Assembly: GCA_965204375.1 (NCBI GenBank)
Contig: OZ241986.1
Span: 608,001-672,000 of the forward strand
DNA from: Candidatus Latescibacterota bacterium
GTDB taxonomy: Bacteria; Latescibacterota; UBA2968
Length of the DNA: 64,000 bases
Reading direction: 5' to 3'
Part shown: in pieces, positions 1 through 64,000 of the stretch
Position numbering within the stretch: position 1 is the first letter of the stretch
Layout: each line of letters starts with the position of its first letter
Notes under the pieces: model-generated
Told to the model about the DNA's origin: nothing
The model's database searches: none
The model's input: only the letters and a program-made list of their open reading frames with translations
Translations under genes and position numbers: made by a program

Positions 1-759
1 TCGGAATATCTCGACGCCGGGCATTCGATCAAAAGTGCCATTAAAAAGTCGATAGGTATTCAACACCAGGCGGATCCACCCCGGATGCGTAAACACGCAT
101 ATATCGAGAAGCCCATCATCTGGCATCGCTTGAGGGGCTATGGTTGCGCCGCCTCCAAAGTCCGGCATGTTAGCTATGACAACGAACAACGGCGTGCGCT
201 CAATTTCACTGTCAGAATCCAATCTCAACCGCAATGTTTGAGGGCGATATGAGAGAAGCGACAGCGCAGTGAGCACCAGATAGGGCAAGAATCCGCGGCG
301 TCCCGTCCGATTTGCATACCGATGGGCAACCACTGCATCTAAGCCAATGCCCGCCGTAGAAAAAAACAGGGCATTGCCCACGCGCCCCACATCGAGTTTT
401 CTAATCTCTGGCTGAATAAAAGCGCGACAGGCTTTTGCCGGGTCAAAAGATAAATTTAACGCGCGCGCAAACGCATTGCCCGATCCAGCGGGCACCACTC
501 CCAGGGGTATCTCTGTGCCGAGTAGCGCGCGTCCGACTTCGTTAATGGTGCCATCACCTCCAATGGCAACTACCAGGTCGAACCCCATTTCGGATGCGCT
601 TGCCGCCAATTCTGTAGCGTGCCCCGCGTGCTGCGTTACTTCAAGGGTAAAATCCATTCCCGCTTTCTCACACTCGGCAATCACGCGAGATCGAATATTG
701 CGTTTCACACCTGCATGCGGATTCGCAATGAAGAGTACGCGGGAAAATTGCACACTCAT
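1..759 (-). CDS. Diacylglycerol kinase family (YegS/BmrU-like) lipid kinase, 3' end beyond window edge
   Basis: Manual translation from ATG at 759: MSVQFSRVLFIANPHAG...VAIGGDGTINEV...PAGSGNAFA (NPxxG, GGDGT, GSGN motifs); ATGA overlap with adk stop. Confidence 0.85.
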   Translation of the reverse strand, partial: MSVQFSRVLFIANPHAGVKRNIRSRVIAECEKAGMDFTLEVTQHAGHATELAASASEMGFDLVVAIGGDGTINEVGRALLGTEIPLGVVPAGSGNAFARALNLSFDPAKACRAFIQPEIRKLDVGRVGNALFFSTAGIGLDAVVAHRYANRTGRRGFLPYLVLTALSLLSYRPQTLRLRLDSDSEIERTPLFVVIANMPDFGGGATIAPQAMPDDGLLDICVFTHPGWIRLVLNTYRLFNGTFDRMPGVEIFR

Positions 760-1343
760 GTATGTAAAAAATCGACCAGGGTCTGACCGATATCCCTCAA
801 AATTTTTGGCGAAGGCTGTGATACATCGATTTGTTGCACGATTTCTTTGGGATAATGCTCCAATACAGCAATTGTTTGGCGGTCGTACACATCGAATCTT
901 TTGCGAATAATTTGTTCATTTGCGTCATCAATGCGGTATGCGACGAGCGCGCGTCCAAAGAGGCGTTTGATCAGTACATTGCGGTCTGGGCAATCCAATA
1001 CCATGATCAATTTTACGTTTAGGTCCTCATCGGCCATCTGAGCCTGGGCCAGTGTGCGCGGTAGGCCATCTAAAATCAATGTTTGTTCATCGGGCTTAAA
1101 GTCTTCAAAATCAGCCAGGCGCTGCATGCGTTCTCGCCACAGGGCTACGACAAATTCATCGGGCACCAGTTCGCCTTTGCGAATGCTCGTCAGAGCCATT
1201 TCCCCGGGCTGGCTATTGACGTCCAATGCCCTGAGCATATCGCCACTTGAAAAATGGTATAAACCTGGTATTTGTTTTAACACACTTCCCCAGGTGCCCT
1301 TGCCGGCACCGGGGGGGCCAAATAATAAGACAGTATCATACAT
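756..1343 (-). CDS. adk: Adenylate kinase family
   Basis: GPPGAGKGT P-loop, SSGDMLR, LDGLPRT motifs. Confidence 0.85.
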   Translation of the reverse strand: MYDTVLLFGPPGAGKGTWGSVLKQIPGLYHFSSGDMLRALDVNSQPGEMALTSIRKGELVPDEFVVALWRERMQRLADFEDFKPDEQTLILDGLPRTLAQAQMADEDLNVKLIMVLDCPDRNVLIKRLFGRALVAYRIDDANEQIIRKRFDVYDRQTIAVLEHYPKEIVQQIDVSQPSPKILRDIGQTLVDFLHT

Positions 1344-1397
1344 CGGTGCAACTCCCGTGATTGTTTTTTGACAGAATGGAAATGTGAATGTATTTTA

Positions 1398-1426
1398 GTA
1401 GGAGCGGGTTTCAAACCCGCTCCTAC
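1398..1426. repeat. REP-like palindrome GTAGGAGCGGGTTT-C-AAACCCGCTCCTAC
   Basis: Perfect 14-bp inverted repeat starting GTAG in the intergenic gap between divergent genes. Confidence 0.65.
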
Positions 1427-1454
1427 GGATCACCGAACCTTATAGGAGAATATT

Positions 1455-2084
1455 ATGAACCTCGATCCCGCTGCCGTCTCGCTGAAAAAAAACGGCGATA
1501 AAATCGAAGCTCTTATCCACGGAGAGACCACATTCGTCGATCGTCTTGCCCGCGCGTTTCCCCACAGTAATCCCGATCAATTTGTCAGCTTGATGGATGA
1601 ATTGGGACACGAAATTGGCATTATTGAAAATCCAAAAAAACTCGACAATGCTTCGCGCAATTTGCTCGAAGCCGAACTCAAAGCCATCTACTTTGTCCCG
1701 ACTATCAGCGCTATAACTTCCGTCGTATCCAAAGGTACGGGCAGTCAGTGGACTGTTGATACCGATGATGGCGAATATACTTTCCGCATTTTGGGCCGAG
1801 ACGCACTCAAGGGCAATGAACCGCCTACAGTTGAAATTACGGATGAACACGGCAAGCGATACAGAATTGACAATTACTGGGATCTCGATGCCGAAAGCCG
1901 AGATCTGACCTCTGACCTGTTGCCCGATAAAGTTGTCAAGGCGCGCTATTACACCCGATCGATCTCGAGTAGTGGAAGAGGCAGAGGCAGAGGTTCGAGC
2001 AGTCGCGGGAGTAGTAGCGGTGGCGGTGGTGGCAGTGGTAGCGGTGGTGGCAGTGGCATGGGCGGATCGATTGGCATACGGTGA
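1455..2084 (+). CDS. DUF1854-like protein with Gly/Ser/Arg-rich C-terminal tail
   Basis: RAFPHSNPDQFVSL, YFVPTI, WTVDTDDG; RBS AGGAG upstream. Confidence 0.65.
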   Translation: MNLDPAAVSLKKNGDKIEALIHGETTFVDRLARAFPHSNPDQFVSLMDELGHEIGIIENPKKLDNASRNLLEAELKAIYFVPTISAITSVVSKGTGSQWTVDTDDGEYTFRILGRDALKGNEPPTVEITDEHGKRYRIDNYWDLDAESRDLTSDLLPDKVVKARYYTRSISSSGRGRGRGSSSRGSSSGGGGGSGSGGGSGMGGSIGIR

Positions 2085-2088
2085 TCCG

Positions 2089-3258
2089 CTACCGCACTCC
2101 CAGCATCAATTCGGCCAGCAACTGATCCAGGCGCTCATAGCCCAATCCAATGCGCCCCATTGCATCGATGTCAAATTGCACTTGTTTGAGTGCCAGCGAT
2201 TTTTCCGGGCTGTATTTGCCCAGATGCTGTTCGTATTCGGGGTTCTGGTTTCCAATTTCTTGTAAAATTCCCTGAATTTCGGCGTCTGCTTCAAATTGAG
2301 CCGCTTTTTCCCTTAAGATATTGTACGTACGCATACACCCTGCGGCAAAATCCCATACCCCTTCTTCGTCTTCTGTGCGAAATGCGTGTGCGTCGAAGTG
2401 TCTCGGTCCCGTATAACCGTTGTTTTCGAGCAAGCGCACGAGCAAAAAGGCACTTTTGTAATCCTCTGAGCCAAATCGAAAGTCCTGATCATAGCGACCA
2501 AAACGCTGGTCGTTTAAGTCGATATGGAAGAGTTTGCCCGCCTCGAATGCTTGCGCCACGCCGTGGTGGAAATTTAACCCCGCCATGTGTTCGTGTGCAA
2601 CTTCCGGGTTGACGCCCACCATCTCGGGGTAATCCAGCGTTTCGATAAACGCCAGATAATGCCCGGTTGTGGGAAAGTACATATCGGCACGCGGTTCATT
2701 GGGTTTGGCTTCGAGTGCGAAATTCAAATCGTATTTCTGGTCGCGCACGTAATCGCACAAATAATTTAAGCCATCTCGATAGCGTTTGAGAGCGTCGATG
2801 GGATCTTTAGCCACGTTGCATTCGGCGCCTTCGCGTCCGCCCCAAAATACATAGGTTTTTGCACCCAATTCGACGCCTAAATCAATGGCTTGCATAATTT
2901 TTTGCAAGCCATAAGCGCGAATTTTGGGATCGTTGGACGTAAAACCCCCATCCTTGAATACGGGATGAGAAAATGTGTTGGTGGTTGCCATGGGTACGAC
3001 CATGCCATAATCTTTTAGTGCGTTTTTGAAGTCGCTTACAATTTTATCGCGCTGTTGTGATGTGGCATCAATCGGCACGAGATCGTTATCGTGCAGGTTA
3101 ATGCCCCACGCGCCCAGTTCGCTCAAGCGTTGCACAATCCGCTCGGGCGCAAGCGGTTGGCGTGTTGGGTCGCCAAAGGGATCGCGTCCGGGATTTCCCA
3201 CTGTCCACAAACCAAATGAAAATTTATCTTCTTTTTTGGGCATGTATGCATCGGCCAT
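2089..3258 (-). CDS. xylA: Xylose isomerase (short class I type)
   Basis: [47 protein letters not shown]. Confidence 0.95.
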
Positions 3259-3363
3259 TGGATCTCCTCAAATACATTGAAATGTGATAAGGTTATATAG
3301 CCCGTTGAGGGCGAGGCTGTAAATATCCGGTGTGCAAAATATCATGGTGCAGTCTGACTGTCA

Positions 3364-4632
3364 ATGGACATTTCCACAACTCATCGGGAGCACAAAATGA
3401 TTATTCGCGATCCCGTTCACGGCGATATGTCGTTTAATGAATCCGAACGCCGGGTTATGGATACGCGGCAAATGCAACGCCTGCGCGGCGTGCGCCAAAC
3501 AGGATCGGCATATCTGGTCTATCCGGGCTGTGTACACACGCGTTTTGAACACTCGCTGGGGACAACGGCGATGTCGCGGTGCGTGCTCGATGTCTTGAGA
3601 CGCGGTGGCGCGCAAATCGAACCCGAACAAGCCGATGCGGTCGCATTGGCCGCGCTGGTTCACGATATTTCGCACTTGCCTTTTGGACATACGTTTGAAG
3701 ATGAACGCAAGCTCTTTCCCCGCCACGACACAGCCGCCCGCATGAAATATTTCTTATCGGAAACAGAAATCGCGCAAGCACTCGATGCTTCGGGCCTGCG
3801 CGATACAGTGGTTTCTCTGCTTACGGACAAATCGTTTTCACCGGCGTGGATGCAGCAGATCGTGTCCAGCACCATCGATGCCGACTTGCTCGATTATTTG
3901 CGTCGCGATGCGTATTTTGCAGGCCTGCGCCAGGATTATGATGACCGAATTTTTAGCACCTTTATGCTTGCTGATGAAAATCTTGCGATTGATGTGACCC
4001 GTCTCAGTACGCGCACCGAGTTGCTGCATTTGCTGCGGTTGCGCTATTTTCTCACCGAGCGCGTTTATTATCACCACGCCAAAGTATCATCGGGGGCTAT
4101 GATTGCCAAAGCCGTCGAGATCGCCACGGAACACGGTCTTGTTGAGACCGATCTCTATACCCTGACGGATGACGCTCTGTTTCGCCATTTGCTCGGCTAT
4201 GAAGACCCGCGTATTGACCGTTTGATCAATGGCGTTTGCGAACGGCGTTTGCTCAAACGCGCCTATATGATTTCGACTGCCGAAGTGGGGCGTCGAGGGC
4301 GCGATGAGTTGATCGCCACTTACAATCGATCTGTCGAGAGTAGGCAGCAGATTGAGCGACAAATCGCCGATGCTGTGACCATCAACCCCGATCAGGTTAT
4401 TCTCTATTGTCCAGATATCTCGGCTATTAAAGAAGCGCGCGTGCGCGTTGTTACGCGCAATGGCTTGAGCCGCCTGAACGATCCGCCAGACAATCCGCCT
4501 TTTGATGTAAAGGTCGTGGAAGATCAGTATGAACGGCTCTGGAAATTCTACATTTTTGCTCCCGAAGGTTATAGAGAGCGCGTTGGAAAAGTTTGTGAGC
4601 GCGTATTTGGCGAATCAAATGCGCTGGTATAA
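3364..4632 (+). CDS. HD-domain phosphohydrolase (SAMHD1/dNTPase-like)
   Basis: IRDPVHG, QRLR, HTRFEHSLG, LVHDISHLPFGH, DADLLDYLRRD. Confidence 0.9.
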   Translation: MDISTTHREHKMIIRDPVHGDMSFNESERRVMDTRQMQRLRGVRQTGSAYLVYPGCVHTRFEHSLGTTAMSRCVLDVLRRGGAQIEPEQADAVALAALVHDISHLPFGHTFEDERKLFPRHDTAARMKYFLSETEIAQALDASGLRDTVVSLLTDKSFSPAWMQQIVSSTIDADLLDYLRRDAYFAGLRQDYDDRIFSTFMLADENLAIDVTRLSTRTELLHLLRLRYFLTERVYYHHAKVSSGAMIAKAVEIATEHGLVETDLYTLTDDALFRHLLGYEDPRIDRLINGVCERRLLKRAYMISTAEVGRRGRDELIATYNRSVESRQQIERQIADAVTINPDQVILYCPDISAIKEARVRVVTRNGLSRLNDPPDNPPFDVKVVEDQYERLWKFYIFAPEGYRERVGKVCERVFGESNALV

Positions 4633-4638
4633 AGATCT

Positions 4639-5160
4639 TTATTGGGGCCGTTGTGATCGGTGTTTGACGCGGTCAAATAACGGCATATCTGCTCGTCCTG
4701 CGCCCTCCATCTTCTTGTGACATGAAGGGCACAGGCTGATTAGATTGCTCAGTTGGTTGGCCTCTTTTGGCGAGTCGAAGAGCCGGTACGGTATTTTGTG
4801 GTGTACATCCATCTGCCGTCCGAGTGCGTCTTCTGTAATCCCGCAAGAGGCGCAACAAAATCCATCGCGTGCGCGCGCCTTGTCTGCCTGAATTTTCCAA
4901 TTTCCCCCGCGATACTCTGGGCGACCTTCCAGTACGAGTTCAAAATCCTCTTCAGATTCCCAATGGGTTCTGCACTCGTTGCTGCAAAATTGGGAGCGGA
5001 TGCCCTTTTCAATATACCAGCGCGGCTGGGCAAATCGCTTGTCGCATTGCATACATCGCACGGTGATATTGTCTTCGCGCCGAACTTTTTGTTCTTCCTC
5101 AAACGACAGACGCATTTGCTGCGATGTTAAATGCTTTTTGTTCATCGTTTTAAACCTCAC
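4639..5160 (-). CDS. HNH endonuclease with N-terminal Cys motifs
   Basis: CMQC, FCSNEC, RARDGFCCASCG, DVHHKIP, NLISLCPSCH. Confidence 0.8.
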   Translation of the reverse strand: MRFKTMNKKHLTSQQMRLSFEEEQKVRREDNITVRCMQCDKRFAQPRWYIEKGIRSQFCSNECRTHWESEEDFELVLEGRPEYRGGNWKIQADKARARDGFCCASCGITEDALGRQMDVHHKIPYRLFDSPKEANQLSNLISLCPSCHKKMEGAGRADMPLFDRVKHRSQRPQ

Positions 5161-5368
5161 ACATCAATAGCGCACTCACAACCCAAATATAGGTTGGAAT
5201 AAATTACAAGTCCATAGAATGTTGTGTAGAGGTATTGTGCTTCAACGTAAAGATTGGATATTGTATCTGAAATTTATTATAATTATCCGCACTTATACCT
5301 GAATAGGAGAACCCCATGTTTAAGAATTATTTCAAAATCGCGGTCCGCAATTTTAATGAGGATAAACA

Positions 5369-6145
5369 ATGGAATCCCTGACTTTGCTTTCGGGCCATTC
5401 AATGCCTGTTGTTGGCCTGGGTACCTGGCCGATGAGAGGCGATCAATGCAAAGAGGTTATCAAACAGGCTCTTGAATTGGGCTATACGCATTTCGACACT
5501 GCTTGGATATACCAGAATCAGCGCGAAATCGGCGAAGCCCTCCGAGAGGTAGGTGCTGACCGTTCGCAACTTTTCATTACTTCTAAAGTCGGCAGAGATT
5601 ATCTGCAATATGACGTCGCGATAGAACAAGCCGACGAGATTCTCCAGCTTCTCCAGATGGACTACGTGGATCTGCTGCTCGTCCACTGGCCCAATGAGGC
5701 CGTGCCTATGGAAGGCTACATTCGCGCCTTCAACGAGTTTTTCGATGCGGGAAAAGCGAGAAGTATTGGGGTTAGCAACTTTTCGGTCGAGCAAATGGAA
5801 CGCGCCCGTTCTCTCTCGACTGCACCTATCAGTGTCAATCAGATCAAATACCATCCTGGTTATGAACAACGAGATGTTCTGCAATGGTGCCTGGAAAACG
5901 ATGTGGTGGTGACTGCGTATTCCCCTCTGGGAAAGAAGGATGTTCTTCGGGACCCCGTCCTGCTGGATATTGCCCGCGTCCACGATAAGACCTCTGCACA
6001 CGTCGCTCTCAAGTGGTTGATGCAAAAAGGCATGATCGTTATTCCCAAAGCGAGTTCCAGAGAACATCTCCAGGCGAATCTCGATGTTTTTGACTGGTCC
6101 CTATCTGAAAGCGAGATGCATTCCATTGACCTCATAGCGGGGTAA
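5369..6145 (+). CDS. Aldo/keto reductase
   Basis: GLGTW, DTAWIY, LLVHWP, IGVSNF, AYSPLG, IPKAS. Confidence 0.95.
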   Translation: MESLTLLSGHSMPVVGLGTWPMRGDQCKEVIKQALELGYTHFDTAWIYQNQREIGEALREVGADRSQLFITSKVGRDYLQYDVAIEQADEILQLLQMDYVDLLLVHWPNEAVPMEGYIRAFNEFFDAGKARSIGVSNFSVEQMERARSLSTAPISVNQIKYHPGYEQRDVLQWCLENDVVVTAYSPLGKKDVLRDPVLLDIARVHDKTSAHVALKWLMQKGMIVIPKASSREHLQANLDVFDWSLSESEMHSIDLIAG

Positions 6146-6150
6146 ACGAA

Positions 6151-7785
6151 ATGAATGAGAAAAGCAGGCCCAATGTCGTTCTTATCATTACGGACGATCA
6201 GGGGTACGGAACTGTGGGGGTACACGGGAATGACCAGGTCAGGACGCCATATATGGATCGTTTGGCCAATGAAGGGGTGGCGTTTGACCGGTTCTACGGG
6301 CATCCGCTTTGTTCGCCTTCTCGAGCCGCATTGATGACCGGGCGGTATTTCTATCGAACCGGAATTCTACATACGTCCCGAGGGGGTGCATTAATGTCGG
6401 GCGATGAGATCACTGCCGCCGAGCTGTTTCGAGATGCCGGGTACCGCACCGGGATTTTTGGGAAGTGGCATCTCGGTGACAATTACCCAATGAGGCCCAT
6501 GGACCAGGGATTTGAGAAAGCCGTGTGGCACAAAGGTGGAGGGATCGGGCAGCCCCCCGTAAGGCCAAACAGCTACTTTAACGCACTTCTGTGGCGAGAA
6601 GGGGAAGAATTCCAGGCGAAAGGGTACTGCACGGATGTCTTCTTTGACGAGGCTCTCGCGTTTATCGAGGAAAATCAAAGCGAGCCTTTTTTCATCTATA
6701 TTCCGACGAACGCGCCGCACAATCCTCTCGAGATCAGTGACGACTATGCGGATCCCTATCGCGAGATGGGTCTGGATGACAGCGTCGCACGAATCTATGG
6801 GATGGTCGAGAATATCGATGACAATATTGGGCGACTCCTGGAACTACTGGAACGCCTCGGTCTGGATGAGGATACAATAATCATCTTTACGTCCGACCAC
6901 GGCCCCGCGGGCGGCAGGTACAATGCCGGACTCAGATCTACAAAAGGAGACGTGTATGAAGGCGGGATTCGAGTTCCGTATTTCATGAGGTGGCCGAAAG
7001 GGATGCCGGCTGGTTTCAAAACCGATAAGATTGCCTCACATATCGATGTTCTGCCCACTTTGTTGTCGCTTTGTAACGTGGATTCTCCCTCTGATCTCAG
7101 GGTGGATGGCGTGGATCTGACGCCCCTGATTCGAGGTCAGGGAGTGGAATGGCTCGATCGCACACTTTTCATTCAGACACACCGGGGGAGCCGCCCGCGA
7201 CAGTACCACAACTGTGCGGCGATCACCCAACGCTACAAGTGGTTAGGTTATCCCAGTACTGGCGGACAATGGGATTTTGAGACTTCTTCGACAGACCCTG
7301 TGATGGAGCTGTACGATCTCGAAGACGACCCTGGCGAAGAGAAAGAGATAGGTGGGCAGATGCCCGATCTCATAGCGCAGATGAAGAGAGACTACGACGT
7401 CTGGTTCGACGATGTGGCTTCGGATTGGCAGGCGGGGGTCATTCACATTGGGAATTCGGCCGAGAATCCTCTCACGTTGTGTCGCTATCAGGATTCAGAA
7501 TACATGTCCGAACTGCCACACGGCTGGCGTGTGAAGATCGAACAGAGCGGAACCTATGAGTTTCGAATCAACCGTGAGTCGCTAAATGGCACGGGTGCCC
7601 TCGGGGTTCAGTGGCAGGGGAATACTCAGAGAAACCCACTGGCTGCGGGAGAGAATACAGGACGATTCGAGCTTGAAGCGGGGGACGGCAAACTGGAGAT
7701 TTGGTTCGAGCTTGAAGACATAGGCCGCGTGACGTTTTCAAGCAATTTGACGATTGGGGATGTGGAGGTGGATTACCTGGGGTAG
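6151..7785 (+). CDS. Arylsulfatase
   Basis: PNVVLIITDDQG, CSPSR formylglycine motif, GKWHLG. Confidence 0.93.
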   Translation: MNEKSRPNVVLIITDDQGYGTVGVHGNDQVRTPYMDRLANEGVAFDRFYGHPLCSPSRAALMTGRYFYRTGILHTSRGGALMSGDEITAAELFRDAGYRTGIFGKWHLGDNYPMRPMDQGFEKAVWHKGGGIGQPPVRPNSYFNALLWREGEEFQAKGYCTDVFFDEALAFIEENQSEPFFIYIPTNAPHNPLEISDDYADPYREMGLDDSVARIYGMVENIDDNIGRLLELLERLGLDEDTIIIFTSDHGPAGGRYNAGLRSTKGDVYEGGIRVPYFMRWPKGMPAGFKTDKIASHIDVLPTLLSLCNVDSPSDLRVDGVDLTPLIRGQGVEWLDRTLFIQTHRGSRPRQYHNCAAITQRYKWLGYPSTGGQWDFETSSTDPVMELYDLEDDPGEEKEIGGQMPDLIAQMKRDYDVWFDDVASDWQAGVIHIGNSAENPLTLCRYQDSEYMSELPHGWRVKIEQSGTYEFRINRESLNGTGALGVQWQGNTQRNPLAAGENTGRFELEAGDGKLEIWFELEDIGRVTFSSNLTIGDVEVDYLG

Positions 7786-7880
7786 AGGCAAAACAGTGCG
7801 GAGTTGGCTGCCATCGAATCACGGTGAAATAAGGTACGGGAGATGTGTTGGGATTAACATTGAGGAAGGAGGATGGAGAG

Positions 7881-8801
7881 ATGCAAAAAATTTATACGAC
7901 TGAGCCATTTGTTATTAATAAAAACCTCGGTGCTGCGGTGCGCGTTCGAGGCGAAGATTTGACCTCGACCAATGCGGATGGTGAGCCTGTTGTGCAGTTG
8001 ACTCAGAAACAAAAATACGATTTTGATCGCAATGGCTGGTTGCTAATTCCCGGTGTTTTGAACGGGGATGAATTGGAGGAGATGCGAGATTACGCCGAGC
8101 AGTTGCATCGCAATCCCGAAGCACTTGCCGAACATAAGCGATCTACACTGGCAGGTCCTTTGCAAAAACTGATGGACCATCCGGTTGTAGTGGGCTTTTT
8201 AAATGAGTTTTTAGCGTATCCTCCTCTTGCGAGTAAAGACAGTTATGGTTTTCGGTTGGAGACATCGCATTTGACGTTTCGTTCGGCGCGTGAAAATCAG
8301 CAGCGTAAGTTTAACCCGCACAATGGCAATGGGCTGTTTCGACCGCCTTGGGATTCACATTATTATCGCTGTGTGCCCGGCAAGTCATGGAGTGGATTGA
8401 CCCGGGTGGTGTGGGAGTTGAACCCTGTGAAATATCGCGAGGGTGGCACATTGTTTATATCAGGAAGCCATAAGTCGGCGTATCCTGCGCCTGATTCTGC
8501 TTTTGCCGAAGATTCGCCCATTTGGAAGACCTACGAGTGCCCTGCAGGTTCGGTTCTCTTTTTTACGGAGGCACTTTCCCACAGTGCTTCGACATGGACA
8601 AATGAGGATAATGACAGACTGGCGATTTTTAATCTTTACAATACGATTTCTACACGCTGGCAATCGTGGTTGCCACATCCTGATTTATTAGCAGAGATGC
8701 ATCCCAAGCGGCAGTCTTTGTTTCGAGAAGTCAAGGTCGGTGGCCGCAATGTAGAGAATCCAATACCGCGAAATGGAGACAATCCATATCTGCAAGGATA
8801 A
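7881..8801 (+). CDS. Phytanoyl-CoA dioxygenase (PhyH)-like protein
   Basis: FDRNGWLLIPGVL, PHNG, GGTLFISGSHK, GSVLFFTEALSH; ATG at 7881 after GGAG. Confidence 0.8.
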   Translation: MQKIYTTEPFVINKNLGAAVRVRGEDLTSTNADGEPVVQLTQKQKYDFDRNGWLLIPGVLNGDELEEMRDYAEQLHRNPEALAEHKRSTLAGPLQKLMDHPVVVGFLNEFLAYPPLASKDSYGFRLETSHLTFRSARENQQRKFNPHNGNGLFRPPWDSHYYRCVPGKSWSGLTRVVWELNPVKYREGGTLFISGSHKSAYPAPDSAFAEDSPIWKTYECPAGSVLFFTEALSHSASTWTNEDNDRLAIFNLYNTISTRWQSWLPHPDLLAEMHPKRQSLFREVKVGGRNVENPIPRNGDNPYLQG

Positions 8802-8822
8802 GGACGAGATTTTTGAAATAGG

Positions 8823-9770
8823 ATGGCTGACAGGAGAATGATTATGGATGCAAATGGACACGTACAACCGTATATCATCAACAAAAATATGGGCAAACCC
8901 ATGGCTGACTTTGCGCCGGAATTGCCCAAAAAAAATGCCGATGGGGTGCCAATTGTTGAACCGACAGATGAGCAGAAGTATATGTTTGACGCCGATGGGT
9001 GGTTGCTGATTCCGAATGTGCTGAGTGAGGGTGAAGTTGAGGAGATGCGCGAGTGGGTAAAAAGACTGCATTTTGAGCCCGAGTCATTGCCCGATCATGA
9101 GCGCACTATTTTGGCAGGCCCGACGCAGCGTTTGATTGATCATCCAGTTGTGATGGGGATGCTCAACGAATTTACGGCCAATCCCGCGCTGTCGAGCCAG
9201 GAATGCTATGGGTTTAGTCTGGGCACATGTGGTTACTGGTATCGCACCGCGCCGAATAGACGCACTGAAGGACTCAAAGAAGCACGTGCGTTTAAACCGC
9301 ACAATGGCAATGGACTATATCGCCTTCCCGGTGATGTTCATTTTTACAATTCTTTTCCAGGAAAGAGTTTTTGCCCGCACATGCGTGTGGTGTGGGAATT
9401 GAATCCGGTCAAGTACAAACAGGGTGGTACTTTGTTGGTGTCGGGCAGTCACAAGGCTGTTTACACTGCGCCCGATGAAATTCAAGATCCCGATTCGGAT
9501 GTGTGGACAACCTATGAATGTGAACCTGGATCTCTGCTGTTTTTTGCTGAAGCGACAACCCACAGTGCGCATCCGTGGACAAATGAAGAAAACGATCGGG
9601 TTGCTGTTCCGACACTTTACAATCAGGTAGATGGGGGATTTGCTGAAGCGCTGAAGCCCGATGAAAAACTTCTGGAATCTATGCCACCTTTGCGTCGGAC
9701 GTTATTTCGAGACCGATATGTTGCAAACAATGTTGTTGGTGCGGACTTTAAGCGTTTGTGGCGAGTTTGA
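8823..9770 (+). CDS. PhyH-like protein, paralog of upstream gene
   Basis: GWLLIPNVL, PHNGNG, VVWELNPV, GSHKA, GSLLFFAEATTH. Confidence 0.8.
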   Translation: MADRRMIMDANGHVQPYIINKNMGKPMADFAPELPKKNADGVPIVEPTDEQKYMFDADGWLLIPNVLSEGEVEEMREWVKRLHFEPESLPDHERTILAGPTQRLIDHPVVMGMLNEFTANPALSSQECYGFSLGTCGYWYRTAPNRRTEGLKEARAFKPHNGNGLYRLPGDVHFYNSFPGKSFCPHMRVVWELNPVKYKQGGTLLVSGSHKAVYTAPDEIQDPDSDVWTTYECEPGSLLFFAEATTHSAHPWTNEENDRVAVPTLYNQVDGGFAEALKPDEKLLESMPPLRRTLFRDRYVANNVVGADFKRLWRV

Positions 9771-9951
9771 ATAATGAAGGGATTTACATGAAAGTTGCCT
9801 TGGTTTGATGTGACAATGATTCACGTGGATCGGTTTTTGCAACGAACTTTGAAAATTGTGCCTGATGATCCGGGAATTGGCGTGGAATTCGACTGGCCCA
9901 AACTCGAATCTTATTGCGTCTCCGATTTGGCATTTGGCGAATAAGGTAATC

Positions 9952-11064
9952 TCATGGTGAAATTCGCAATTTGCCAAAATGAATATGAGTACGCGGCGTA
10001 TCTGGTGTGCCGCTGTCCCACACGCAACGGAAGTCATCCGGTGCAATTTCAATAAGTGTGGGATAAGAGTTCTTAATCCCGGCATCGTAGAAGGTTTTTT
10101 CTTCGCTCCAGGCGTCTCCGGGGTTTTTTGTTTTGTACCGCAGAGAAGTCCGGCCTCCGTTTGGAAATCCCGGTGCTTTTACTCTTTGGGGAGGACCATC
10201 GCTGTACACATAGATATGCGTGCCATTCGAGGATCGGCCAAAGAAAGCCTTTGATTTGGCGTTGTGCAGGTCGGGTTCGGGTTTGGCGACACGCCAGGTA
10301 CGGCCACCGTCACGGCTTACGCTCGAATAGGCTCTGGGAGGGTCCGTCGTGTGATCGGTTTCGTCGTAATCGGCAGTTCGCATGACAATCCATAGTTCCT
10401 CCGGTGTTTCTCCCGGCGCAATATTTCCCTCATGGAGGAAAACACGAGCATTGGTGGGTTGGGGAATATATGCTTCGAGTTTCCACTCCAGCAAGCTGGT
10501 ACTGCTGAGAACGAAGTGGTCACGCGAACCACGGGGGTCTTCCTGTAGCGTGTTGCGGTGGGCTGGCAGCAGAAATTTGCGTGTCGAGTCGGTCTCCGTG
10601 GTTACGATGGTTGAGCATGTAATCAGCGGCCCTGCATAGTGCATCGCCATTTCCACCTGTGTCCAGGAATAACCGCCATCTGCAGTGAACGCACCGACCA
10701 GTTGAGATTCTTCGCTGTTCTTCTGAGCTATCGGGCAGCGCATTGCAAAGCACCAGATGACATCCTGTCCGGGAGCGCGGTAAAGGATTGGATTCGCGTA
10801 GGCAAACTGTACCATGCCCTGACGCTGACGATGATCAAAGATCATCACTGGTTCCTCCCAGGTGTCTCCATCGTCGGTTGAGAGCGTCGCAAGAATGTCT
10901 CCCATGTCTTTCTTGCCGTTGACCATCGCTCCAAAGGCCACAATGAGATGCCTCTTCTTCTGCCCCGGAATAATGACCGGTTGCCACACGCGCCAGGCCT
11001 GTGGCTGCTGCTCAACCCGACGAACTACGCGAAGGTCTGTAATATCTCCTCGATAATCCAGCAT
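9952..11064 (-). CDS. BNR/Asp-box sialidase-like beta-propeller protein
   Basis: Asp boxes STDDGDTW, TADGGYSW, SRDGGRTW; SYPTL near C-terminus. Confidence 0.8.
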   Translation of the reverse strand: MLDYRGDITDLRVVRRVEQQPQAWRVWQPVIIPGQKKRHLIVAFGAMVNGKKDMGDILATLSTDDGDTWEEPVMIFDHRQRQGMVQFAYANPILYRAPGQDVIWCFAMRCPIAQKNSEESQLVGAFTADGGYSWTQVEMAMHYAGPLITCSTIVTTETDSTRKFLLPAHRNTLQEDPRGSRDHFVLSSTSLLEWKLEAYIPQPTNARVFLHEGNIAPGETPEELWIVMRTADYDETDHTTDPPRAYSSVSRDGGRTWRVAKPEPDLHNAKSKAFFGRSSNGTHIYVYSDGPPQRVKAPGFPNGGRTSLRYKTKNPGDAWSEEKTFYDAGIKNSYPTLIEIAPDDFRCVWDSGTPDTPRTHIHFGKLRISP

Positions 11065-11117
11065 TATCTATCTCCTCGATTTGTGTTTAAATTTTGCGCG
11101 AGGGAAGGCATCCCTCC

Positions 11118-11175
11118 TTGACAGAGTAAGATAAATAGTATAGATTTCTGACATCAGTGTCAAGAGATGTCTGAA
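11118..11175 (+). promoter_or_regulatory. Probable abiE promoter with inverted-repeat operator
   Basis: TTGACA at 11119 and imperfect IR TTCTGACATC...GATGTCTGAA just upstream of the antitoxin. Confidence 0.45.
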
Positions 11176-11817
11176 CGCGAGGGATGTAGTCCAATGACCG
11201 GAATCGCCGACAAAATTATGCAGAGGGTGTCCGTCCACGATAGCGGAAGGTGGGTATGCACGCCGAAGGATTTCCTGGACCTCGGCAGCCGCGAGGGCGT
11301 CGATCAGGCACTGTCGCGTCTCGTCAAGGCGGGACTGATGCGCCGGGTGGGCCATGGTCTGTACGACAGGCCGAGGATCAGCAATGTGCTGAATCGACCC
11401 GCGCCCGTCGATTTGGATGCGGTCATCGCAGCGTTGGCACGGCGGGATGGCGTGCGGATCATGCCGGATGGATTGGTGGCCGCGAATCAGCTGGGTCTCA
11501 CCAACGCCGTGCCCGCAAAGGTCAGCTACGTGACGGATGGCCACTCCAGAACTCTCAAGATCGACGGAAGAACCATCCGGTTCCGGCACGCGGGTCCGAG
11601 CGTCATGCGGTGGGCAGGAAGACCCGCAGCACCAGTGGTTCTGGCGTTGCGGTGGCTGGGCCCCCGCGCAGCAGCAGACGGAGAGATCGTCTCGGTGCTG
11701 AGTCGCCATCTTCCCGACGATGTGAAGCTCGATTTGTTGCACCACAGCCGCGATCTTCCCGGCTGGGCGTTGCCGCTGGCGCGCAGCATCGCGAGCGACC
11801 AGGACGTTGCCGTATGA
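11167..11817 (+). CDS. Type IV TA antitoxin AbiEi-like (DUF6088); start may be 11194
   Basis: DFLDLGSREGVDQALSRL, RRVGHGLY, ANQLGLTNAVP; overlaps toxin start. Confidence 0.85.
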   Translation: MSEREGCSPMTGIADKIMQRVSVHDSGRWVCTPKDFLDLGSREGVDQALSRLVKAGLMRRVGHGLYDRPRISNVLNRPAPVDLDAVIAALARRDGVRIMPDGLVAANQLGLTNAVPAKVSYVTDGHSRTLKIDGRTIRFRHAGPSVMRWAGRPAAPVVLALRWLGPRAAADGEIVSVLSRHLPDDVKLDLLHHSRDLPGWALPLARSIASDQDVAV

Positions 11818-12857
11818 CCAAGGGCTTTGAATCATACCTCGCCCTGCCGGAGCAGGACAGGCGGGATGTTCTTGAAGCGGCGGCAGCCCGCCTCGATACG
11901 TTGCCGAACTATGTGGAGAAGGACTTCTGGGTTTGCCTGGTTCTCGATGCTCTGTTCAATCGACGTCCTGAGGGGCATCCGAGGCTGCTTTTCAAGGGGG
12001 GGACGTCGCTGTCCAAGGCCTTCGGACTCATTGAGCGATTTTCCGAGGATATCGATCTCGTGGTGTTCCGCGATGGCCTTGGCTTCGAAGAGGAGCGCGA
12101 CCCGACCGTAGCTGGCCAGCTATCAAACAAGAAACGGACCGCGCTGTTCAAGGAACTCAGGGCGGCGTGCAGTGGATACATTCGTGGGGCTTTGCGGACC
12201 GCTTTGGCGAGTCGAATCGACGAGCTTTCAACTGGCTGTCAGGTCGTTCCGGATGAGGGCGATGTCGACGGCCAGACGCTCTTCATCGAGTATCCAACCC
12301 TCTTTTCAAGCGGAGACGTCACCTATGTGGCCCCGCGCGTGAAGATTGAGGCGGGAGCGAGGTCGGCGCTTGATCCCAGCCAGCACTGCACAGTCACCCC
12401 CTATATCGCGAATGAACTCCCTGACTGGTCGTTCACAGTGGCGGGCATTCGCGTGATCGCGCCCGAGCGAACCTATTGGGAGAAGTTGCTGATCTTGCAT
12501 GGCGCACATTGCGGATACCGGGACGTCGGGCGCCTGCCGGCTGACAAGGATCGCATTTCGCGTCACTACTACGATGTCGCAGTGATCACGGCGACGGAAG
12601 TCGGGAGATCGGCTTTGGTCGATACCGACCTGCTGGACGCGGTTCGGAACCACAACCTCGTCGCGTTCCGGCAGGCCTGGAAGCGGTTCGAAGAAGCGGT
12701 TCCAGGATCGGTGAGACTGGTTCCTCAAGCGGAACTGCGCAAGGTGATCGAACAAGATTACCGAGCCATGCAAGGCATGATTCTCGGTGAGGCCCCGGAC
12801 TTCGGGTGGGTCACGGATCAGCTTCGACAGGCCGAAGTAGCGATAAACGGAACTTGA
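11814..12857 (+). CDS. Type IV TA toxin, AbiEii/AbiGii nucleotidyltransferase
   Basis: VEKDFWV, FKGGTSLSK, RFSEDIDL, RHYYD; ATG at 11814 overlaps antitoxin stop. Confidence 0.92.
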   Translation: MTKGFESYLALPEQDRRDVLEAAAARLDTLPNYVEKDFWVCLVLDALFNRRPEGHPRLLFKGGTSLSKAFGLIERFSEDIDLVVFRDGLGFEEERDPTVAGQLSNKKRTALFKELRAACSGYIRGALRTALASRIDELSTGCQVVPDEGDVDGQTLFIEYPTLFSSGDVTYVAPRVKIEAGARSALDPSQHCTVTPYIANELPDWSFTVAGIRVIAPERTYWEKLLILHGAHCGYRDVGRLPADKDRISRHYYDVAVITATEVGRSALVDTDLLDAVRNHNLVAFRQAWKRFEEAVPGSVRLVPQAELRKVIEQDYRAMQGMILGEAPDFGWVTDQLRQAEVAINGT

Positions 12858-12938
12858 ACATGGCCACAGCCAGAGAAACTGGAAGCGGTCGTGAAGCATG
12901 TTCAATGGAAGAAGAAGCGGGTTTACAAGGAGAACAAT

Positions 12939-13958
12939 ATGACACCCATCAGGCTTGGTGTTGTTGGTCTTGGTCTTGGTCGATGGATGGTAGAAACTGT
13001 AAAGAAAATCGAGGGTGCCCACGTTGTGGCAGCTGCTGAGAATATGCCTGCTCGATTGGATGGTATGGGCGGTTATAGAGCCTATGAGAAGAAAAATGAT
13101 CTCAAACTTTACGAAGATGCAGACCAGATGATGGATGACGAATCGTTGGACGCGGTCGCACTTGCGGTGACGCCCAAACATCGCAGGGCGCTGATCGAAT
13201 CGGCTGGCAACAGGGGCATCCCAATGCTGATCGAGAAGCCCTGGGCAGGGACTGTCAAAAGTGGAAGAGAGTTGGTTGAATTGTGCAACAGTTTTGATTT
13301 GCCCTGTCAGGTCGAATTTCCGATTCGTTGTATGCCTGCAATGGTGCGGTTGCGAGAACTCCTGAAAGGCTCTCTCGGAAAAGGGTGGATGGCGAATGCC
13401 AATCTGATGATGGGTTGGTGTCCGCCTCCAGAATCAAAAAAACACTGGGATCCAGAAAACCACAATGGGCTTCTCAACGAGTGCTATGTACATCTTTTCG
13501 ATACGCTGGCATTTTTACTGGGCAAGCCCAAATCAGTATTCTCATTTGGGGGATCCTTCAGAGGCCGCCCAATGCCGGATGCGGCCGCAGCAGTCATTGA
13601 GTTTGAATCTGGGGCCTCCGCTTCGCTGACTTGTGGTGGCATTGGTGCTGCTTGTGCTGATGGCGGACATCTTTTGGATATCTGGACAGAGAACGGACTG
13701 GCACGCATAACTGGCACGCAATGGCTACCAGATACGCTGGAATGGGCCTTAAGGGAGGCCAACGAATCTACAGTCGAGACGTTTCATGCGCCTGAGCGAA
13801 TGACCCTGATGGAGTACAATATGCGTGCATTTTTCAACGCGGTCCGAAGTGGTGCCCCTGTAGCTGCAACACCAGAAGACGGATTGATTGCAACAGCCAT
13901 CGCTATGGCTATTCAGGAATCTATTGTTACGGGGAATCGCGTTGTGGTAGAATGTTAG
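12939..13958 (+). CDS. Gfo/Idh/MocA oxidoreductase
   Basis: GVVGLG Rossmann start, IEKP motif, RBS AAGGAG before ATG 12939. Confidence 0.88.
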   Translation: MTPIRLGVVGLGLGRWMVETVKKIEGAHVVAAAENMPARLDGMGGYRAYEKKNDLKLYEDADQMMDDESLDAVALAVTPKHRRALIESAGNRGIPMLIEKPWAGTVKSGRELVELCNSFDLPCQVEFPIRCMPAMVRLRELLKGSLGKGWMANANLMMGWCPPPESKKHWDPENHNGLLNECYVHLFDTLAFLLGKPKSVFSFGGSFRGRPMPDAAAAVIEFESGASASLTCGGIGAACADGGHLLDIWTENGLARITGTQWLPDTLEWALREANESTVETFHAPERMTLMEYNMRAFFNAVRSGAPVAATPEDGLIATAIAMAIQESIVTGNRVVVEC

Positions 13959-13998
13959 GCAAACAGGCAAATCGGAAAGGGGTACCGATCAGTCCGCT

Positions 13999-14886
13999 CT
14001 AACCCAGATCCGGTATCCGCCAGTTGGCATACCAGCGGGAGTCTTCTGGGGGTGCTTCGTCTCCACTCTGCATAGAAGCAAAATTTTTCATCCGGGGGCG
14101 GATCTCCTCTTCCCAGATACGCTCAATCTGCCCGTAGGTCAGCGGGGTGTGGTCGGGTTTTAACTGCTCGTATTCCGTTAGAAGTTCTTTTGCTTTTTCC
14201 GAGATATGTGCCGCTGTATCAGCCACCATTTCTTCTCCCGCTCGCCGGCTGGATGTATCCACGTAATCGCCCTGGGCGAAATGAGGGCCCGGCTCGTCCG
14301 GTCCGGGAAGGCGGGAGAGATCTACGCAGTCTGGAGCCACAGCCCACAGCAGCGATGTTTCGCCTCTTCCCGCGTGGCCTCCCATGCCCCGGTCGTCTTT
14401 GAACCGGGATTCCCCTGTGCCCATACTCATAACAGAATAGAGTCGGACGGAGACGTGCTGCTGGAGGATTTCCAGTACAACGGGTACGTCCAGGCGGTGT
14501 GGTCCCGAATGTCCCGAGAAGAGCACGGCTACGTGGAATCCCAGGGCATCGACGGCACGGATGTGATAGCAGAGATTTTTCAAAAAGATCCACGGAGGTA
14601 CCGCTGTAAGCCAGGGGCGAACATTACCCACTCGTTCGTGTGCCCAGGTCCCGTAGCCTCCGGATTCGTGGCAGTGCCAGTATTCAGGAGGTGCTACAAT
14701 GCCACCGAAGGACCGGGCGGCCTGGCACACCACCCCGTGTGCCCGCAGCGCGTCCAGGCCCAAGGCGTTCACCGGCCCGTGGGGTTCACACAGGCCATAG
14801 GGCAAATACACCACGGGACAATCCTCAAAAGCGGCTTCCAATTCATCGGGAAACATGCGTTCCCAGCGGACTTCTTTGCGTTCCAT
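13999..14886 (-). CDS. Creatininase family protein
   Basis: LPYGLCEPHG...LGLD, SGH, GHAGRGETS. Confidence 0.85.
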   Translation of the reverse strand: MERKEVRWERMFPDELEAAFEDCPVVYLPYGLCEPHGPVNALGLDALRAHGVVCQAARSFGGIVAPPEYWHCHESGGYGTWAHERVGNVRPWLTAVPPWIFLKNLCYHIRAVDALGFHVAVLFSGHSGPHRLDVPVVLEILQQHVSVRLYSVMSMGTGESRFKDDRGMGGHAGRGETSLLWAVAPDCVDLSRLPGPDEPGPHFAQGDYVDTSSRRAGEEMVADTAAHISEKAKELLTEYEQLKPDHTPLTYGQIERIWEEEIRPRMKNFASMQSGDEAPPEDSRWYANWRIPDLG

Positions 14887-14902
14887 GGTTCAGGCTCCTT
14901 AT

Positions 14903-16268
14903 CAGATAGCCCGTAAAACCCATCGGCTTTAGCGATGGGATAAAAGGGCTTACGAATCCCTGCTTTCGCAGGGACATGCTTATGGGGTAGTGCTTTAGCG
15001 TTGGGGCACAATCATCAAGGGATTGTGGGCGGTGAGTCATTGTGATTCGTCCGATAGTTCCACGAAAAATGGGTTGACAAAATATGCTCATAAATGTATA
15101 TTTTTATTATGTTTAAGTCCTTCAAATACAGATTGCGCCCGACGAAAAAACAGGAGAAAATCCTGACGGCGCATAGTGAAGAATGTCGCTTGCTGTACAA
15201 CCAGCTTCTTTGTGTGAGAGTACAAGCATGGCAGCAAAAGCATCAGTCTTTGTCCTGCTATGACCAGATAAAAACTATTCCATTGATGAAGAAACAACGA
15301 CCTGAATTTACGCAAGTGTATAGTCAGGTCTTGCAACAGGTCGCGGTACGGGTTGATCTTGCATTCAAGGCGTTCTTTCGTCGTGTCAAAGAGCGGGCAA
15401 AGACGGGTGAGAAAGCTGGCTTTCCCAGATACAAAGGTCAGAATCGTTATGATTCTATCACCTATCCTCAGTTTTCCAACGGATGCCGATTGGACGATAA
15501 GGGCTTGCGATTAGGCAAAATAGGCTGTATTCGGATTGTCCAGCACAGACCCCTTGAGGGTATGCCTAAGTCTTGCACGCTCAGGCGCACTGCTACTGGC
15601 AAGTGGTTTGTTACTATCTCTTGTGATATAGGCGACGCCCCTGAAAAAATAGACGATGGCCCCGCCGTTGGCATTGACGTGGGACTTGATAATTTTGCTA
15701 TGTTTTCTGATAGAGAAAAGATCGCTAATCCTCGCTTTTTTCGTAAAGAGGAAAAGGCACTTGCAAAAGCACAGCGCAAGTGGGACAAAGTAAAAAAAGC
15801 GTCGCCAAAGAAACGAGAGAAAGCACGTAAGACTGTTGCCAGAGTGCACGAGCGTATCCGTAATAGACGACATAATTTTGTGCATCAAGAAGCTCGAAAA
15901 GTCGTCAATAAGTATGGCTTTGTTGCAACAGAAAAGTTAGACGCCAAAAAGATGCAAAAGAATCGTCGCTTGTCAAAAAGCATCTCAGACGCAGCGTGGT
16001 TCCTGTTTCGGCATTGTCTCGAATACAAAGCGGAGGAAGCTGGTATTGGATTCAAGCCTGTTGATCCTGAATACACGTCACAAGATTGCTCTTCTTGTGG
16101 ACATAGACAGAAGAAAGCCCTCTCTGATCGTGTGCATCATTGCAAAAAGTGTGGCTATACCACTGACAGAGACCACAATGCTGCGATAAACATATTGACT
16201 TTGGGATTACAAAGTCAGGTGGTTTGACCGCCAAGAAGCCCAACTGCTCTATCGTTGGGAGTAATCAC
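14903..16268 (+). mobile_element. IS200/IS605-family element with tnpB and no intact tnpA
   Basis: Left hairpin CCCATCG-GCTTTAG-CGATGGG (14919-14939); right end GAAGCCCAACT...GTTGGGAGTAATCAC ending in TCAC at 16268; left boundary inferred. Confidence 0.8.
15109..16227 (+). CDS. tnpB: TnpB RNA-guided endonuclease
   Basis: FKYRLRPT, RuvC GIDVG and ATEKL, zinc ribbon CSSCG/CKKCG, DRDHNAAINI; TTGACA-17-TATATT promoter at 15074-15102. Confidence 0.95.
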   Translation: MFKSFKYRLRPTKKQEKILTAHSEECRLLYNQLLCVRVQAWQQKHQSLSCYDQIKTIPLMKKQRPEFTQVYSQVLQQVAVRVDLAFKAFFRRVKERAKTGEKAGFPRYKGQNRYDSITYPQFSNGCRLDDKGLRLGKIGCIRIVQHRPLEGMPKSCTLRRTATGKWFVTISCDIGDAPEKIDDGPAVGIDVGLDNFAMFSDREKIANPRFFRKEEKALAKAQRKWDKVKKASPKKREKARKTVARVHERIRNRRHNFVHQEARKVVNKYGFVATEKLDAKKMQKNRRLSKSISDAAWFLFRHCLEYKAEEAGIGFKPVDPEYTSQDCSSCGHRQKKALSDRVHHCKKCGYTTDRDHNAAINILTLGLQSQVV

Positions 16269-16349
16269 GTTGATCGCATTGTGCGATATTTCAAAAATCT
16301 CCGAATTATCTCATACCTGCTCTAAATAGCTCGTTCCTGGATGACCGAT

Positions 16350-16664
16350 CTATTGTGATACGAGCATTTTGGCAAGTTCGGATTTGGTGACCCCAAGCGC
16401 GAAGAGGGATCGAATTAATAGATCTACAGAAACAGAGGGATCGCCCGCTTCGATTTTGGCAACACGAGATTGACTGGATTTGAGGGATTCGGCCAGTTGT
16501 GTTTGGGTCAAATTTTCTCGCTCACGGCATTGACGCACTTTCTTGCTCAACGTGATTTTGAGGTCAATGTAAGCGGCTTCTTCGTCGGTCAGGCCCAGAA
16601 AATCGTCTGTTGAACCCACACGCCATCCGGCAGCCTCGAGAAGTTTTTTCTTTTTTGTATTCAT
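16350..16664 (-). CDS. XRE-family HTH antitoxin (HigA-like)
   Basis: LTQTQLAESLKSSQSRVAKIEAGDPSVSVDLL. Confidence 0.85.
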   Translation of the reverse strand: MNTKKKKLLEAAGWRVGSTDDFLGLTDEEAAYIDLKITLSKKVRQCRERENLTQTQLAESLKSSQSRVAKIEAGDPSVSVDLLIRSLFALGVTKSELAKMLVSQ

Positions 16665-16672
16665 GAGTCATC

Positions 16673-16750
16673 CTATCTCGCCGATGGAGAAAATGGAGGT
16701 GTCTTGATTTGTCCGTGAAGCCATACCAGAGGTTTGTCAGAAGGACTCAT
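16673..16750 (-). pseudogene. Truncated RelE/HigB (Gp49-like) toxin
   Basis: Manual translation MSPSDKPLVWLHGQIKTPPFSPSAR*, resembling the N-terminus of that family, directly upstream of the antitoxin. Confidence 0.7.
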
Positions 16751-16757
16751 ATAAAAA

Positions 16758-16781
16758 ATATATGTCAAATATGACATATAT
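16758..16781. promoter_or_regulatory. Palindromic TA operator ATATATGTCA-N4-TGACATATAT
   Basis: Perfect 10-bp inverted repeat just upstream of the toxin start. Confidence 0.65.
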
Positions 16782-16880
16782 CAAAGGCTATTATCTTGAA
16801 GGGGACTTGACCCGATTTGATATATAACATTTCAATCCCACCTTTTATGGACGCTGATAAACTGCTATCGTTTATACCTC

Positions 16881-16955
16881 TGCTCGCTTCGAGTATAAAC
16901 AAAAGCCCGTCAACCACCACCGATTGACGGGCTTTCTTTTACAATGAAACAGAAG
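16881..16955. repeat. Dispersed hairpin repeat (AAAGCCCGTC...TTGACGGGCTTT), terminator-like
   Basis: Related copies at 44533-44603 and 53586-53640; partial copies near 36143 and 52612. Confidence 0.75.
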
Positions 16956-17002
16956 ATGCGTTCTCCCCTTTTGGTTCTGGATCGCGGCTAAATTTAATCG
17001 CA

Positions 17003-17899
17003 TTACTCATCTAACAGATCCCGAAATGCCTCCAGGCTGGGTACCTGGACCGCCGCGCGATGCAACTGTTTGAGGCGTTGCAAATCGTCAATAGCGTCAA
17101 TGCGAGCAGACAAGGGGTCAGTCTCGTGGAGATCAAATCGAATCTCTAACACTTCGAGGATATTTTCGAATGTGCTTTTTCTTTCTCCCTGCTCAAAACT
17201 TTCCTCTCTGCTTTGTTGGGTAAGGGATTGAAAAAGTGATGATTCGCGGATCAGATCCATGATACCCTCCTTAAAAATAATATTAGAAATCGTTTCAGAT
17301 TCATATACCAACTCGCTCAATGCCACCATGCCAGCCAGATAATCCGCCCTATATGATCGAGCGATAGGGCGCGTCCGAGCCGTGTGAATACACTGTTGCA
17401 ACCACACATCCGAGGTCATCCCTTCAGGTGGCTTCATCAAAGGTGTGAAGGGAATCAGACCCGATTGCTCCGATTCGAGGACGCGCTCGCCTTCTATCTC
17501 AATCAGTCTGATCATCCTATAATGAATCGCTATTGGGTAGCCGAGACGCTCCTGGATATAGTACCCAGGATCGCGCTGCCCAGCATTGGGGCGCAGGTAG
17601 ATCACATTGGAAAAGATCGGCAGGCCGTGTTGCCGAATAGCATGTCCAATATAGCCTGCCATGCGGCGCGGCATAGGCGGATTGGTGCTGTCAGTCGTTT
17701 GAAACTCGTTGTGAACCAATACTTCTTCTTCATCGATACGCACGCGAATCAGGCTATCGGTTTGGTGTGCTTCAACTGTGAGTTGCTCTGTGTCAATAAC
17801 TGCAAGAACTTCAACGTCCTCGCGTCCGAGTGTAAAGCCGGCAAAGTCGTTGGGATATTTCTGAATGAGGTGTTTAGAAATCGTATCAAATTCTGCCAT
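17003..17899 (-). CDS. Rpn-family recombination-promoting nuclease/putative transposase
   Basis: FDTISKHL, TDSLI, HNEFQT, MPRRMAGY, LKQLHRAAV C-terminus. Confidence 0.8.
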   Translation of the reverse strand: MAEFDTISKHLIQKYPNDFAGFTLGREDVEVLAVIDTEQLTVEAHQTDSLIRVRIDEEEVLVHNEFQTTDSTNPPMPRRMAGYIGHAIRQHGLPIFSNVIYLRPNAGQRDPGYYIQERLGYPIAIHYRMIRLIEIEGERVLESEQSGLIPFTPLMKPPEGMTSDVWLQQCIHTARTRPIARSYRADYLAGMVALSELVYESETISNIIFKEGIMDLIRESSLFQSLTQQSREESFEQGERKSTFENILEVLEIRFDLHETDPLSARIDAIDDLQRLKQLHRAAVQVPSLEAFRDLLDE

Positions 17900-18211
17900 G
17901 TAAGATGCCTGGTCTGAGAGTTGGTCATATTTTGGACAAACGCAACAGTCAGAACTCAAGCAAATATCAGGCCAATATCACAAAATTGAGCGATAAAAGG
18001 GGCTTGTCAGAAACTCAGATATCTCATTATGCCTTTAATATGCTGTATTGTGTTCTTGTTCACAAATTGAATTTGTGGATTGTCTGTTGAAGCGGAGATG
18101 GAGGAGGACAAGCATTGGCGGCAATAGTGTATATTTTGATTGATGGATGAGCTGTATTGTGAAAAAGTTGATCGCTTTTTTTAAAAAACAAAAGGCCGTA
18201 AGTGTTGCTCT

Positions 18212-18785
18212 GTGGGAGCAAAAACTCAAGACCTTGAGGAATTATATAATGAAGCCACACCAGAGGAACGGAAAGATCAGTTAAGACTGCATATCAACCA
18301 CCTGATCTATACCCCTGATGGGATTCAACTCGCCTTATTTGATCCCGGTAACGAAGCAAATAGGACCAAAGTTCAGCGAGACGGCACATCTGGCTCCCCA
18401 ACAGTTCCACCCACTGAACTTTTTACTGTACGGGATCACTTTCCCATCCATCATATCCGCAGGAATAAGAAGCCCATTATCGCAATTGGACATAAGCCCC
18501 AAGAAAAATTGGTTACTCAAAAGCTGCAACATCCCAATTATCTCAAAAAAGCCCTGTATTATCACGAGCTTCTTGAAAAGGGACATGTCCAATCTCAGAC
18601 CGCACTTGCCAGATAGGTGGGCATTTCGAGAACCAAAACCCGATTGATTCTAAAGTTGCTCAAACTAGATAAAGAAATTAAAGATTTTATCTTGAGAATA
18701 GATGACTCAGACCCCAAACTGGATTTTCTATCTGTCTATCGGTTGCAGCCGTTACTTCAGGTTAAAAGCAAGGAGAGGCAAAGAT
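18212..18785 (+). pseudogene. Probable large serine recombinase C-terminal remnant followed by an HTH ORF with an in-frame stop
   Basis: ATPEERKDQLRLHINHLIYTPDGI...GSP, then KALYYHELLEKG...ALAR*VGISR (TAG at 18614 where the 44.8 kb copy has CAG); cut by a MITE at ~18786. Confidence 0.55.
18369..18785 (+). repeat. ~415 bp direct repeat, copy 1 (copy 2 at ~44607-45020)
   Basis: Starts AAGTTCAGCGAGA-N-TGGCTCCCCAAC; visibly high identity between copies. Confidence 0.9.
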
Positions 18786-18860
18786 CTGTAAGCCCTGTGT
18801 TTAGTTACACCGAGACAGAATTCGGAATTCGGCAACAGCATCCAAAACGGGTCAAGTCCA
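18786..18860. mobile_element. Partial MITE-A plus IS3-like terminal repeat
   Basis: GAATTCGGCAACAGCATC-CAAAAC-GGGTCAAGTCCA. Confidence 0.7.
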
Positions 18861-18864
18861 GAGG

Positions 18865-19509
18865 CTATAGAAGTGCAAGGAAACCGAATAGAAGTGCGAA
18901 TAGAAGCGCGAGAAAGCCAATAAAGCTCAATACGAAGCCTCTATCCGAGGGCTTTCTTTTTTTCAAACGAAATCTACGGTAATAGTTCTCGGTTTTTCTC
19001 CGAAGTTCGCCTAACTGGTTCTGTGTCTTTTTCCATTCTTCTTCGCATTGTTTAGCTAAGTCTTTAACATGAGACTGCATATATCCATCAGCTATGAGTG
19101 CCAAAATTGATACCCCCACACAGACTCCGAGACAAATAGCGTATCCATTCCACTTTTTTAGCCCAAAGTCTCCTTTTAGGACACCTCGTAAATATTCCGA
19201 AGGAGTTTTATTTTCTTTAAAGTCAAGAGAAGCAACCTTTGAAATCCCAGTAAGTGCCTTCTTGCCTAAAGCCTCTCCGATCTGTTCATTGGGAAGATGG
19301 ACCAACTGTTCATCTCCACCCTGCTGAGTAAGCTGATCAAGGCTATTCTGAAAAAGTTGATCAAATCTCTGTTTAAGGTCTTGAATATTACCTATAATTT
19401 CGTTCTTTTGCATTTTGACTGTCAATTGTACAACATCATCAAAGTCATCAGGCGACCGCCTCCCAAAAAGCGCATAAAGAAAATTCTTGATTTTAAATTG
19501 TCCTGCAAC
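18865..19509 (-). pseudogene. Membrane/coiled-coil hypothetical protein, 5'-truncated by IS256
   Basis: Frame stays open (VAGQFKIKNFLY...) up to the IS256 end at 19510; two hydrophobic segments. Confidence 0.55.
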
Positions 19510-19557
19510 GAGATATTGTCAAATGTTGTGGATGGGTTTAGAACGCATCCTTTATGA

Positions 19558-20796
19558 TTATGCAGCGATTTTGCGTTCACCATCTACGAATTTCACCCCG
19601 TCAATGACGAGGGGTATGAGCTTGTAACCGCGTAATCTGACCCATGTTTTTTCAGCTTCAAGAGCCAGTTTATACACCATCGCCATTGTGGCTTTGACCG
19701 ATCCGCAGCCTTTTGTCTGCCTCGTGCGATGCCTGACGGTAGCAAAAGTCGATTCAATCGGGTTGGTGGTGCGTAAATGGATCCAGTGTTTGGCAGGAAA
19801 ATCATAAAAGGTGAAGAGCACCTCAAAATCTTTGGTGAGGCAGTCACAGGCTTTTTCATAGCGATCCTGATACAGACTCAAGAAGTGGTCATAGACCTTG
19901 TGCGCGGCCTCTTTTGTCGGCGACTGATACATATCTTGAAGGAGTCTCTTGGCATCCGGCTGCACAGATTTGGGTAGCTTATCCAACACATTAGCACTCT
20001 TATGCACCCAGCAGCGCTGATGTTTCGTGGCAGGGAATGTCTCTTCCAATGCGTGCCAGAAGCCCATTGCGCCATCGCCTATGGCAAGCGCAGGGGCTTG
20101 GCTCAACCCGCGTGCTTTGACATCCTGTAAGAGGGTCTGCCAAGATAAGGTGCTCTCACGCTGTCCCTGCTCTATGGCAAGGACTTCCTTTTTACCTTCT
20201 GCTGTGGCACCAATGAGCACGAGAACACAGGGACGGTCATCAGATAGGCGTACGTTAAAATAGATACCGTCTGCCCAGATATAGACATAGGCTTTATCGT
20301 GCAAGTCGCGCTTTTGCCATTGTTTATACTCATCTTCCCAAATACGCTTTAAGCGCGTGATATTGGCCGGAGAAAGCCCTGGTGCGCCTTTGCCTAAGAT
20401 CGCTTCGAGTGCCTGGGGAAAGGCTGAGGTAGAGACCCCTTTCAGATACAGTGTGGGGATCAATGTATCAATGCTCGGACTGCGACGGGCATATTTAGGC
20501 AGGATCGCACTGGTGAAGTGCTCCCCGTCTCGACGATCGTGAACGCGGGGTTGTTTGACGGGTATTTTACCAATACCAGTGGTGACTTCTCGGGCAGGAT
20601 GATACCCATTTTTGACCACCTCACGATGACCCTTTTCATCCACCTGATCAGCAAATCGGGCTATGTATTCATTCACTTCATACCGCAAGGCGGCACATAA
20701 CATCTTACGCGCACCATTTCTTATGACTTCTTCGAGGCTCTCGGCCAGTGTATCTTGCACTATGCTTTCCACTTCAAATGGGGTATATTCTTTCAC
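19558..20796 (-). CDS. IS256 (Mutator) family transposase
   Basis: NGYHPAR, LYLKGVST, WADGIY, IGDGAMGF, QRCWVH, RTTNPIES. Confidence 0.95.
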   Translation of the reverse strand: MKEYTPFEVESIVQDTLAESLEEVIRNGARKMLCAALRYEVNEYIARFADQVDEKGHREVVKNGYHPAREVTTGIGKIPVKQPRVHDRRDGEHFTSAILPKYARRSPSIDTLIPTLYLKGVSTSAFPQALEAILGKGAPGLSPANITRLKRIWEDEYKQWQKRDLHDKAYVYIWADGIYFNVRLSDDRPCVLVLIGATAEGKKEVLAIEQGQRESTLSWQTLLQDVKARGLSQAPALAIGDGAMGFWHALEETFPATKHQRCWVHKSANVLDKLPKSVQPDAKRLLQDMYQSPTKEAAHKVYDHFLSLYQDRYEKACDCLTKDFEVLFTFYDFPAKHWIHLRTTNPIESTFATVRHRTRQTKGCGSVKATMAMVYKLALEAEKTWVRLRGYKLIPLVIDGVKFVDGERKIAA

Positions 20797-20884
20797 GAGC
20801 GTGTCCTTTCTCCCTCCTGGAGGGATTTTAGGTTTTTGTGATACTATAGGATACGCTCTTTTCTTTTACTCATCCACAACTTTT

Positions 20885-22724
20885 GACGGGTCGGCAAAAA
20901 GTCAGAGATTGCCCCGATAGTTTTGGTAAGCTATATTTCGTTTATGCTTACTTTACGAGACCACGATAGGGCAGCCCCACCGGATTTCTGGATACAGCTT
21001 GGGGCTAAACGCAAGCAACTTCTTGATCGTTCCTGGGCTGGTGTTTTCCGAGAGTATCTGCTTTTGGAACTGCCCGTTGAGGCACTGGCCCCCCATTTTA
21101 GCAAAAATTTTGGGCGTCCCAGCAAAGACCTCCACGTTGTGCTCGGCGCACTGGTGCTGCAACAACTGCATGATTTGACCGATGCACAGACAGTGGAGGC
21201 CATTGCATTCAACATCGCTTGGCAGTATGCCCTTGATGTGCGCAGTGAAGCCGACTGTTATTTTTGCGAGCGAACGCTTCGCACCTATCGTCGTTTGGTG
21301 ATTCAGCATCACCTGGATGAGGTGCTCTTCCAAAGTCTGACCGACAAGCTCATTCATTCGGTAGGGGTTCATACCCGCAAGCAGCGGATTGACTCGACGG
21401 GTGTCCAAAGCTTTATGCGCAACCTGACACGCTTGGGCATTCTGGTCGAGTCCATGAGTAAATTCTTGCGCCAGTTGCGTCGAACCTGCCCAGAGTTGTA
21501 TCAGGAACTGGACTGTGACTTGTGGCGCAAGTATGTTGCCCGCACAGGCGATGGGTGTTTCGCTTTAACCACACCGAGCCAGTCAAAGTGTCGATTGTTA
21601 GAAGCCGCCGCCGATATAGATGCATTGCTAAAGCTGTTTTGTCCAACCGAAGCGGCGCAGTTGGACAGCTACCATCTGTTGGCAGGTGTTTTTGAAGAAC
21701 AGTGCCAACGCATACAAGGCGCATCTGGTCAAAGCAGCATCCAGATGCGGGATCCCCATGCGATACCGTGTGATAATACGCTTAATCCGGCCGATCCTGA
21801 CGCCAGCTATAATAAGCATCGTGGGGTGGGCTACCTCATACAGGTCATGGAGACCTTCTGTGATGATACCGACAAAGACGATGAGGCACAGGACGCCACA
21901 TCAGGCGTGTCTAAAGTTGCCCTGCCAGACCTGATCACGCATATCGCCGTTGGCAAGATGACAGTCCATGACAGTAAAGCCCTCTTACCTGCCATACAGG
22001 ATACACAAGCCCGTGGCGTGATGCCCAAGCATCTGCTGGCCGATACGCACTACGGTTCGACAAAATGTATCGCGCAGGCCAAAGATAGAGGTGTCACGTT
22101 GTTGGCTCCGTCGATGCCCCCCAAGGGCAAAGGTCAGGGTAAATTGACGTTGGAGGACTTTGAAGTAGATGCATCTGGGCACATCCAGCGATGTCCAGCC
22201 GGCCATGCACCCCTTGAGATGTCTGTGAGCAAGAAACGCCTTCAGGTTCGATTTGCCCCAGATTTATGTGACCAATGCCCCTTGCAAGAGCACTGTCCAA
22301 TCCCAGGGAAAGCGCGTCTCCAATATACCCACGAGCGTGTCAAGCAACGTGCCCGGCGTCTGTTTGAACAGTCTGATGTCTTCCGTGACCAATACCGCTG
22401 GCGTGCTGGCATCGAAGCGACCATATCGCGTCTAAAGCATCAAATGGGACTGGCTCACCTGCGGGTGCGTGGGCAAGGTGCGGTAAAATATCGGGTCTTG
22501 CTCAGCGCATTGGGTCTCAATATCCATCGTGTCGCTGTCTATAGGGGGTCCTTTTACCCTCAAAAGCTTTTTGGTAGGCTTTTGAGTGCCTTGCAAGGTC
22601 ATCAGCGGGTTATTGGGCCTTACAAACCTATATCAGGGCGTATGAACAGACGATTTGAAGTACCCACGACAAGGGGTTACAGGGGGCTTTCTCCCTTGAT
22701 TTTAAGACTTTTTGCCGACCCGTC
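20885..22724 (+). mobile_element. IS1182/IS5-like insertion sequence, 1840 bp
   Basis: Perfect 19-bp TIRs GACGGGTCGGCAAAAAGTC; 7-bp TSD AACTTTT at 20878-20884 and 22725-22731. Confidence 0.9.
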
Positions 22725-23853
22725 AACTTTTGAATATACCTCTAAACGCCTTGAGTCAGGTAAAAAATGTGATTGCGTTTGCATAGGGTGTGGTGAATCG
22801 CTTATCCTGAAACGTGGAGATAAAAAACAGTGGCATTTTGCTCATTGTGCAAAAACTTCCTGTGGTGGAGAGACTTATATCCACAAAGTAGTTAAAACGT
22901 GGATTGCTGAGAAATTGATAGGCCAAATCCTTTCTTTACCAGTACATCCAGAATTAGATAGCCCTAAAAAATTTTTAGTTGAAAGTGGCGAGATAGAAAA
23001 ATATAACAGTGCTATAAAACGGCAATATGACGTTGTGCTTAAGGGAATTTTTTCGTACGGTGAAACAGATCAAGTAAATCATGGTGAATTGATATTTGAG
23101 GTGCATTATAGTAACCCCAAAGATGATTGTTTTAAGTTGCAAGTGCAAGAATGGAAACTTTACGTTCTTGAGGTCGATGCTAAAACATTCTATGGTGATG
23201 GACGAGAAAAATTTACGATAGAAACACTTTCAGAAAACAGCGAGTGGACATGGCTTACGGACAACCAAAAACTTTGGGCTGAATATGGCTTGAAAAATAG
23301 TGTACGAGATATTATAGCAAACTGGATTACGGAAGAAACATGGATAGACGAAGAAGTAGAAATTCGACACGGTCCCTCAAAATTTATACGTACAGGTTAT
23401 GGACGTTTTAGCGTTGAACGACAAGTTGAAACAAAAATAATAAAGAAGGGGCCCTTTTATCGGCTGTTTGGAGTTGTCGATAGATTTGATAATGACGGAC
23501 CTTTGAGAGATTACGGATTTTATATTTGGGATTTTTTGGAGAGGCACAACACAACGCCATACTATTTTCATGCAGATAAGTGTTGGAAAAATAGAAAAAG
23601 CGATATAACTGGCAAAATTTACGATATTGTTTTTCAAGGAGATTTTGTAGGTCGGAGTAACAATGCACGTAAAAAGTCCTGTTTGGTATTCCAGTTAGTA
23701 GATAGTCTTGGTGAATATGATGACGATTTTAAGCAAGAAATACGAAAAGCTAAATTCTGTATTCTTGAGGTTGATATACATGGATTTTTTGCTGACGGAC
23801 TTGAACCTCCCACGCATAAGAGATTTAAGGAAAATACACAGTGGGTATGGTGA
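20944..23853 (+). CDS. DDE transposase read through in frame into a 5'-truncated CoiA-like zinc-finger/PD-(D/E)XK protein
   Basis: GRPS, RIDST, DPDASY, ADTHY, YRWRAGIEATISRLK; no stop before the TIR; then CVCIGCGE..WHFAH..C..ETYIH and YDVVL..FEVH. Confidence 0.75.
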   Translation: MLTLRDHDRAAPPDFWIQLGAKRKQLLDRSWAGVFREYLLLELPVEALAPHFSKNFGRPSKDLHVVLGALVLQQLHDLTDAQTVEAIAFNIAWQYALDVRSEADCYFCERTLRTYRRLVIQHHLDEVLFQSLTDKLIHSVGVHTRKQRIDSTGVQSFMRNLTRLGILVESMSKFLRQLRRTCPELYQELDCDLWRKYVARTGDGCFALTTPSQSKCRLLEAAADIDALLKLFCPTEAAQLDSYHLLAGVFEEQCQRIQGASGQSSIQMRDPHAIPCDNTLNPADPDASYNKHRGVGYLIQVMETFCDDTDKDDEAQDATSGVSKVALPDLITHIAVGKMTVHDSKALLPAIQDTQARGVMPKHLLADTHYGSTKCIAQAKDRGVTLLAPSMPPKGKGQGKLTLEDFEVDASGHIQRCPAGHAPLEMSVSKKRLQVRFAPDLCDQCPLQEHCPIPGKARLQYTHERVKQRARRLFEQSDVFRDQYRWRAGIEATISRLKHQMGLAHLRVRGQGAVKYRVLLSALGLNIHRVAVYRGSFYPQKLFGRLLSALQGHQRVIGPYKPISGRMNRRFEVPTTRGYRGLSPLILRLFADPSTFEYTSKRLESGKKCDCVCIGCGESLILKRGDKKQWHFAHCAKTSCGGETYIHKVVKTWIAEKLIGQILSLPVHPELDSPKKFLVESGEIEKYNSAIKRQYDVVLKGIFSYGETDQVNHGELIFEVHYSNPKDDCFKLQVQEWKLYVLEVDAKTFYGDGREKFTIETLSENSEWTWLTDNQKLWAEYGLKNSVRDIIANWITEETWIDEEVEIRHGPSKFIRTGYGRFSVERQVETKIIKKGPFYRLFGVVDRFDNDGPLRDYGFYIWDFLERHNTTPYYFHADKCWKNRKSDITGKIYDIVFQGDFVGRSNNARKKSCLVFQLVDSLGEYDDDFKQEIRKAKFCILEVDIHGFFADGLEPPTHKRFKENTQWVW

Positions 23854-24160
23854 TAGACGAAGTAAAATTGAATATAATCCCCAGTTAAAGAAGCAGGAGA
23901 TAATATGAACATTGAAACTTTAATGAAGGTACATTTTTCTGAGGAGGGCACCCAAAAACCGATATGGAAAACGCCACAGAAATTGCTGACAACCTCGCAT
24001 TGGTGAAGCTGGCTCTACACCGGTATTGCAGTGTTGCCAAAGCGGCCATTCGCAAGTACGACAAAAACACTTGACAACGACTGCCGCAAACGCCTTCTTA
24101 CCAGCGATCTATGCGCAAGAAATGGCCCTTGTAGTTTCTACACGTAGAGGAGATTAGACG

Positions 24161-25201
24161 ATGGACAATGCGATGCGTGACACATTCGCACGACAAGGCT
24201 ATGTCGTCGTGCCCAACGTGCTCAATCAACAGCAACTGGACGAACTCAATCAAGTCTATGATCAGCATATCCACGAGCGGGAGGAGACGCAGTCCACGGA
24301 CGGCACCGACGCACGGAAGCGCAAAAGCATCCGGGGGCGCGACACACGCCAGACAACGGATCGGCACGGCAATACCTACGTAGGGAGAAGGCTCTGGAGC
24401 AAGGCCTACCGGGACCTGATCGACAACGAGACCATGCTGCCCATCCTTGAAGAGCTTCTCGGCGACCCGTCGTGGGGCCATGCTCCAGCACATATGCCGG
24501 AAGAGCTTCGCCCCTCGTTCCGGTTAGATCACGACAATATACACTACAAACCTGGCCGGAAACCGACAGACGGCGCGGACATAGGCGGGACGCTCCACGG
24601 CGGCCCAGGCGCCTTTCATATCACATGTGTGTATGAACTCAAGACAGTCGGACCAGATGACGGGGGCTTCGGGTGTGTTATTGGCACACACAAGCCAGCC
24701 AATGAGCAGAAACTGCTGGACATTGACGGCGACTGGCGGCGGAACTGGTGCGACACGAAATGGACGTCGCAACTGCCGAACTGGGATGACGATGTGCCGG
24801 TGCACCGCGTCGAGGCTAAGGCTGGGGACTGCATTTTGTTCAGTGAGAAGCTCAAACACGGTACGATTCCGTGGGCAGGGAGTGGCGAGCGCCGCACCCT
24901 CTTTTATAAGTACGTTCCTTTTGGCATGCACCACGTCGACGTTGCGTACGACACCAACGACCCCGAACTCACTGAGCGACAGAAACGGATCCTGGAATTT
25001 TCACCGTGCTGGTTTAACGATCCCCGGGAGGACAAAGACTACTCTGCAAATCCAGCGCTGACAGCGCTCCATCCGCTGGCGTGTGTGGAGAGCGACCCGA
25101 GTGTGTTGCTGCCGGGCATGTCGCCGCCGCACATCCGGCTGACGGACGAGACCAGGGCAATGCTGAGTGCCAATGGCGCGAGTGCAAGCCCAACGTTGTA
25201 A
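24161..25201 (+). CDS. PhyH-like dioxygenase, duplicate copy 1
   Basis: FARQGYVVVPNVL, LHGG, GTHK, AGDCILFSEKLKHGT, ERRTLFYKY. Confidence 0.82.
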   Translation: MDNAMRDTFARQGYVVVPNVLNQQQLDELNQVYDQHIHEREETQSTDGTDARKRKSIRGRDTRQTTDRHGNTYVGRRLWSKAYRDLIDNETMLPILEELLGDPSWGHAPAHMPEELRPSFRLDHDNIHYKPGRKPTDGADIGGTLHGGPGAFHITCVYELKTVGPDDGGFGCVIGTHKPANEQKLLDIDGDWRRNWCDTKWTSQLPNWDDDVPVHRVEAKAGDCILFSEKLKHGTIPWAGSGERRTLFYKYVPFGMHHVDVAYDTNDPELTERQKRILEFSPCWFNDPREDKDYSANPALTALHPLACVESDPSVLLPGMSPPHIRLTDETRAMLSANGASASPTL

Positions 25202-25234
25202 TGTTCGAGGTATTTTACTAATTGAGAAAAAATA

Positions 25235-25268
25235 AAGAAGGCTGCGATCCATTTCGCAGCCTTCTTTT
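25235..25268 (+). terminator. Rho-independent terminator
   Basis: AAGAAGGCTGCGA-loop-TCGCAGCCTTCTTTT. Confidence 0.65.
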
Positions 25269-25294
25269 ACTTCGATCGTGGGCCTCACCAATAC

Positions 25295-25543
25295 TTGTAT
25301 AACCCGGAGACAGGAGCAGCGACAGAATTTGTGGATCCCGAAGACGAAGAGACCAGGGATGCCGAGAATGTTCAGTACATTTTTCAGTGGACTGTTTCTG
25401 ACTACCTGATGGCGATGATTGATGCTGGATTTGAGATCCTTCACGTTTGGGAAGAGCCGACCAAAAATCATGATCGATGGCGTCAGAATTGTTTTCATGC
25501 TCTGCCCAACGGATTCCGTATGGTCTGTAAGAAGAAGCAATAG
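25295..25543 (+). pseudogene. C-terminal fragment, class I SAM methyltransferase-like
   Basis: FQWTVSDYLMAMIDAGFEILHVWEE; no plausible 5' part. Confidence 0.45.
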
Positions 25544-25707
25544 CTTTATCCTCTCGTTTGTGAGAGGGCGACACGGTCTATAACTCACCGTAAGCGATGT
25601 GTGAACGGCAAAAACACTTGACAACGACTGCCGAAAACGCCTTCTTACCAGCAATCCATGCGCAAGAAATGTCCCTTGTAGTTCCTACACATAGAGGAGA
25701 TTAGAAG

Positions 25708-26751
25708 ATGGACAATGCGATGCGTGACACGTTCGCACGACAAGGCTATATCGTCGTGCCCAATGTGCTCAATCAACAGCAGTTGGACGAGCTCAACCAA
25801 GTCTATGATCAGCATATCTTTGAGCGGGAGGAGACGCTGTCCACGGCCCGCACCGACAAACAGAACCGCTTCTACATCGGCGCGCGCGACAAGCACATGA
25901 CAACTGACCGGCACGGCAACACCTACATGGGGAGAAGGCTCTGGAGCAAGGCCTACCGGGACCTGATCGACAACGAGACCATGCTGCCCATCCTTGAAGA
26001 GTTTCTCGGCGATCCGTCGTGGGGTCATGCCCCAGCACACATGCCGGAAGAGCTTCGCCCCTCGTTCCGGCTGGATCATGACAATATACACTACAAGCCT
26101 GGCCGGAAACCGACAGACGGCGCAGACATAGGCGGGACGCTCCACGGCAGCCCGAGCAGCTTTCATATCACATGTGTGTATGAACTCAAGACAGTCGGAC
26201 CAGATGACGGGGGCTTCGGGTGTGTTATTGGCACACACAAGCCAGCCAATGAGCAGAAACTGCTGGACATCGCCGGTGACTGGCGGCGGAACTGGTGCGA
26301 CACGAAATGGACGTCGCAGCTGCCGAACTGGGATGACGATGTGCCGGTACACCGCGTCGAGGCTAAGGCTGGGGACTGCATTTTGTTCAGTGAGAAGCTC
26401 AAACACGGTACGATTCCGTGGGCAGGGAGCGGCGAGCGCCGCACCCTCTTCTACAAGTATGTTCCTTTCGGCATGCACCACGGCGACGCCGCGTACGACA
26501 CCAACGACCCCGAACTCACTGAGCGGCAGAAACGGATCCTGGAATTTTCACCGTGCTGGTTTAACGATCCCCGGGAGGACAAAGACTACTCCGCGAACCC
26601 GGCGCTCACAAAGCTCCATCCGCTGGCGTGTGTGGAGAGCGATCCGAGTGTGTTGCTGCCGGGTATGTCGCCGCCGCACATCCGGCTGATGGACGAGACC
26701 AGGGCGATGCTGCTGGGTGCCGGTGGCGCGCGTGCAAACGCGAAGTTGTAA
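25708..26751 (+). CDS. PhyH-like dioxygenase, duplicate copy 2
   Basis: Near-identical to 24161..25201 including ~100 bp of upstream sequence. Confidence 0.82.
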   Translation: MDNAMRDTFARQGYIVVPNVLNQQQLDELNQVYDQHIFEREETLSTARTDKQNRFYIGARDKHMTTDRHGNTYMGRRLWSKAYRDLIDNETMLPILEEFLGDPSWGHAPAHMPEELRPSFRLDHDNIHYKPGRKPTDGADIGGTLHGSPSSFHITCVYELKTVGPDDGGFGCVIGTHKPANEQKLLDIAGDWRRNWCDTKWTSQLPNWDDDVPVHRVEAKAGDCILFSEKLKHGTIPWAGSGERRTLFYKYVPFGMHHGDAAYDTNDPELTERQKRILEFSPCWFNDPREDKDYSANPALTKLHPLACVESDPSVLLPGMSPPHIRLMDETRAMLLGAGGARANAKL

Positions 26752-27001
26752 TGTTCGAGGTATTGTCTGGCCGACCAAACGTTACTATAACTTTTTGGCC
26801 AAATGATAGCGAAAATAGAAAATGCCGTGAGATTTTTTCCACGGCGTTTTCTTATTTGTGCTTGTTTTTCTTTCTATTTGCCAAAAAATAACTATAATTC
26901 TCATTCAGCTAACTGGCGCGAGTCTTTCGAGGAGGAAAATGTGCAACCTTCGGAGTCTAAAGACAGACCATCTGCGATGAATCACCATACGAGGCCACAG
27001 A

Positions 27002-27850
27002 ATGACACCTAACTTTCTGCACATCGGCGCATCGAAATGCAAATCATCCTGGCTGTATCGGGTCTGTCTTGAACACCCGGACATCTATGTACCAGGCGAT
27101 GGGTATGATAACGTGAATTTTTTCGTGAACACCTACCACCGCGGTATGGACTGGTATGAGGAAACCTTTTTTGATGGGTGGAACGGTGAATCGGCCATCG
27201 GGGAGTTCAGCAATTCCTACATGCCCTTTGAACCGGCACTGGAGAGGATCTCGAGAACACTACCAGATGTGAAGCTGACCATGACCTTGATGAACCCCGT
27301 TCACCGGGTGTTCTACCAATGGGCTCACCGCAATGTGAAGCCGAAATGCACAGTCACGTTATTTGGCGAGCGGCGGCGGGTCAGTCCGCTCGACGTCCAG
27401 GCATTGCTGAATCGATGCGGAATGGACCCTGGGCGCGGGCTATTTGAGATGCCTGACCGTCTCTTGCATCACCATGGACACGGCCTGTTTCGCCAACTTG
27501 CAGAAGGTTGTTTCTATGCCTTTTGCCTGAAGCGGGTCTACCGATACTTTGATCAGAGCCATGTGCTCGTTTTGCTCTACGATGACTTGCTTTTGGATCA
27601 GGATGCGTTCCTGGGCCGCTTCTATGACCACATCGGTGTCCCGCACCGTTCGAGTATGTTGAAACCAGAGGCTGTGAATCCGGACCCACCGCTCACGGAG
27701 CATGAGAATTGGTTCCCATTCGCGTTGCGGCGGGAGTTGACAGATGCTTTCCGAGACGACATCGAAGACCTGCAAGAGATGCTTGGCCGCGATCTGAGTG
27801 CCTGGCTGGATCCGAAGCATCTGCCCGAGTATGCGACCCGAGAACGCTAA
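27002..27850 (+). CDS. Sulfotransferase domain protein
   Basis: PNFLHIGASKCKSSWL (5'-PSB-like), GMDWY, GEFSNSY, LMNPVHRVFY. Confidence 0.8.
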   Translation: MTPNFLHIGASKCKSSWLYRVCLEHPDIYVPGDGYDNVNFFVNTYHRGMDWYEETFFDGWNGESAIGEFSNSYMPFEPALERISRTLPDVKLTMTLMNPVHRVFYQWAHRNVKPKCTVTLFGERRRVSPLDVQALLNRCGMDPGRGLFEMPDRLLHHHGHGLFRQLAEGCFYAFCLKRVYRYFDQSHVLVLLYDDLLLDQDAFLGRFYDHIGVPHRSSMLKPEAVNPDPPLTEHENWFPFALRRELTDAFRDDIEDLQEMLGRDLSAWLDPKHLPEYATRER

Positions 27851-27891
27851 GTCGAATCGCTAGAGACCGCAGTCCCTTGACGGTATCTATA

Positions 27892-29253
27892 TCAATTCCC
27901 ACCGGTTGGTAGGGGTAAGAAGTCGCGTTCCAGAATCATCCACTCGGTTAGGCGGGCAATAAGATCAGCTTGGACGTCTGCCAAACCTGGATCATCAATC
28001 AGGTTGGTCAGTTCATAAGGATCGTTCTGTAGATCAAACAATTCAAACATTGGCCGGGTGGGGGTGAAGTACAGTCTTTCATGCAGTTCGGACAATTCAC
28101 CGCGTTTGCAACGTTCCATAAGGTCTATCCATACAGGTTTGCTATAAAAATCTACGGGCGTAAAAGGCACCTGCCAGTAGGCATTGTAAATCAAATGGTA
28201 ACGCTCTGTTCGAATTGCACGTGAAAGATCAAAAGCCGCTGAGGATACTGGAAGATCTTGACCGTGTGCACCACGCTGGGTGAATACTTCGGTTCGAGAT
28301 TTGTGCTCGCCGCCAGTCATCAGCTCACAAAAACTGTTGCCCGTGATTTGCTCCAGCGCATCAAGGCCTGTGGCTTCTAACACCGTTGCGGCAATATCTT
28401 CACCACTGATCAACTCGTCTGAAACAGTTCCCGGCGCGATCTTTCCAGGCCATTGTGCTATCAACGGCACATGACAACTCGGCTCATACAAAGTGCCTTT
28501 TCCCCGAAGCAGCGCTGCACCATTATCTCCCATAAACATCACAAGCGTGTTTTCACGCACCCCACGCTTGTCCAGCACATCCATCGCCTGTGCAAATTCC
28601 TGATCCATGCGGTGCAGAACACCGTAATAATCTGCCAAATCTTCGCGCAATGTTGGCGTATCGGGAAAATGCGGTGGCAATACGAGCGAGGCCGGATCAG
28701 GTCGGTATTCATCGGGTCGCAATGTCCAAGCCCGGTGTGGATCGTTAAAACCGAGATACATAAAAAAGGGTGTATCTTTGGGGCATTGGTCCAAAAATTC
28801 ACTCAAAACCCTCGGAGTTTCTCCCTTTAATTCCTTATCGGTACAGACATTGAGATAGTCTACACGATCTTTTGCTGTGCGCAGATTGTATTTTTCTTGC
28901 ACATGTCCATCCACGCCTTTTGGGTTTGCACGTCCGTCCAGATGGTGCCACCGCCTACCCAGACCGGTAAAATATCCGGCATCTCGCAACGCATCCAGAA
29001 TGGTGGGCACCTCACGTGGGAGGGGGGCTGTAAACCGTGTCATCGAAATGGCAACCGGTGACCGGCCCGTAAACATCGACGCTCGAGAGGGCATACATTG
29101 TGGCGATGTTGTATATGCGCGGTCAAAGCGCATCCCTTGTGCTGCAAACGCATCGATATTAGGCGTGTTGGCATGTGGGTCGCCATAACACCCCAGATGC
29201 GGTGCGCTGTGATCATCTGAAAGAATCAACAGAATATTTGGACGCCCTGCCAT
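27892..29253 (-). CDS. Sulfatase (sulfamidase-like)
   Basis: PNILLILSDD, CMPSR, DPHR, GDNG, RGKGTLYE. Confidence 0.9.
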   Translation of the reverse strand: MAGRPNILLILSDDHSAPHLGCYGDPHANTPNIDAFAAQGMRFDRAYTTSPQCMPSRASMFTGRSPVAISMTRFTAPLPREVPTILDALRDAGYFTGLGRRWHHLDGRANPKGVDGHVQEKYNLRTAKDRVDYLNVCTDKELKGETPRVLSEFLDQCPKDTPFFMYLGFNDPHRAWTLRPDEYRPDPASLVLPPHFPDTPTLREDLADYYGVLHRMDQEFAQAMDVLDKRGVRENTLVMFMGDNGAALLRGKGTLYEPSCHVPLIAQWPGKIAPGTVSDELISGEDIAATVLEATGLDALEQITGNSFCELMTGGEHKSRTEVFTQRGAHGQDLPVSSAAFDLSRAIRTERYHLIYNAYWQVPFTPVDFYSKPVWIDLMERCKRGELSELHERLYFTPTRPMFELFDLQNDPYELTNLIDDPGLADVQADLIARLTEWMILERDFLPLPTGGN

Positions 29254-29468
29254 GCACCAACTCCTTTCATAAAGATTCAAAAGACCATGTAGTCGGCCTC
29301 AAAATACACAATCAAAAGTCTTCCCACAATGTCCAAGTGGCTTCATGTCCCTTTCGCAAAGTATTAAGACCTTTTGAGACATTGTGTATTGGTGTCTGGC
29401 TGGATATCATAAATAACAGAATGGAAAGCTCTTGAACATCAACCCTTAAAAAATGGGGGGTAATCGTT

Positions 29469-30806
29469 ATGACCGGTGGTTTTGGATCAGGATCGAATCA
29501 AGTCGAAGCCAGTGATCAGCCAAATTTTATTATTCTTTACGCTGACGATCTCGGTTGGCCAGGATTATCAGTATTAATGGATGAACGCGTGCCTGATTCT
29601 AAAAGTGACTACTATCAGACACCAAACCTCGAACAACTGGCAAAACAGGGCGTGGTTTTTAGCAATGGTTATGCGGGTTCTCCGGTTTGTTCTGCCTCAC
29701 GCGCAAGTTTGCTAACCGGAATGACTACCGCAAAGCATGGGCTGACTGCATTGGTTGGTTGGAAGGGGCAGAACCGTGATGACAGTGTACTGATGGGAAC
29801 ACCTAATAAAACAAACGATATTCAGCCTTATACGACACTACCTGAGCAGCTTAAAAAGATTGATTCAAGTTATGTGACTGCTCACTTTGGTAAATGGCAC
29901 CTTCAGTCTGGAGGGCCCGGTTCTAACGGTTTTGATGAAAGTGATGGTCCCACTGGCAATAGAGAGGGTAATACTGAAGATGGAGGGGATGACCCCAAGC
30001 AAACCTTCAGTATCTCCAGAAGAGGAATTGAATTTATGAAACAGTCGGTTAGCGAAAACCGGCCCTTTTACTTGCAACTTTCATACTATGCCGTCCATCT
30101 GCAAATGATAGCACTGCAAAAAACCCATGAAAAATACAAGGCCTTGCCCAAGGGTACTAAACACGACCATCCACTGTATGCTGCCATGACAGAAGATCTT
30201 GATACTGGCGTCGGAATGGTTCTAAGTGCCGTAAGAGAATTGGGAATCACAGAAAACACATACATTGTATTCACTTCGGATAATGGCCCTTATGTCAATC
30301 GTAGAGAGGGAGAGATAAGCAGTGCGTTACCTTTAAAGGAAGGTAAATTCTTTGTTTATGAAGGAGGCATTCGTGTTCCCTTTATTATTTCTGGTCCTAA
30401 TATTAAGCCAGGAGAAATATCTCATGTTACGGTGACACAGTATGATCTGTTTCCGACTGTCTGTGATTTGGCTGGTGGACATTGGCCTGAGGAAGTAGAT
30501 GGCGGAAGTCTGCGGCATACTTTGCATAACGACATCCAAGGAAAGGTGAAACGTCCAAGCGATTATCTTGTTTGGCACTATCCTCATTTCAATCGTCAAG
30601 CCAATCCTCATTCTGCCGTTATTTTTGAAAATTATAAATTGCTGCGTTTTTGGGAAGACGAGACCCTTGAACTTTTCGACTTAGAAAAGGATCCATTTGA
30701 ACTGAAGAATATTGTTAATGAGAAACCAGAATTAGCACAAAAATTACTTTCAGAAATGGATCAATATATCGCTAAAGTTGATGCATTAGTCCCGAGAAGA
30801 AAATGA
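29469..30806 (+). CDS. Sulfatase
   Basis: PNFIILYADDLG, CSASR, GKWHL, SDNG, YEGGIRVP. Confidence 0.92.
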   Translation: MTGGFGSGSNQVEASDQPNFIILYADDLGWPGLSVLMDERVPDSKSDYYQTPNLEQLAKQGVVFSNGYAGSPVCSASRASLLTGMTTAKHGLTALVGWKGQNRDDSVLMGTPNKTNDIQPYTTLPEQLKKIDSSYVTAHFGKWHLQSGGPGSNGFDESDGPTGNREGNTEDGGDDPKQTFSISRRGIEFMKQSVSENRPFYLQLSYYAVHLQMIALQKTHEKYKALPKGTKHDHPLYAAMTEDLDTGVGMVLSAVRELGITENTYIVFTSDNGPYVNRREGEISSALPLKEGKFFVYEGGIRVPFIISGPNIKPGEISHVTVTQYDLFPTVCDLAGGHWPEEVDGGSLRHTLHNDIQGKVKRPSDYLVWHYPHFNRQANPHSAVIFENYKLLRFWEDETLELFDLEKDPFELKNIVNEKPELAQKLLSEMDQYIAKVDALVPRRK

Positions 30807-31158
30807 AACGAGAGAGTGCCATTGGCCTATCATGCAAACGCTTCTCGTTCCAGTTGTTAATGATAGTGACTGCGATGAGCTGTACAATTTCTGATCAACA
30901 TAAAAGTAGGTGATGGTATAAAATAGAAGTCAGGTTCTTGGCGATGCACGAAAGTGGGAAGACATTCCAAACCCAGACGAATATATGTTAGACAGGCTGG
31001 ATCAGTAGCTTTTTAGCGGGTTGGGGAAATCTCTGACTAATCAAACATTCTCCTACAATATGATAAATATCGATAATGTTTTAGCTTCTTGCATGTCTTG
31101 AGAATAGTTTCATATCCGTGGAAAGGCAATGACAACCGTGAAGAAAGGAACTGTATCG

Positions 31159-33045
31159 ATGAAGGATCAGACCCCGGAAGCCATCCTGGGCGAATTTGAA
31201 AAGCGGGTGGATGCCATGTTTCGCGCTGAGGCAGGAGAGCCGTTGGTGCGCGCCAAGAAGCAGAAACCACTCGGCCCGGAACGCGGTAACTACGTCCGCG
31301 CCTACTCCTATTCCATCATGGCGTTTGCCGCGCGCTGTCTGTATCTAGGCGAGATGCTGGATGAGGCAAATGCCGCGCTGATCGAGAATGCACAGCACTA
31401 CCTTGACAATCCGCGGGACATCAACGACCGCGACAGTTTCCACTGGCATGCGGAAATCGTCATGCGGCTGATCGAGATGTACGGCACCAACGGGACGGAG
31501 CATCCTGGCCGCATCACCAAAGAAACCGAGGTCCTCGCGCTCAAACCGATCTGGCTCTATGCGAAAATGTGCTCGTGGCTAAGCAAGGCGGAGGTCGTGG
31601 ACTCGCAGACCTGGCACATTTACGGGTCCGAGAACCATCATGCCATGGACTTCACGGTGAATTGGCACTTCTCCAAGCTCGCCAGGGACCTGCCCGAATA
31701 TAGGAACCTCAAGTTTGATGACGGTGCCACGGCCGAGGATCACTACCGCGCCTGGAACGAGTACTTCATCGCTTACTGCCGGGAACGGGCCCGCAAGAGC
31801 CTGTGTATCGAAATGATGAGCGATGGATATAACGCCACGCTGATCAGGGGATTCTATAACTTCTACGACTTCGGTGATCCACCAGTACAGCGCTCGGCCG
31901 GGATGTTCCTCGATCTCTACTTTGCTTACTGGGCGCAAGAGCAGATTGGTGGGCATATGGGTGGCGGCGGGTCGCGCAGAAAGGGGGAGAAAGCGTTCTA
32001 CCAGAACCGGGATCACGGAAACGCTCCGTTGGCCTGGTTCTACTTCGCCATCGGCAAGCAACCAACGGTCAATGGTCATGACGTCAACGCCGCACTCAGC
32101 GCTTACCGCCCCCCGACCGTAGTGGCCGATATCGCGTCCGACGTAAAGGGACGCGGCCGCTACGAAGTGCGACAGCGTACACAGGGTCTCGGGAAACAAG
32201 GCCATTCGTTTCCCATGGTGGCAGTTGCGAGCAAAGCGCCGAATCAATTACGAACCGACGGTGGTGGCATTCTGCGCTACAGTTTCTGTGACCCTGCCTT
32301 CATCTTGGGTACCCCAATGACCGAGGCGCGACCGCTGTCCGATTGGGTTGCGATCAGCGCACAGAATCGTTGGCAGGGTGTGATCTTTGCTGGCGAAGAC
32401 GATGCCCGCATCGTTCCTCTTGTGCGTCCCGAGGACAACAAGGTCGTTCTCAATGCTCAGTGGTCCGTCCAAAGCAAGGGTAGCCTGATCACACAGAAGC
32501 TCAAGTACCACAAGGGTGGCGCCGAGCTGAACGTCTGGATGTCGGAAAAAGGCTTGAGCGCACCAGTTGAGGAAGATGGTGTGGTATTTGTGGAAGCAGA
32601 AGGAGCATGGGCAGCTATTCGCGTGTCCGATGGAGGCTTCATGTGGAAGGATGGCTCATACACCGTCAAGGCTGAGGATGGCAGTACACGTAAGACACCT
32701 CCCGGAAGGATTATGGCGCTTAAGGGCGAATACGCCTCCGTCATTCTCGAGGTTATGGCCAAGAGCGATCTCGATAGCTTCGACACGTTCAAAGCGAAGG
32801 TAAAAGGTTGTGAGATGAGCATGGATGGAGCCATTCTTAGATACACCACGATCTACAGCGACCTGTTGACCTTCGACACCAGCTTTGAGAAAACGCCCAG
32901 CATTAACAGCAAGCCCGTCAACTACGCCCCGAAGATGGTCTTTGAAAGCCCTTTCCTCAATGCCGACTACGATCGTGGTATTGTGACCATCAGCAAGGAG
33001 GCTCGGAAGAAGGTCCTTGACTTCAACAAGAACACACAGGAGTAG
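31159..33045 (+). CDS. Large hypothetical protein, possibly polysaccharide lyase-like (alpha/alpha plus beta)
   Basis: Long ORF with SENH and E..SDGY motifs reminiscent of heparinase-like lyases; function not established. Confidence 0.55.
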   Translation: MKDQTPEAILGEFEKRVDAMFRAEAGEPLVRAKKQKPLGPERGNYVRAYSYSIMAFAARCLYLGEMLDEANAALIENAQHYLDNPRDINDRDSFHWHAEIVMRLIEMYGTNGTEHPGRITKETEVLALKPIWLYAKMCSWLSKAEVVDSQTWHIYGSENHHAMDFTVNWHFSKLARDLPEYRNLKFDDGATAEDHYRAWNEYFIAYCRERARKSLCIEMMSDGYNATLIRGFYNFYDFGDPPVQRSAGMFLDLYFAYWAQEQIGGHMGGGGSRRKGEKAFYQNRDHGNAPLAWFYFAIGKQPTVNGHDVNAALSAYRPPTVVADIASDVKGRGRYEVRQRTQGLGKQGHSFPMVAVASKAPNQLRTDGGGILRYSFCDPAFILGTPMTEARPLSDWVAISAQNRWQGVIFAGEDDARIVPLVRPEDNKVVLNAQWSVQSKGSLITQKLKYHKGGAELNVWMSEKGLSAPVEEDGVVFVEAEGAWAAIRVSDGGFMWKDGSYTVKAEDGSTRKTPPGRIMALKGEYASVILEVMAKSDLDSFDTFKAKVKGCEMSMDGAILRYTTIYSDLLTFDTSFEKTPSINSKPVNYAPKMVFESPFLNADYDRGIVTISKEARKKVLDFNKNTQE

Positions 33046-33172
33046 AACTGAGCGAACGGATTGTCGTGATGATTCAGCTTCCCTATCCATTGTTTTTTAT
33101 AATTGTTTTTCTTGCTATTTGCCAAAAAATAACTATAATTCTCATTTAATAATCATTTTTCCGGGATGTGCT

Positions 33173-34690
33173 ATGGCTAAACATCATCAAAATCAATCGC
33201 TATACAGGCTCGCGGGGTATGCGGCACTGATTGAACAGTATGACCTCGACGTCATCCCGAATTGGCACACGTCTATGGTGACTATTAGAGGAATCCACAG
33301 GATTGATTCCCTCGGGGGGATCATCAAAGAAGTCTATCCAGCCCGGTACTGGCCCGGGGAGACATTGGGCGACCATCTGGAATTTGCGCTCAAATACGAT
33401 GGGACGAATCTCGCAATTCTCGCCAGCTTGTTCCAGAAAGTATCAGAGGGTGATTTCCTCGACTATGTCTGCTCGAAACCGACCGGTAAGTATGCCAGGC
33501 GACTGTGGTTTTTCTATGAGTTCCTGACCGGAAAGATACTCCCGCTGGATGACCTGAACCGGGGAAATTACATCGATCTCCTCGAACCGGATGCCTATTA
33601 TACGGTCGAGCCTGCCCTCAAGGTTCGCCGTCAGCGGATCAACAATAATCTGCCTGGTGAACGCCGATTCTGTCCCACAATTCGTCGTACAGATATTTTT
33701 CGAGACTTTGAAGCGAAAGCGTTGCATACCAGATGCCAGCAAGTCGTGTCTCGATACGCGCCAGAATTGTTGAAACGCGCGCTCAGCTACCTGTACACCA
33801 AGGAAACGAAATCGTCTTATGAAATCGAACGCATCAATCCTTCCTCAACCCGAACCGAACGCTTCATAGCCCTGCTCCAACTGGCCGAGCAAGAGGATTT
33901 TTGTCGAAAACCTCGGTTGATTGACTTACAGAACCGCATCGTTGACGCCCGGTTCCAGGATCCCGACTATCGAATGACCCAAAATTATGTCGGTCAAACT
34001 GTGGCCTATCAGAGAGAGCATATCCACTTTGTGGCCCCAAAGCCCGACGATTTAGCTGGTCTTATGGAAGGTCTCATAGCCACCCACAAACGCATGGAAG
34101 CCGGTGCTGTCCCACCCGTGATTCAAGCTGCTGCCATTGCCTATGGATTCGTCTTTCTACACCCTTTTGAGGATGGCAATGGTCGTATCCACCGCTTCTT
34201 GATCCACAATATTCTCGCTCGGCGGGGCTTTACACCCGAAAGCGTTATGTTTCCCATATCGGCGGTCATGCTGAAGAATCCATCCGACTACGACGCTTCC
34301 TTAGATGCATTCTCCCGACAACTCATGCCTCTGGTGGAATACACTCTGGAACAGGATGGGCGCTTGACTGTGCATAACGATACCGCGATATGGTATCGCT
34401 ATATCGACCTGACCACCCAGGCAGAGGCTCTGTTTCGGTTTATCGACCAGACCATTGATACCGAACTCGCCGACGAACTGGCCTTCTTGGCCAACTACGA
34501 TGCGGCCAAACAAGCGATCCAAAATACCGTAGATATGCCCGACCGGCAGATAGATCTTTTCATTCGCTTCTGTCTCCAAAACAACGGCCGCCTGTCCGCA
34601 CGAAAACGCACAAGCCACTTTGATCATCTGACGGATGAAGAAATCGATGCTATGGAACAGGCTGTGCAATTTCCTGAGCGGTCTTCTTGA
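33173..34690 (+). CDS. Fic family protein
   Basis: HPFEDGNGRIHR Fic motif; inhibitory-type SSYEIE upstream. Confidence 0.92.
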   Translation: MAKHHQNQSLYRLAGYAALIEQYDLDVIPNWHTSMVTIRGIHRIDSLGGIIKEVYPARYWPGETLGDHLEFALKYDGTNLAILASLFQKVSEGDFLDYVCSKPTGKYARRLWFFYEFLTGKILPLDDLNRGNYIDLLEPDAYYTVEPALKVRRQRINNNLPGERRFCPTIRRTDIFRDFEAKALHTRCQQVVSRYAPELLKRALSYLYTKETKSSYEIERINPSSTRTERFIALLQLAEQEDFCRKPRLIDLQNRIVDARFQDPDYRMTQNYVGQTVAYQREHIHFVAPKPDDLAGLMEGLIATHKRMEAGAVPPVIQAAAIAYGFVFLHPFEDGNGRIHRFLIHNILARRGFTPESVMFPISAVMLKNPSDYDASLDAFSRQLMPLVEYTLEQDGRLTVHNDTAIWYRYIDLTTQAEALFRFIDQTIDTELADELAFLANYDAAKQAIQNTVDMPDRQIDLFIRFCLQNNGRLSARKRTSHFDHLTDEEIDAMEQAVQFPERSS

Positions 34691-34714
34691 CGATGATCAA
34701 GCAATATCGCGGAC

Positions 34715-34839
34715 GATGCTGTTGCCGAATTCCAAATCTGTCCATACAGAGCTTGTATTCAGGCTACAAATAGCCGTTTTTCCAACCATAGGTCCTTCTT
34801 GACCAATTCGGCAACAGCATCCAAAACGGGCCAAGTCCA
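34715..34839. mobile_element. MITE-A (107 bp) plus IS3-like IR remnant
   Basis: TIRs GATGCTGTTGCCGAATT / AATTCGGCAACAGCATC at 34715-34821, then CAAAACGGGCCAAGTCCA. Confidence 0.8.
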
Positions 34840-34877
34840 AATTTGTGAAGGCCGTGTTTATCGCACGGCCTTTTTAA

Positions 34878-35708
34878 TTATCCAGATACAGGTTTACCTA
34901 ACGGCATTATCCCAGTATAGAAACCGAGAACGTCAGGACGGTCTCCAAATGCGTCTATGTGATAAAATTCATTAAACTTGATATCTCTGTCATATAAATC
35001 TTTAAGCACTTCAAATCTCATATTGAAAAACAGAGAATACTTTTCGATCATTTCTGAAAGCTGTTCACTCTCTATTATCGGGGGCTGTTCACACCATTCT
35101 TCGTCCATGCAGAGTAATAAAAGTGTTTCTACTGCATTCTCTGGCATTTGGTCACGCAGAACATCAGCATAAAATTTTTTAGAATTTTCATCGAATTTAG
35201 CATCCTCAATTACTTTCAGAATTTTAATTAGAAATAAAAAATAAGACTTTATAACAGTGCTTAAATATACCGTATATTGTCCGTATTTTTTTTTGTCATG
35301 CAAAACCCATTGGATAACATTATCAAAAACCTCTGCTCCCCGTGCCTGTGAGCCGGTAAATACCTCTATTGAATAGTATTTACTATCAAATAGTCCTGTG
35401 AGATAAAAAAATGTGCGTTCAAATGTCTCCTTTTCCAATGATTGTCTCTGTCCCCTTAATTCGTCTTGTTGGAGTGCAATTTCTTGCCGCTGAAGTGCCA
35501 AGGTGACAATAACCCCCCAAAAGGCGAAAGCTGTGAACAATGCATTGACGACTCCAAACGAATCTCCGAATTGCCCTTGATCGGATATTTTAGGAAAGTT
35601 CTTAAATTCTATTATAAATACTACCAAAGCCAAGTAACCTAAAAAAACCAAGATAATAATACCAAACGTCACCCAGCACCACCGAGGTATTCTAACACTG
35701 TCTTTCAA
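34878..35708 (-). CDS. Putative phage abortive infection protein (putAbiC-like), two TM helices
   Basis: GQFGDSFG, coiled coil, FERTFF, FYADVLRDQ, IEKYSLF. Confidence 0.7.
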   Translation of the reverse strand: MKDSVRIPRWCWVTFGIIILVFLGYLALVVFIIEFKNFPKISDQGQFGDSFGVVNALFTAFAFWGVIVTLALQRQEIALQQDELRGQRQSLEKETFERTFFYLTGLFDSKYYSIEVFTGSQARGAEVFDNVIQWVLHDKKKYGQYTVYLSTVIKSYFLFLIKILKVIEDAKFDENSKKFYADVLRDQMPENAVETLLLLCMDEEWCEQPPIIESEQLSEMIEKYSLFFNMRFEVLKDLYDRDIKFNEFYHIDAFGDRPDVLGFYTGIMPLGKPVSG

Positions 35709-35756
35709 GCTAACCTCCTCTCTTTCTCTTGTTTCAAAAAAAATATATCATTTACT

Positions 35757-35938
35757 TGGAGTTACTCCGGTTTTGGTGGAGTGTTTAGGGCTTGGGTCTC
35801 AAGTCTGTGTTAATGCTGCTTGCCGTATAGAATCATTACGGCATCTGCTTCGTAGGCCATCGGCAACGATTCTATACAGTGATGTGCTCTGACCTCATCC
35901 ACAACTTTTGAATATACCCCTAAAACGGGTCAAGTCCA
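35757..35938. mobile_element. IS3-like miniature element containing an IS256-IR fragment
   Basis: Ends TGGAGTTACTCCGGTTTTGGTGGAG and AAAACGGGTCAAGTCCA; internal CTCATCCACAACTTTTGAATATAC. Confidence 0.65.
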
Positions 35939-36230
35939 CTAATCCTTTCTTGTGAATAATTTTTAACCACGCCAGTAATTCTAAGTGTCTTTTTTTTCAA
36001 TTCGATGTCCATTTTGTCTTGGATATAGATGTCAACAGTTTTGCGCATTTTCTTTTCCTCAATTTTGGGGCTAACCGAGTACAGGTTGCGAAATTACGGC
36101 CGGAGGAAAATTAAAGGTTTTTCATAATAAACACAATGAATTTGACGGTGTTGTACTCGAGGCGAGCATTAGCGCCCATCTTTTTTTTGCCTTCTGATGA
36201 TATTGCGCCTGACACCTGAAAAGGTGCGAT

Positions 36231-37088
36231 TTACAATACTGACCATCGTTCTTGCATGAACTCCTTTATTTTTTTTCCGTAGCGCACAAGATTTTTCAGT
36301 TTTGCGCCCACTTCAGGATCAATCTTTGGACCAGCGTGACTCGAAGAATAGAAACGCCCATACGGAAAGTACGACCGCAACCAATAGACGCTCCTGTTAT
36401 CTCCCTTTAGATTCACGATACGCGCGATGGAATTAACGATGCCTTGTACACTCTGGACTGCGGTTTGCTGGACAATTTCATCAAAAACATGCTGTTCTGC
36501 CTGATCGTGTGCGTTATTACCTTGGGTAACGATCACATCGGGCTTAAGAATACGCAATTCCTTCCTGAGATAAGGACCACAATTTTGGTACATTCTGTAG
36601 GGTTCTTGATTTGTTCCACCTGCGCTGGAACAACACTTCGCTGTTCTCACATGAACGAAGAGTTGCTCAATTATTCTTGTACTCTCGTCTCCAAAGCCCT
36701 CTGCAGGAGCTAGTTCAATGAAGGCATGAAGAAGGCTCCGGACTGTCGTTGTAGTTCCCCGCCAGTGCGGATTCAACGCCATACTCTCTGGAGAAGAAAA
36801 ATCCGGCTTTGGAGCGGACAAGGAGACAACCACGATACGGGGTATGCGATGGCCATTGTAATTTCTTTCTCTATAGTATTGGCTAACGGTAACGCCCTCT
36901 GTCCGAGCTAAAAAGTGAACGTTTCCTTGTGAGGCTTCTTGGCAGGCATCCCGACAACTATCTTTATTAGGACAACGGAAGGCCGCAAATATGGCGTCGA
37001 GGTTGCCAGGCGTAACAGGTATATCAGTAATAGGTGTAATACCAACGTCCTCGTAATACTGATTGAGTTTTCTTTGTATTTTATTCAT
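36231..37088 (-). CDS. Uracil-DNA glycosylase-like protein
   Basis: TAKCC...NCGPYLRKELRILKPDVIVTQG. Confidence 0.6.
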   Translation of the reverse strand: MNKIQRKLNQYYEDVGITPITDIPVTPGNLDAIFAAFRCPNKDSCRDACQEASQGNVHFLARTEGVTVSQYYRERNYNGHRIPRIVVVSLSAPKPDFSSPESMALNPHWRGTTTTVRSLLHAFIELAPAEGFGDESTRIIEQLFVHVRTAKCCSSAGGTNQEPYRMYQNCGPYLRKELRILKPDVIVTQGNNAHDQAEQHVFDEIVQQTAVQSVQGIVNSIARIVNLKGDNRSVYWLRSYFPYGRFYSSSHAGPKIDPEVGAKLKNLVRYGKKIKEFMQERWSVL

Positions 37089-37318
37089 AGCCAAAATTTC
37101 TCCGGTCAAGTCCCAAAAGTTCTGTAAAAAGATAGCTTTGTGATAGGGGGTAGTGATTTTGTTTCAAGTACGTCATGTCCAGATAACGTCTGCCTGAGAT
37201 CCACTCGTCAGACCATTCCATACACAATGCGCCGATAGCCTACGAAGCAAATGATTCTATACGGAAAGCTGCATCAATCATAGGCTTGAAACTCAAGCTC
37301 TAAATATTCCACCAAAAC

Positions 37319-37425
37319 GATGCTGTTGCCGAATTGGTCGAGAGGGGTCTGTGGCCTGAATACAGGCTCTGTAAATCCTATGTTTAGTGCGGCGGGACAG
37401 CAATTCGGAATTCGGCAACAGCATC
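37319..37425. mobile_element. MITE-A inserted in an IS3-like IR
   Basis: 17-bp TIRs; flanks CAAAAC / AAAAAC; host ...TCCACC|...TGGTCAAGTCCA. Confidence 0.85.
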
Positions 37426-37639
37426 AAAAACTGGTCAAGTCCAGAATGGCCTTTATGATGCTGGCTCTCTACGTCTTTACCACAACGGCGGCACTATTGG
37501 GATATGCCCATGAAGATGCAGATTTGTTTGGCATGAATTTGTTTCTAACATATGCAGGTGGGAATGATTTTGGGGTATTATTTTTCGCGTAGATAATGGT
37601 GATAATTGGGTTGGCGAGGGCAGGAAACTTGCACATATT

Positions 37640-37678
37640 AACCCCCGTGTCTTTTCCACGAAGACACGGGGGTTTTTT
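37640..37678 (+). terminator. Rho-independent terminator
   Basis: AACCCCCGTGTCTT...AAGACACGGGGGTTTTTT. Confidence 0.7.
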
Positions 37679-37725
37679 ATAACTGCTGAGAGCCAACCAA
37701 CATCAGTTAATATAGGAAAAACCGT

Positions 37726-38406
37726 ATGGATTTGCTAACAAATTTTATGAAAAACCGATTTGTAAAAACGGTTAAATGGGTGATTTTAGCAATTGTGTGG
37801 TTTATTGGTTTAGCAGGTTTGCCTGATGACACCAATAAATGGCTGGAATGGCTCTCGTGGCTTACCACTACGATTCCGGATGTGGCCAATAAATGGTGGT
37901 GGTGGGGAGAATGGCCTTGGTGGATTAGATTGGCCTTTGATGCCCTTTTTTGGTTTATTACATTTCTGTTTTTGCAACGCCTCCCATGGCACAAAATATG
38001 GCATCATATTATTTCCCGATGGTCCACAATATGGGATACCATTCGTAGAGTTGAGGCATTTTTTTTCGGTGTCCCCGTTGAATACTGGTTTTGCTCAACA
38101 GACGAAAAGGGTGAAGCCAATATCATTGGTGAAAAAAGAAAGACGCGCTTGCGCCCTGAACAACCAACAAACGTGTCTTTGAATCATTTGTGGGAATTCG
38201 AGCAAGATGACGTGCATATTGCTGAAATGCAGATCAGAATACCAGTAAGCGGATATAGGGCATCAGTCAGCATAGAAGACCACCCCCTTAGATATACGTC
38301 TTACGAAGAATCGGGTTTGATGTCATATTATAGTTTTGACTTGTGGCAACATTCTGGATTATTCCCTCATGAAGTTAGAATTAAGGTTGAGAAGCGCGAA
38401 ACGTAA
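37726..38406 (+). CDS. Hypothetical Trp-rich membrane protein
   Basis: Two hydrophobic segments; AGGA upstream. Confidence 0.55.
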   Translation: MDLLTNFMKNRFVKTVKWVILAIVWFIGLAGLPDDTNKWLEWLSWLTTTIPDVANKWWWWGEWPWWIRLAFDALFWFITFLFLQRLPWHKIWHHIISRWSTIWDTIRRVEAFFFGVPVEYWFCSTDEKGEANIIGEKRKTRLRPEQPTNVSLNHLWEFEQDDVHIAEMQIRIPVSGYRASVSIEDHPLRYTSYEESGLMSYYSFDLWQHSGLFPHEVRIKVEKRET

Positions 38407-38897
38407 AGTTTAATGCGATTTTGGGAGCTTTCTTTTTTGCCTCGAAACCCATATAAAAGTCAGTGCTCAAATGAGCAGAAAAACGCTTGGTTTCAGGGGA
38501 TTATGGAGTTATCTTAATGGTAATTCATAACCCCTTATATTTGTGGGGATAAAAAAGTAGGGCCTGCGTTTTACGAGAACGCAAGCCCTCTAAGGGGAAA
38601 TGATCATGCAGACATTATTCTTTCCCCGTATAGTACAAACAATCTTGCTCTTTTTCGGTTGCCCATCTCGCCTGACCTGTCTATCTTTTATCGTCCGCTG
38701 ACGGCAAATGTACACCAGAGAGGGGAGGGGAATGTCTATCTACAAGCTCAATGCAATAATCAGACTGATTGAAACACTTTTTCGACTGGACAGGTGCCTG
38801 AAAAAAGAATACGGACAGAAAATGCAAAGGCCACCAAGATCGAGAGCATTTCCAAAAAGGGACTGGAGATAACACGCTATGAGAAGGAGGTAAAAAA

Positions 38898-39095
38898 TTG
38901 AAACAGAAATATAGCTACGTGGTTACTGATGTGCGAGATTTAAAAAGCGCAAAGGATTATATTGAAAAATGGTCTGAAAGGGGATTCCGCCTGAAAGTGT
39001 ATCAAAAATGCTTAATTTCTCCACCTCCACCTCTCGATGAACTGGAAGGACCATTTGTTGTTAGTTACTCGATTGTGATGGAGAAGAAATTGTAA
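38898..39095 (+). CDS. Small hypothetical protein
   Basis: Strong RBS AAGGAGG; ends YSIVMEKKL. Confidence 0.5.
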   Translation: MKQKYSYVVTDVRDLKSAKDYIEKWSERGFRLKVYQKCLISPPPPLDELEGPFVVSYSIVMEKKL

Positions 39096-39331
39096 TCGTA
39101 ATCTCACCTTTAAACGGCGATGCCTCAAAAAGTGCATGGGGTTTAATCTGAAAAGACAACCGGGCGGTGTCCGATACAACGGACGCCGCTCTTATGTTTT
39201 CATCCAGTTTTGCAGTAATTTTTCCTCCATAGTAAACTCCCCTTTTTCAACAAGTTACGGATGGTCAGGGAATCAAATTATATAATTCTCGTTTTGACAA
39301 GCGGAGCAAAAATTATGCCAACTTTTATAAA

Positions 39332-39449
39332 TAGACTTGCCCCGTTTTAGTGGATAATAGCATAAATCGCCCATCACCTATGAAAAACTGATGGCTCAGG
39401 ATGATGGGGTTGAAACTTCTACACTATACACTCAAACGGAGTAATTCCA
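39332..39449. mobile_element. IS3-derived miniature element (MITE-B)
   Basis: TAGACTTGCCCCG...CGGAGTAATTCCA; interior reads HKSPITYEKL like an IS3 transposase tail; related copies at 46929, 47375, 51308. Confidence 0.7.
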
Positions 39450-39572
39450 AACATCATCCTTCGTTGCTTTGGTCGCATAGAATTTGGCAACAGCATCCAA
39501 AATGCGTCAAGTCCAGTCTATAAAAACTGCTTACCGCCATTTACCGCCATTAAAGATTTACCATCCTCTCCC

Positions 39573-39601
39573 TTGACCCTTTTATCACTCCTGACTATAA
39601 T
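39573..39601 (+). promoter_or_regulatory. Sigma70-type promoter of the four-gene operon
   Basis: TTGACC-17 nt-TATAAT. Confidence 0.7.
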
Positions 39602-39664
39602 ATCTCATATTTTCATCTGTCCTGAGCAGGCATCTCATGCAACTGAATCAAGGAGACTTTCGAA

Positions 39665-40534
39665 ATGGTCGTGAAGACGAGCACCGTAACCTATCGTGCC
39701 CTGAGCTTAGGGGCTGGCGTACAGAGTTCTGTTTTAGCACTCCTCCTATCGAGGTCCCACCCCCGTTTGGTTGAGTTGGGCTATCCCAAACCTGACGTTG
39801 CCGTCTTCGCTGATACTGGATGGGAGCCAGATTATGTATATCAACATTTGGACTGGCTTGAAGAGCAACTCCAATATCCACTGATTCGCGTGTCCGAAGG
39901 TGATCTAAAGACTAATCTTAAAAAAGCCCGCACGGTGTCGGGTCACAACTTTGTTGATGTTCCCTTATTCACGGTCAATGGGGATGGGAAGAAGGGCATG
40001 TTACGGCGGCAATGCACCACTCACTACAAAATTAAGCCTATTTATCGACGGGTCAGGGAACTTGCGGGAGGACAGCGCGGCCGACCATTTCCCAAGAACA
40101 CCCACGCCGAAATGTGGATCGGAATTTCGCTGGATGAGGTGGGCCGCATGAAGCCGAGCCGGGAACGATGGGTCGAACATCGCTGGCCGCTAGTGGATAT
40201 TGGTATGACACGCCAAGATTGTGTTGAATGGTTTAATTCTGAATATCCAGGTCGCCACCTGCCCCGGTCAGCTTGCGTCATCTGTCCTTATCGTTCAGAC
40301 GAACATTGGCTGGAACTGAAGCAGTCTGAACCAGATAGCTACGAGGAGGCTGTGCATTTTGATCGATGGCTTCGCCATAGTACAAAGAATCCTGTAAGGG
40401 AATTGCTACATGGCCGGCCATATCTACATGCTGCACGTCGTCCCCTTGATAGCGTTATTGATGAGCAAGAAGCAGAGGGCGGGAGAGAGATCAATCACTT
40501 TGAAAACGAATGCGAAGGCCTTTGCGGTGTCTGA
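39665..40534 (+). CDS. PAPS-reductase-like adenine nucleotide alpha-hydrolase with Cys motifs
   Basis: SLGAGVQS PP-loop variant, FADTGWE, RQCT, SACVICPY, terminal ECEGLCGV. Confidence 0.8.
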   Translation: MVVKTSTVTYRALSLGAGVQSSVLALLLSRSHPRLVELGYPKPDVAVFADTGWEPDYVYQHLDWLEEQLQYPLIRVSEGDLKTNLKKARTVSGHNFVDVPLFTVNGDGKKGMLRRQCTTHYKIKPIYRRVRELAGGQRGRPFPKNTHAEMWIGISLDEVGRMKPSRERWVEHRWPLVDIGMTRQDCVEWFNSEYPGRHLPRSACVICPYRSDEHWLELKQSEPDSYEEAVHFDRWLRHSTKNPVRELLHGRPYLHAARRPLDSVIDEQEAEGGREINHFENECEGLCGV

Positions 40535-41774
40535 AACAGAGGTAGAAACGGTCAGGCCGAAGTTCCCGCTATATCCCTACCAGCGGCAGGTATTAACTGA
40601 CATCTTTCGTGCCCTATCATCTCCTGATCGTCGAGCCGTAGCTCATCTTCCTACCGGTGCGGGAAAGACTAGAATCGCAGCCCACGCGGCCTGTCACTTG
40701 CTCAACAAAAAAGACACCGATGAGTCCCTTGTCATCTGGTTAGCGGCTACTGAGGAACTTTGCGAACAAGCGGCAAATCAACTCTCTGACGCCTGGACAT
40801 ATCTGGGACGGCGGGATGCCTCCATTCATCGAAACTGGGGAAGCCGGTCGCTTGATCTACGGCGTCTTTCATCCGGATTCTTGGTGACTGGTCTCGCCAA
40901 ACTGCGCTTTGCTGCATTCCAAGACAATACCCTTCTTGCACACCTTGCGAACTGTACTGCTGCCGTCATCTTTGACGAGGCTCATCAGGCAGTTGCAGAA
41001 ACCTACTCTTTCATAACTGAGCAGCTATGCAGTGTTAGGCCGCCTCTCCTTGGTCTTACGGCCACGCCGGGACGCACAGCAAATCTGACCGATGACGACT
41101 ATCGACTTGCCGACATGTTCAATCACAAAAAGGTTTCGATAGATCCAAGGGGTCACGATAGCCCCGTTACCTACCTGATCCAGAATCGCTACCTTGCCGA
41201 TCCCCGCTTTGTGCCGATCAGCTTCGACTCCGATACCGTAATTACTGATCCTCAACCCGGTATGGATTATAGTATTCATGAGCTGGACGACCTGGGTCGC
41301 AACCGCGAGCGTACGATAAAAATAGTCGAACTCACAGAGGATGCAGTTAGACGTCACCCTCGTACAATTGTTTTTTCCCCTTCTGTTGGAAGTGCTGTGG
41401 AATGCAACAGACTTCTCCGGAGTAAAGGAGTTGCAAGTGCAGTGGTAACTGCCAATACACCAGGTGAAGATCGTCGATCTATTGTTGATGACTTTAGGAG
41501 TGACAGCAGGGAGCATAAAGTGGTGTTCAACTATGGCGTGCTTACCGCCGGTTTTGACGCGCCCAGGACTCGTTGCGTCATTATCGCCCGGCCTACCACA
41601 TCACTGGTACTCTACTCACAAATGGCAGGTCGAGCGATGCGCGGGCCCAGGGCTGGAGGAAATCCAAAAGCCGAGATACTCACCGTTGCAGATACGAACC
41701 TTCCGGGTTTCGGGTCTGTTACAGATGCATTCACGAATTGGGAGGAACTATGGTCGAACAACTCAACGACCTAA
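40527..41774 (+). CDS. SF2 DEAH helicase
   Basis: LPTGAGKT, DEAH, TAT, GFDAP, QMAGRAMR; GTG start overlaps upstream stop. Confidence 0.92.
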   Translation: MSETEVETVRPKFPLYPYQRQVLTDIFRALSSPDRRAVAHLPTGAGKTRIAAHAACHLLNKKDTDESLVIWLAATEELCEQAANQLSDAWTYLGRRDASIHRNWGSRSLDLRRLSSGFLVTGLAKLRFAAFQDNTLLAHLANCTAAVIFDEAHQAVAETYSFITEQLCSVRPPLLGLTATPGRTANLTDDDYRLADMFNHKKVSIDPRGHDSPVTYLIQNRYLADPRFVPISFDSDTVITDPQPGMDYSIHELDDLGRNRERTIKIVELTEDAVRRHPRTIVFSPSVGSAVECNRLLRSKGVASAVVTANTPGEDRRSIVDDFRSDSREHKVVFNYGVLTAGFDAPRTRCVIIARPTTSLVLYSQMAGRAMRGPRAGGNPKAEILTVADTNLPGFGSVTDAFTNWEELWSNNSTT

Positions 41775-43603
41775 GAGATGCAGATCGCAGCCTATTTCCC
41801 AGCAGCTACACCATACGAGCTCTTCGAGATAGTAGGTATCATAACACCGCGTATGCCATAGCAGAACTCATAGATAACTCAATAGAGGCAGATGCCGAAC
41901 AGATTGATCTCCTTTGCTTGGAACGCTCGCAGCGGGTAGGGTCTCAGACCCGGTGGCGAGTGTCTGAAGTGGCTGTCTTGGACAATGGTTCAGGAATGAG
42001 CGTGAAGACCCTCTTTGACGCTCTTAAGTTTGGAGGAGGAACCCGGCATAACTCAAATAGGGGAATTGGAAAATACGGCATGGGACTCCCAACTTCGTCA
42101 ATGTCGCAATGCAAAAGGGTGGATGTATGGACCTGGCAAGACGGTATTGATTCAGCGTGGCACTCCAGCATCGACGCCGACGATATTGAGCAAGGTAATC
42201 ATGAGGTTCCCATTCCTGATCAAGACACATCTATACCGGAGGTGTGGAAAACGGCCGGCAGTGACAAAATCTATGAAAGCCTCTCAGGGACTCTTGTAGT
42301 GTGGAGCAAACTGGACAAAATGCAATGGAAAACCGGCCGTACAATTATCGACAACGTTTCCAGAGAGGTAGGGCGCATCCACCGGTACTGGATTGATGCG
42401 GAGATGACAAGAATACGAGTTGGTTCTTTCCACTCTAACCGCCCTGGCGAAATTGAGAATGAAGGGTATATTGTCTCAAATGATCCTCTCTACCTGATAA
42501 AACCTTCGTCTACTCCTGTGCCTTGGAACAACGAACCGATGTTTAGCGAATGGGCTAAGAAAGAGTATCCCCTTACTGCGGAGGGTAAAGAGATCACTAT
42601 TGAGGTGAAGTATTCAATTGTGAGGCCCGAGGCCCTAAAAACAGATAGTGTTAGACAGTATCCAGGCAGCACTGATTATGGCAAGCACGCCAGACATAAC
42701 ATTGGTGTCTCAGTCATTCGGGAGGATAGGGAGATCGTTCTTGAGGACGCCTTTCTCAGAGAGGGGGGTAGTGATGAAAATCCCCTGAACCGCTGGTGGG
42801 GTTGTGAAGTGCATTTCCGTCGAAGTTGCGATGAGTTGTTTGGCGTGGATCACAACAAGCAGATGGCTGCGAACTTCACGCATGCTGCAAAGACGCTCGC
42901 GCGTGATGATCGCCCCAATCAGGTCATACTAGACGAGATGGGAATTGACGATGACATCATCTACAAAATCGTAGGAGATATCCGTGATCAAACGCGTGCC
43001 ATGATGCGTCAAATCGCACAGATGTTTGCACAACGGAGGGACTCACAGAATGGGGGTGGCAGTAGAAGCCCAGAAATTAAGGCTGTAGAGACTGCCACTG
43101 ATGCAGACCGAGACGCTATAACGGCCGGTATAGAGACACCAACCGGCACTGATAAAGACCGTGAGCAAATTCCATCCGAAGAGCGAGAAGCCGGTCTTAC
43201 GGAACAGTTCATTGAATCTGGTCAGGACGGTCAGGAAGCCCAAAAACTCGCAAAGATGCTGGTAGAGCAAGGTCTCTCATATCAATTCAATCCAGCTCAA
43301 CTTGACGGATATCAGATGTTTAATGTGCGCTCGAATCAAGGAGTCCTGCATATCAATCTTAATACTGACCATCCAATCTACAATCTGCTCAAGCATATCG
43401 AAGGTCGTCTTGACGAAAATATTGACGAGAGCCATCCTTTATTTGAGGCCAGTGTCGCTATCCGATTATTACTGTCGTCATGGGCACGAATGGAAGACCA
43501 GACCGAATCACGGGAAGAACGAATGCATATCCAAAACATCAGTATGAATTGGGGGCGCCAAGTAGATAAGGTCATCAATCAACTGCGTGATAGGGACGAA
43601 TAA
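41750..43603 (+). CDS. GHKL ATPase, MORC/HATPase_c_3-like
   Basis: AELIDNS, DNGSGM, GKYGMG, GTLV; GGAGG RBS. Confidence 0.9.
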   Translation: MVEQLNDLRDADRSLFPSSYTIRALRDSRYHNTAYAIAELIDNSIEADAEQIDLLCLERSQRVGSQTRWRVSEVAVLDNGSGMSVKTLFDALKFGGGTRHNSNRGIGKYGMGLPTSSMSQCKRVDVWTWQDGIDSAWHSSIDADDIEQGNHEVPIPDQDTSIPEVWKTAGSDKIYESLSGTLVVWSKLDKMQWKTGRTIIDNVSREVGRIHRYWIDAEMTRIRVGSFHSNRPGEIENEGYIVSNDPLYLIKPSSTPVPWNNEPMFSEWAKKEYPLTAEGKEITIEVKYSIVRPEALKTDSVRQYPGSTDYGKHARHNIGVSVIREDREIVLEDAFLREGGSDENPLNRWWGCEVHFRRSCDELFGVDHNKQMAANFTHAAKTLARDDRPNQVILDEMGIDDDIIYKIVGDIRDQTRAMMRQIAQMFAQRRDSQNGGGSRSPEIKAVETATDADRDAITAGIETPTGTDKDREQIPSEEREAGLTEQFIESGQDGQEAQKLAKMLVEQGLSYQFNPAQLDGYQMFNVRSNQGVLHINLNTDHPIYNLLKHIEGRLDENIDESHPLFEASVAIRLLLSSWARMEDQTESREERMHIQNISMNWGRQVDKVINQLRDRDE

Positions 43604-43605
43604 AT

Positions 43606-44460
43606 ATGTCTATTGGGCCAGGAGATTTGTTGAGCCAGCTCTGTTCAGATGCTCAGGATCTCATCTTGGCGGCACCCTACATCAAGGCTGATGCACTTAC
43701 CAGAGTTCTGACAGATGTTAGTCCGGCTGCGTCCCTCATCTGTATCACAAGGTGGAATTTGCACGACCTCGCTGTGGGGGCGTCCGATACTGAATGTCGC
43801 ACTATTGTCACTGAGCGTGGTGGCTCATTCAGGCTCCATCCCTCACTTCATGCCAAATACTACCGAGTAGATGATATAGTCCTCATCGGATCTGCTAACC
43901 TGACATCGTCCGCAATGGGCTGGTCGCGCCAGCCTAACTTGGAGATCCTTTGTCGTCCAGGAGACAACTTTGATGCATACGCCTTTCAGCAGGGACTTCT
44001 GGAAGGATCGAGAGAAATAGGCAATGACGAATTCGCACGTTGGGAATCCATAACTGAAATCAGTACGCAGAGTAACAGCGTAATTACTGACGACCAACCT
44101 CAGCTTGACAACTGGCGACCAGCGACTCGTGATTTTAGGAATTTAGAACTCTCATATCAAGACAGAGAAGATGAGATAGCTTCATTCGACGAGCAACGAG
44201 CGGCGCAGCACGACATCCAAGCTCTCCGAATCCCTCCAGGATTGACCGATGAGCAGGTCCGAATGTGGGCATCGGCTTGTTTACTTGCCGCTCCCTTCAC
44301 TAACACCGTGATAGGATTGTATAACATGGAAGTCCCAAGAGCATCTCGCTCAATTGCTGAGACCTATAACCTTGATGTTACTGAGGCAAGAAGAGCCATG
44401 GAAACGGCACAGAACTGGCTCGCATTCCTCACCCCTGAGACATTATTCAGAAATCCTTAA
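43606..44460 (+). CDS. Phospholipase D-family putative nuclease
   Basis: APYIK, single HKD-type motif LHAKYY...IGSANLT...NLE. Confidence 0.85.
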   Translation: MSIGPGDLLSQLCSDAQDLILAAPYIKADALTRVLTDVSPAASLICITRWNLHDLAVGASDTECRTIVTERGGSFRLHPSLHAKYYRVDDIVLIGSANLTSSAMGWSRQPNLEILCRPGDNFDAYAFQQGLLEGSREIGNDEFARWESITEISTQSNSVITDDQPQLDNWRPATRDFRNLELSYQDREDEIASFDEQRAAQHDIQALRIPPGLTDEQVRMWASACLLAAPFTNTVIGLYNMEVPRASRSIAETYNLDVTEARRAMETAQNWLAFLTPETLFRNP

Positions 44461-44590
44461 ATTGGATGAAATAGGTGGAGTGTTTAGGACTTACTCCTAC
44501 TTCTCGGAGATATTGGCAAAAATTGCGGATCACCTCGAGTACACAACAAAAGCCCGTCGATCATCACCGATTGACGGGCTTTCTTTTACA

Positions 44591-45091
44591 ATGAAGCAGA
44601 TAGATCAAGTTCAGCGAGAAGATATTTTTGGCTCCCCAACTGATTCATTTACTGAATCTTTCTGTGTGTGGGATCATTTCCCCATCCATCACTTCCGCAG
44701 GAACAAGAAGCCTATTATCGCAATCGGACATGAGCCACAAAAACAATTGGTTCCCCAAAAACTACACCATCCCAATTATCTCAAAAAAGCCTTGTATTAT
44801 CACGAGATTCTTGAAAAGGGCTATGTTCAGTCTCAGACTGCACTTGCCGAACAGGTGGGCATTTCGAGAACCAAAACTCGCTTGATTCTACGGTTGCCCA
44901 AACTGGATAAAAAAATTAAAGATTTTATTCTGAAGATAGATGACTCAGACCCTAAATTGGATTTCCTATCTGTATATCGGTTGCAGCCATTACTCCAGGT
45001 TAAAAACAAAGAGAGACAGAGAAGGGAATTTTGGCAAATGATTGAGGAGCAATATCCAGACCAAAGTGCCTGTGAGCAGGTGGCAGACTGA
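44591..45091 (+). CDS. Recombinase-associated HTH protein within direct-repeat copy 2; start uncertain
   Basis: KALYYHEILEKG..SQTALAEQVGISRTKTRLILRL. Confidence 0.5.
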   Translation: MKQIDQVQREDIFGSPTDSFTESFCVWDHFPIHHFRRNKKPIIAIGHEPQKQLVPQKLHHPNYLKKALYYHEILEKGYVQSQTALAEQVGISRTKTRLILRLPKLDKKIKDFILKIDDSDPKLDFLSVYRLQPLLQVKNKERQRREFWQMIEEQYPDQSACEQVAD

Positions 45092-45254
45092 ATTGGCAAA
45101 ATTGATCGGATCAAAACAGTCCGTAATTGCACAACTCGAAGATGCGGATTATGAAGGGCATTCTCTTACGATGCTTCAAAGAATCGCGATTGCATTGAAT
45201 CAAAGGATTGAGATTAATTTCGTACCAGTGCAAGGGCAACAAGAGGTTGTTTAA
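45084..45254 (+). pseudogene. XRE HTH antitoxin C-terminal fragment
   Basis: QTELAKLIGSKQSVIAQLEDADYEGHSLTMLQRIA. Confidence 0.6.
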
Positions 45255-45366
45255 CAGTAGCGGGCTGAATAGCGGAATCTGTCCACAGAAACGGAGTAAT
45301 TCCAATGTTGAAACTTTTAAACCTTTATAAGAGTCAATTAATGTTAGAACAGTTAAATAAAATGGG

Positions 45367-45395
45367 TTGACGCCTTTAAGTCGTGGGTGTATATT
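45367..45395 (+). promoter_or_regulatory. Sigma70-type promoter
   Basis: TTGACG-17 nt-TATATT. Confidence 0.6.
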
Positions 45396-45448
45396 GAGTT
45401 AGAAAAGGTGAGCTAATTTTCTAATTCTGCACGACAATAAGGCATTAG

Positions 45449-46471
45449 ATGACAACCATTGTTACGTTTGCAACGAAAGACGTTATTGTAATGGGCAGTG
45501 ATAGTCTCGGCACTGCCAGTCGTCCCGTAATTGATCCTGTCAAGCTATATTCGCATTTTGACAAAGAGGGCAATTTAAAAACTGACTTGAAAAATTTCAA
45601 TTTTTGGAAGGACGTTTATTCAGACCGAGAAGAAGTCCCTTATAGCCACATGGCACACATGGATAAACTTTTTCGACTACGTGATAATATTGGAGTTTTG
45701 ACTGCTGGCATTGTAAGCATTGGCAACGTGACGATAAAAAGCATCATCCGCGAGGTAGCTACAACAGGAGTCAGTGGGTGTGAGGAAGTGGTTGAAAAAT
45801 TAATTGACAAAATCAGACCACATTACGAAAAACAATATTCTGAATCACACCATAAACCAAACATTGAGCTTATGGTTGCAGGGTGGGATAACAGCGACCT
45901 GACCAAGCCCCAAATTTATCGGATAAAATTTCCTTATCTGCTAACGGAGTCGTTTGATGATCCCGATGACGCACTGCCAGAAAACAGGTTAGAACTGAGG
46001 CAGGAATATGGTATATATTTTGGTGGACAATTCCGAGAAATAGCACGCCTTGTACACGGCACAGACGTTGAAAATATGCGCGAAATCCAAACCCGCCATA
46101 TAGACCTTTTAAAGCGTTTTGCTGGTGACATTAAAAAATTAAACCCTAAAAAAAAGATTAAAGTACCAGATTTATTAAAGGATGATTCTGGCAGGTTTGA
46201 TATGTTTGGCCCCATAGACCCTGACAATCCCAAAAGTAGAGATTGGCAGCTTAGTGGTCTTGAGGCTACTTGTGGTGACTTTTCTGACCAAAACGCCATA
46301 AACTGTGTATACTGGCTTATTGATCTTATGATCAAAGTTCAAGAATTTGGGGATACTATGCCCACAGTCGGGGGAGATATTCACATCGCAATCATCGACA
46401 AAAAGACAGGATTTAAATTTCTTTCTCAGGAGTCCTATAATCTTCAAGGCCACAAGACACCTAAAATTTAA
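45449..46471 (+). CDS. Proteasome-beta-like Ntn hydrolase
   Basis: M-TTIVTF...VMGSDS, DKLF, ELMVAGW, C-terminal TVGGDIHIAII. Confidence 0.75.
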   Translation: MTTIVTFATKDVIVMGSDSLGTASRPVIDPVKLYSHFDKEGNLKTDLKNFNFWKDVYSDREEVPYSHMAHMDKLFRLRDNIGVLTAGIVSIGNVTIKSIIREVATTGVSGCEEVVEKLIDKIRPHYEKQYSESHHKPNIELMVAGWDNSDLTKPQIYRIKFPYLLTESFDDPDDALPENRLELRQEYGIYFGGQFREIARLVHGTDVENMREIQTRHIDLLKRFAGDIKKLNPKKKIKVPDLLKDDSGRFDMFGPIDPDNPKSRDWQLSGLEATCGDFSDQNAINCVYWLIDLMIKVQEFGDTMPTVGGDIHIAIIDKKTGFKFLSQESYNLQGHKTPKI

Positions 46472-46483
46472 GGAGCTTTCCCC

Positions 46484-46681
46484 ATGACACCACAAAAAAG
46501 TCTGTATTCTAACTCGGATAAAGAGGCTGAGATCAAACGCCTTCCTTATCCTGATATGGGATTTCTTCCTGCTGTTGACTTGTATGCTCCTAGGGAAACT
46601 CGAAATCCCGAACTCACCGAAAAAGAAAAAGAAATATTTATTGCACAAGCCGAAGCCGAGGCAGCCAATTCTAAAGATTAA
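46484..46681 (+). CDS. Small hypothetical protein, probably co-transcribed with the Ntn hydrolase
   Basis: AAGGAG RBS; 12 bp after the upstream stop. Confidence 0.55.
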   Translation: MTPQKSLYSNSDKEAEIKRLPYPDMGFLPAVDLYAPRETRNPELTEKEKEIFIAQAEAEAANSKD

Positions 46682-46791
46682 CGAGACCACAAGGAAGCGG
46701 TTTCTCGCAGGTCTTGTTATCGTTGCCCTCGCTCTCCTAAAAGGGGATATTGACAAAAACAAATGATGTTTGGAACAGCTTTGCGCTTAAG

Positions 46792-46827
46792 AAAAAGCCC
46801 GAGTACGTGTGTGTACTCGGGCTTTTT
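46792..46827. terminator. Bidirectional terminator-like hairpin
   Basis: AAAAAGCCCGAGTAC-N6-GTACTCGGGCTTTTT. Confidence 0.75.
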
Positions 46828-47703
46828 CTATATCTTACTCTTTCAATCACTTACGCGAAATTGGGTCAATCAAGTATATAATTCCCGTTTTAACAGAGCA
46901 GGACAAAAATTATGCCAACTTTTCTAAATAGACTTGCTCCGTTTTGGTGGATAATAGCATAAATTGCCCATCACCTAATGCAAAACTGATAGTATTGGAA
47001 AAATAGCTGTTTGTGGCCTGGTTAAAAGCTCTGTAAACCTTATGTTTATTTCCATCAATACAGAATTCGGAATTCGGCAACAGCATCTAAAAGGGGGTAA
47101 CACCATTTTTCAGATCACCCTAAACCCGTCAGGTCCAGACGCTCTAGCGGGATAACAAAACGTACCGACAAAGCATTGTTGTACGCGGGCAGTCAGCGCA
47201 TTGCTTGATGCGATACCTGCCCCTTCTGGCAGTCGGCGTCCGATATAATGCCAAACCATTTGTTCTGCTTCAAAGCTGTCAAACAACTCATTGTTTTGGG
47301 CCACTGGATTGTCAGTTCTGCGACCGTTGTTTACAAGATATAATTTCAAACCCGACCTTTCCAAACAAGTAATGGGACTTGACCCGTTCCATTTGAGGGG
47401 ATAACAGTATATAGCATAAATTGCCCATCACCCATACAAAACTGATGGCACAGGATGATTGGGGTAAATCTTCTACACTGTCTGCTAAAAGAAGGGAGCT
47501 TCAGATCTAAAACAAAAGGTCGTAAGTGCCGTTATTTACAGCAAAAACTTACGGCCTTAAAAATTATTGTCGAGAATTTTCTTGCCATTGCCTGTGAGAG
47601 TAATAATCATGTAGTGGTTTTGGAAGGGGCACATTCGGAGAACAGAAGCCGACCTTGCTACCAGCTATGAAGGCGTGACTGTGAAAGAAAGAGAGGAACA
47701 TCT

Positions 47704-49104
47704 ATGGGAAAATTAAATGTGGAAAATAGGACATTGTTCACTTATGACAACCTGTCTGTGATGCAGGGCATTAACAGTGAAACGATTGATTTGATTTACC
47801 TGGATCCGCCGTTTAACTCAAAGCGTAATTATGCAGCTCCTATTGGATCACAAGCTGCGGGAGCTGCTTTCAAGGATACGTGGAATCTTGATGATATTAA
47901 GCGCGAATGGGTAGAGGAAATAGAGGCAGATAATAAAGCGACATGGGCATCAATAGTCTCTGCTGGTCATATAAGCGGTGAAAGTACACAAGCATATTTG
48001 ACGTATATGGCGATCAGACTTATCGAGATGCGCCGAATTTTGAAACCAACAGGCAGTATATATCTGCACTGTGATCCTACGGCAAGTCACTATCTGAAAC
48101 TTTTAACGGATGCCGTTTTTGGACAGCAAAATTTTCGAGCAGAAATTACGTGGCATCGTTCTGCGGAAAATTTGTCAAACAAAAAATGGCGACGGGCTTT
48201 TGAAACATTATTTTATTATTCAAAAGGGAAATCGTGGACTTGGAATCAAATTTTTGAGCCGCTCTCTGAACAGGTATTGACGAGAGATTATCGCTTCGAG
48301 GATGGGCGGGGACGCTACAAGACGACGGCTTGCACAAACAATGCACACCGCCCGAATATGTTTTATGAGTTTAATGGCAACACTCGACAATGGCGATATT
48401 CCAAAGAAACCATGATGAGATATGATCGGGAAGGCATGTTGGTCTATAACAAGGAGGGTATCCCCCGCCGTAAACTTTATCTTTCGGATGTTCAGGGGAC
48501 AAAACTGACTAATGTATGGTCAGATATAAAAGTCTTAGCCAGTAATGCAAAAGAGAAAACGGGGTACCCCACGCAGAAGCCCCTCGCTCTTTTAGAGCGC
48601 ATTATTGAAGCGTCGTCAAATCCGGGCGATATGGTACTCGATCCCTTCTGTGGTTGTGCTACAACCTGCATAGCTGCGGAGAAATTGGAGCGACAATGGG
48701 TTGGCATAGATATTGAGCCAGAAGCCCGCAATCTTGTTATTCAGCGATTGGAAAAAGAGATTGATGTAGATGCTCTTTTCAAGGCTGGTGGTGGCGCATT
48801 GCCCGATGTAATTCATAGAAAGACACCGCCTAAGCGTACAGAAAAAGATGCCCCCCGGCGATCTTCTAATATAAAAATGAAGTTATACAAGTTACAGGAG
48901 GGACGTTGTAATGCCCCATGTGGAGAGGATGAGCAAGGGCGGGCGTTCCCTATTGATATATTTGAGATTGACCATATACGCCCCAGGTCTAAAGGCGGTG
49001 CGGATGTTGATGAGAATTTACAGTTGTTGTGTCCCACTTGTAATGGGCGTAAAGGGAATCGTACGATGGGATATTTGTTGGATCTGTTAAGTCAAGAATC
49101 ATGA
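47704..49104 (+). CDS. N6/N4 DNA methyltransferase (beta order) fused to a C-terminal HNH domain
   Basis: YLDPPF, YPTQKP, DPFCGCAT; EIDHIRPRSKGG..NLQLLCPTCN. Confidence 0.92.
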   Translation: MGKLNVENRTLFTYDNLSVMQGINSETIDLIYLDPPFNSKRNYAAPIGSQAAGAAFKDTWNLDDIKREWVEEIEADNKATWASIVSAGHISGESTQAYLTYMAIRLIEMRRILKPTGSIYLHCDPTASHYLKLLTDAVFGQQNFRAEITWHRSAENLSNKKWRRAFETLFYYSKGKSWTWNQIFEPLSEQVLTRDYRFEDGRGRYKTTACTNNAHRPNMFYEFNGNTRQWRYSKETMMRYDREGMLVYNKEGIPRRKLYLSDVQGTKLTNVWSDIKVLASNAKEKTGYPTQKPLALLERIIEASSNPGDMVLDPFCGCATTCIAAEKLERQWVGIDIEPEARNLVIQRLEKEIDVDALFKAGGGALPDVIHRKTPPKRTEKDAPRRSSNIKMKLYKLQEGRCNAPCGEDEQGRAFPIDIFEIDHIRPRSKGGADVDENLQLLCPTCNGRKGNRTMGYLLDLLSQES

Positions 49105-49301
49105 ACGTTTAGCGAGATGAGATAATGGCAGGCAATGGACGGCACAAAGACGGGCGGTTTGCTAAAGGTCATGCAGACGTTATCTGGACACGACGTATTT
49201 GAAACAAAGTCACTGACCCCTATCACAGAATTTTTGGACTTGACCTGGGCGCAGAGACTTTCTCTGACAATGGTACTGTTAAAACGCATAAGGAGACACC
49301 T

Positions 49302-49532
49302 ATGATTTTACCACCAGAAAAATATCCCTTCGGATTAAAAATGGAGATGGCAATAAGCGAGGTTGAGAATCGCGTGAAATCTATGGAGGGATTGAAGTGG
49401 GAGCGCAATGACGTAAATACCATAACCATCTACGATGTGCCGTTTGAAATTCGCCGTCTTTGCGATCTAATTTGCAAGTTTAAATTGGACGGCAATCTCT
49501 ATGATATATATTACTATGAAGTTTCATCTTAA
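49302..49532 (+). CDS. Hypothetical protein
   Basis: AAGGAG RBS, 76 aa. Confidence 0.5.
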   Translation: MILPPEKYPFGLKMEMAISEVENRVKSMEGLKWERNDVNTITIYDVPFEIRRLCDLICKFKLDGNLYDIYYYEVSS

Positions 49533-49622
49533 CTCGTTTATCGCCTGCCCTGCGCCGATAGCTTATGAAAAACTGCATCAATCACAGGCTTGATACACAA
49601 GCCCTAAACTCTCCACCGAAGC

Positions 49623-49730
49623 GATGCTGTTGCCGAATTGGTCGAGAGGGGGTCTGTGGCCTGAATATAGGCTCTGTAAACCCTATGTTTAGTACGGCGA
49701 GACAGCAATTAGGAATTCGGCAACAGCATC
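49623..49730. mobile_element. MITE-A inserted in an IS3-like IR with exact 6-bp TSD
   Basis: TSD CGAAGC at 49617-49622 and 49731-49736. Confidence 0.9.
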
Positions 49731-49768
49731 CGAAGCGGGGTAACTCTATCTAAACACAGGAGGCGTCC

Positions 49769-50302
49769 ATGACGCCAGAAAAAAAAGAGAAACAGCGAGA
49801 AAGAGACAGCAAACTAGCCTATGGCACACCAGCTATGATTTTAGAACAAGCAAGGTCACTTCTTTGGGCTGCTCAACACATGCAGGGGTTATTACACGCT
49901 GCTGCTAATGCACCTAATCCAGACTCTTTCCAGTTGATTGGATGCTTCTTTTCTACCACAATGCTCCGGGCATTTGCCGCCGAGATCGCATTGAAGGGTT
50001 TATATCAAAAAATCATTGGCGAATACGCCGATCAAACTCATGACTTATCTGAATTGTTTGACTCATTGCCACAAACAGTACAAAATGATCTCGATGCACA
50101 GTTCAAGGCTGTGTGCAGAGTGAAACCTGGATATGACGGGCCGGATACCATAAAAGAAGTGCTATCTAACCACAAAGACGATTTTGTTACATTTAGATAT
50201 ATTCTTTTTAAACCGCCGCAAGCACCAAAAAAGGCAAATACCAAGCCCTTAGACCTTGAACCCGCGGTAGAAGCAATAATACAGATTGGAAGTATTATAT
50301 AA
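49769..50302 (+). CDS. HEPN-like protein
   Basis: AFAAEIALKGL, THDLSELF, FVTFRY; AGGAGG RBS. Confidence 0.6.
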   Translation: MTPEKKEKQRERDSKLAYGTPAMILEQARSLLWAAQHMQGLLHAAANAPNPDSFQLIGCFFSTTMLRAFAAEIALKGLYQKIIGEYADQTHDLSELFDSLPQTVQNDLDAQFKAVCRVKPGYDGPDTIKEVLSNHKDDFVTFRYILFKPPQAPKKANTKPLDLEPAVEAIIQIGSII

Positions 50303-50393
50303 ACACATTTACGCTCTGGGGATTATGTATCACAGTAGCATAAATCCCATGAGACAAGGCCGTGCAGAGAAGAGCGCGGCCTTTAGACAAAAA

Positions 50394-50519
50394 TTATTTT
50401 TTGGGTGGTGGCTTTGGTGGTGGCTTTGGTGGTGGTTTTGATGGCGGTTTTGATGGACGTGCAGGGCGCCCTCCTCTTTGTTCGTAATTGGACTTACCTC
50501 TATTACTCTGCTGTGGCAT
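50394..50519 (-). CDS. Small Pro/Lys-rich peptide (41 aa)
   Basis: MPQQSNRGKSNYEQRGGRPARPSKPPSKPPPKPPPKPPPKK; overlaps the stop of the SLATT-like gene; AGGAG upstream. Confidence 0.5.
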   Translation of the reverse strand: MPQQSNRGKSNYEQRGGRPARPSKPPSKPPPKPPPKPPPKK

Positions 50520-51054
50520 ATCTACTCCTTAGATATTCGGCGGCTTCGTCAAGGCACTTTTCGTTAAGTTTGTGATTTTCAGATATGTCTGAGAATCCTA
50601 TTGTGCTTGTTACAATAACCATAGTGTGAGACAACTCCCTGTCTTTGGCAATTATTTCTGCGTCTTCCATATCCATTGACCTCATATCGGCCCAGAGTTT
50701 TTCCCATTCACTTTCTAACAAACCGCAGTGGACGCTTATTGCATGCAAGATCGCAGACTTTCTTCCCCAATCAAGCACAAAATCTACAGCAAGGGTAGCA
50801 GCAAGAACGAGGCCAAAACCAAGTTGCCACCCGTAATCCAATGCGTTAATAAATGATACTACTCCAGCGGTTGCAGAAACAAATAGAAGAAACCGAACCC
50901 CAGTATGCCATTTGCGGTAGTTATCGGAAAGATAAGCATAATACCGAACCAACCTACAGGCATCAAACAAGTGTTCCCATACCTCCTGTTCTATATGTTC
51001 ACGGTTAGAGGGCGGCAATGGTGGTGAACCTGCTACAATCCCAGGAGTATCCAT
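50503..51054 (-). CDS. SLATT-like two-TM protein
   Basis: RYYAYLSDNYRKWH, two TM helices, then a helical C-terminus; GAGGAGG RBS. Confidence 0.55.
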   Translation of the reverse strand: MDTPGIVAGSPPLPPSNREHIEQEVWEHLFDACRLVRYYAYLSDNYRKWHTGVRFLLFVSATAGVVSFINALDYGWQLGFGLVLAATLAVDFVLDWGRKSAILHAISVHCGLLESEWEKLWADMRSMDMEDAEIIAKDRELSHTMVIVTSTIGFSDISENHKLNEKCLDEAAEYLRSRYATAE

Positions 51055-51069
51055 CTTATACCTCCTCTA

Positions 51070-51234
51070 TTATTTTTTGTTTTTATTACTTGATGCTTGC
51101 TTATTGCCCTCACTTCGCGTACTTTTTGATCCAGAAGATTTGTTTACCGGACGTGCTGGACGGGAGAGTGTTGTGCTATTCTCTCCTTTATCAATAAACG
51201 TAATGGTTTTTGTCTTCTCATTTTGTCCCATCAT
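51070..51234 (-). CDS. Small basic peptide (54 aa)
   Basis: AAGGAGG RBS; MMGQNEK...LSRPARPVNK...NKTKK. Confidence 0.5.
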   Translation of the reverse strand: MMGQNEKTKTITFIDKGENSTTLSRPARPVNKSSGSKSTRSEGNKQASSNKNKK

Positions 51235-51307
51235 TGAACCTCCTTAGAGTATAGACATCAATATAAGGTATTTTCATGGTCTTGTCGATCAGATTTCAGG
51301 GGGATGA

Positions 51308-51426
51308 TTGGACTTGACCCGCTTTGGTGGATAATAGCATAAACACCCCCATCACCTATGAAAAACTGATGGACAAGATGATTGGCGTGAAACTTCTACA
51401 CTATCTACTGAACCGGAATAACTCCA
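51308..51426. mobile_element. MITE-B, complete copy
   Basis: TGGACTTGACCCGCTTTGGTGGATA...TATCTACTGAACCGGAATAACTCCA (TG...CA ends). Confidence 0.75.
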
Positions 51427-51539
51427 GAAAACGTTGATTTCGTTGGCGGAAACTGATGAAAAGCTGACAGAGGAACTCAGGAGGCATATCAATCTGCCCT
51501 CCAATTTTTACGACGATTAGCTGTCATAGAGGAGGAGAA

Positions 51540-51770
51540 ATGGATAATTTTTTAATTGTAACCAACACAAGCAAACATACATTTTGCGATGAACTCTCAG
51601 AAAACAAAGAGTTAGGCTACAGCGTAACTTCTTTTTTTGTTACAGATAACGGCAGTAGTGTTCGTTATACCGCTCTAATGGAAATAGACGAAGATGCTAA
51701 AACAATAATGGCGAATCGCAAAGCAATAGGCCAAATCCTAAATAAATCTACTGGCGAAAACTCATCATGA
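51540..51770 (+). CDS. Small hypothetical protein
   Basis: GGAGGAG RBS. Confidence 0.5.
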   Translation: MDNFLIVTNTSKHTFCDELSENKELGYSVTSFFVTDNGSSVRYTALMEIDEDAKTIMANRKAIGQILNKSTGENSS

Positions 51771-51887
51771 CAGTTTTGCGTCGGGGATTATGTATTATAG
51801 TGCCGAGAACATAATCCACATAATCCCACAATAAAAAAGCTGGCTACTCACTGATAAAGAAGCGGCCAGCTTTTCCTCTAAAATGAT

Positions 51888-52364
51888 TTAGGTACTGCCT
51901 TTTATTCTACGTTGCATCATTCTTCTTTTTCTGTAATATTCCGGGTTATATTTGCTTCCATCAGCCTTTTGTGGTGTTTGTGTCTTGGGCCTCACAGGAC
52001 CTTTAGACCCAAACCATTCTGACAGCTTATCTTTCGCCAGATTCGCTGTTTCAGCCGTCATATATGCTCTGGCAAGACCCAAAGCTGTTGCTAAAACTCC
52101 CGCATCATCTCCATACCCAACCAGAGGTGTCATATCAGGGACCGCATCTATTGGGATAATAAAGTATGCTAAGGCACTATAAATCGCGGTTTTTACCGTG
52201 ATCGGTGTTCCTTCTTGCTTTGCGGTATAGTAAAGCTCTAGCGATTTTTTAACAACTGCCCTACCCGCGGTAGTAGCTTGATTAGACAGTTTATCCCAAA
52301 ATCCACGCTCCGTGTACTTCTCTGGCTCTGGTAACGAGGGACTCTTACGATTTCCGCTTTGCAT
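51888..52364 (-). CDS. YkvA/DUF1232 membrane protein with basic C-terminal tail
   Basis: FWDKL, ALAYFIIPIDAVPD..GYGDD; GGAGG RBS before ATG 52364. Confidence 0.85.
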   Translation of the reverse strand: MQSGNRKSPSLPEPEKYTERGFWDKLSNQATTAGRAVVKKSLELYYTAKQEGTPITVKTAIYSALAYFIIPIDAVPDMTPLVGYGDDAGVLATALGLARAYMTAETANLAKDKLSEWFGSKGPVRPKTQTPQKADGSKYNPEYYRKRRMMQRRIKGST

Positions 52365-52422
52365 CTCTACCTCCGGTGTGAGTGTTAGCCCATAATCCGG
52401 CACCCCGGTTTGGGTGCCGGGC

Positions 52423-52561
52423 GGTATCAACACTCGCGCAGTAGAGATGCGGGAAGTCCTACTTATTTACCAAGGCTTGGGGAGCTACCCCTCGCCTATG
52501 TGATTGGTTATTGTATTCGGCAGGCCACCCGACATACGGGCACCGCACGAGCGTTGATACC
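52423..52561 (-). ncRNA. Candidate structured RNA, copy 1 (139 nt)
   Basis: 20-bp closing stem with G-U pairs on the minus strand, inner hairpins, promoter directly upstream. Confidence 0.65.
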
Positions 52562-52564
52562 TGT

Positions 52565-52593
52565 ATGATACAATAGCCTTTTCTGTAAGTCAA
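52565..52593 (-). promoter_or_regulatory. Sigma70-type promoter for RNA copy 1
   Basis: TTGACT-17 nt-TATCAT. Confidence 0.7.
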
Positions 52594-52747
52594 AACATAA
52601 ATCCCTATCTAATCTGATTGACGGGTTTTGTGTTGTACAACACGAGGGGCACATGTTGCCTGCCATAGTTTGACATTTGATTCTGGAAATCCTATTTTGT
52701 TACTTTGAAATAGGCAAGGCATGCGCTGATTCTAAAAGAAGATAAAG

Positions 52748-53236
52748 ATGGCTAAGGGCGACCATATTTGTGTAAGTAGAGGACTCTACTGGCATCATGG
52801 AATTGATCTCGGAAATGGCCGAGTCATACACTATACGGGGTACCCTGGGGATAAGGGCAGAAATGCCGCTATTAAAGTTGAAAGTATCCAAAAATTTGCC
52901 AAAGGAAGGGAAATTTACTACGGAGACTCTAAAGCGCAATATTCGCATGATGAAATTGTGAGGCGTGCCGAAGGTCGGATTGGTGAAGAGGACTACGATA
53001 TCGTCGGCAACAATTGCGAACATTTTGTGAACTGGTGCAGAACTGGCCGACATAAGAGCCAGCAAGTCAATACGGCGGCGGCTTTGGTTACACCTGCTGC
53101 ACCTTACGCGTACCTTAAACAGAAATTCGGTGCTCCGACACCTCCGGCACCACAAAAGGCTGACGGCAGTAAATATAATGCGGAATATTACAGAAGAAAA
53201 AGAATGATGCAACGCAGAATAAAGGGTAGCACCTAA
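52748..53236 (+). CDS. LRAT-like (permuted NlpC/P60) protein with basic C-terminal tail
   Basis: KGDHI, YWHHGI..G.VIHY, NNCEHF. Confidence 0.88.
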   Translation: MAKGDHICVSRGLYWHHGIDLGNGRVIHYTGYPGDKGRNAAIKVESIQKFAKGREIYYGDSKAQYSHDEIVRRAEGRIGEEDYDIVGNNCEHFVNWCRTGRHKSQQVNTAAALVTPAAPYAYLKQKFGAPTPPAPQKADGSKYNAEYYRRKRMMQRRIKGST

Positions 53237-53642
53237 ATCATTTAATCGGTCGATTTTTTTTATGAATGAGTGTCTAAATGGAGGCAGAAATACATTTTTC
53301 AGGGCCTGTTTTTGGGCGTATTTGCACAAAAAAACGCCAATTTGCGGGCCTGGGTACACTGAAAAAGGGCAATTTAGGGGCTTTTTACAATATTCGAGGC
53401 GAGCAAGGCGTAGTCTGTTTTTGTGTTGGAAGGCGCTGAACAGCCATAAATGGGTCAGGTAAAGGAAAAAAACAGCGTTTCTGTGGTGACATGGTAGCAA
53501 AAGGGCGTGTTTTTGCTCAAAATGCCCCGCATGCGGTTCCGCCCTCAGTGTGTCATCCTGCCCAAGTAAGCGGACATGTTGGGTGCAAAAGCCCGTCGAT
53601 CGTTCTGATTAACGGGCTTTTGTGTTGTACTCGAGGCGGGTT

Positions 53643-54335
53643 TTACCGCCCTTTTTCCCATATTGCGTTATAGGCGGGGCTGGTGTTCGTGAACTCTGTT
53701 GTCAGGCTTATCCTGCCTTTTCCGAGGGTCTCCACAACGATTAACAGCTTTACCTCGGTCACATTATCCGGGAAAGGTTTTCCCCCCAATCCTCTCATGT
53801 CTTTCCATTCGGATATGAACGCCTGACCGTCGTAATTCAAAAACCGCCTTGTCCAATCCTCTGGCGAGTCCCAAGCGTTGGTATTAAATGACCGCTGCAT
53901 CCGGTAGCCGCCTGAGCTGTACCGCTCGGCCAGTTGCTTTTTGATTGCCTGGTATTTAGGCATGATATTCTCGCCACCATTCCCCACGTCCATTTCATCC
54001 GACCAGGCCCACAGCTTAAAAAGCCCGTGATCGGGCGTGAAATATAGCCGAAAGAGGGTAAAGTCAGCCTCTTTCGGCTCCTCAGAAAAGAGGCCGGAAA
54101 ACAGATCGAGGGCTGATTTTTCCGGGGGTGTATCAGCCAGTTTAAGTATAATGGAGCGTCGATAGCCCACCGAGTCAATGTCTGTTATCTCGAAGCCTTT
54201 GAGGGCCTTAACTTCATCAAAAGGCATCCCCATATAGAACTCAAAGGAATAGACGCCGGGCGGTTTTGTCTGGGCGGTCGCTGATGCGACAAGTAGCACC
54301 AGTGAGGTCAATAGTGTGCGGGTTAAAGTCAACAT
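53643..54335 (-). CDS. Secreted hypothetical protein
   Basis: Signal peptide MLTLTRTLLTSLVLLVASATA-Q; AAGGAG RBS. Confidence 0.65.
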   Translation of the reverse strand: MLTLTRTLLTSLVLLVASATAQTKPPGVYSFEFYMGMPFDEVKALKGFEITDIDSVGYRRSIILKLADTPPEKSALDLFSGLFSEEPKEADFTLFRLYFTPDHGLFKLWAWSDEMDVGNGGENIMPKYQAIKKQLAERYSSGGYRMQRSFNTNAWDSPEDWTRRFLNYDGQAFISEWKDMRGLGGKPFPDNVTEVKLLIVVETLGKGRISLTTEFTNTSPAYNAIWEKGR

Positions 54336-54370
54336 GTGTTGCTCCTTTGTGTTGGGTGGTGAGTACACAC

Positions 54371-54405
54371 AAAAAGCACCTGGAAACACGCGCTCCAGGT
54401 GCTTT
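54371..54405 (-). terminator. Terminator-like hairpin in the leader of 53643..54335
   Basis: Minus strand AAAGCACCTGGA...TCCAGGTGCTTTTT. Confidence 0.6.
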
Positions 54406-54512
54406 CTATTTTTCCCAAATAGTCTTGAAAAACTTCTACAGTTTTCGCGTGGACTTTTCGCATGGTGGACTTTCTGCGAGGTGGTTGTGGCACTCAAAAT
54501 TGAGTGCCGGGC

Positions 54513-54651
54513 ACAGTCCACCGTCACGCAGAAAGATGCGATTAAGCCCTGCCTGTTTACCCTAGATCGGGGAGCTACCCGTCACCGTTAATGGGCTATT
54601 GTATTCAGCAGGCTACCCGACAAAACGGGTATCTGCCTGACAATGGACTGT
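54513..54651 (-). ncRNA. Candidate structured RNA, copy 2 (139 nt)
   Basis: Same architecture as copy 1 with a different but pairing closing stem. Confidence 0.65.
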
Positions 54652-54655
54652 TGCC

Positions 54656-54684
54656 AGAATACAACCACAGGCAGGGGGTGTCAA
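54656..54684 (-). promoter_or_regulatory. Sigma70-type promoter for RNA copy 2
   Basis: TTGACA-17 nt-TATTCT. Confidence 0.7.
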
Positions 54685-54692
54685 TATAAATA

Positions 54693-55022
54693 TCACGTAT
54701 CGAACCAACCGACCATTTGCTCAGCGGCTTGCTTTTTCGCCTTTGGTGTGATGTGCATTGCAATAGCGGCGACTGTGCTGATCAGTACGCCGAGGTCGTC
54801 TGTGAACCCGAACACTGGCGTTGGGTCAGGTATGGCATCAATGGGCGATATGAAATAGGCCAGTGCCGCGAAAACTGTGGCCTTCGCCCACTTGGGCGTA
54901 TCCTTTGATTCGGCAGTGTAATACAGCCATAGAGCTTTTTCAATCACATCGCGGCCAGCTTTGCGAGCGAATGTTTTGATCTTCTGCCAGAAATCGGCCT
55001 CGCTAAAATCCTTGTCGGCCAT
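54693..55022 (-). CDS. YkvA/DUF1232 protein without the tail
   Basis: FWQKIK, ALAYFISPIDAIPD..GFTDD; GGAG before ATG 55022. Confidence 0.85.
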   Translation of the reverse strand: MADKDFSEADFWQKIKTFARKAGRDVIEKALWLYYTAESKDTPKWAKATVFAALAYFISPIDAIPDPTPVFGFTDDLGVLISTVAAIAMHITPKAKKQAAEQMVGWFDT

Positions 55023-55153
55023 ATACGGTCTCCATCGAAAAATCCCACAGCTTAAAGTTCTGTGGGGTAGTTGAACGGACCTTGCTCTTGTCCGCAAGGG
55101 GGGAATGAGGCGATTCAGCAATGCGGTGCTTAAATCGCTTCTGTGGGCGTCTG

Positions 55154-55375
55154 TCAGGGGAGTCCGATACTTTCCGAAAATTCCAGTGGGGCGTTGTCGG
55201 CCCTGACCAACTGGCCAGTGAGGTACTGCTCCAAGATGGAACGGATGACAGTGTTTCGAGTATCCCACGAGTTACCGGCGGCGCGGTCGAGACGTACAAC
55301 GATACCGCGCGGGATTTTTGCAGCAACAATCATCAGCTCCCTTTTTGGCGGCGGCTTTCCGTTGGATTTGCTCAT
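55154..55375 (-). CDS. Ribbon-helix-helix-like protein
   Basis: IVAAKIPRGIVVRLD...TRNTVIRSILEQYL. Confidence 0.6.
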   Translation of the reverse strand: MSKSNGKPPPKRELMIVAAKIPRGIVVRLDRAAGNSWDTRNTVIRSILEQYLTGQLVRADNAPLEFSESIGLP

Positions 55376-55683
55376 GATGCCCTCCTGTTCAGGAATAGAC
55401 GTGCAGAGTATCGGTCGCCTTTGCGTACCCAGCCCGGTTCAATATGTGGCTCTGTCCCCATCGAAATACGCGATCCATCGACAAAGGCGATTGAGTCAAT
55501 CCTGACGCTATCAATCTCCGGCTTTTCGTTTTCCAAAATAGCGTCAAGATCTCCCTGGTGATCTTTCCATACGCGCAGGGCGATGGTGTCGGAAATATCT
55601 GATTGATACCGCTCAAATTCTTGCTCTTGCAAGTCCTCAATCCTGTCCCTCATCCGCTCAATGCGCGGGTCGATTGCTTCCAT
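55372..55683 (-). CDS. Hypothetical protein
   Basis: AAGGAG RBS; ATGA overlap with next gene. Confidence 0.55.
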   Translation of the reverse strand: MEAIDPRIERMRDRIEDLQEQEFERYQSDISDTIALRVWKDHQGDLDAILENEKPEIDSVRIDSIAFVDGSRISMGTEPHIEPGWVRKGDRYSARLFLNRRAS

Positions 55684-55717
55684 TGAAGTCTCCTTGTTGA
55701 ATGTTTTCGAGTACGGG

Positions 55718-56308
55718 TTATTGTAAGGACGTGGGCAATGGACGCCTGACCATTGGGGCGTCAAAGTCGATGCTGTTTGAGTAGTCCAGCGGCGCGTCGT
55801 CTGCCCTGATCAATTCCCCATTGAAATACTGATCGAGGACTTTTCCTATCACCTGATTGCGGGAATCATGAGAGTTGCTTTTGGCCTTCTCAATCTTCGC
55901 CAAAAGTGGCCGAGGGATCCTCACAGACACCAGCTTGAGATTGTTTGTCCTGGGCTGTCCAACAAGGCGTTTGGTCTGGCGCTCGATGCGGGCTTTCTCT
56001 TTCCATTCCAGCGACACGGCTTGCCCTCTCGATAATCCAGTGTCCAGGCATTCAGCACGCCAGACGGATCCCGGCTTTAAGCCTTGCCCGATCGGGCTGT
56101 TTTTTGTGCGGGAATGCTCTTTGATCCTGTCAACAATTCTGCCCTCTGTGGCCTCGACAAAGGTTTGACCATTGGCAAGGGTTATTCGATAGACCGAGTA
56201 ATGGCTTTCGTCCTCTGGGGGATCCGTGAGGTGGTATCCACAAAGACCCTTCTCGACAGGCGGCAAGAGACAATACAGATGCTTGCAATAGTTCTTCAGA
56301 ATGTCCAT
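55718..56308 (-). CDS. Degenerate GIY-YIG-like domain fused to an RHH-like domain
   Basis: SVYRIT..TFVEAT..DRIKEH; C-terminus similar to 55154..55375. Confidence 0.5.
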   Translation of the reverse strand: MDILKNYCKHLYCLLPPVEKGLCGYHLTDPPEDESHYSVYRITLANGQTFVEATEGRIVDRIKEHSRTKNSPIGQGLKPGSVWRAECLDTGLSRGQAVSLEWKEKARIERQTKRLVGQPRTNNLKLVSVRIPRPLLAKIEKAKSNSHDSRNQVIGKVLDQYFNGELIRADDAPLDYSNSIDFDAPMVRRPLPTSLQ

Positions 56309-56547
56309 ATCACTCCTTTTGTTTCAGTATTACGGGATATAGAAAAAGCCCCCGGCGATCTTCTGCCAGAGGCTTGTGTGAATGTACTCGAGTCGGGCGC
56401 CGATGGTTGGGGGACTGTTCACCGCGCCCGACGCCCTCAATGCACAAAAACCTCTGAAACCCCTATTTTTAAGCTGTCTGAGAAGCGATAGACGTGTCTC
56501 CCCCAAGCACGTTTTTAATTATCGCCTCTCAGACGCCTCTAATCCTC

Positions 56548-57309
56548 TCAATCCTTGTCGAATGCGCGGCTTATCAAATCAGATGCCTCTTTTTTGGTCA
56601 CGCGCACCTCGCCGTCTTTTGGTGGAGTCTTCAGCTTGCGGTTAATCTCGTCGGCAAGGTCGGGGTCAGTCTTGTTGCTCTTTGCGATGTTCTGCAAAGC
56701 CACAATCTGTTTCGATGTAGCCGCTTCACCTGGGCCTACCTCAAAGCGAGCGTCCGATTGATGCCGAGGCGGAGGGGTTGGATCGTTGAGCCAATCATGG
56801 CCGGGGTCTTCAATCCCGTTGTCTGGCGGATCGTCGTAGCGGCCATTGTGATGCCCGTTGTTGCTGGCCTGGCGGTTGGCCTGGTCATTATCTCCATCGT
56901 AGAGGTGTAGGCCAATGCCGAAGGTCGAACAACACTTTTTGAGCGCATCGACGGCGGCCACTTTCATTGCATCGCCTAATGGGAATCCGCGGTTGATTGT
57001 GCCGTGCCCGAAGTTTTCCCTGGTAATTGTTCGGCCATCCTCAAGGGTGATCGAGAGCGAGCCTTTGACGGCGACATGAGAATCAGTAAGTCCTGCCACT
57101 TCAGTCCGAAAGTTCCAGGCGAAGGGAAAGAGCGCATCGAGGCGGCGCGTGTACTCGGGGTGTCCCACATACGAGAGCGGCTTGTTGCCTGTTCCTGCGT
57201 CCTGGCGAACCTTTATCACGTTACTGGGGAACGGCACATAACACTCGCCAACGATCTGCTCAACGTCCACTTCTGGCAGTAAAGCGGTTTCTGCGGTGAT
57301 TGCTTCCAT
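56548..57309 (-). CDS. Rad52/Rad22-family single-strand annealing protein
   Basis: LSYV...RRLDALF..W, MKVAAVDALKKCCSTFGIGLHLY. Confidence 0.85.
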   Translation of the reverse strand: MEAITAETALLPEVDVEQIVGECYVPFPSNVIKVRQDAGTGNKPLSYVGHPEYTRRLDALFPFAWNFRTEVAGLTDSHVAVKGSLSITLEDGRTITRENFGHGTINRGFPLGDAMKVAAVDALKKCCSTFGIGLHLYDGDNDQANRQASNNGHHNGRYDDPPDNGIEDPGHDWLNDPTPPPRHQSDARFEVGPGEAATSKQIVALQNIAKSNKTDPDLADEINRKLKTPPKDGEVRVTKKEASDLISRAFDKD

Positions 57310-57379
57310 TGGATAATCCTTTCAATGGTTGGGGGTTATGGGCGACACAAGGCCGCCCTGGTTGTCAGCTTCGTGGGGG

Positions 57380-57568
57380 TTAGACCTGCGTGATGATCCG
57401 ATCATTTAGCCGCCGCGCGATCTTTTTATACTGCACTTCTGCGGCCTGTTCTGAAGGGTAGCGGATTGCTTCGATATTGCTCCTGCCTTCAAACACAATA
57501 TCCCGATGTTCGAGCCGTATATCTCTCCCGTCGAGAGCAATGAGACGCTTGCCATTTTCGATCCACAT
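57380..57568 (-). CDS. Small hypothetical protein (MW family)
   Basis: AGGAG RBS; paralog of 58225..58410. Confidence 0.65.
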   Translation of the reverse strand: MWIENGKRLIALDGRDIRLEHRDIVFEGRSNIEAIRYPSEQAAEVQYKKIARRLNDRIITQV

Positions 57569-57648
57569 AGGGCTGTGTCTCCTGTGAGAGTTGGGCGACT
57601 TCGAGAGCCGCGCCAGGTGGTCGGTTGACTACTGCACTGGCGGTACGG

Positions 57649-57906
57649 CTATTCGCCATCGGCGCCCGGATCCGCAAAGCTGTTCGAGGTGAGAAATTCA
57701 TACGCCTTGTTCAGCACCAAAACAGCCTTTGGTATATCGTTCACCTTCAAGCTGTTGGTGGTCTGCCAGTTGCCCTCTTTGTCCAGGTAACTGCGCTGAA
57801 AGCTGACAGTGCGGACGGTCAGCTTTTCACCGCCTCGATCAAACTCTTGCTCGTAGATCGAGGCCGAACATAAGCCGTGACGGAATGTTATTTCGGGTTG
57901 TGGCAT
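57649..57906 (-). CDS. Small putative nucleic-acid-binding protein
   Basis: SASIYE..TVSFQRSYLDKEGNWQTTNSL; AGGAG RBS. Confidence 0.6.
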   Translation of the reverse strand: MPQPEITFRHGLCSASIYEQEFDRGGEKLTVRTVSFQRSYLDKEGNWQTTNSLKVNDIPKAVLVLNKAYEFLTSNSFADPGADGE

Positions 57907-57960
57907 TGTGGTTCTCCTGTTGGATGCGGGCGACCTTGAGAGCCGCCCAGGTGGTTAGGG

Positions 57961-58191
57961 TTATTCTGCGGCAAAGTCGGTGTCCCAGGAAAAGCTGTAT
58001 TCCTCTGGCGAGTCCGTGAACTCTTGGCAAAGCTGTTCGAGCTTCTCGACAAATTCCTCTGGCTTGACTGTGACCAGCCCGAAGAACTTGAGACGGACAA
58101 CAAACTTTTCGGGTGTGTGTGCCTTTTCTATGGTGGTGGACTGCTCAATTGCCTCGCCGATCTCGGTGGGCGCGTCCTCATATTCTGCCAT
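57961..58191 (-). CDS. Small acidic hypothetical protein
   Basis: AAGGA RBS; 76 aa, Glu-rich. Confidence 0.55.
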   Translation of the reverse strand: MAEYEDAPTEIGEAIEQSTTIEKAHTPEKFVVRLKFFGLVTVKPEEFVEKLEQLCQEFTDSPEEYSFSWDTDFAAE

Positions 58192-58224
58192 GTGCAGTGT
58201 CCTTTCTCGCCTTGTGGTCGGGGG

Positions 58225-58410
58225 CTATATGATCAAGCCGCTTTCTGTCAGGCGGTTGACTATGGTGTTATACTGGGCGCTCGCGGCTTGCGGTGATGGA
58301 TAACGGATGATCTCGATGTCGCGGCCATTGTCGAAGACGATCTCGCGGCATTCCAGCTTGATGTCTCGACTTTCGAGAGCAATCAGCCGCTGGCGGCTTT
58401 CTACCCACAT
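58225..58410 (-). CDS. Small hypothetical protein (MW family)
   Basis: GAGGA RBS; paralog of 57380..57568. Confidence 0.65.
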   Translation of the reverse strand: MWVESRQRLIALESRDIKLECREIVFDNGRDIEIIRYPSPQAASAQYNTIVNRLTESGLII

Positions 58411-58461
58411 TGTTTTGATCCTCTTGTGTGTGACGGGCGACCACGCGGGCCGCCCAGGTGA

Positions 58462-59160
58462 TTAGAATACGTTGGCCTCTTTCATCGAGAGAAACCGCTC
58501 GGATCCAATGATCAGATGATCGACCACTTCGATGCCGAGGATTTCGCCAGCCTGAACCATCCGGCGCGTAAGCTCGATGTCCTCACGAGAGGGCGTTACG
58601 TCTCCAGAAGGATGGTTATGCCCAAGTATCACCGAGGCGGCACTTGTCCCGACTGCGGGGGCAAACACTTCTCTCGGATGCACAAGAGAGGCATTGAGGG
58701 ATCCGATGCTGATTGTCTCAGTCTTCAAAATCTGATTGCGGGCATTCAGATAGACACAGACGAAATGTTCACGCTTCAAATTCTTTATATGGCGAAGCTC
58801 AGGGAGTACATCGAGCGGGCTTGTTATGGACGGCTCTGTACCCATGCCCTGGTTAAGAACACGTCTCGAAAACTCTATCGAGGCTTGCAGGGTCAACAGT
58901 TGGGATTTCGTGAGGTCGTTCCCTTTGAGTTGTTGGTTGACAATCTGCCCGGGCGGATGTTCAATTTGAAAATTTGCCAAAGTCTCAAGCGGGTTCTGTT
59001 TGAGGAATGACTTGGTTTTTGTCAACGCTCCGGTCTTTCCTCTTTGCGGCATTCGCAGAACCAGGGCGAGCAGTTCTTCTGCGGCCAAAGATTCTGGGCC
59101 GTTTCTTTGGAGTTTATAGATGGGCTGATCCGCTTCCTGGATGCGGTTGAGTTTATACAT
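58462..59160 (-). CDS. radC: RadC (JAB domain) protein
   Basis: VHPREVF, HNHPSGD..PS.ED, DHLIIG. Confidence 0.93.
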   Translation of the reverse strand: MYKLNRIQEADQPIYKLQRNGPESLAAEELLALVLRMPQRGKTGALTKTKSFLKQNPLETLANFQIEHPPGQIVNQQLKGNDLTKSQLLTLQASIEFSRRVLNQGMGTEPSITSPLDVLPELRHIKNLKREHFVCVYLNARNQILKTETISIGSLNASLVHPREVFAPAVGTSAASVILGHNHPSGDVTPSREDIELTRRMVQAGEILGIEVVDHLIIGSERFLSMKEANVF

Positions 59161-59187
59161 TGAGGTTTCCTCCTATTCGTTGGGGGT

Positions 59188-59637
59188 TTAGCCGAAGATG
59201 GCCTTTGATGCAGCTGCGGCAGCCTCGTTTTTATCTGTGTAATCCACACCATTGATGCGATAGATTTTTTGCTCATCTTCAGCTTTGCGAGCTGGTGCAG
59301 GAACTGGCGTATCTTCGGGGGTCTCTCCATTGGCCGAATCTCCACCATTGGGCGGGTAGTCCTTCGAGTACCGCGGGGGCGGATATTCACCACCATTGTC
59401 TTTATTCGCGTGGTATTCGGCCCTGCGCTCGGCACTGGCTTTTTTCGCATCATCTCGCTTTTTGATGCGAGCCAGTGCGTTGTCGATCATTTCGCTCGCC
59501 TTCTCTTTGGTTGCGCGTGGACTGTTCAGCCAAATAGCAATGCGGTGGGCTTCTTCCGCGGTGAATACCGAAGAAAGCAACAACTGATTGAGCCGATGCC
59601 GTTGTCGCGGGGTTGGCTTTTCTGTTGCGGTGTCCAT
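59188..59637 (-). CDS. Hypothetical protein, first gene of the leftward operon
   Basis: AAGGAG RBS; PTPRQ..L and TKEKASEMI motifs also present in the Rad52 C-terminus. Confidence 0.6.
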   Translation of the reverse strand: MDTATEKPTPRQRHRLNQLLLSSVFTAEEAHRIAIWLNSPRATKEKASEMIDNALARIKKRDDAKKASAERRAEYHANKDNGGEYPPPRYSKDYPPNGGDSANGETPEDTPVPAPARKAEDEQKIYRINGVDYTDKNEAAAAASKAIFG

Positions 59638-59818
59638 TACGATCTCCTTTCATGTGTGAACACCTGTCAAGGTGTGCAGGACGATTTGCCCTAGTGAGTG
59701 TTAGTGGCACTCACTGGGGCTTTCATAGTTTTTATGCCAGAAAATTGGGATAAACGCACCAGGAGAAAAAGGCCGCCGATCTCTCCGATCAGTGGCCTTT
59801 TTTGTTTGTCTCGCTGGT

Positions 59819-59847
59819 CAAGGTGGCGTACATATCCCTTGACATTT
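59819..59847. other. Intergenic segment between the leftward operon and the TA promoter (no specific function assigned)
   Basis: Lies after the hairpin AAAAAGGCC...GGCCTTTTTT (59766-59802) and overlaps the TTGACA at 59838. Confidence 0.2.
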
Positions 59848-59867
59848 CTTTATACAATTGTACAATT
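59838..59867 (+). promoter_or_regulatory. TA promoter with palindromic operator
   Basis: TTGACA-17 nt-TACAAT overlapping the palindrome TACAATTGTA. Confidence 0.65.
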
Positions 59868-59887
59868 AGTGTTTTGGGGAGACTATT

Positions 59888-60286
59888 ATGGACATTGTAA
59901 TTGATACGTCAGCGATTATTGCGGTGATTGTAGGTGAACCTGAAAAAGACGCGATTATCGCAGCTACATCGGGTCACACACTTATCGGTCCCCGCTCCAT
60001 TCCCTGGGAAATTGGAAATGCTTTCTCGTTGATGTTCAAGAAAGGCAGCCTCGATGTTGAGGATGCACAGCGGGGTCTGAAGATTTTCGATAGTATCCCA
60101 TTGCAATACGTGAACGTTGACATGGCAAATGTTCTGTCTATCGCGGCCCAGGTGAACGCATACGCATACGACGCGTACTTATTGGACTGCGCTTTGCGGC
60201 ATACAGCGCCCTTATTAACGCTGGATCGAACACTTAGACGGGCCGCAGACGAACTCAATATCAACCTCGTTAATTTGGAGGAGTAA
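59888..60286 (+). CDS. vapC: PIN-domain VapC toxin
   Basis: VIDTSAII, WEIGNA, AYDAYLL, LLTLD. Confidence 0.9.
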   Translation: MDIVIDTSAIIAVIVGEPEKDAIIAATSGHTLIGPRSIPWEIGNAFSLMFKKGSLDVEDAQRGLKIFDSIPLQYVNVDMANVLSIAAQVNAYAYDAYLLDCALRHTAPLLTLDRTLRRAADELNINLVNLEE

Positions 60287-60287
60287 G

Positions 60288-60533
60288 ATGGACGTATATA
60301 CGTATTCAGAAGCCAGACAAAACCTCTCCAACGTGCTGAAAAAAGCCGAGTCGGATGGTAAGGTTCTTATACGCAGAAAAGACGGCAAGACTTATGCCTT
60401 GGTGCCGGAGCGTCCCACCGCGTCACCGCTGGATGTTCCTTCAATCAAGGCAGACATCTCTACACAGGAAATCGTCACACTTGTCAGGCAAGAGAGGGGT
60501 AGAATAAGGGGGTGGCGTCAACGCGCCCAATAA
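60288..60533 (+). CDS. Phd/YefM antitoxin downstream of the toxin
   Basis: YTYSEARQNLSNVLKKA...VLIRRKDG. Confidence 0.88.
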   Translation: MDVYTYSEARQNLSNVLKKAESDGKVLIRRKDGKTYALVPERPTASPLDVPSIKADISTQEIVTLVRQERGRIRGWRQRAQ

Positions 60534-60826
60534 AGCACGTCTCAACCCAGAAGTCTCCCTTTATCTACTTGCCCTGTATGGTAGCGATAACCCCGTGTGC
60601 CAATTCCTCTTTCTCGGTATATCTGGCCGGCCTGCGGTGTCTTTCCATCGACCAGCCGTCTGGAGTTGCGGCATTGTCGCTTTGTTCTCTACGAGGCTTT
60701 GCGAGGATCAAAGTGGATCACCCGAACCTATCAACGTACAAAATAGCAGATATATTTGGATATTCACAAATGACTGTGGTGCGTGCATTGCGCGACAGTT
60801 GACACTTAACCAGAAGGGAGCAACAC

Positions 60827-61018
60827 ATGTGGGCCTATAACATGACCAAAGACCAGATAATCAACCTTGATCATGTGGTGTCGCTTGAAAGGCATGGGTC
60901 GTATATTGACTATCACGGGGTTGACGGGAAAATGGTGAGATTCCTCTATCCAAATGACCAGATTGCGAAAGATGTCTATGGGACTATTGTGGACAGGATC
61001 GGCGAGAATATGGTTTGA
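60827..61018 (+). CDS. Small hypothetical protein (MW family)
   Basis: GGAGCAACACATG start context. Confidence 0.6.
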   Translation: MWAYNMTKDQIINLDHVVSLERHGSYIDYHGVDGKMVRFLYPNDQIAKDVYGTIVDRIGENMV

Positions 61019-61035
61019 TTTGAAAGGAGCAACAC

Positions 61036-61266
61036 ATGTGGTTTGAATACACAGCAAGAACGTCGGCAGGAGAGGCGCACGTCCTGAAGCATATCGAGAC
61101 CGGCGCACGATGGGAACACTGCAAGGGCAGTGCATGTATCTATTTCTATACAGCAGCAGGAGGGGAGAGTACAATCTCTTTTGATGGCGAGAACGCAGCG
61201 GAACAGGCAGAGCGCCGTTGGTTAGACCTTGTGGGCGGTCTAAGCCGAAAGGATTTGATTATCTAA
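61036..61266 (+). CDS. Small hypothetical protein (MW-like)
   Basis: AAGGAGCAACACATG start context. Confidence 0.6.
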   Translation: MWFEYTARTSAGEAHVLKHIETGARWEHCKGSACIYFYTAAGGESTISFDGENAAEQAERRWLDLVGGLSRKDLII

Positions 61267-61415
61267 ACCAGTTTGTAATGTTGGAAAATTCGACCTGGCG
61301 CAATTTAAGCCCTTTTAACGCGCGATCTGCTTGACTGCCTGATAACGCGGGCAAGTGGTCGCTCACACAACGGGCATGACCAGGCAAAGCACACAGCCCA
61401 AAATGAGGGGGAGTT

Positions 61416-61736
61416 ATGCAGGACAAAGATATTATTGGTTTAGCGATCAGAGAAACGCCGCTCGTGTTGGAACTTCAGGCACTTGAAAAAGTAGGTCACA
61501 TTAAAGGTCATGAAGGTGAAGACGTATTTTACGACTGGAGGGATAGGGTACCGCCGTATGCCTATAAGTGGTATTCGCCAGAATCGGAGGAGTGGCGGTT
61601 TGCCTATGAATGGCGCAGACAGTTTATTGAAGAGGACTATATCTATTTCTCCCTGATCACGCGCGCAGAGATCCGCACCGCTGAAGAGTATGAGGCAACA
61701 AGGGAAAAGTTGAGTGGCGCAATGTATTTACTCTGA
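61416..61736 (+). CDS. Hypothetical protein
   Basis: GAGGGGGAG upstream; 106 aa. Confidence 0.55.
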   Translation: MQDKDIIGLAIRETPLVLELQALEKVGHIKGHEGEDVFYDWRDRVPPYAYKWYSPESEEWRFAYEWRRQFIEEDYIYFSLITRAEIRTAEEYEATREKLSGAMYLL

Positions 61737-61917
61737 CCCTATCGGTTTATACGGCTGAAAATGCGACCAGACGCATATGCGCCTGATTAAGATAACACAG
61801 TGCTACTACGAGCAGAATGTAAAATCGGGGGAGTCTTTTAGGAAGTATCAGACTCCCCGATTTTGTTTGTTTTTATGGTCACTACCCTACATAATTCCCT
61901 TACAAAAGGAGCTTTCT

Positions 61918-62757
61918 GTGCGTCTGTTATTGGTAATCACTTACATATTATTGGTCATAGGTTTTCTGTGTGCTTTTTATTTCTTTAGGCAAATTCTCGA
62001 AACCTCGGATAAAATTGCTATCATTGTACCACCTGCTATTGCTGCAATATACGCACATTTGCAGTGTCTCTATTACAGAAACGAAGAAAGGCGCCAAAAA
62101 AAGGAAGAGGCACTTGATAATTTTGAGAAAAGATTTAAGGATCTTATTGAGTCGAAGAACAGCGTGGGGGTTGAGAGCGAAACGGACAACGTACCATGGT
62201 TTCGTTTTCCCGGCGTTAGCATTGGTGAATTTATGATAAACCCGTTCACAATTTCCAGGAAAAATGTACATAAATTGAAAAGTGGTGTGATAGCCTTTCA
62301 GGATGAATCACTATCTATCTCCCTAAACACGCTTAACAATGCTCCTCCAGAAGTCCGCTATGACTGGATAGACGCACAGGGCAAACCAAATCTGGACGAT
62401 TCGTACAGTGATAGGTTTCAGGTTTGGGATACATACTTCGGGTACTATTTTTCAGGCTTGTGCGCCTTGATTCGGTCTGTTGAGAAAGAAATAGAATTCA
62501 ATGAAAGTGACAGAATGTTTTGCATAACAAGAATAAGGCACTCCCTGTCCGGGGGTGAAGTTTTTTGCTTATTCTATTACTGCATGAACGATAATCTGTT
62601 GTGTAAAGAATTGAAGGGGCATGTGGAAAAGTACGGACTCTTTGAGAACCTCTCATTTTTCTGTCTCGAAGACGAAAAAATGCATAGAGGCAGATTCTAC
62701 GATCCGCGTGCATTTGGTGACAGAGAAACGGTCATTCGCGGTCACTACTCTACATAA
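61918..62757 (+). CDS. Second putAbiC-like abortive infection protein
   Basis: Two TM helices, FEKRF, FGYYFSGL, IRHSLSGGE, VEKYGLFENL; GTG start after AAGGAG. Confidence 0.7.
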   Translation: MRLLLVITYILLVIGFLCAFYFFRQILETSDKIAIIVPPAIAAIYAHLQCLYYRNEERRQKKEEALDNFEKRFKDLIESKNSVGVESETDNVPWFRFPGVSIGEFMINPFTISRKNVHKLKSGVIAFQDESLSISLNTLNNAPPEVRYDWIDAQGKPNLDDSYSDRFQVWDTYFGYYFSGLCALIRSVEKEIEFNESDRMFCITRIRHSLSGGEVFCLFYYCMNDNLLCKELKGHVEKYGLFENLSFFCLEDEKMHRGRFYDPRAFGDRETVIRGHYST

Positions 62758-62917
62758 CTCCCATCCCCGAAGTATTAAAGAGACAACAGTGTTTAGATCG
62801 GATAGCTTGGTGTGTGCTTGGTGTGTGCTTGCTGCGGTAGTTGTGTTATCAATTGTAGTGTTCTTTAGTCACTATTCTGCGTAATCAATCCCCGTTTTTA
62901 GAAGGAGGCACAGAACT

Positions 62918-63334
62918 ATGAACAGATCAGTAAATGTTGGCATCCGTCCAACCCCATTATCAGAAATAGGTTATGTAGATAGATATACACAACCAAAACC
63001 GCGAGGGATCCAGTTCCCGGATGGGACAGTGCGGCGATTTTCGGCTAAATGGTTCAATGTGTTGCGAATGACTGCCCAGTGGCTTGCAGATACAGGGAGA
63101 TTAACGGCGAGTAACGCACGAGTGCGTCATAAGAACATTAGGCATTTATGTGTTACAGATGGCGAAAACCCAACACATCCTACTGCCAGAAACAGGCCAT
63201 TCAAACGACCCGAAAGAGTTGCCACTGGTGTCTATCTTGAAAATAACTGGAAGGCGGACGATGTAATATCTGGCGCAATAGGACTTCTTGAGCGTTTTGA
63301 TATAGATCCCGATAGCGTTATAATAGGATTTTGA
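62918..63334 (+). CDS. Hypothetical protein
   Basis: AAGGAGG RBS; IQFPDG..W..L..AQWL pattern. Confidence 0.6.
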   Translation: MNRSVNVGIRPTPLSEIGYVDRYTQPKPRGIQFPDGTVRRFSAKWFNVLRMTAQWLADTGRLTASNARVRHKNIRHLCVTDGENPTHPTARNRPFKRPERVATGVYLENNWKADDVISGAIGLLERFDIDPDSVIIGF

Positions 63335-63347
63335 AAAAAGGAATAAA

Positions 63348-63725
63348 ATGACGAAACAAGAACTGGACGAATTGATAGAATTTATTGAAGTGAAACATGA
63401 CATTCCCCCGACAAATGGCAAGTGCAAATCTCGAAAGGTTAAAAAGGATAGAAATATGTATAATACATTCACGCTGATCGCCTTCGATGAAGGTGGAGTA
63501 AAAGGTTCGCCGTCAAACCTCAGACTGGTGTGCAACACTGAAAAAGGCGACAAAATTGCGATTTGGGGAGATAGGAAAAACCGCCAGAACATCGACACTG
63601 TTCTGGATGCAGGGCTACCTTGTAAGGTGTCCTGTAAGTATCGGGAACCCAAGTTAGACCACGCCAAACAGTACGGTCACACACATTGGGTCAAGCAGGA
63701 TTTCCCGCTAAGGGTGTTGGCGTAG
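63348..63725 (+). CDS. Hypothetical protein
   Basis: AAGGA RBS; 125 aa. Confidence 0.55.
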   Translation: MTKQELDELIEFIEVKHDIPPTNGKCKSRKVKKDRNMYNTFTLIAFDEGGVKGSPSNLRLVCNTEKGDKIAIWGDRKNRQNIDTVLDAGLPCKVSCKYREPKLDHAKQYGHTHWVKQDFPLRVLA

Positions 63726-63941
63726 CATAGCGTAATCTTTGTAAAAAAAGAGAGAAGTTGAAGGCTGATGGATTACTTTAGAAAAGAAAGGTGGTGATGC
63801 GTAATGCTCCCTGATGATATCAACCGGACAATTTCTGGTATAATAGCAGACTTAAAAGACAGAGGGGACATGTAGCGTAGGGCAAGCTCATTATTTAGAG
63901 GAAAATTCAGACTTTTCAGACACTACCTAGGAGAGCCTAAA

Positions 63942-64000
63942 ATGACAGATTTTGCAAATCTGATGTCGGATGTGGCAAAGGCGTTGTTGGGCGAGCCGAC
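63942..64000 (+). CDS. Start of a gene running off the window
   Basis: AGGAG RBS; MTDFANLMSDVAKALLGEP. Confidence 0.5.
   Translation, partial: MTDFANLMSDVAKALLGEP

Follow-up and report, generated by a model that had tools for sequence, protein, structure and literature searches.

A mobile four-gene cassette joining a phage-type PAPS-reductase-like protein to a helicase, a MORC-like ATPase and a PLD nuclease is probably a minimal DNA-marking defence system

What is a PAPS-reductase-like protein of phage and plasmid type doing as the first cistron of a restriction-type operon? The question is raised by four genes, here called A to D, of a Candidatus Latescibacterota bacterium; the window that we analysed is a stretch of 64,000 nucleotides around them. 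A preliminary description of the locus had inferred that A marks self DNA, possibly with sulfur, and that the helicase (B), MORC-like ATPase (C) and nuclease (D) restrict unmarked DNA. It had also called the system a candidate for an undescribed one. We therefore ask what A is, where else B-C-D occur and which function the combination most plausibly serves.

A conserved and mobile four-gene cassette

Genes A-B-C-D span 39665-44460 on the plus strand and are all intact by ORF calls (Table 1). The junctions, an 8-bp overlap (A/B), a 25-bp overlap (B/C) and a 2-bp gap (C/D), are as first described, and this geometry is repeated in most other loci. Two reading frames are open for longer than the genes themselves, that of B from 40410 and that of C from 41573. 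Among 18 other cassettes, the C frame holds stops upstream of the ATG at 41750 in 15 and the B frame holds stops within its first 23 codons in 7, so the conserved starts are that ATG and the GTG of B.

Table 1 Features of the locus (positions in the window)
Feature	Position	Strand	Description
A	39665..40534	+	Phage/plasmid-type PAPS-reductase-like protein, 289 aa; predicted DNA sulfur-marking enzyme
B	40527..41774	+	SF2 helicase (RadD/XPB-like), 415 aa, start GTG 40527
C	41750..43603	+	GHKL ATPase, transducer domain (MORC/SMCHD1/Hsp90-like), helical C-terminal region, 617 aa
D	43606..44460	+	Single-HKD PLD-family nuclease, conserved C-terminal domain (WRPxTR), 284 aa
Conserved mobile module (leader, promoter, four genes)	39514..44472	+	Extent of blastn match to second copy
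Promoter-like site TTGACC-17-TATAAT	39573..39601	+	11/12 consensus matches
Terminator-like hairpin, then U-run	44549..44582	+	Local flank, outside conserved module

The single promoter that had been proposed corresponds to the top-ranking of eight promoter-like sites between 39300 and 44800, a number no higher than in shuffles of that region (5.7 +/- 2.3). It is kept in 7 of the 19 cassettes (that of the window, COPY2, L001-L004 and L008). The terminator-like hairpin noted near 44550 folds with a stem of 14 bp at -23.4 kcal/mol (z -8.05), and none of 200 shuffles was equally stable; a consensus scan did not pick it up. Homology to the second copy of the cassette in this genome stops at 44472, before the hairpin. 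That copy (C1:4552676-4557471, minus strand) is decayed and matches the module in the window at 90.5% identity over 4,969 bases (blastn).

Beyond this genome, B, C and D follow A in the same order in 17/17 related loci found with A, which answers the call for a gene-neighbourhood check with a conserved, self-contained unit. These loci come from at least four phyla, in MAGs labelled Latescibacterota, Rhodothermaceae, Chloroflexota/Dehalococcoidia and Alphaproteobacteria. Flanks are unrelated across the 17 other loci and consist mostly of housekeeping genes, and scanning 88 of 145 flanking ORFs gave no fifth conserved gene. In the window, the surroundings of the cassette are variable and low in GC and include an AbiC-like gene and a Fic gene that matches PADLOC PDC-S24; an N6_N4 methylase-HNH gene lies nearby (47704-49104) and is not kept beside other cassettes.

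Distribution of the cassette is patchy, with a C homologue in 24 of 168 genomes of the phylum and in 8 of 20 of the genus. The cassette has moved across phyla (70-97% identity), and C shows mosaic recombination. Its genes are under purifying selection, with dN/dS of 0.06-0.18 in those 18 of 28 gene pairs whose dS was unsaturated. B or C is broken in three of 19 cassettes (a TAA stop in COPY2, a deletion of ~330 bp in L001 and a frame change in L013) and A in none; this loss of B or C with A kept fits the logic of restriction-modification and is statistically not significant. The four translationally coupled genes form a compact, self-contained, horizontally spreading unit.

Domains of the helicase, ATPase and nuclease

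The catalytic motifs of B, C and D, initially judged intact, are kept in every aligned cassette. B matches ResIII (E 6.8e-20), DEAD and Helicase_C, with motifs I, II (DEAH), III and VI conserved. It also matches RadD (6jde, E 1.6e-19), but on the RadD NCBIfam model it scores 106, far below the cut-off of 720. C matches HATPase_c_3 (E 1.4e-22) and keeps its Bergerat motifs (N-box AELIDNS, G1 DNGxGM, G2 GIGKYGMG) in 16 aligned cassettes and three plasmid homologues. With an AF2 model of C (pLDDT 77.5), Foldseek found Hsp90, SMCHD1 (6mw7), MORC2 (9cdj), MORC3 (5ix2) and MORC4 (7k7t), with E-values of 1e-10 to 1e-12 and a TM by query that is low (0.30-0.36). The modelled architecture is thus GHKL plus an S5-type transducer, and 'MORC-like' is the safe wording.

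For D, the PLDc_2 match (E 5.4e-5, 23.5 bits) is under the cut-off of 27 and a match to PADLOC DrmC (E 8.6e-9) covers residues 11-105. The motif LHAKYYR.D....GSANLT is kept in 19/19 cassettes and three plasmid homologues, and the Atlas neighbours are PLD families (score 0.97). C-terminal invariants are W170, R171, P172, T174 and R175. Because each chain holds one HKD, D is expected to dimerise.

Searches with PADLOC v2 and NCBIfam gave only partial, domain-level matches. DISARM, PbeABCD and Mza were rejected: only shared domains matched (for example, PbeA positions 227-420 of 672 and MzaB positions 14-171 of 500), not the partners DrmA/DrmB, PbeB-D or MzaA/C-E, and NCBIfam scores were far below cut-offs. 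Neither the trio nor the cassette has a named match in PADLOC, NCBIfam or the open literature, and RefSeq labels for the three proteins are generic only. To this extent 'undescribed' holds; it needs qualifying, however, as the accessible part of the 2008 study by Iyer, Abhiman and Aravind (PMC2292703) predicted that operons of MORC/paraMORC, SF2 helicase and HKD nuclease are restriction systems. Those operons likewise encode a GHKL+S5-type ATPase together with an SF2 helicase like Rad25/XPB and a nuclease of the HKD type, but in the same part of that source they are tied to DNA methylases and not, as here, to a putative sulfur enzyme.

The first protein is of a phage and plasmid type

A had been thought to be of phage type rather than DndC, and the comparisons agree. 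It is a full-length match to phrog_424 (E 3.2e-44, residues 10-289), is 33-46% identical to phage and plasmid proteins, and has the residues invariant among 108 family members (G16, G18, Q20, S21, R115, C117, C204, C207 and C287). The family comprises 4255 representative clusters at E <= 1e-3, with examples in Pelagibacter phage HTVC034P, in Thermus phage P23-77 and after ArdC on Agrobacterium pAt. By these matches, A belongs to phrog_424 and not to SspD or DndC.

SspD is the sole PADLOC model that matches A at E <= 0.01 (54.7 bits, E 2.9e-15, over positions 4-202 of a profile of 277); no DndC or BrxP model does so. Since true SspD genes of related genomes score 298-424 bits on that profile, the match is at the level of the superfamily, not the family, and A is only 21-25% identical to SspD proteins of Ssp-linked loci. 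The cysteine motifs RxCT and SxCxxC and a C-terminal Cys pair are common to both. Five aligned SspD-like proteins retain the ATP-pyrophosphatase motif SGG[KR]DS, whereas the loop of A reads SLGAGVQS, without its Lys and Asp, and the chemistry of A may therefore differ from that of SspD.

Nor is A an assimilatory CysH: its score on Pfam PAPS_reduct (PF01507) is 19.1 bits, under the cut-off of 22.5, and its tail is ECEGLCGV instead of ECG[LI]H (ECGIH in the CysH of the same genome). Compared with solved folds, the AF2 model (pLDDT 93.5) comes closest to PAPS/APS reductases (Z 10.7-11.9) and, tied with these, to the tRNA thiolases NcsA and TtuA (Z 10.0-10.5); LarE is also among the nearest. We are confident that the modelled fold is PP-loop/PAPS-reductase; A resembles PAPS/APS reductases in fold without being a member of their family.

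A itself has no recognisable DNA-binding or site-recognition domain. Some of its relatives carry a fused winged-helix domain (P0259) or a fused DUF6339 (PADLOC PDC-M33C). [quoted passage not shown] Its fold, its cysteine motifs and its relatives give A the look of an active sulfur enzyme that targets DNA. A-type proteins mostly occur without the trio; at 80 metagenome loci holding A-type genes, of which only 22 are at least 8 kb long, we found no match to C or D. Such phrog_424 genes are solitary or stand beside methylases or ArdC and are presumed anti-restriction genes, whereas A heads a restriction-type operon.

The same trio adjoins Ssp genes elsewhere

The link to sulfur modification was much strengthened by the places at which B-C-D occur without A. 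Of 11 chromosomal places that we fetched within the phylum, 10 have full-length relatives in the same order next to Ssp genes (identities: B 40-46%, C 33-46%, D 25-35%). Seven plasmids were inspected as well, and on six of them the relatives (B 40-43%, C 34-38%, D 32-35%) adjoin genes for canonical Ssp phosphorothioation, for example on Trichormus variabilis ATCC 29413 plasmid A, Pannonibacter phragmitetus p.BB_2 and Mesorhizobium onobrychidis pOM4. The neighbouring genes encode a cysteine desulfurase, SspB/DUF4007, an SspC-like and an SspD-like protein. These trios have every catalytic motif of B, C and D in common with the cassette, and by homology the trio is orthologous to that adjoining SspABCD genes in many genomes. 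In a quick tree, the GHKL proteins of A-type cassettes form one side of a branch (SH-aLRT 100), a clade separate from those of the Ssp-linked trios.

Where the other trios have Ssp genes beside them, the cassette has only A. As first reported, the operon contains no methyltransferase, dndB/D/E or ssp gene. Neither SspB nor SspC is encoded in the operon or within 10 kb at the 17 loci. Searches of this genome found no SspC and no DUF4007 (a positive control was found in 3/3 related genomes), and its only three PAPS_reduct-type genes are one CysH and the two copies of A. Among 11 genomes carrying an A-type cassette, DUF4007 is absent in 7 and Ssp modules occur elsewhere in 4. By gene content, A thus stands in place of the whole Ssp writer module.

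SspABCD-SspE and SspABCD-SspFGH likewise couple a PAPS-reductase-fold protein (SspD) to a restriction module, but SspA, SspB and SspC are missing from the cassette. B-C-D are not SspFGH, which the accessible text of PMC8092258 describes as including a Walker-A protein, SspF, and an FtsK-like protein, SspH, the latter with an FtsK/SpoIIIE-like C-terminus; domain content rules this out. Type 4 BREX (BrxP) and Dnd (DndC) also use a PAPS-reductase-fold enzyme as modification component, but BrxC, PglZ, BrxL and the DUF4007 protein of the former and DndD and DndE of the latter are missing here, and neither DndD/DndE nor BrxC/PglZ/BrxL turned up when the operon and the genes around it were matched to Pfam and PADLOC.

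Discussion

The cassette is probably a minimal, undescribed DNA-marking defence system. Its more specific reading, in which A puts a sulfur mark on self DNA and B-C-D attack DNA that lacks it, has in our view about an even chance of being right, and we judge just as evenly balanced that the cassette is a mobile modification-restriction unit of the phosphorothioate (Ssp/Dnd) kind in minimal form. A alone would install a sulfur-containing mark, most simply a phosphorothioate, on host DNA. The sulfur would come from the host, either from a housekeeping cysteine desulfurase or from an APS/PAPS-type donor, the latter suggested by the APS/PAPS-reductase-like loop and the C-terminal ECxGxCG tail. B would act as translocase, C as an ATP-driven GHKL clamp or looping switch, and D as an HKD nuclease that needs a dimer for one active site; together they would scan DNA and cut or nick what is free of the mark, such as phage or plasmid DNA.

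Several points count against this reading. Known phosphorothioate writers depend on three or four components, DndCDE or SspBCD with a desulfurase, and A has no evident domain for binding DNA or recognising a site. Its loop departs from that of SspD, most A-type genes lack the trio, and 4 of 11 genomes with an A-type cassette hold Ssp modules elsewhere. It is a tentative, rather doubtful proposal that A is a single-polypeptide DNA sulfur writer, the smallest known, dispensing with SspB, SspC and a dedicated desulfurase and equipping DNA with a phosphorothioate or with a sulfur mark of a new kind. Such an enzyme may use APS/PAPS-reductase-like rather than ATP-pyrophosphatase chemistry, given the CysH-type loop, the Fe-S-type cysteine set and the tail of A.

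We think it unlikely that A does not write on DNA at all and instead has a nucleotide, a tRNA or a protein as its substrate or works as a sensor, a regulator or an antitoxin, with B-C-D a modification-independent, possibly abortive helicase-nuclease effector. The tRNA thiolases and LarE among the nearest folds, the departure of the P-loop from the ATP-pyrophosphatase form and the absence of a DNA-binding domain speak for such a protein, and the accessible text of Rakesh et al. suggests that some Dnd-linked HKD-SF2 modules may work by suicide rather than by self/non-self marks (PMC10853773). The trio is, however, repeatedly coupled to complete DNA phosphorothioation machinery, and relatives of A sit among DNA methylases and ArdC or are fused to DNA-binding domains. 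A further point against is that a Vibrio phage PAPS-domain-Dam fusion, likened to A at the level of the PAPS domain and not of the subfamily, is reported, in the accessible part of the source, to defeat mark-reading Dnd restriction together with a neighbouring gene (10.1101/2021.05.05.442762).

The mark could also be read in the opposite sense. DndFGH and SspFGH attack unmarked DNA; SspE needs the mark. B-C-D might, as in SspABCD-SspE, need the mark set by A on host DNA as a platform or activator and not be inhibited by it, which we consider distinctly improbable. Ssp clusters holding the trio often carry a DGQHR/DndB-like (SspE-like) gene too, SspE is reported in the accessible part of PMC8092258 to be stimulated by phosphorothioate, and a non-addictive cassette would fit the easy gain and loss within the genus. 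Against this, the intact A in all 19 cassettes, beside three with broken B or C, looks as if loss of A were harmful, in numbers that are too small, and HKD nucleases with SF2 translocases are usual in cutters of unmodified DNA, according to the accessible parts of PMC2292703 and PMC10853773.

A function outside defence, in DNA repair or recombination or as a selfish addiction cassette serving its own maintenance, is very improbable: RadD, a repair helicase, is the closest likeness of B, GHKL-nuclease-helicase sets resemble MutL-UvrD repair (PMC2292703, accessible part) and the cassette often lies between housekeeping genes rather than in defence islands, but B falls far short of the RadD cut-off, and patchiness, cross-phylum transfer, mosaicism of C and pseudogenised copies typify defence or selfish modules and not core repair.

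For DNA phosphorothioation, the trio matters beyond this genome. According to the accessible text of PMC8092258, 83.9% of SspBCD modules lack a known restriction partner; the Ssp-adjacent helicase-GHKL-PLD trio, which cultured strains and many MAGs possess, would fill that gap. In the cassette, moreover, a 'PAPS reductase' gene of a type very common in phages and plasmids is joined to restriction genes that are presumably toxic, so that the function of this type of gene becomes genetically testable. As relatives of eukaryotic MORC and SMCHD1, prokaryotic MORC-like ATPases in a tractable bacterial mark-reading system would be of wider interest. If A does write alone, it would offer a one-gene tool for DNA sulfur-marking and explain how mobile elements escape phosphorothioate-reading defences. 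In that case DNA phosphorothioation would have in the trio a third restriction partner, one without a name, and thousands of phage and plasmid 'PAPS reductase' genes would be portable self-markers that defeat Dnd/Ssp-type restriction.

A four-gene cassette recurring across phyla

The four genes, A (PAPS-reductase-like), B (SF2 helicase), C (GHKL/MORC-like ATPase) and D (single-HKD PLD nuclease), form a conserved unit. A search of one-genome-per-species contigs with the A protein returned 17 loci, in MAGs labelled Latescibacterota, Rhodothermaceae, Chloroflexota/Dehalococcoidia/Tepidiformaceae and Alphaproteobacteria, and at each of them B, C and D accompany A in identical order, bearing out the four-gene unit proposed in the preliminary description. 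The A proteins of these loci are 71–97% identical, which, across phyla, points to recent transfer of the cassette. Flanks are unrelated and mainly housekeeping, and no fifth conserved gene was found among the 88 of 145 flanking ORFs scanned. Against seven other cassettes, dN/dS was 0.06–0.18 for all four genes (dS unsaturated in 18 of 28 comparisons). Metagenome relatives are very numerous (best 120 clusters: A 73–98%, C 72–100% identity), and almost none of these clusters bears a name. In viral contigs, the sole relative of C was distant (27% identity), and we saw no sign of a phage-borne cassette.

The window's genome, a single contig of 6.34 Mb that is 96% complete, contains a second cassette copy (C1:4552676–4557471), located between housekeeping genes like most copies elsewhere. 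It is 90.5% identical to exactly 39514–44472 of the window; homology stops at these two positions, which therefore define the edges of the module. The encoded proteins are 98% (A), 94% (B), 84.5% (C) and 92.6% (D) identical to those of the window. The alignment is a mosaic, with 67–87% identity at 41900–43100 (the N-terminal two thirds of C) and 92–100% elsewhere, and locus L002 joins copy-2-like A and B to window-like C and D; together, these patterns suggest recombination between cassette alleles. The 5' flank of copy 2 also resembles that of L002.

Some copies are decaying: gene C of copy 2 has an in-frame TAA, that of locus L001 has lost about 330 bp, and gene B of locus L013 contains a frame change. 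All 19 cassettes retain an intact A, an asymmetry that is not significant given three events and the 18% of coding length that A occupies. At locus L003, 1.6 kb 5' of the intact cassette, short pieces (8046–8397) similar to A (residues 71–105) and B (residues 34–114) adjoin an HSDR_N-domain ORF and look like the relic of an older copy.

Comparison with the 18 other cassettes fixed the starts of B and C, because it revealed upstream stops: the C frame is closed 5' of its ATG in 15 of 18, and the first 23 codons of the B frame contain stop codons in 7 of 18. Longer frames for B (from 40410) and C (from 41573) were rejected on these grounds. The 8-bp overlap, 25-bp overlap and 2-bp gap originally read from the sequence agree with these starts, and the junction geometry is repeated in most loci; in locus L011, gene C has no standard start codon between the in-frame stop and the N-box, and its start is uncertain. 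The region's top promoter-like site is kept in 7 of 19 cassettes, and the total of such sites in the region is not above that in shuffles. The terminator-like hairpin noticed at about 44550 was recovered as a strong hairpin with a U-run, falling beyond the conserved module.

Features of the cassette and its surroundings (window coordinates)
Feature	Position	Strand	Remarks
Mutator-family transposase gene and 976-aa ORF (DDE transposase domains with CoiA_N)	19558–23853		
Two tandem PhyH-dioxygenase paralogues, sulfotransferase-like ORF, two sulfatases	24161–30806		
638-aa ORF	31129–33045		overlaps Fic gene, 5' of it; no Pfam/PADLOC match
Fic-domain gene	33017–34690		full-length PADLOC PDC-S24 match, 611 bits, E 5e-184
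AbiC-like protein	34878–35708	-	putAbiC E 1e-7; just 5' of cassette
UDG-like protein	36231–37109	-	weak UDG-superfamily match, below cut-off; just 5' of cassette
Promoter-like site TTGACC-17-TATAAT	39573–39601	+	11/12 consensus matches, top site of region
Gene A	39665–40534	+	open frame
Gene B	40527 (GTG)–41774	+	open frame, start fixed by cassette comparison
Gene C	41750–43603	+	open frame, start fixed by cassette comparison
Gene D	43606–44460	+	open frame
ParB-type HTH ORF	44354–45091		just past cassette
Hairpin and U-run	44549–44582	+	-23.4 kcal/mol, z -8.05
340-aa protein, proteasome-subunit-like domain	45449–46471		E 1.7e-6
N6_N4 DNA methylase fused to C-terminal HNH nuclease	47704–49104		not conserved beside other cassettes

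The GC content of the cassette is 0.497, compared with 0.43–0.46 in the surrounding stretch and 0.508 in the genome. The Mutator-family transposase gene and the CoiA_N ORF mark where the variable stretch begins. Sulfatase genes flank the cassette in L003 and in locus L004 too. The ParB-type ORF has an 81% identical paralogous stretch about 26 kb upstream (18368–18784) and a third partial copy elsewhere in the genome, and may be a repeated mobile-element gene. The proteasome-subunit-like protein has a 36% identical paralogue at C1:4589585–4590580, roughly 30 kb away from the second cassette.

Relatives of the helicase–GHKL–PLD trio stand beside Ssp genes

B is an SF2 helicase with ResIII, DEAD and Helicase_C domains and intact motifs I, II (DEAH), III and VI; its nearest solved structures are RadD and XPB/Rad25. 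C carries the GHKL N-box, G1 and G2 motifs, and its AF2 model (pLDDT 77.5) matches the ATPase modules of Hsp90, SMCHD1 and MORC2/3/4 (E 1e-10 to 1e-12; TM about 0.3–0.36 by query length), which justifies 'MORC-like' for what had been called a MORC ATPase. As modelled, C joins a GHKL domain to a transducer and ends in a helical region. D contains a single HKD motif (LHAKYYR.D....GSANLT), and its conserved C-terminal domain bears WRPxTR; a sequence search of D against solved structures gave nothing useful. Complex prediction for C with D, run without controls, scored 0.00 and speaks neither for nor against binding.

Searching plasmids with C (tblastn) returned 55 records, 14 of them with at least 80% coverage of C at 34–38% identity. 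In six of the seven of these 14 records that we inspected, a co-linear helicase, 'ATP-binding protein' and PLD gene lie within a few kb of Ssp-type genes and a PAPS reductase, annotated as 'phosphoadenosine phosphosulfate reductase family protein'. On plasmid A of Trichormus variabilis ATCC 29413, the order is DUF4007 (SspB), a 1168-aa protein, PAPS reductase, two small ORFs, a DndB-like gene, helicase, GHKL, PLD and cysteine desulfurase, with a divergent 'DNA phosphorothioation-associated putative methyltransferase'; on Pannonibacter p.BB_2 it is cysteine desulfurase, DUF4007, ATPase, PAPS reductase, helicase, GHKL and PLD. Similar arrangements occur on Mesorhizobium pOM4 and on the plasmids of Geminocystis, Roseobacter litoralis and Hymenobacter. 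The stretch shown of the Agrobacterium CFBP7129 plasmid (pAtCFBP7129b, L033, 5705–17964) contains no Ssp genes; here a helicase–GHKL pair and a candidate third member annotated only as hypothetical precede two further hypothetical genes and one for an FtsK/SpoIIIE-domain protein, a layout reminiscent of SspFGH.

C has homologues in 24 of the 168 genomes from the window's phylum, either of a close type (12 places in 11 genomes, 73–100% identity) or of a distant type (14 places, 33–38% identity). We fetched 11 of the 14 distant-type places, the remaining three being on short contigs, and at ten of these 11 the trio adjoins SspD-like and SspC-like genes; SspB is also present at nine and a cysteine desulfurase at seven. 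A quick maximum-likelihood tree (35 GHKL proteins, no outgroup, long branches) has a branch with SH-aLRT 100 that splits the 17 A-type proteins from all Ssp-linked ones. One genome (G133) has an A-type cassette, a lone Ssp-type trio (L064) and two SspB/SspD modules elsewhere; given these modules, nothing can be inferred about reliance of the L064 trio on A.

In the window's genome, we found neither DUF4007, which the same search finds in three of three related genomes, nor SspC, and three sets of SspB and SspC proteins from plasmids gave no tblastn match. DUF4007 is absent from 7 of the 11 phylum genomes with an A-type cassette. The PAPS_reduct-type genes of the window's genome number only three, namely CysH and both copies of A, and housekeeping cysteine desulfurases are present.

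A belongs to a phage- and plasmid-type family

A falls, over its full length, within PHROG 424 (E 3.2e-44), a phage/plasmid PAPS-reductase-like family. This match and its phage homologues uphold the phage-type placing first suggested by its motifs. Homologues at 33–46% identity occur in 52 phage records (including Geobacillus, Pelagibacter HTVC034P, Thermus P23-77, Salisaeta SSIP-1 and mycobacterial prophages) and on 196 plasmids, and an exhaustive phmmer search counted 4255 representative clusters. In one Agrobacterium pAt plasmid and one Brucella anthropi plasmid, an A-type gene lies 3' of the antirestriction gene ardC (DUF1738/zincin-like), directly or past one small ORF; in a Mesorhizobium phage-plasmid, A-like sequence makes up the C-terminal part of an annotated cytosine methyltransferase, and another relative bears a winged-helix domain.

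The nearest relatives outside cassettes (47–50% identity) are fusions of about 545 aa with DUF6339, the PADLOC candidate PDC-M33C. One such fusion (P0124) matched only stand-alone A-type genes in metagenomes (80 loci, only 22 of at least 8 kb, none with C or D), the matches covering residues 214–543 or less and most starting from about 270. The fusion was absent from the plasmids searched, DUF6339 was found in 0 of 168 phylum genomes, where a control query also had no match, and we found no mention of it in open full-text literature.

Compared with the SspD proteins of trio-linked clusters, A is only 21–25% identical, and it scores 54.7 bits on the PADLOC SspD model versus 298–424 bits for true SspD genes of related genomes. 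Both share FxDTGxE, RxCT, GI(S/R)xDE, RS(A/G)CxxC and a pair of cysteines at the C terminus, but the nucleotide loop is SLGAGVQS in A and SGG[KR]DS in SspD. The loop and the tail ECEGLCGV of A resemble TAFGASGMV and ECGIH of the genome's APS-reductase-type CysH. On these loop and tail motifs alone, nucleotide binding by A may differ from that by SspD. A sequence search of A against solved structures gave nothing useful; its AF2 model (pLDDT 93.5) is nearest to PAPS/APS reductases in VIA-align (Z 10.7–11.9), effectively tied with NcsA, TtuA and TilS (Z 10.0–10.5), as also in Foldseek.

Relation to described systems and proposed function

PADLOC v2, a check proposed at the outset, gave no full match to a catalogued system; together with NCBIfam r20 it returned only domain-level matches (SspD, PbeA, MzaB, DrmC), partial or far under cut-offs. 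Type 4 BREX, DISARM, Pbe, Mza and Dpd match only through shared domains and were rejected for that reason. We also rejected SspFGH, the three-gene partner already known for SspBCD, as the identity of B–C–D, since it is a different protein set of Walker A and FtsK-like proteins (PMC8092258). RefSeq names for the plasmid trio are generic only. The open full-text literature yielded no name for trio or cassette, and neither is mentioned in the accessible parts of PMC10853773, PMC12839542, PMC12707154, PMC8569181 and PMC12914056; such neighbours may appear in supplementary tables of PMC8092258, PMC10853773 and PMC12839542. The description of the system as undescribed thus holds in that no open full text found names it, but it needs qualifying: a restriction role was predicted in 2008 for operons of MORC/paraMORC, SF2 helicase and nuclease genes, including HKD nucleases (PMC2292703, accessible part).

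The simplest account, which we give an even chance of being right, is a modification–restriction pair, with A as the replacement for SspABCD. A would put a sulfur mark on self DNA, and damage to DNA lacking it would fall to the helicase, GHKL ATPase and HKD nuclease. Conservation of the unit, its Ssp link and the protein families are observed; we infer the marking, its chemistry and this direction of discrimination, and DndFGH and SspFGH are reported to damage unmarked DNA (PMC8092258). A phage PAPS-domain–Dam fusion and a neighbouring gene reportedly overcome Dnd restriction (10.1101/2021.05.05.442762; cited as Piel 2022 in PMC13551039), which fits this account, although that PAPS domain may lie outside A's subfamily. 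Among the alternatives, a non-DNA role of A alongside a modification-independent effector is unlikely but ranks first, followed by the similarly improbable mark-sensing logic of SspE. A non-defence role of the cassette is very unlikely. As a modification–restriction pair, the cassette would follow the known logic of phosphorothioate-based systems, and what is new is an unnamed restriction trio together with a predicted one-gene writer of phage type.

Follow-up and report, generated by a model that had tools for sequence, protein, structure and literature searches.

The question raised by this locus is why two neighbouring genes, transcribed from opposite strands and coding for unrelated proteins, should end in nearly the same 28-residue basic peptide. 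In the window (the whole 64,000-nucleotide stretch of DNA analysed), the minus strand carries a DUF1232 (YkvA-like) gene with an added linker and tag (51888..52364; 158 aa, P0121), while the plus strand carries a tagged LRAT/PLAAT-like NlpC/P60 gene (52748..53236; 162 aa, P0001). The DUF1232 product matched PF06803 through residues 58-92 (E 3.1e-12; 46.5 bits vs a curated cut-off of 23) and phrog_14750 (E 1.5e-33), and a GGAGG stretch can be read in the sequence 6 nt before its ATG at 52364. The LRAT product matched PF04970 through residues 3-102 (E 9.9e-28; 97.3 bits vs a curated cut-off of 24.3). With each protein above the cut-off of a different family, the first-pass annotation was right to call the carriers unrelated.

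Specifically, translation and codon alignment place the tag PQKADGSKYNPEYYRKRRMMQRRIKGST at 51891..51974 of the DUF1232 gene (minus strand) and the tag PQKADGSKYNAEYYRRKRMMQRRIKGST at 53150..53233 of the LRAT gene (plus strand). The two tails are identical at 25 of 28 residues, and the translations bear out both the sequences and the identity first reported. When the 28-residue tag was searched against the 6.34-Mb genome, it matched exactly these two places (E 1.6e-14 and 2.0e-12), so that the two tagged genes account for all copies and chance similarity is excluded. The earlier description of the linkers as Pro-rich suits the LRAT protein (APTPPAP) and is less fitting for the DUF1232 protein (SKGPVRPKTQT; 51975..52007, minus strand), whose linker form is shared with two carriers described below (P0131 and P0126).

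Codon comparison indicates which entity has been conserved. Eleven of the 28 tag codons differ, eight of them synonymously and three by conservative replacements (P/A, K/R and R/K), exactly as had been counted by hand. Nei-Gojobori analysis of the 28 codons (S=15 and N=69 sites) gave pS 0.53, pN 0.043 and dN/dS 0.048, and the excess of synonymous over replacement changes was significant (Fisher p 1.9e-5), in agreement with the proposal that the peptide is under selection. Because eight of the eleven codon differences are synonymous, we conclude that the conserved entity is the peptide rather than the DNA. Since the tails of the other carriers point to an ancestral YYRKKR, the apparent KR/RK swap suggests two separate K>R changes, one per gene.

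At the DNA level, the two tags form a 96-nt inverted repeat (I1), the left arm of which (51881-51976) spans the tag codons together with the stop and 7 nt, and pairs with the right arm (53148-53243). According to the inverted-repeat listing and alignment, the arms are 89% complementary over the 96 nt, are spaced by 1171 nt and encode the final 28 codons of both genes, on the minus and on the plus strand respectively; the similarity starts at the first tag codon, passes the stop, continues for 7 nt and then ceases. These arms, inverted around a 1.17-kb two-gene unit and alike beyond both stops, could be taken for a cassette terminal repeat or a recombination site in which the open frames are incidental. 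However, the synonymous third-position nature of most differences largely refutes such a DNA-level element, the peptide recurs on proteins with unrelated surrounding sequence, and the genome holds only two copies, so we give this reading hardly any credence. The same codon pattern speaks against a non-coding repeat that both ORFs happen to read through.

Beside the left arm, a hairpin (AAAGCTGGC...GCCAGCTTT; 51836..51873) was read by eye between a convergent 76-aa ORF and the DUF1232 gene; with T/A runs flanking it on both sides, it is likely to act as a two-way terminator. The consensus hairpin scan omits it, its loop being longer than the scan permits. In addition, a 32-nt repeat follows two stop codons in this region (50305-50336 and 51770-51801), and a genome search indicated that it is not genome-wide.

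The DUF1232 family allows the tail to be set against its untagged counterparts. A second paralogue in the window (54693..55022, minus strand; 109 aa; PF06803 E 8.8e-15, 54.6 bits) ends in ...VGWFDT, confirming the earlier observation that it lacks the tag, and a third, at 5231953-5232261 of the genome, lacks it as well. The untagged homologues P0122-P0125 terminate at WFG (plus 0-3 aa), and the second and third paralogues end similarly. As judged from these alignments, the tail is an add-on to the DUF1232 protein, the extension beginning where untagged homologues stop. In the AF2 model of the tagged protein, residues 141-156 form a helix (pLDDT about 58-74) behind a disordered linker (121-131). 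One source labels a DUF1232 homologue 'membrane protein YkvA', and the partial texts returned by our literature search included no paper on the function of bacterial DUF1232 proteins.

Outside this genome, five tagged proteins were found, all of them in ENA/Logan assemblies, and they bear out the portability claimed for the tag. Three are LRAT orthologues (P0003, P0002 and P0128); P0003 and the fifth protein, P0131, both have a reported contig of 693,395 bp and may come from a single genome. A fourth, P0126, is a fragment of a DUF1232 orthologue with 79% protein identity, which carries the linker SKGPVGSKTQT and the same tail start and terminates out of frame (EWCNAK); this frame loss could mean either that the tail is dispensable there or that an A-run was misassembled. 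The fifth, P0131, from a related organism, belongs to a third family, EcsC (PF12787, 47 bits vs a cut-off of 30.4), matches the PADLOC candidate PDC-S29 (E 1.9e-87) and ends, after a linker, in GSKGYVPGRAQVHSYPKADGSKYNAEYYRRKRSMKKNR. When the DUF1232 alignment was compared with P0131 by hhalign, only linker and tail aligned (54% identity, E 2.8e-8). A search of the window's genome with P0131 gave no EcsC homologue beyond the tail match, and the PADLOC search gave no match for the window's LRAT and DUF1232 proteins. In the literature, PDC-S29 was found as a table entry only.

Beyond these carriers the module is rare. The supposition that it might occur only here proved nearly correct for the DNA collections scanned, as no confirmed copy was found in 40 relatives, GTDB species genomes, JGI metagenome contigs, IMG/VR, or phage or plasmid records, and failed only for the five ENA/Logan proteins. 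A tblastn search of phage and plasmid records with the 43-aa LRAT tail likewise gave no significant match. Six weak tag matches in relatives (E 0.10-0.85, 41-67% identity over 18-23 residues, three of them with internal stops) were judged to be due to chance. The search of cluster representatives returned P0126 only and missed the tagged LRATs, and is not exhaustive, because a tagged protein whose 50% cluster representative is tail-less stays invisible to it. In the phylum survey, one other genome among 168 (G129) had an LRAT match; there the gene is interrupted by a frameshift, and its 3.3-kb locus contained no DUF1232 ORF.

Read mapping showed the stretch without any change in X1-X3, three runs of one study that may represent the source sample, whereas run X4, from another study, holds low-depth diverged pieces only, with thin coverage of the tag itself. 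One of these (51926-52169 of the DUF1232 gene) has 21 differences and continues into a tag, the other arm being entered at the homologous position at the joint 51926/53200; another (52927-53070 of the LRAT gene) has 24 differences. Known sources of the tagged DUF1232 protein are limited to this genome, P0126 and, probably, the low-depth X4 contig.

So narrow a distribution, together with the out-of-frame tail of P0126, would suit an accident in which the 3' end of the LRAT (or EcsC) gene was duplicated onto the DUF1232 gene, selection acting on the donor only. Yet the pS value marks the copies as old, and the DUF1232 tail holds two replacements and an open frame, while an old neutral copy should have gathered many replacements or a stop; moreover, the fusion predates the split from the P0126 lineage. 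We therefore consider a neutral passenger improbable. The constraint on the DUF1232 copy in particular is read from only the two replacements and from the persistence of the fusion in the P0126 lineage, since the synonymous changes are unpolarised without the relatives' DNA.

Among six aligned tails, residues K8, A9, D10, G11, S12, K13, Y14, Y18 and Y19 are invariant. The tail ends vary (MMQRRIKGST, MIQRRIKSARCF, SMKKNR), while the net charge stays at +7 to +8. On this alignment the tail is composed of two parts, a near-invariant, non-basic KADGSKYN.EYY followed by a polybasic part with a predicted helical fold, which drifts in sequence yet keeps its charge. Searched alone, the tail gave at best E 0.12-0.15 to unrelated Pfam families, no NCBIfam match, and at best E 0.27 against PDB sequences (the basic tail of uL13 at E 0.7-1.1); a protein Atlas search by features with the tail gave no usable match, and the string KADGSKY was not found in the literature search. 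The hydrophobic moment of the best 18-mer was 0.30-0.35 (0.23 in P0131) against shuffle means of 0.17-0.23, and 15-24% of the shuffles match it; the tail helix is not clearly amphipathic.

As to the LRAT carrier, its domain is well defined. Across 69 aligned homologues, the window protein among them, N89, C90, E91, F93, H16 and H17 do not vary, and C90 lies in the NCEHF motif; residues 1-110 of the AF2 model are mostly above pLDDT 90, and Foldseek aligned the domain with 4dpz, 7zom and 4fa0 (human HRASLS2/PLAAT3; E 8e-7 to 2e-6, TMt 0.77-0.79). In the same model, the tail forms a low-confidence helix at 145-160 (pLDDT about 46-62), preceded by a low-confidence linker. Only a weak hydrophobic segment was detected (Kyte-Doolittle 1.03 over 15 residues), and membrane association of this protein is for that reason something that we infer. 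Shorter LRAT homologues finish with a hydrophobic segment and a few basic residues (P0004, ...GDPKYRR; P0005, ...GGPRQR), and P0131 has hydrophobic 19-mers of Kyte-Doolittle 1.7-2.0. A co-fold of the LRAT and DUF1232 proteins (alignments A5 and A6) scored 0.00 against a mark of 0.32, a result that, without controls, counts neither for nor against binding.

These properties invite a simpler account, in which the tail is a non-specific polybasic anchor, held on acidic phospholipid by electrostatics and by Tyr/Met insertion, with no specific protein partner. The high net charge, the predicted C-terminal helix, a far end that keeps charge and not sequence, membrane-linked carriers and the basic ends of P0004 and P0005 all fit it. 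On the other hand, electrostatics needs no motif such as KADGSKYN.EYY, which is near-invariant over three carrier families; in addition, the hydrophobic moment does not exceed that of shuffled sequences, and the DUF1232 and EcsC proteins already own hydrophobic segments. We regard such an anchor as possible, if unlikely.

Between the two tagged genes lies a structured RNA leader or sRNA (52395..52560, minus strand), upstream of the tagged DUF1232 gene and preceded by a sigma70-like promoter (52593-52565, minus strand). It is the first of seven copies in the genome. The second (54485..54650, minus strand), 1.25 kb past the LRAT stop, lies upstream of a gene for a 231-aa signal-peptide protein (53643-54338, minus strand) and follows a promoter-like site (54684-54656, minus strand); each of the remaining five stands before an untagged gene whose product is a signal-peptide or lipoprotein-like protein. 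The consensus fold has 42 pairs, 13 of them with compensatory change. Copy 1 matched RF02221 full-length at 27.7 bits (gathering threshold 53; E 0.0085), and five of the seven copies matched the model end to end (1-87/87), on the strand facing the downstream gene, with 27.7, 28.6, 25.5, 25.5 and 17.1 bits, the last being copy 2; the remaining two gave no RF02221 match at E<=5.

The RNA is a distant, below-threshold sRNA-Xcc1-like element, sharing with sRNA-Xcc1 the end-to-end match of these copies and differing from it in length (about 125-165 nt vs an 87-position model) and in two enlarged internal hairpins. In the parts of the reports available to us, sRNA-Xcc1 is described upstream of varied mobile-element cargo, in symE cassettes (10.1101/2025.06.18.660453), and of an ORF6N gene on a mobile element (10.1101/2020.03.17.996009).

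An Arg/Lys/Tyr-rich tail beside a structured RNA with its own promoter might be a peptide that binds RNA or another nucleic acid, possibly this very RNA, as the first-pass annotation had ventured. Recognition of the adjacent RNA found no support, given seven RNA copies, five of them before untagged genes, and a summed depth in run X4 of about 218 for the RNA core, where relatives of the tagged genes reach 2-18; nor did any RNA-binding family match the tail significantly, even the best PDB sequence match remaining at E 0.27. We consider an RNA-binding role to have only a slim chance.

The tagged genes are part of an island that carries Fic, AbiC, HEPN, a weak SLATT-like protein, PIN/Phd, a methylase-HNH protein, Rad52 and RadC, and whose end is marked by a large serine recombinase 1.3 kb beyond the window. 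In the partial sources surveyed, nothing relevant linked LRAT proteins with defence islands. A C-terminal peptide on a flexible linker, borne by unrelated proteins, has the layout typical of a cargo-loading or secretion signal, for a type IV secretion system (T4SS), an encapsulin, a microcompartment or a phage particle. The one-contig genome (95.98% complete) gave no match to PF02534, PF03135 or PF12696, for which control genomes gave matches, and the proposed T4SS export signal is not supported, as neither a coupling protein (VirD4/TraG) nor a VirB4 ATPase was found in this 96%-complete genome. Particle loading fared no better, with no encapsulin (PF04454) match in the genome and no phage structural PHROG family in any of the 42 island ORFs. 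Three BMC shell-domain matches do occur, at 1.956 and 4.497 Mb, but the locus lies at 0.66 Mb, 1.3 and 3.8 Mb away, and the tag carries a strong positive charge without being clearly amphipathic. Such a signal is, in our view, very improbable.

The explanation that we favour, to which we give somewhat less than an even chance, is that the tail is a lineage-restricted, two-part C-terminal docking module, spread by recombination at 3' ends and kept by selection. Copied between unrelated genes, the transferred DNA would have reached from the final codons through the stop to a few bases past it, and selection would afterwards have retained the peptide. Both parts would sit on a flexible linker of 10-15 residues after the carrier's last hydrophobic segment and would face the cytoplasm, the carriers being small proteins that work within the membrane or at its surface (an acyltransferase or phospholipase of the LRAT/PLAAT-like type, DUF1232/YkvA and an EcsC-like protein). 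The invariant half, KADGSKYN.EYY, would be read by one specific partner, while the basic helix, with its net charge of +7, would contribute electrostatic attraction to something anionic, for example a surface of acidic lipid or nucleic acid. In this way the tail could gather at one site a variety of proteins carried as cargo by a mobile, defence-type island. Of this account, the data establish that the module exists, is portable, is under selection and is rare; its cytoplasmic position, its docking role and its partner are what we infer.

A bolder version, which we hold to be distinctly unlikely, would turn the tail into an address label used by an immune or conflict system of modular build, in which an island sensor or scaffold reads KADGSKYN.EYY and recruits or releases interchangeable membrane-attacking effectors of the LRAT, DUF1232 and EcsC/PDC-S29 types; if so, swapping an effector would amount to grafting about 100 nt onto the 3' end of a gene. 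For the docking module itself, its rarity is such that a dedicated reader may not exist.

Short terminal address peptides are handles for partner discovery and for tools, and this tail is an unusually clean case, with three unrelated carriers, a sharp boundary and a strong synonymous signal inside one genome. It shows how a label may spread, by the copying of about 100 nt, stop codon included, to the end of another gene, and it ties three poorly understood families (bacterial LRAT, DUF1232/YkvA and EcsC/PDC-S29) to one likely site of action. These points carry limited weight, because the tail occurs in no more than a few uncultured organisms, all close relatives, and its reader is hypothetical.

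Compared with known systems, the tail resembles encapsulin and microcompartment peptides in being short, C-terminal and attached through a flexible linker to unrelated proteins, and in the shuffling of gene ends. Peptides of those kinds are either hydrophobic or amphipathic and are found together with shell genes, whereas the tag has a net charge of +7 in a genome with no encapsulin and with BMC genes megabases off. The signals of VirB/D4 T4SS are likewise basic, C-terminal and found on unrelated proteins; they are loosely conserved charge patterns, while the tag is near-identical across its carriers, in a genome with no detected T4SS ATPases. In PLAAT/HRASLS/LRAT proteins, too, an LRAT-fold domain is followed by a C-terminal targeting segment. 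In the eukaryotic PLAAT proteins this segment is a hydrophobic transmembrane helix; here, its place is taken by a weakly hydrophobic segment, a linker and a polybasic tail common to non-LRAT proteins. Finally, the tail shares with the polybasic tails of MinD/FtsA type and of K-Ras a terminal cationic helix that may bind acidic lipid, and differs from them in a hydrophobic moment not above that of shuffles and in the invariant non-basic motif that comes first.

The two divergent genes that carry the basic 28-residue C-terminal tag, a DUF1232/YkvA-family gene (51888-52364, minus strand; PF06803, E 3.1e-12) and an LRAT-family NlpC/P60 gene (52748-53236, plus strand; PF04970, E 9.9e-28), form with their 3' ends a 96-nt inverted repeat (arms 51881-51976 and 53148-53243, 89%), the sole long one detected by a repeat scan of window positions 48000-58000. 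The similarity starts precisely at codon 1 of the tag and extends 7 bases past the stop codon, where it ends. These results bear out the divergent pair with a common tail described in the first-pass annotation, whose manual codon count was exact: 11 of the 28 codons differ, 8 synonymously and 3 not (A/P, K/R and R/K). The Nei-Gojobori method assigns 15 synonymous and 69 non-synonymous sites to the tag codons and gives pS 0.53, pN 0.043 and dN/dS 0.048; given this ratio and Fisher's exact test between the DUF1232 and LRAT copies (p = 1.9e-5), the constraint acts on the peptide and not on the DNA. The copies are old, since their synonymous sites are about half saturated. That both ORFs merely read through a non-coding repeat, which had been named as one outcome contradicting the proposal, is ruled out by the peptide-level constraint that these codon changes reveal.

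On the DUF1232 side, the tail is an addition to a protein that otherwise ends early. Four homologues of 111-116 aa in the protein collection (P0122-P0125) terminate in ...WFG followed by 0-3 residues, while in the tagged window protein WFG is followed by SKGPVRPKTQT and then by the tag. The second paralogue in the window (54693-55022) ends in ...GWFDT and lacks the tag, as already reported from the first reading, and a third paralogue (genome positions 5231953-5232261) is likewise without it.

The closest LRAT homologues have the tail, namely P0003 (171 aa, 75% identical), P0002 (185 aa) and P0128 (188 aa). In P0002 and P0128, 17 residues that take in the linker and the front half of the tag are duplicated in tandem (SAPKP.TPQK.D.NKYN, two times). 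Remoter homologues (P0004, P0005 and P0007) end soon after a conserved hydrophobic ...AAYLKQK(F/L)G, with few basic residues. In the cluster members P0127 and P0129 an unrelated end has been substituted for everything beyond ...LWAP, a replacement which marks the 3' end of the LRAT gene as prone to recombination, indeed as a hot spot. The gene is scarce in the phylum, being found in 2 of 168 genomes, the window's own included; the other copy is frameshifted. This sole other match lies at a locus of another genome of the phylum (G129:C1:5855933-5859190), where the ORF (1495-1764, minus strand) is split, residues 1-89 and 85-131 matching in separate frames, and is either a pseudogene or an assembly error.

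Further carriers were sought with tail profiles. Searching 1.84 billion cluster representatives with a profile built from both window tails gave a single return, P0126 (E 3.2e-6). This 82-aa fragment of a DUF1232 protein shares 79% identity with its tagged counterpart in the window and has the same linker (here SKGPVGSKTQT) and tail start (PQKADGSKYTAEYYKKK), followed by a terminal EWCNAK. Upon back-translation of EWCNAK, the neighbouring frame reads [R/G][M/V]VQ[R/C][K/E/Q] for any encoding DNA, compatible with RMMQRR of the tag; because of this fit, the end looks like a one-base frame slip in an A-rich run, whether genuine or introduced during assembly. A five-tail profile was then compared with the 110-2000-aa proteins of a 5.8-billion-protein collection, yielding 1035 candidates, five of them at E <= 1: the window pair, P0002, P0003 and, newly, P0131. 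The latter is an EcsC-family protein of 244 aa (PF12787 match; PADLOC candidate PDC-S29, E 1.9e-87) whose C-terminus is GSKGYVPGRAQVHSYPKADGSKYNAEYYRRKRSMKKNR. When the DUF1232 alignment was compared with P0131 profile to profile, linker and tail alone aligned (54% identity, E 2.8e-8) and the domains did not; the module is thus present on three unrelated families. A GSKG.V linker plus tail is common to DUF1232 and EcsC, and the LRAT linker is separate and Pro-rich. P0131 and P0003 probably come from one organism, since they have the same source and each is reported with a longest contig of 693,395 bp. In conclusion, the sequences show a translated peptide module that purifying selection maintains and that has been grafted onto three or more families by moving about 100 nt of 3' end, stop codon included; we hold with high confidence that it is real, portable and selected.

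In the six aligned tails, K-A-D-G-S-K-Y and a Y-Y pair are invariant; the distal ends vary (MMQRRIKGST, MIQRRIKSARCF, MIQRRMKSSKTGGSE and SMKKNR), with the net charge still at +7 to +8. The other tails point to YYRKKR as the putative ancestral sequence, on which basis the apparent KR/RK swap reflects two independent K-to-R changes, one per window gene. In both window proteins EYYR...IKGS is modelled by AF2 as a helix (LRAT residues 145-160, pLDDT about 46-62; DUF1232 residues 141-156, pLDDT about 58-74), in each case preceded by a disordered linker. Its amphipathicity is not clear, the muH of 0.23-0.35 being equalled by 15-24% of shuffles. The tail alone gave no significant match in Pfam, NCBIfam, PDB sequences or the protein Atlas, and no occurrence of the KADGSKY string was found in the papers searched. 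The tail is a genuine shuffled C-terminal peptide, a putative address, new as a sequence.

It is also rare. In its own genome (one contig, 6.34 Mb) a peptide search found 2 copies only, and a seven-tail HMM run on the 145,018 six-frame ORFs recovered the same two, the next best hit having E 2.7. None of 40 relatives has the tag; six weak matches among them (E 0.10-0.85) look like chance. No pattern match was confirmed as the tag in two scans of GTDB species genomes (92 and 116 matches), two of JGI metagenome contigs (158 and 124) and one of IMG/VR (74), and tblastn of the tail against phage and plasmid records found no match. In X4, a sequencing run from another study, diverged low-depth pieces of both tagged genes are present, and one DUF1232 piece continues into a tag. 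The module is limited to a few related uncultured organisms.

The tagged genes sit in an accessory island of about 40 kb, extending from about 31 kb to past the window end. It is rich in conflict-type genes, namely Fic, two AbiC-like, HATPase_c_3 with a PLD-like neighbour, methylase-HNH, HEPN, PIN/Phd, Rad52 and RadC, and also encodes a weak SLATT-like protein. The right boundary is a large serine recombinase gene (genome 673283-674923, 1.3 kb beyond the window end), after which come dnaX-ybaB-recR and then recA. Screening of 42 island ORFs revealed no match to a phage structural family; the two DUF1232 proteins each hit phrog_14750, a family of unknown function, and the whole window yielded neither phage structural genes nor tRNA genes. 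A weak HEPN-like gene (49769-50302, plus strand; Pfam E 0.0034, under cut-off) adjoins a gene for a 183-aa protein (50503-51054, minus strand) with SLATT-like matches far under cut-off (NCBIfam E 0.013 and 0.034), and the two, situated shortly upstream of the tagged genes, may form a small effector pair. Between them, at 50360-50520, lies a short-period repeat reading GGGF or WWWL on the plus strand and KPPP on the minus. At 41573-46471, HATPase_c_3 (676 aa) and PLD-like (284 aa) genes are followed 1 kb on by a gene whose 340-aa product weakly matches a proteasome subunit; together they may constitute an uncharacterised defence operon. Elsewhere in the window, amid sulfatase and PhyH genes, are a TnpB/IS605 OrfB gene (15094-16227, plus strand), a Mutator-family transposase (19558-20796, minus strand) and a 976-aa ORF with DDE transposase domains and a CoiA-like N-terminal domain (20923-23853, plus strand).

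The structured RNA adjacent to the tagged genes, about 165 nt long there, belongs to a family of 7 genome copies of about 125-165 nt: 52395-52560, between the tagged genes, and 54485-54650, 1.25 kb beyond the LRAT stop, both on the minus strand of the window, and genome positions 4304238-4304373, 6229291-6229438, 6244005-6244135, 1318054-1318187 and 1318537-1318657. A sigma70-like promoter lies immediately upstream of each window copy (2/2), and of the 42 pairs in the consensus fold 13 show compensatory changes. Full-length matches to sRNA-Xcc1 (RF02221), all below threshold (17-29 bits vs 53), were obtained for five of the seven copies; the family looks like an enlarged, distant branch of sRNA-Xcc1 outside Proteobacteria. 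If the window minus strand is the functional one, 5/7 copies are followed, after about 100 nt, by a gene whose product is secreted, lipoprotein-like or a membrane protein; downstream of the tandem pair at 1.318 Mb there is just a 97-aa ORF of unknown type.

Three of the roles first suggested for the tag gained no support. Recognition of RNA is a less likely role: the neighbouring structured RNA proved real, but its specific co-occurrence with tagged genes did not hold, because the genome has seven RNA copies and in X4 the abundance of the RNA core far exceeds that of the tagged-gene relatives. A type IV secretion signal is disfavoured, the VirD4/TraG and VirB4 families not being found in the genome, and so is particle loading: no encapsulin was found, the island is without capsid genes, and BMC shell genes lie only megabases away.

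We tentatively propose instead a two-part docking mechanism. The strongly cationic tail would stay cytoplasmic, tethered by the flexible linker that follows the final hydrophobic segment of its carrier; such segments are clear in P0131, the window LRAT protein has only a weak one, and a DUF1232 homologue is annotated as 'membrane protein YkvA' in one source. One specific partner is proposed to recognise the non-basic half because this half is invariant, and the basic half, because it drifts, is proposed to bind acidic lipid or nucleic acid through general electrostatic attraction. The main rival, a purely electrostatic membrane anchor, would share the latter property and dispense with the specific partner to which the invariant half points; we consider it unlikely. 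With regard to the carriers of the tail, the LRAT domain is preserved intact: across 69 homologues neither the cysteine of NCEHF nor the histidines vary, and in a structure comparison its predicted model matches human HRASLS2 and PLAAT3, enzymes whose substrates are membrane phospholipids and which are targeted through a C-terminal hydrophobic segment.

Follow-up and report, generated by a model that had tools for sequence, protein, structure and literature searches.

Multi-copy leader RNAs of a Latescibacterota genome with a covarying closing stem and pseudoknot: a putative two-fold switch resembling phage P1 C4 and sRNA-Xcc1

sRNA-Xcc1 (Rfam RF02221), an integron-, island- and phage-borne RNA of Xanthomonas, Xylella and APSE phages, is said by its authors to act in trans. 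It was mapped as an RNA of 88 nt (PMC2996969, in part), occurs in multiple and sometimes tandem copies (passages in PMC12189769), and is also described directly upstream of the gene symE (passages in bioRxiv 10.1101/2025.06.18.660453). The C4 antisense RNA of phages P1 and P7 (Rfam RF01695 and RF03163, clan CL00128) is annotated in P1 in the order a1, b1 - c4 - a2, b2 - icd. Passages in PMC5320573 describe RNase P cleavage of C4 at the 5' end of the P1 stem and action of the RNA in trans, with loop b' occluding the ribosome-binding site (RBS); processing and action in trans, known for C4, are only predicted for the family described here. A third comparison is offered by Brt1-9 of Bartonella henselae, multi-copy structured RNAs of about 200 nt, each of which immediately precedes a gene with little transcription; Tu et al. 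(2016, PMC5387305) hypothesize that these RNAs work in trans and also as riboswitch-like elements in cis, and report them as genus-specific, with XRE-type regulators encoded by the genes downstream.

The genome that is the source of the 64-kb stretch analyzed here (the window) contains eight copies (c1 to c8) of an RNA of about 150 nt with its own promoter; in the window, the RNA lies within an island of mobile-element and defence-type genes. A family model built from five copies gave 104 matches in 100 sources (MAGs and isolates), with up to nine copies per genome. By record title, the matches fall into at least eight phylum-level groups: Latescibacterota, Binatia, Gemmatimonadota, Acidobacteriota, Alpha- and Gammaproteobacteria, Chloroflexota, Nitrospirota and Verrucomicrobiota. 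Many of the carrier lineages are uncultured, and the cultured carriers among the matches are Komagataeibacter and Gluconacetobacter isolates. Counted from the start of the stem, TTGAC occupies -35 to -32 in 34 of 86 leaders and in 1.9% of control windows, and the genes that follow encode signal-peptide- or lipoprotein-like proteins, DUF1232 proteins and tiny ORFs.

This leader-RNA family is widespread and uncatalogued. At gathering thresholds Rfam gave no match in the whole 64-kb window, and a tRNA/tmRNA scan found none. A blastn search with the c1 RNA in distant mode against phage and plasmid collections returned no match, and a pattern scan of IMG/VR gave a single locus, whose flanks were, by eye, unlike those of the leader-RNA family. 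The literature on sRNA-Xcc1, on c4-a1b1 and on structured or leader RNAs of Latescibacteria yielded no description of the family.

Two helices covary in the family, and they overlap or abut: the closing stem P0, of 16-19 bp (strands P0a and P0b), and a long-range helix PK, of 9 bp, with the consensus GUCGGGUnn/nnGCCCGRC (strands PKa and PKb). All 18 modelled pairs of P0 show both-side changes across 102 distinct sequences. In alignment A7, 92.4% of the cells are paired, compared with 66.9% in shuffles and 33-44% with slid partners, and both-side changes occur in 30 of the 33 pairs. PK reaches at least 8 bp in 102 of the 104 matches; its positions 8 and 9 covary, pairing in 98% and 86% where shuffled partners give 61% and 49%, and the helix ends sharply, position 10 being paired in only 8%. 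Each strand of PK also has local partners: the local hairpin P2, in which PKa pairs with an upstream CCCG in c1, is present in the minimum free energy (MFE) structure of 79 of 86 leaders, and an HP-like hairpin using PKb is present in 64 of 86.

An earlier note on the sequence had described, in each of two copies, a segment complementary to a site near the downstream gene, and the analysis confirmed both complementarities. On the minus strand of copy 1, GCAUCUCUAC (52450..52441) is the exact reverse complement of GUAGAGAUGC (52370..52361), a segment that comes after GGAGG (52374..52370) and includes the start codon AUG (52364..52362) of the DUF1232 gene. This 10-mer occurs only at these two places in the 64-kb window; shuffles had a mean of 0.15 matches, and two or more matches appeared in 2 of 100. 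On the minus strand of copy 2, CUUUCUGCG (54535..54527) is exactly complementary to CGCAGAAAG (54478..54470), with three matches in the window against 0.67 expected. Both pairings belong to longer, interrupted helices, extended in copy 1 by GAGUGUU (52434..52428) with AACACUC (52386..52380), and in copy 2 by GGUGG with CCACC (54484..54480) and UCGCAU with AUGCGA (54463..54458). When the duplex energy of the junction plus 3' stem strand with the downstream 150 nt was compared to that of 100 dinucleotide shuffles, no shuffle was as good for c1 (z -2.9) or c3 (z -5.4), and one in 100 was as good for c2 and for c4 (z -2.7 in both). The features of the two loci are collected in Table 1.

Table 1. 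Features of the copy 1 and copy 2 loci, in window coordinates
Feature	Position	Strand	Details
Copy 1 promoter-like site TTGACT-17-TATCAT	52565..52593	-	10/12 consensus positions; ends 4 nt before closing stem
Copy 1 P0a, closing-stem 5' strand	52543..52561	-	18-bp duplex with P0b, -30.3 kcal/mol
Copy 1 PKa GUCGGGUGG	52525..52533	-	pairs with either upstream CCCG (local hairpin P2) or PKb
Copy 1 conserved core	52458..52524	-	P3 (CCUGC/GUAGG), internal loop GAAUACAA//AAAUAA, P3a, P4 with loop GGGGUAGCUCCCC; from alignments A6 and A7 and pair counts
Copy 1 junction J ACUUCCCGCAUCUCUA	52442..52457	-	holds the complementary segment of the earlier note and the family box CGCAU
Copy 1 P0b, closing-stem 3' strand	52423..52441	-	GAGUGUU (52434..52428) can pair instead with 52386..52380
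Copy 1 PKb CCGCCCGGC, then ACC	52413..52424	-	2 nt common to P0b, 5 nt common to HP
Copy 1 hairpin HP CCGGCACCC/GGGUGCCGG	52397..52420	-	3' strand imitates PKa; no U run after it
Copy 1 anti-region	52361..52386	-	AACACUC (52386..52380), SD GGAGG (52374..52370), GUAGAGAUGC (52370..52361), AUG 52364..52362
DUF1232 gene, downstream of copy 1	51888..52364	-	Pfam PF06803, E = 3.1e-12
Copy 2 promoter-like site TTGACA-17-TATTCT	54656..54684	-	10/12 consensus positions
Copy 2 P0a	54631..54651	-	17-bp duplex with P0b, -30.7 kcal/mol; sequence unrelated to copy 1 stem
Copy 2 PKa (54621..54613) and conserved core through P3 3' strand (54552..54548)	54548..54621	-	from alignments
Copy 2 junction J (54547..54532, with UCGCAU) and P0b (54531..54513)	54513..54547	-	CUUUCUGCG = 54535..54527
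Copy 2 PKb UGCCCGGC (54513..54506) and hairpin HP GGCACUCA/UGAGUGCC (54508..54489)	54489..54513	-	
Copy 2 anti-region	54458..54484	-	CCACC (54484..54480), CGCAGAAAG (54478..54470), AUGCGA (54463..54458)
Canonical hairpin and UUUUU between copy 2 and next gene	54371..54406	-	hairpin -18.9 kcal/mol
Gene for 230-aa protein, downstream of copy 2	53643..54335	-	signal-peptide-like N-terminus, no Pfam family

The pairings had further been proposed to compete with the inner end of the closing stem. Nucleotides are indeed shared between the two helices, but the 10-mer of c1 puts only its last base (C52441) in the stem, the remainder being the junction 5' of the closing-stem 3' strand. At copy 2, a terminator-like hairpin and its U run (about 54406..54371) are present as described; having a loop of more than 8 nt, the hairpin escaped the terminator scan. 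The 44-codon upstream ORF (54463..54329) is likewise present, but the closest homologue does not conserve its protein. There, the ORF from the same AUG has 32 codons and is unrelated in sequence beyond MRK, and the copy 2 ORF was discarded as a candidate for conserved coding; its AUG is more readily understood as belonging to AUGCG, the conserved complement of the junction box CGCAU.

In all eight copies of the source genome, the junction just 5' of the P0 3' strand (J) has a downstream complement (anti-J) of at least 8 bp. The complement lies over the SD/AUG in c1 and c3, and a run of 5-8 U follows it directly in c4-c8. Besides GCAUCUCUAC:GUAGAGAUGC, the J:anti-J pairs include GCAUCUCUCU:GGAGAGAUGC, CGCAUUUC:GAAAUGCG, UUCCCGCAGU:ACUGCGGGAA and CGCGUUUCUAU:AUAGAAAUGCG, and CGCAU:AUGCG of c1, c3, c4 and c8 is replaced by the compensatory CGCAG:CUGCG in c7. 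A c1-like copy that precedes a different gene has GGGAGGGAUGCG downstream, which we read by hand as pairing with its own J. When P0a was blocked, the MFE structure of every copy became a long hairpin closed by J:anti-J, which ends at the U run in c4-c8 and covers the SD/AUG in c1 and c3. The arrangement of an intrinsic-terminator attenuator, a G+C-rich hairpin leading into a U run in one fold only, is thus found in c4-c8; c1 and c3 lack a U run. A plain scan for hairpins followed by U runs, which misses long-range hairpins such as that of c4, listed 14 of 86 leaders, few of which were judged convincing.

These pairings might also reflect no switch at all: the RNA would have one functional fold, the complement being the 3' half of a terminal helix or terminator, or a product of chance, and the gene would be unaffected. 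The per-copy statistics, which are weak for helices of 8-9 bp with G-U pairs allowed (shuffle p-values for the contiguous helix of 0.09 in c2, 0.23 in c4, 0.26 in c5 and 0.17 in c6), fit such an explanation, as does copy 2, whose alternative helix lies neither at the RBS nor at the ordinary terminator that follows, the latter being separate from the switch region. However, seven independent per-copy p-values combine, by Fisher's method applied by hand, to about 1e-4, and the complement recurs at the equivalent segment of all eight copies in different sequences, and it sits either over the SD or start codon or immediately ahead of a U run. Moreover, P0 covaries strongly while using the same nucleotides as the alternative helix, and therefore both cannot belong to one fold. 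We regard the absence of a switch as very unlikely.

Among relatives, the evidence is partial. Fifty-four leaders with a nearby start codon were tested, and a duplex was counted as significant when at most 5 of 100 shuffles matched the observed one. It was significant in 18 leaders, compared with about three expected, and covered the SD in 17 of these 18; the other 36 were not better than shuffles, which favours the absence of a switch. Downstream complementarity of at least 8 bp was found in 9 of 16 parsed copies, so the complementarity is kept in many homologues but not in all of them. With P0 enforced, the RBS was more open in 40 of the 54 leaders (means 0.48 vs 0.39), but the change was 0.2 or more in only nine. 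Cognate duplexes were only 2.9 kcal/mol better than non-cognate ones (means -25.5 vs -22.6, sd 5.3), a modest separation that probably arises because the closing stems share a family consensus; more weight was therefore given to the shuffles and to the comparison of paralogues. Taken as a whole, the reading of the pairings as a switch is supported in silico.

We consider it somewhat more probable than not that every copy forms the 5' leader of a transcript of its own, as an RNA of the phage P1 C4/sRNA-Xcc1 kind with two mutually exclusive folds. In Fold I, P0 would form, with PKa in its small local hairpin and PKb in HP; the downstream complement would be free, leaving the SD/AUG open (c1, c3) or the terminator hairpin unformed (c4-c8), and the gene would be ON. 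In Fold II, P0b and J would pair with the downstream complement, which imitates P0a, so that the SD/AUG would be buried or a long hairpin would end directly at the U run, and the gene would be OFF. PKa and PKb would then be able to pair in a helix that resembles an acceptor stem, with RCC after it. The alternative helix recurs with compensatory differences and shares nucleotides with P0; from such structures we infer actual switching, its ON/OFF direction and a trigger.

Models of nested structure, which ignore the pseudoknot, favour Fold I with a median advantage of 8.6 kcal/mol, the gap reaching 11-15 kcal/mol for c1, c2 and c4. The two folds are closer in other copies (-77.6 vs -77.8 kcal/mol in c3, -70.9 vs -72.0 in c6 and -75.9 vs -71.5 in c7), and the near-identical c4 and c5 have different folds as MFE. 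Because Fold I is the more stable and would form first during transcription, Fold II would need a trigger, for which there are three candidates: cleavage by RNase P at the PKa 5' end, as in C4; a processed copy that pairs in trans with P0a; or a ligand.

The RNA may instead be a C4-type antisense RNA acting mainly in trans, the complementarity marking a target site and not an intramolecular switch. The primary transcript would be cut by RNase P at the PKa 5' end to give a stable RNA of about 120 nt, the single-stranded J/P0b of which would bind the downstream complement on other transcripts, as a'/b' of C4 binds a2/b2; P0a, like a1/b1, would be only a precursor element or a decoy. Such action in trans is consistent with a layout identical to that of P1, with the RNase P cleavage of C4 and with the ACC that follows the C4 closing stem, as it does PKb here. 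PK is a 9-bp helix starting with G:C, with RCC 3' of PKb in 50 of 86 leaders (NCC in 59 of 86) and U as the base 5' of PKa in 41 of 86. In a four-by-four comparison within the source genome, each downstream site was bound best by its own RNA; however, orthogonality among the copies is weak, the J/P0b of c2 binding all four sites about equally. The C4 and c4-a1b1 models gave no match to 51800-55300 at E up to 10, and the same search in P1 found both (68.8 and 51 bits). The U run right after anti-J in c4-c8 suits an intramolecular terminator hairpin, not a target in trans. We judge action mainly in trans unlikely.

A more elaborate version of the two-fold switch is speculative, and we hold it to be distinctly unlikely: the leaders would be RNase-P-licensed one-way switches giving a self-limiting pulse of surface or secreted protein, carried on mobile DNA in at least eight phyla, with C4 and sRNA-Xcc1 as reduced members of one superfamily. 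The PK helix with its RCC tail may create a mimic of the tRNA acceptor, and cleavage there may remove P0a for good. With P0a lost, the junction and P0b would therefore clamp the RBS or complete the terminator, and the released or processed RNA would impose the same fold on new transcripts by pairing with their P0a.

The ligand, the remaining candidate trigger, would make the leaders small-molecule or ion riboswitches, in which the invariant core (GAAUACAA//GAAUAG loop, GUCGGGU and GGGUAGCUCCC) would be the aptamer and the ligand would select the fold by stabilizing P0 or PK. In silico, the leaders do consist of a conserved, covarying domain and an alternative-pairing platform. From phylum to phylum the core is strongly conserved and the stems vary, and one core is followed by both translational and terminator-type platforms, an arrangement typical of riboswitches. 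However, the downstream genes have no common metabolic theme, and the number of copies per genome and their location here, in an island of mobile-element and defence-type genes, also speak against a riboswitch. Neither C4 nor sRNA-Xcc1 is known to bind a ligand. A riboswitch is, in our view, quite improbable.

The preferred reading, a leader with two mutually exclusive folds, shares with riboswitch platforms a closing-stem 3' strand common to two alternative helices and the use of terminator and SD-masking versions after one core; the core here differs in carrying an acceptor-stem-like pseudoknot helix with RCC. The likeness to Brt1-9, as multi-copy leader RNAs, is drawn from their description in PMC5387305.

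sRNA-Xcc1 is the only Rfam family that gave full-length alignments (model positions 1-87), and the conserved core of copy 1 is the part that aligns to its model. The scores were 27.7 bits for c1, 17.1 for c2, 28.6 for c3 and 25.5 for both c4 and c5, and the best of 20 homologous loci scored 40.7; with a range of 17-41 bits, none of the five copies and none of the 20 loci reached the gathering cut-off of 53. PK corresponds to P1 of sRNA-Xcc1, and both RNAs have a three-way junction, a G/C-rich closing stem trailed by ACC(C), and an AAUACAA/GAAUA internal loop, with AAUACAA in the first arm. In contrast to sRNA-Xcc1, the family has a distal arm larger by 20-50 nt, the extra stem P0 and the downstream anti-region. 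A transcript of the sRNA-Xcc1 type would be an independent RNA of about 88 nt with its 5' end at the closing stem; here a promoter is placed roughly 30 nt upstream of that point, ahead of P0a. Under the two-fold model, sRNA-Xcc1, which is without an established mechanism, would gain a concrete one that can be tested; because Komagataeibacter and Gluconacetobacter isolates are among the matches, the model can be tested at the bench.

With C4, the family shares the order of promoter, upstream sites (a1 and b1, equivalent to P0a), structured RNA and downstream RBS sites (a2 and b2, equivalent to the anti-region). On one transcript, P0a and the anti-region are thus the up- and downstream sites complementary to J/P0b, and the antisense element a' of C4 likewise lies in the junction just before the closing-stem 3' strand. 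The family differs from C4 in that the upstream element is a continuous, covarying stem of 16-19 bp, PK is a pseudoknot relative to this stem, a U run terminates many of the copies, and the products of the genes are membrane or secreted proteins and not an antirepressor. The two-fold model would extend a design known in detail only from the immunity region of phages P1 and P7 to a large multi-copy leader family that stands before genes for membrane proteins, lipoproteins and secreted proteins, and the family, with its two covarying, competing helices, would provide a model for pseudoknot-based switching.

The exact complementarity that the earlier note had claimed for both copies of the structured leader RNA in the window was confirmed, and the whole feature lies on the minus strand (see the table). 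In copy 1 (c1), the downstream segment is directly 3' of GGAGG and includes the AUG of the DUF1232 gene, and the 10-mer has no further occurrence on either strand of the 64-kb window (shuffle mean, 0.15 matches). The pairings are present as described, but the longer interrupted helices to which both belong had been overlooked; the pairing is extended by GAGUGUU:AACACUC in c1 and by GGUGG:CCACC and UCGCAU:AUGCGA in copy 2 (c2). The 44-codon uORF also suggested for c2 was not supported by comparison with the closest homologue, and any link of the c2 pairing to the terminator there is at most tentative.

Eight copies of the RNA (c1–c8) exist in the source genome, and a downstream complement of the junction is kept in all eight. 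The junction box, CGCAU or CGCAG, is located just 5' of the 3' strand (P0b) of the closing stem P0, and its complement forms a contiguous helix of 8–11 bp at 27–70 nt after PKb, the 3' strand of the long-range helix PK; the sequences vary among the copies. The shuffle p for this helix ranges from 0.007 to 0.26 per copy, and a Fisher combination of seven independent copies, done by hand, gave p of about 1e-4. Right after CGCA, a compensatory change from U:A (c1, c3, c4 and c8) to G:C (c7) was found. The complement overlaps the SD/AUG in c1 and c3, and is immediately followed by U5-8 in c4–c8. When the 5' strand of the closing stem (P0a) was barred from pairing, the MFE of every copy became a long hairpin closed by the junction:complement helix. 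The energy gap between the two states is 0–15 kcal/mol, and the nearly identical c4 and c5 have different states as their MFE.

In relatives, 16 of the 20 retrieved loci were parsable; the junction helix is 8 bp or longer in nine of these, and p is ≤0.056 in five. Bulged helices directly 5' of a U run were recognized by eye in four more loci (L138, L140, L141 and L152), and in three c2-like variants (L148, L150 and L151) a CCACC...GCGGGAAG complement is kept against a changed junction (pairing read by hand). For the wider family, 86 non-redundant leaders were retained from 102 after removal of those with <120 nt downstream, near-duplicates and two with aberrant spacing. Calculated with the 150 nt downstream, duplex energies had a mean z of -0.94, and in 22 of the 86 leaders no more than five of 100 shuffles were as good (about five leaders expected). 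Significance was reached by 18 of the 54 leaders that have an SD and start codon no more than 80 nt away, and in 17 of those 18 the SD is covered by the duplex. Cognate duplexes were only slightly better than non-cognate ones (-25.5 vs -22.6 kcal/mol). In constrained folding, the RBS was more open with P0 enforced in 40/54 leaders, by at least 0.2 in only nine. The feature is thus clear in the lineage of the window and partial elsewhere.

The two copies in the window share a core of about 150 nt, and each follows a sigma-70-like promoter (10/12 consensus positions) ending a few bases 5' of the closing stem. A pattern derived from the best-conserved part of the RNA had at least 117 matches in contigs from one genome per species, and record titles among the matches listed include Latescibacterota, Binatia, Gemmatimonadota/Longimicrobiales, Acidobacteriota, Alpha- and Gammaproteobacteria, Dehalococcoidia, Nitrospirales and Limisphaerales. 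A covariance model from the five copies then known found 104 sites and a single antisense artefact across 100 sources (the window, L009 and L011, together with 97 of the 117 loci, all but L112–L131), and it also matched 27 of 30 relatives, with 1–9 copies each. The near-identity of c4 and c5, which are 14.7 kb apart and each followed by a homologous gene for a secreted-looking protein, points to a recent segmental duplication.

Paired cells make up 92.4% of the alignment of 105 rows (102 distinct), compared with 66.9% for shuffled and 33–44% for slid partners; fitting the rows to the model favours pairing. Of the 33 pairs, 30 vary on both sides, and the closing stems of different copies have unrelated sequences despite the pairing bias. 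PK joins GUCGGGUnn inside the closing stem to nnGCCCGRC just 3' of it, corresponds to P1 of the sRNA-Xcc1 model and is 8 bp or longer in 102 of the 104 matches. In 85 non-redundant sequences, anchored on the invariant six pairs only, position 8 is paired in 98% and position 9 in 86% (shuffled partners, 61% and 49%), and position 10 in 8%. PK and P0 cross, so that together they would form a pseudoknot; two bases are common to both in c1. Local decoy partners exist for both strands of PK: PKa has a CCCG upstream of it (part of the MFE in 79/86 leaders), and PKb has the downstream hairpin HP (64/86). NCC directly follows PKb in 59 of the 86 leaders (RCC in 50), and the base 5' of PKa is U in 41.

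In 73/86 leaders an SD and start codon follow, with a median distance of 51 nt from PKb, and the N-termini of the downstream proteins are mostly signal peptide- or lipoprotein-like by eye. The tiny ORF directly 3' of the c3-type leader is kept in four genomes (L009, L135, L136 and L139) as MFKNTFA*, MFKNVFT*, MFMFKNAFT* and MFMFKNTFT*, with synonymous differences; its SD is inside the junction complement GGAGAGAUGC, and the AUG is 2–3 nt further. The 96-nt inverted repeat (89% complementary) flanking the divergent DUF1232 and LRAT-family genes codes a near-identical C-terminal tail of both proteins, …PQKADGSKYN.EYYR.(K/R)RMMQRRIKGST; gene conversion, a shared targeting tail or an invertible segment are possible explanations. 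The recurring 16-mer is suggestive of a duplication or recombination of leader-gene-terminator modules.

Location of the leader copies and associated features (window positions unless a locus is named)
Feature	Location	Sequence or content
c1 junction segment	52450..52441	GCAUCUCUAC
c1 complement	52370..52361	GUAGAGAUGC
c1 GGAGG	52374..52370	
c1 downstream gene, AUG	52364	DUF1232
c2 junction segment	54535..54527	CUUUCUGCG
c2 complement	54478..54470	CGCAGAAAG
c2 downstream gene		secreted-looking 230-aa protein
c3	L009	tiny ORF (1694-1717), lipoprotein gene further on
c4	L011; G000:C1:6229288-6229439	secreted-looking 378-aa protein
c5	L012; G000:C1:6243985-6244136	secreted-looking 378-aa protein
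c6, c7	L133	tandem
c8	L134	
96-nt inverted repeat	51881-51976, 53148-53243	
16-mer, upstream of c1 promoter	52623-52638 (minus)	GTACAACACAAAAsCC
16-mer, terminator hairpin behind secreted-protein gene	53615-53630 (minus)	
Second DUF1232 gene	54693-55022	9 nt between its end and the c2 promoter
Mobile-element and defence-type genes around the RNA copies	39665-63334	PAPS-reductase-like, helicase, HATPase_c_3, PLD-like, MTase-HNH fusion, HEPN-like, Rad52-like, RadC, PIN, AbiC-like
Short form of the RNA	L056 (Parvibaculaceae MAG), 66-657	four tandem copies in ~600 nt
a1/b1 region of phage P1	L132, 48230-48311	sub-threshold isrK match, overlaps c4-a1b1 match

The proposal that these leaders may act as an expression platform is supported in silico by the comparative and folding evidence, and they would best be named two-state leaders of the c4/sRNA-Xcc1 kind. 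An Rfam search of the window gave no gathering-level match, and sRNA-Xcc1 was the only full-length sub-threshold one (27.7 bits for c1, cut-off 53); since no curated family threshold was reached, the leader is not filed as a member of the c4 or sRNA-Xcc1 family. Published accounts place sRNA-Xcc1 directly upstream of symE in integron cassettes (bioRxiv 10.1101/2025.06.18.660453) and in tandem arrays in Xylella (PMC12189769); the tandem copies in L056 are reminiscent of the five tandem homologues in a Xylella genomic island in the latter. The isrK match in phage P1 (35.1 bits, cut-off 50) may be a sign that RNAs of the isrK type are upstream elements similar to a1b1. For C4, passages of PMC5320573 describe RNase P maturation at the 5' end of the closing stem and loops that bind mRNA at the RBS. 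The phage P1 record is annotated in the order promoter, a1, b1, c4 RNA, a2, b2 and icd, the same element order as P0a, core, anti-region (the downstream complement of junction and P0b) and gene in the present leaders, and in C4 of P1 the a' element occupies the junction that precedes the 3' strand of the closing stem, and ACC comes directly after that stem.
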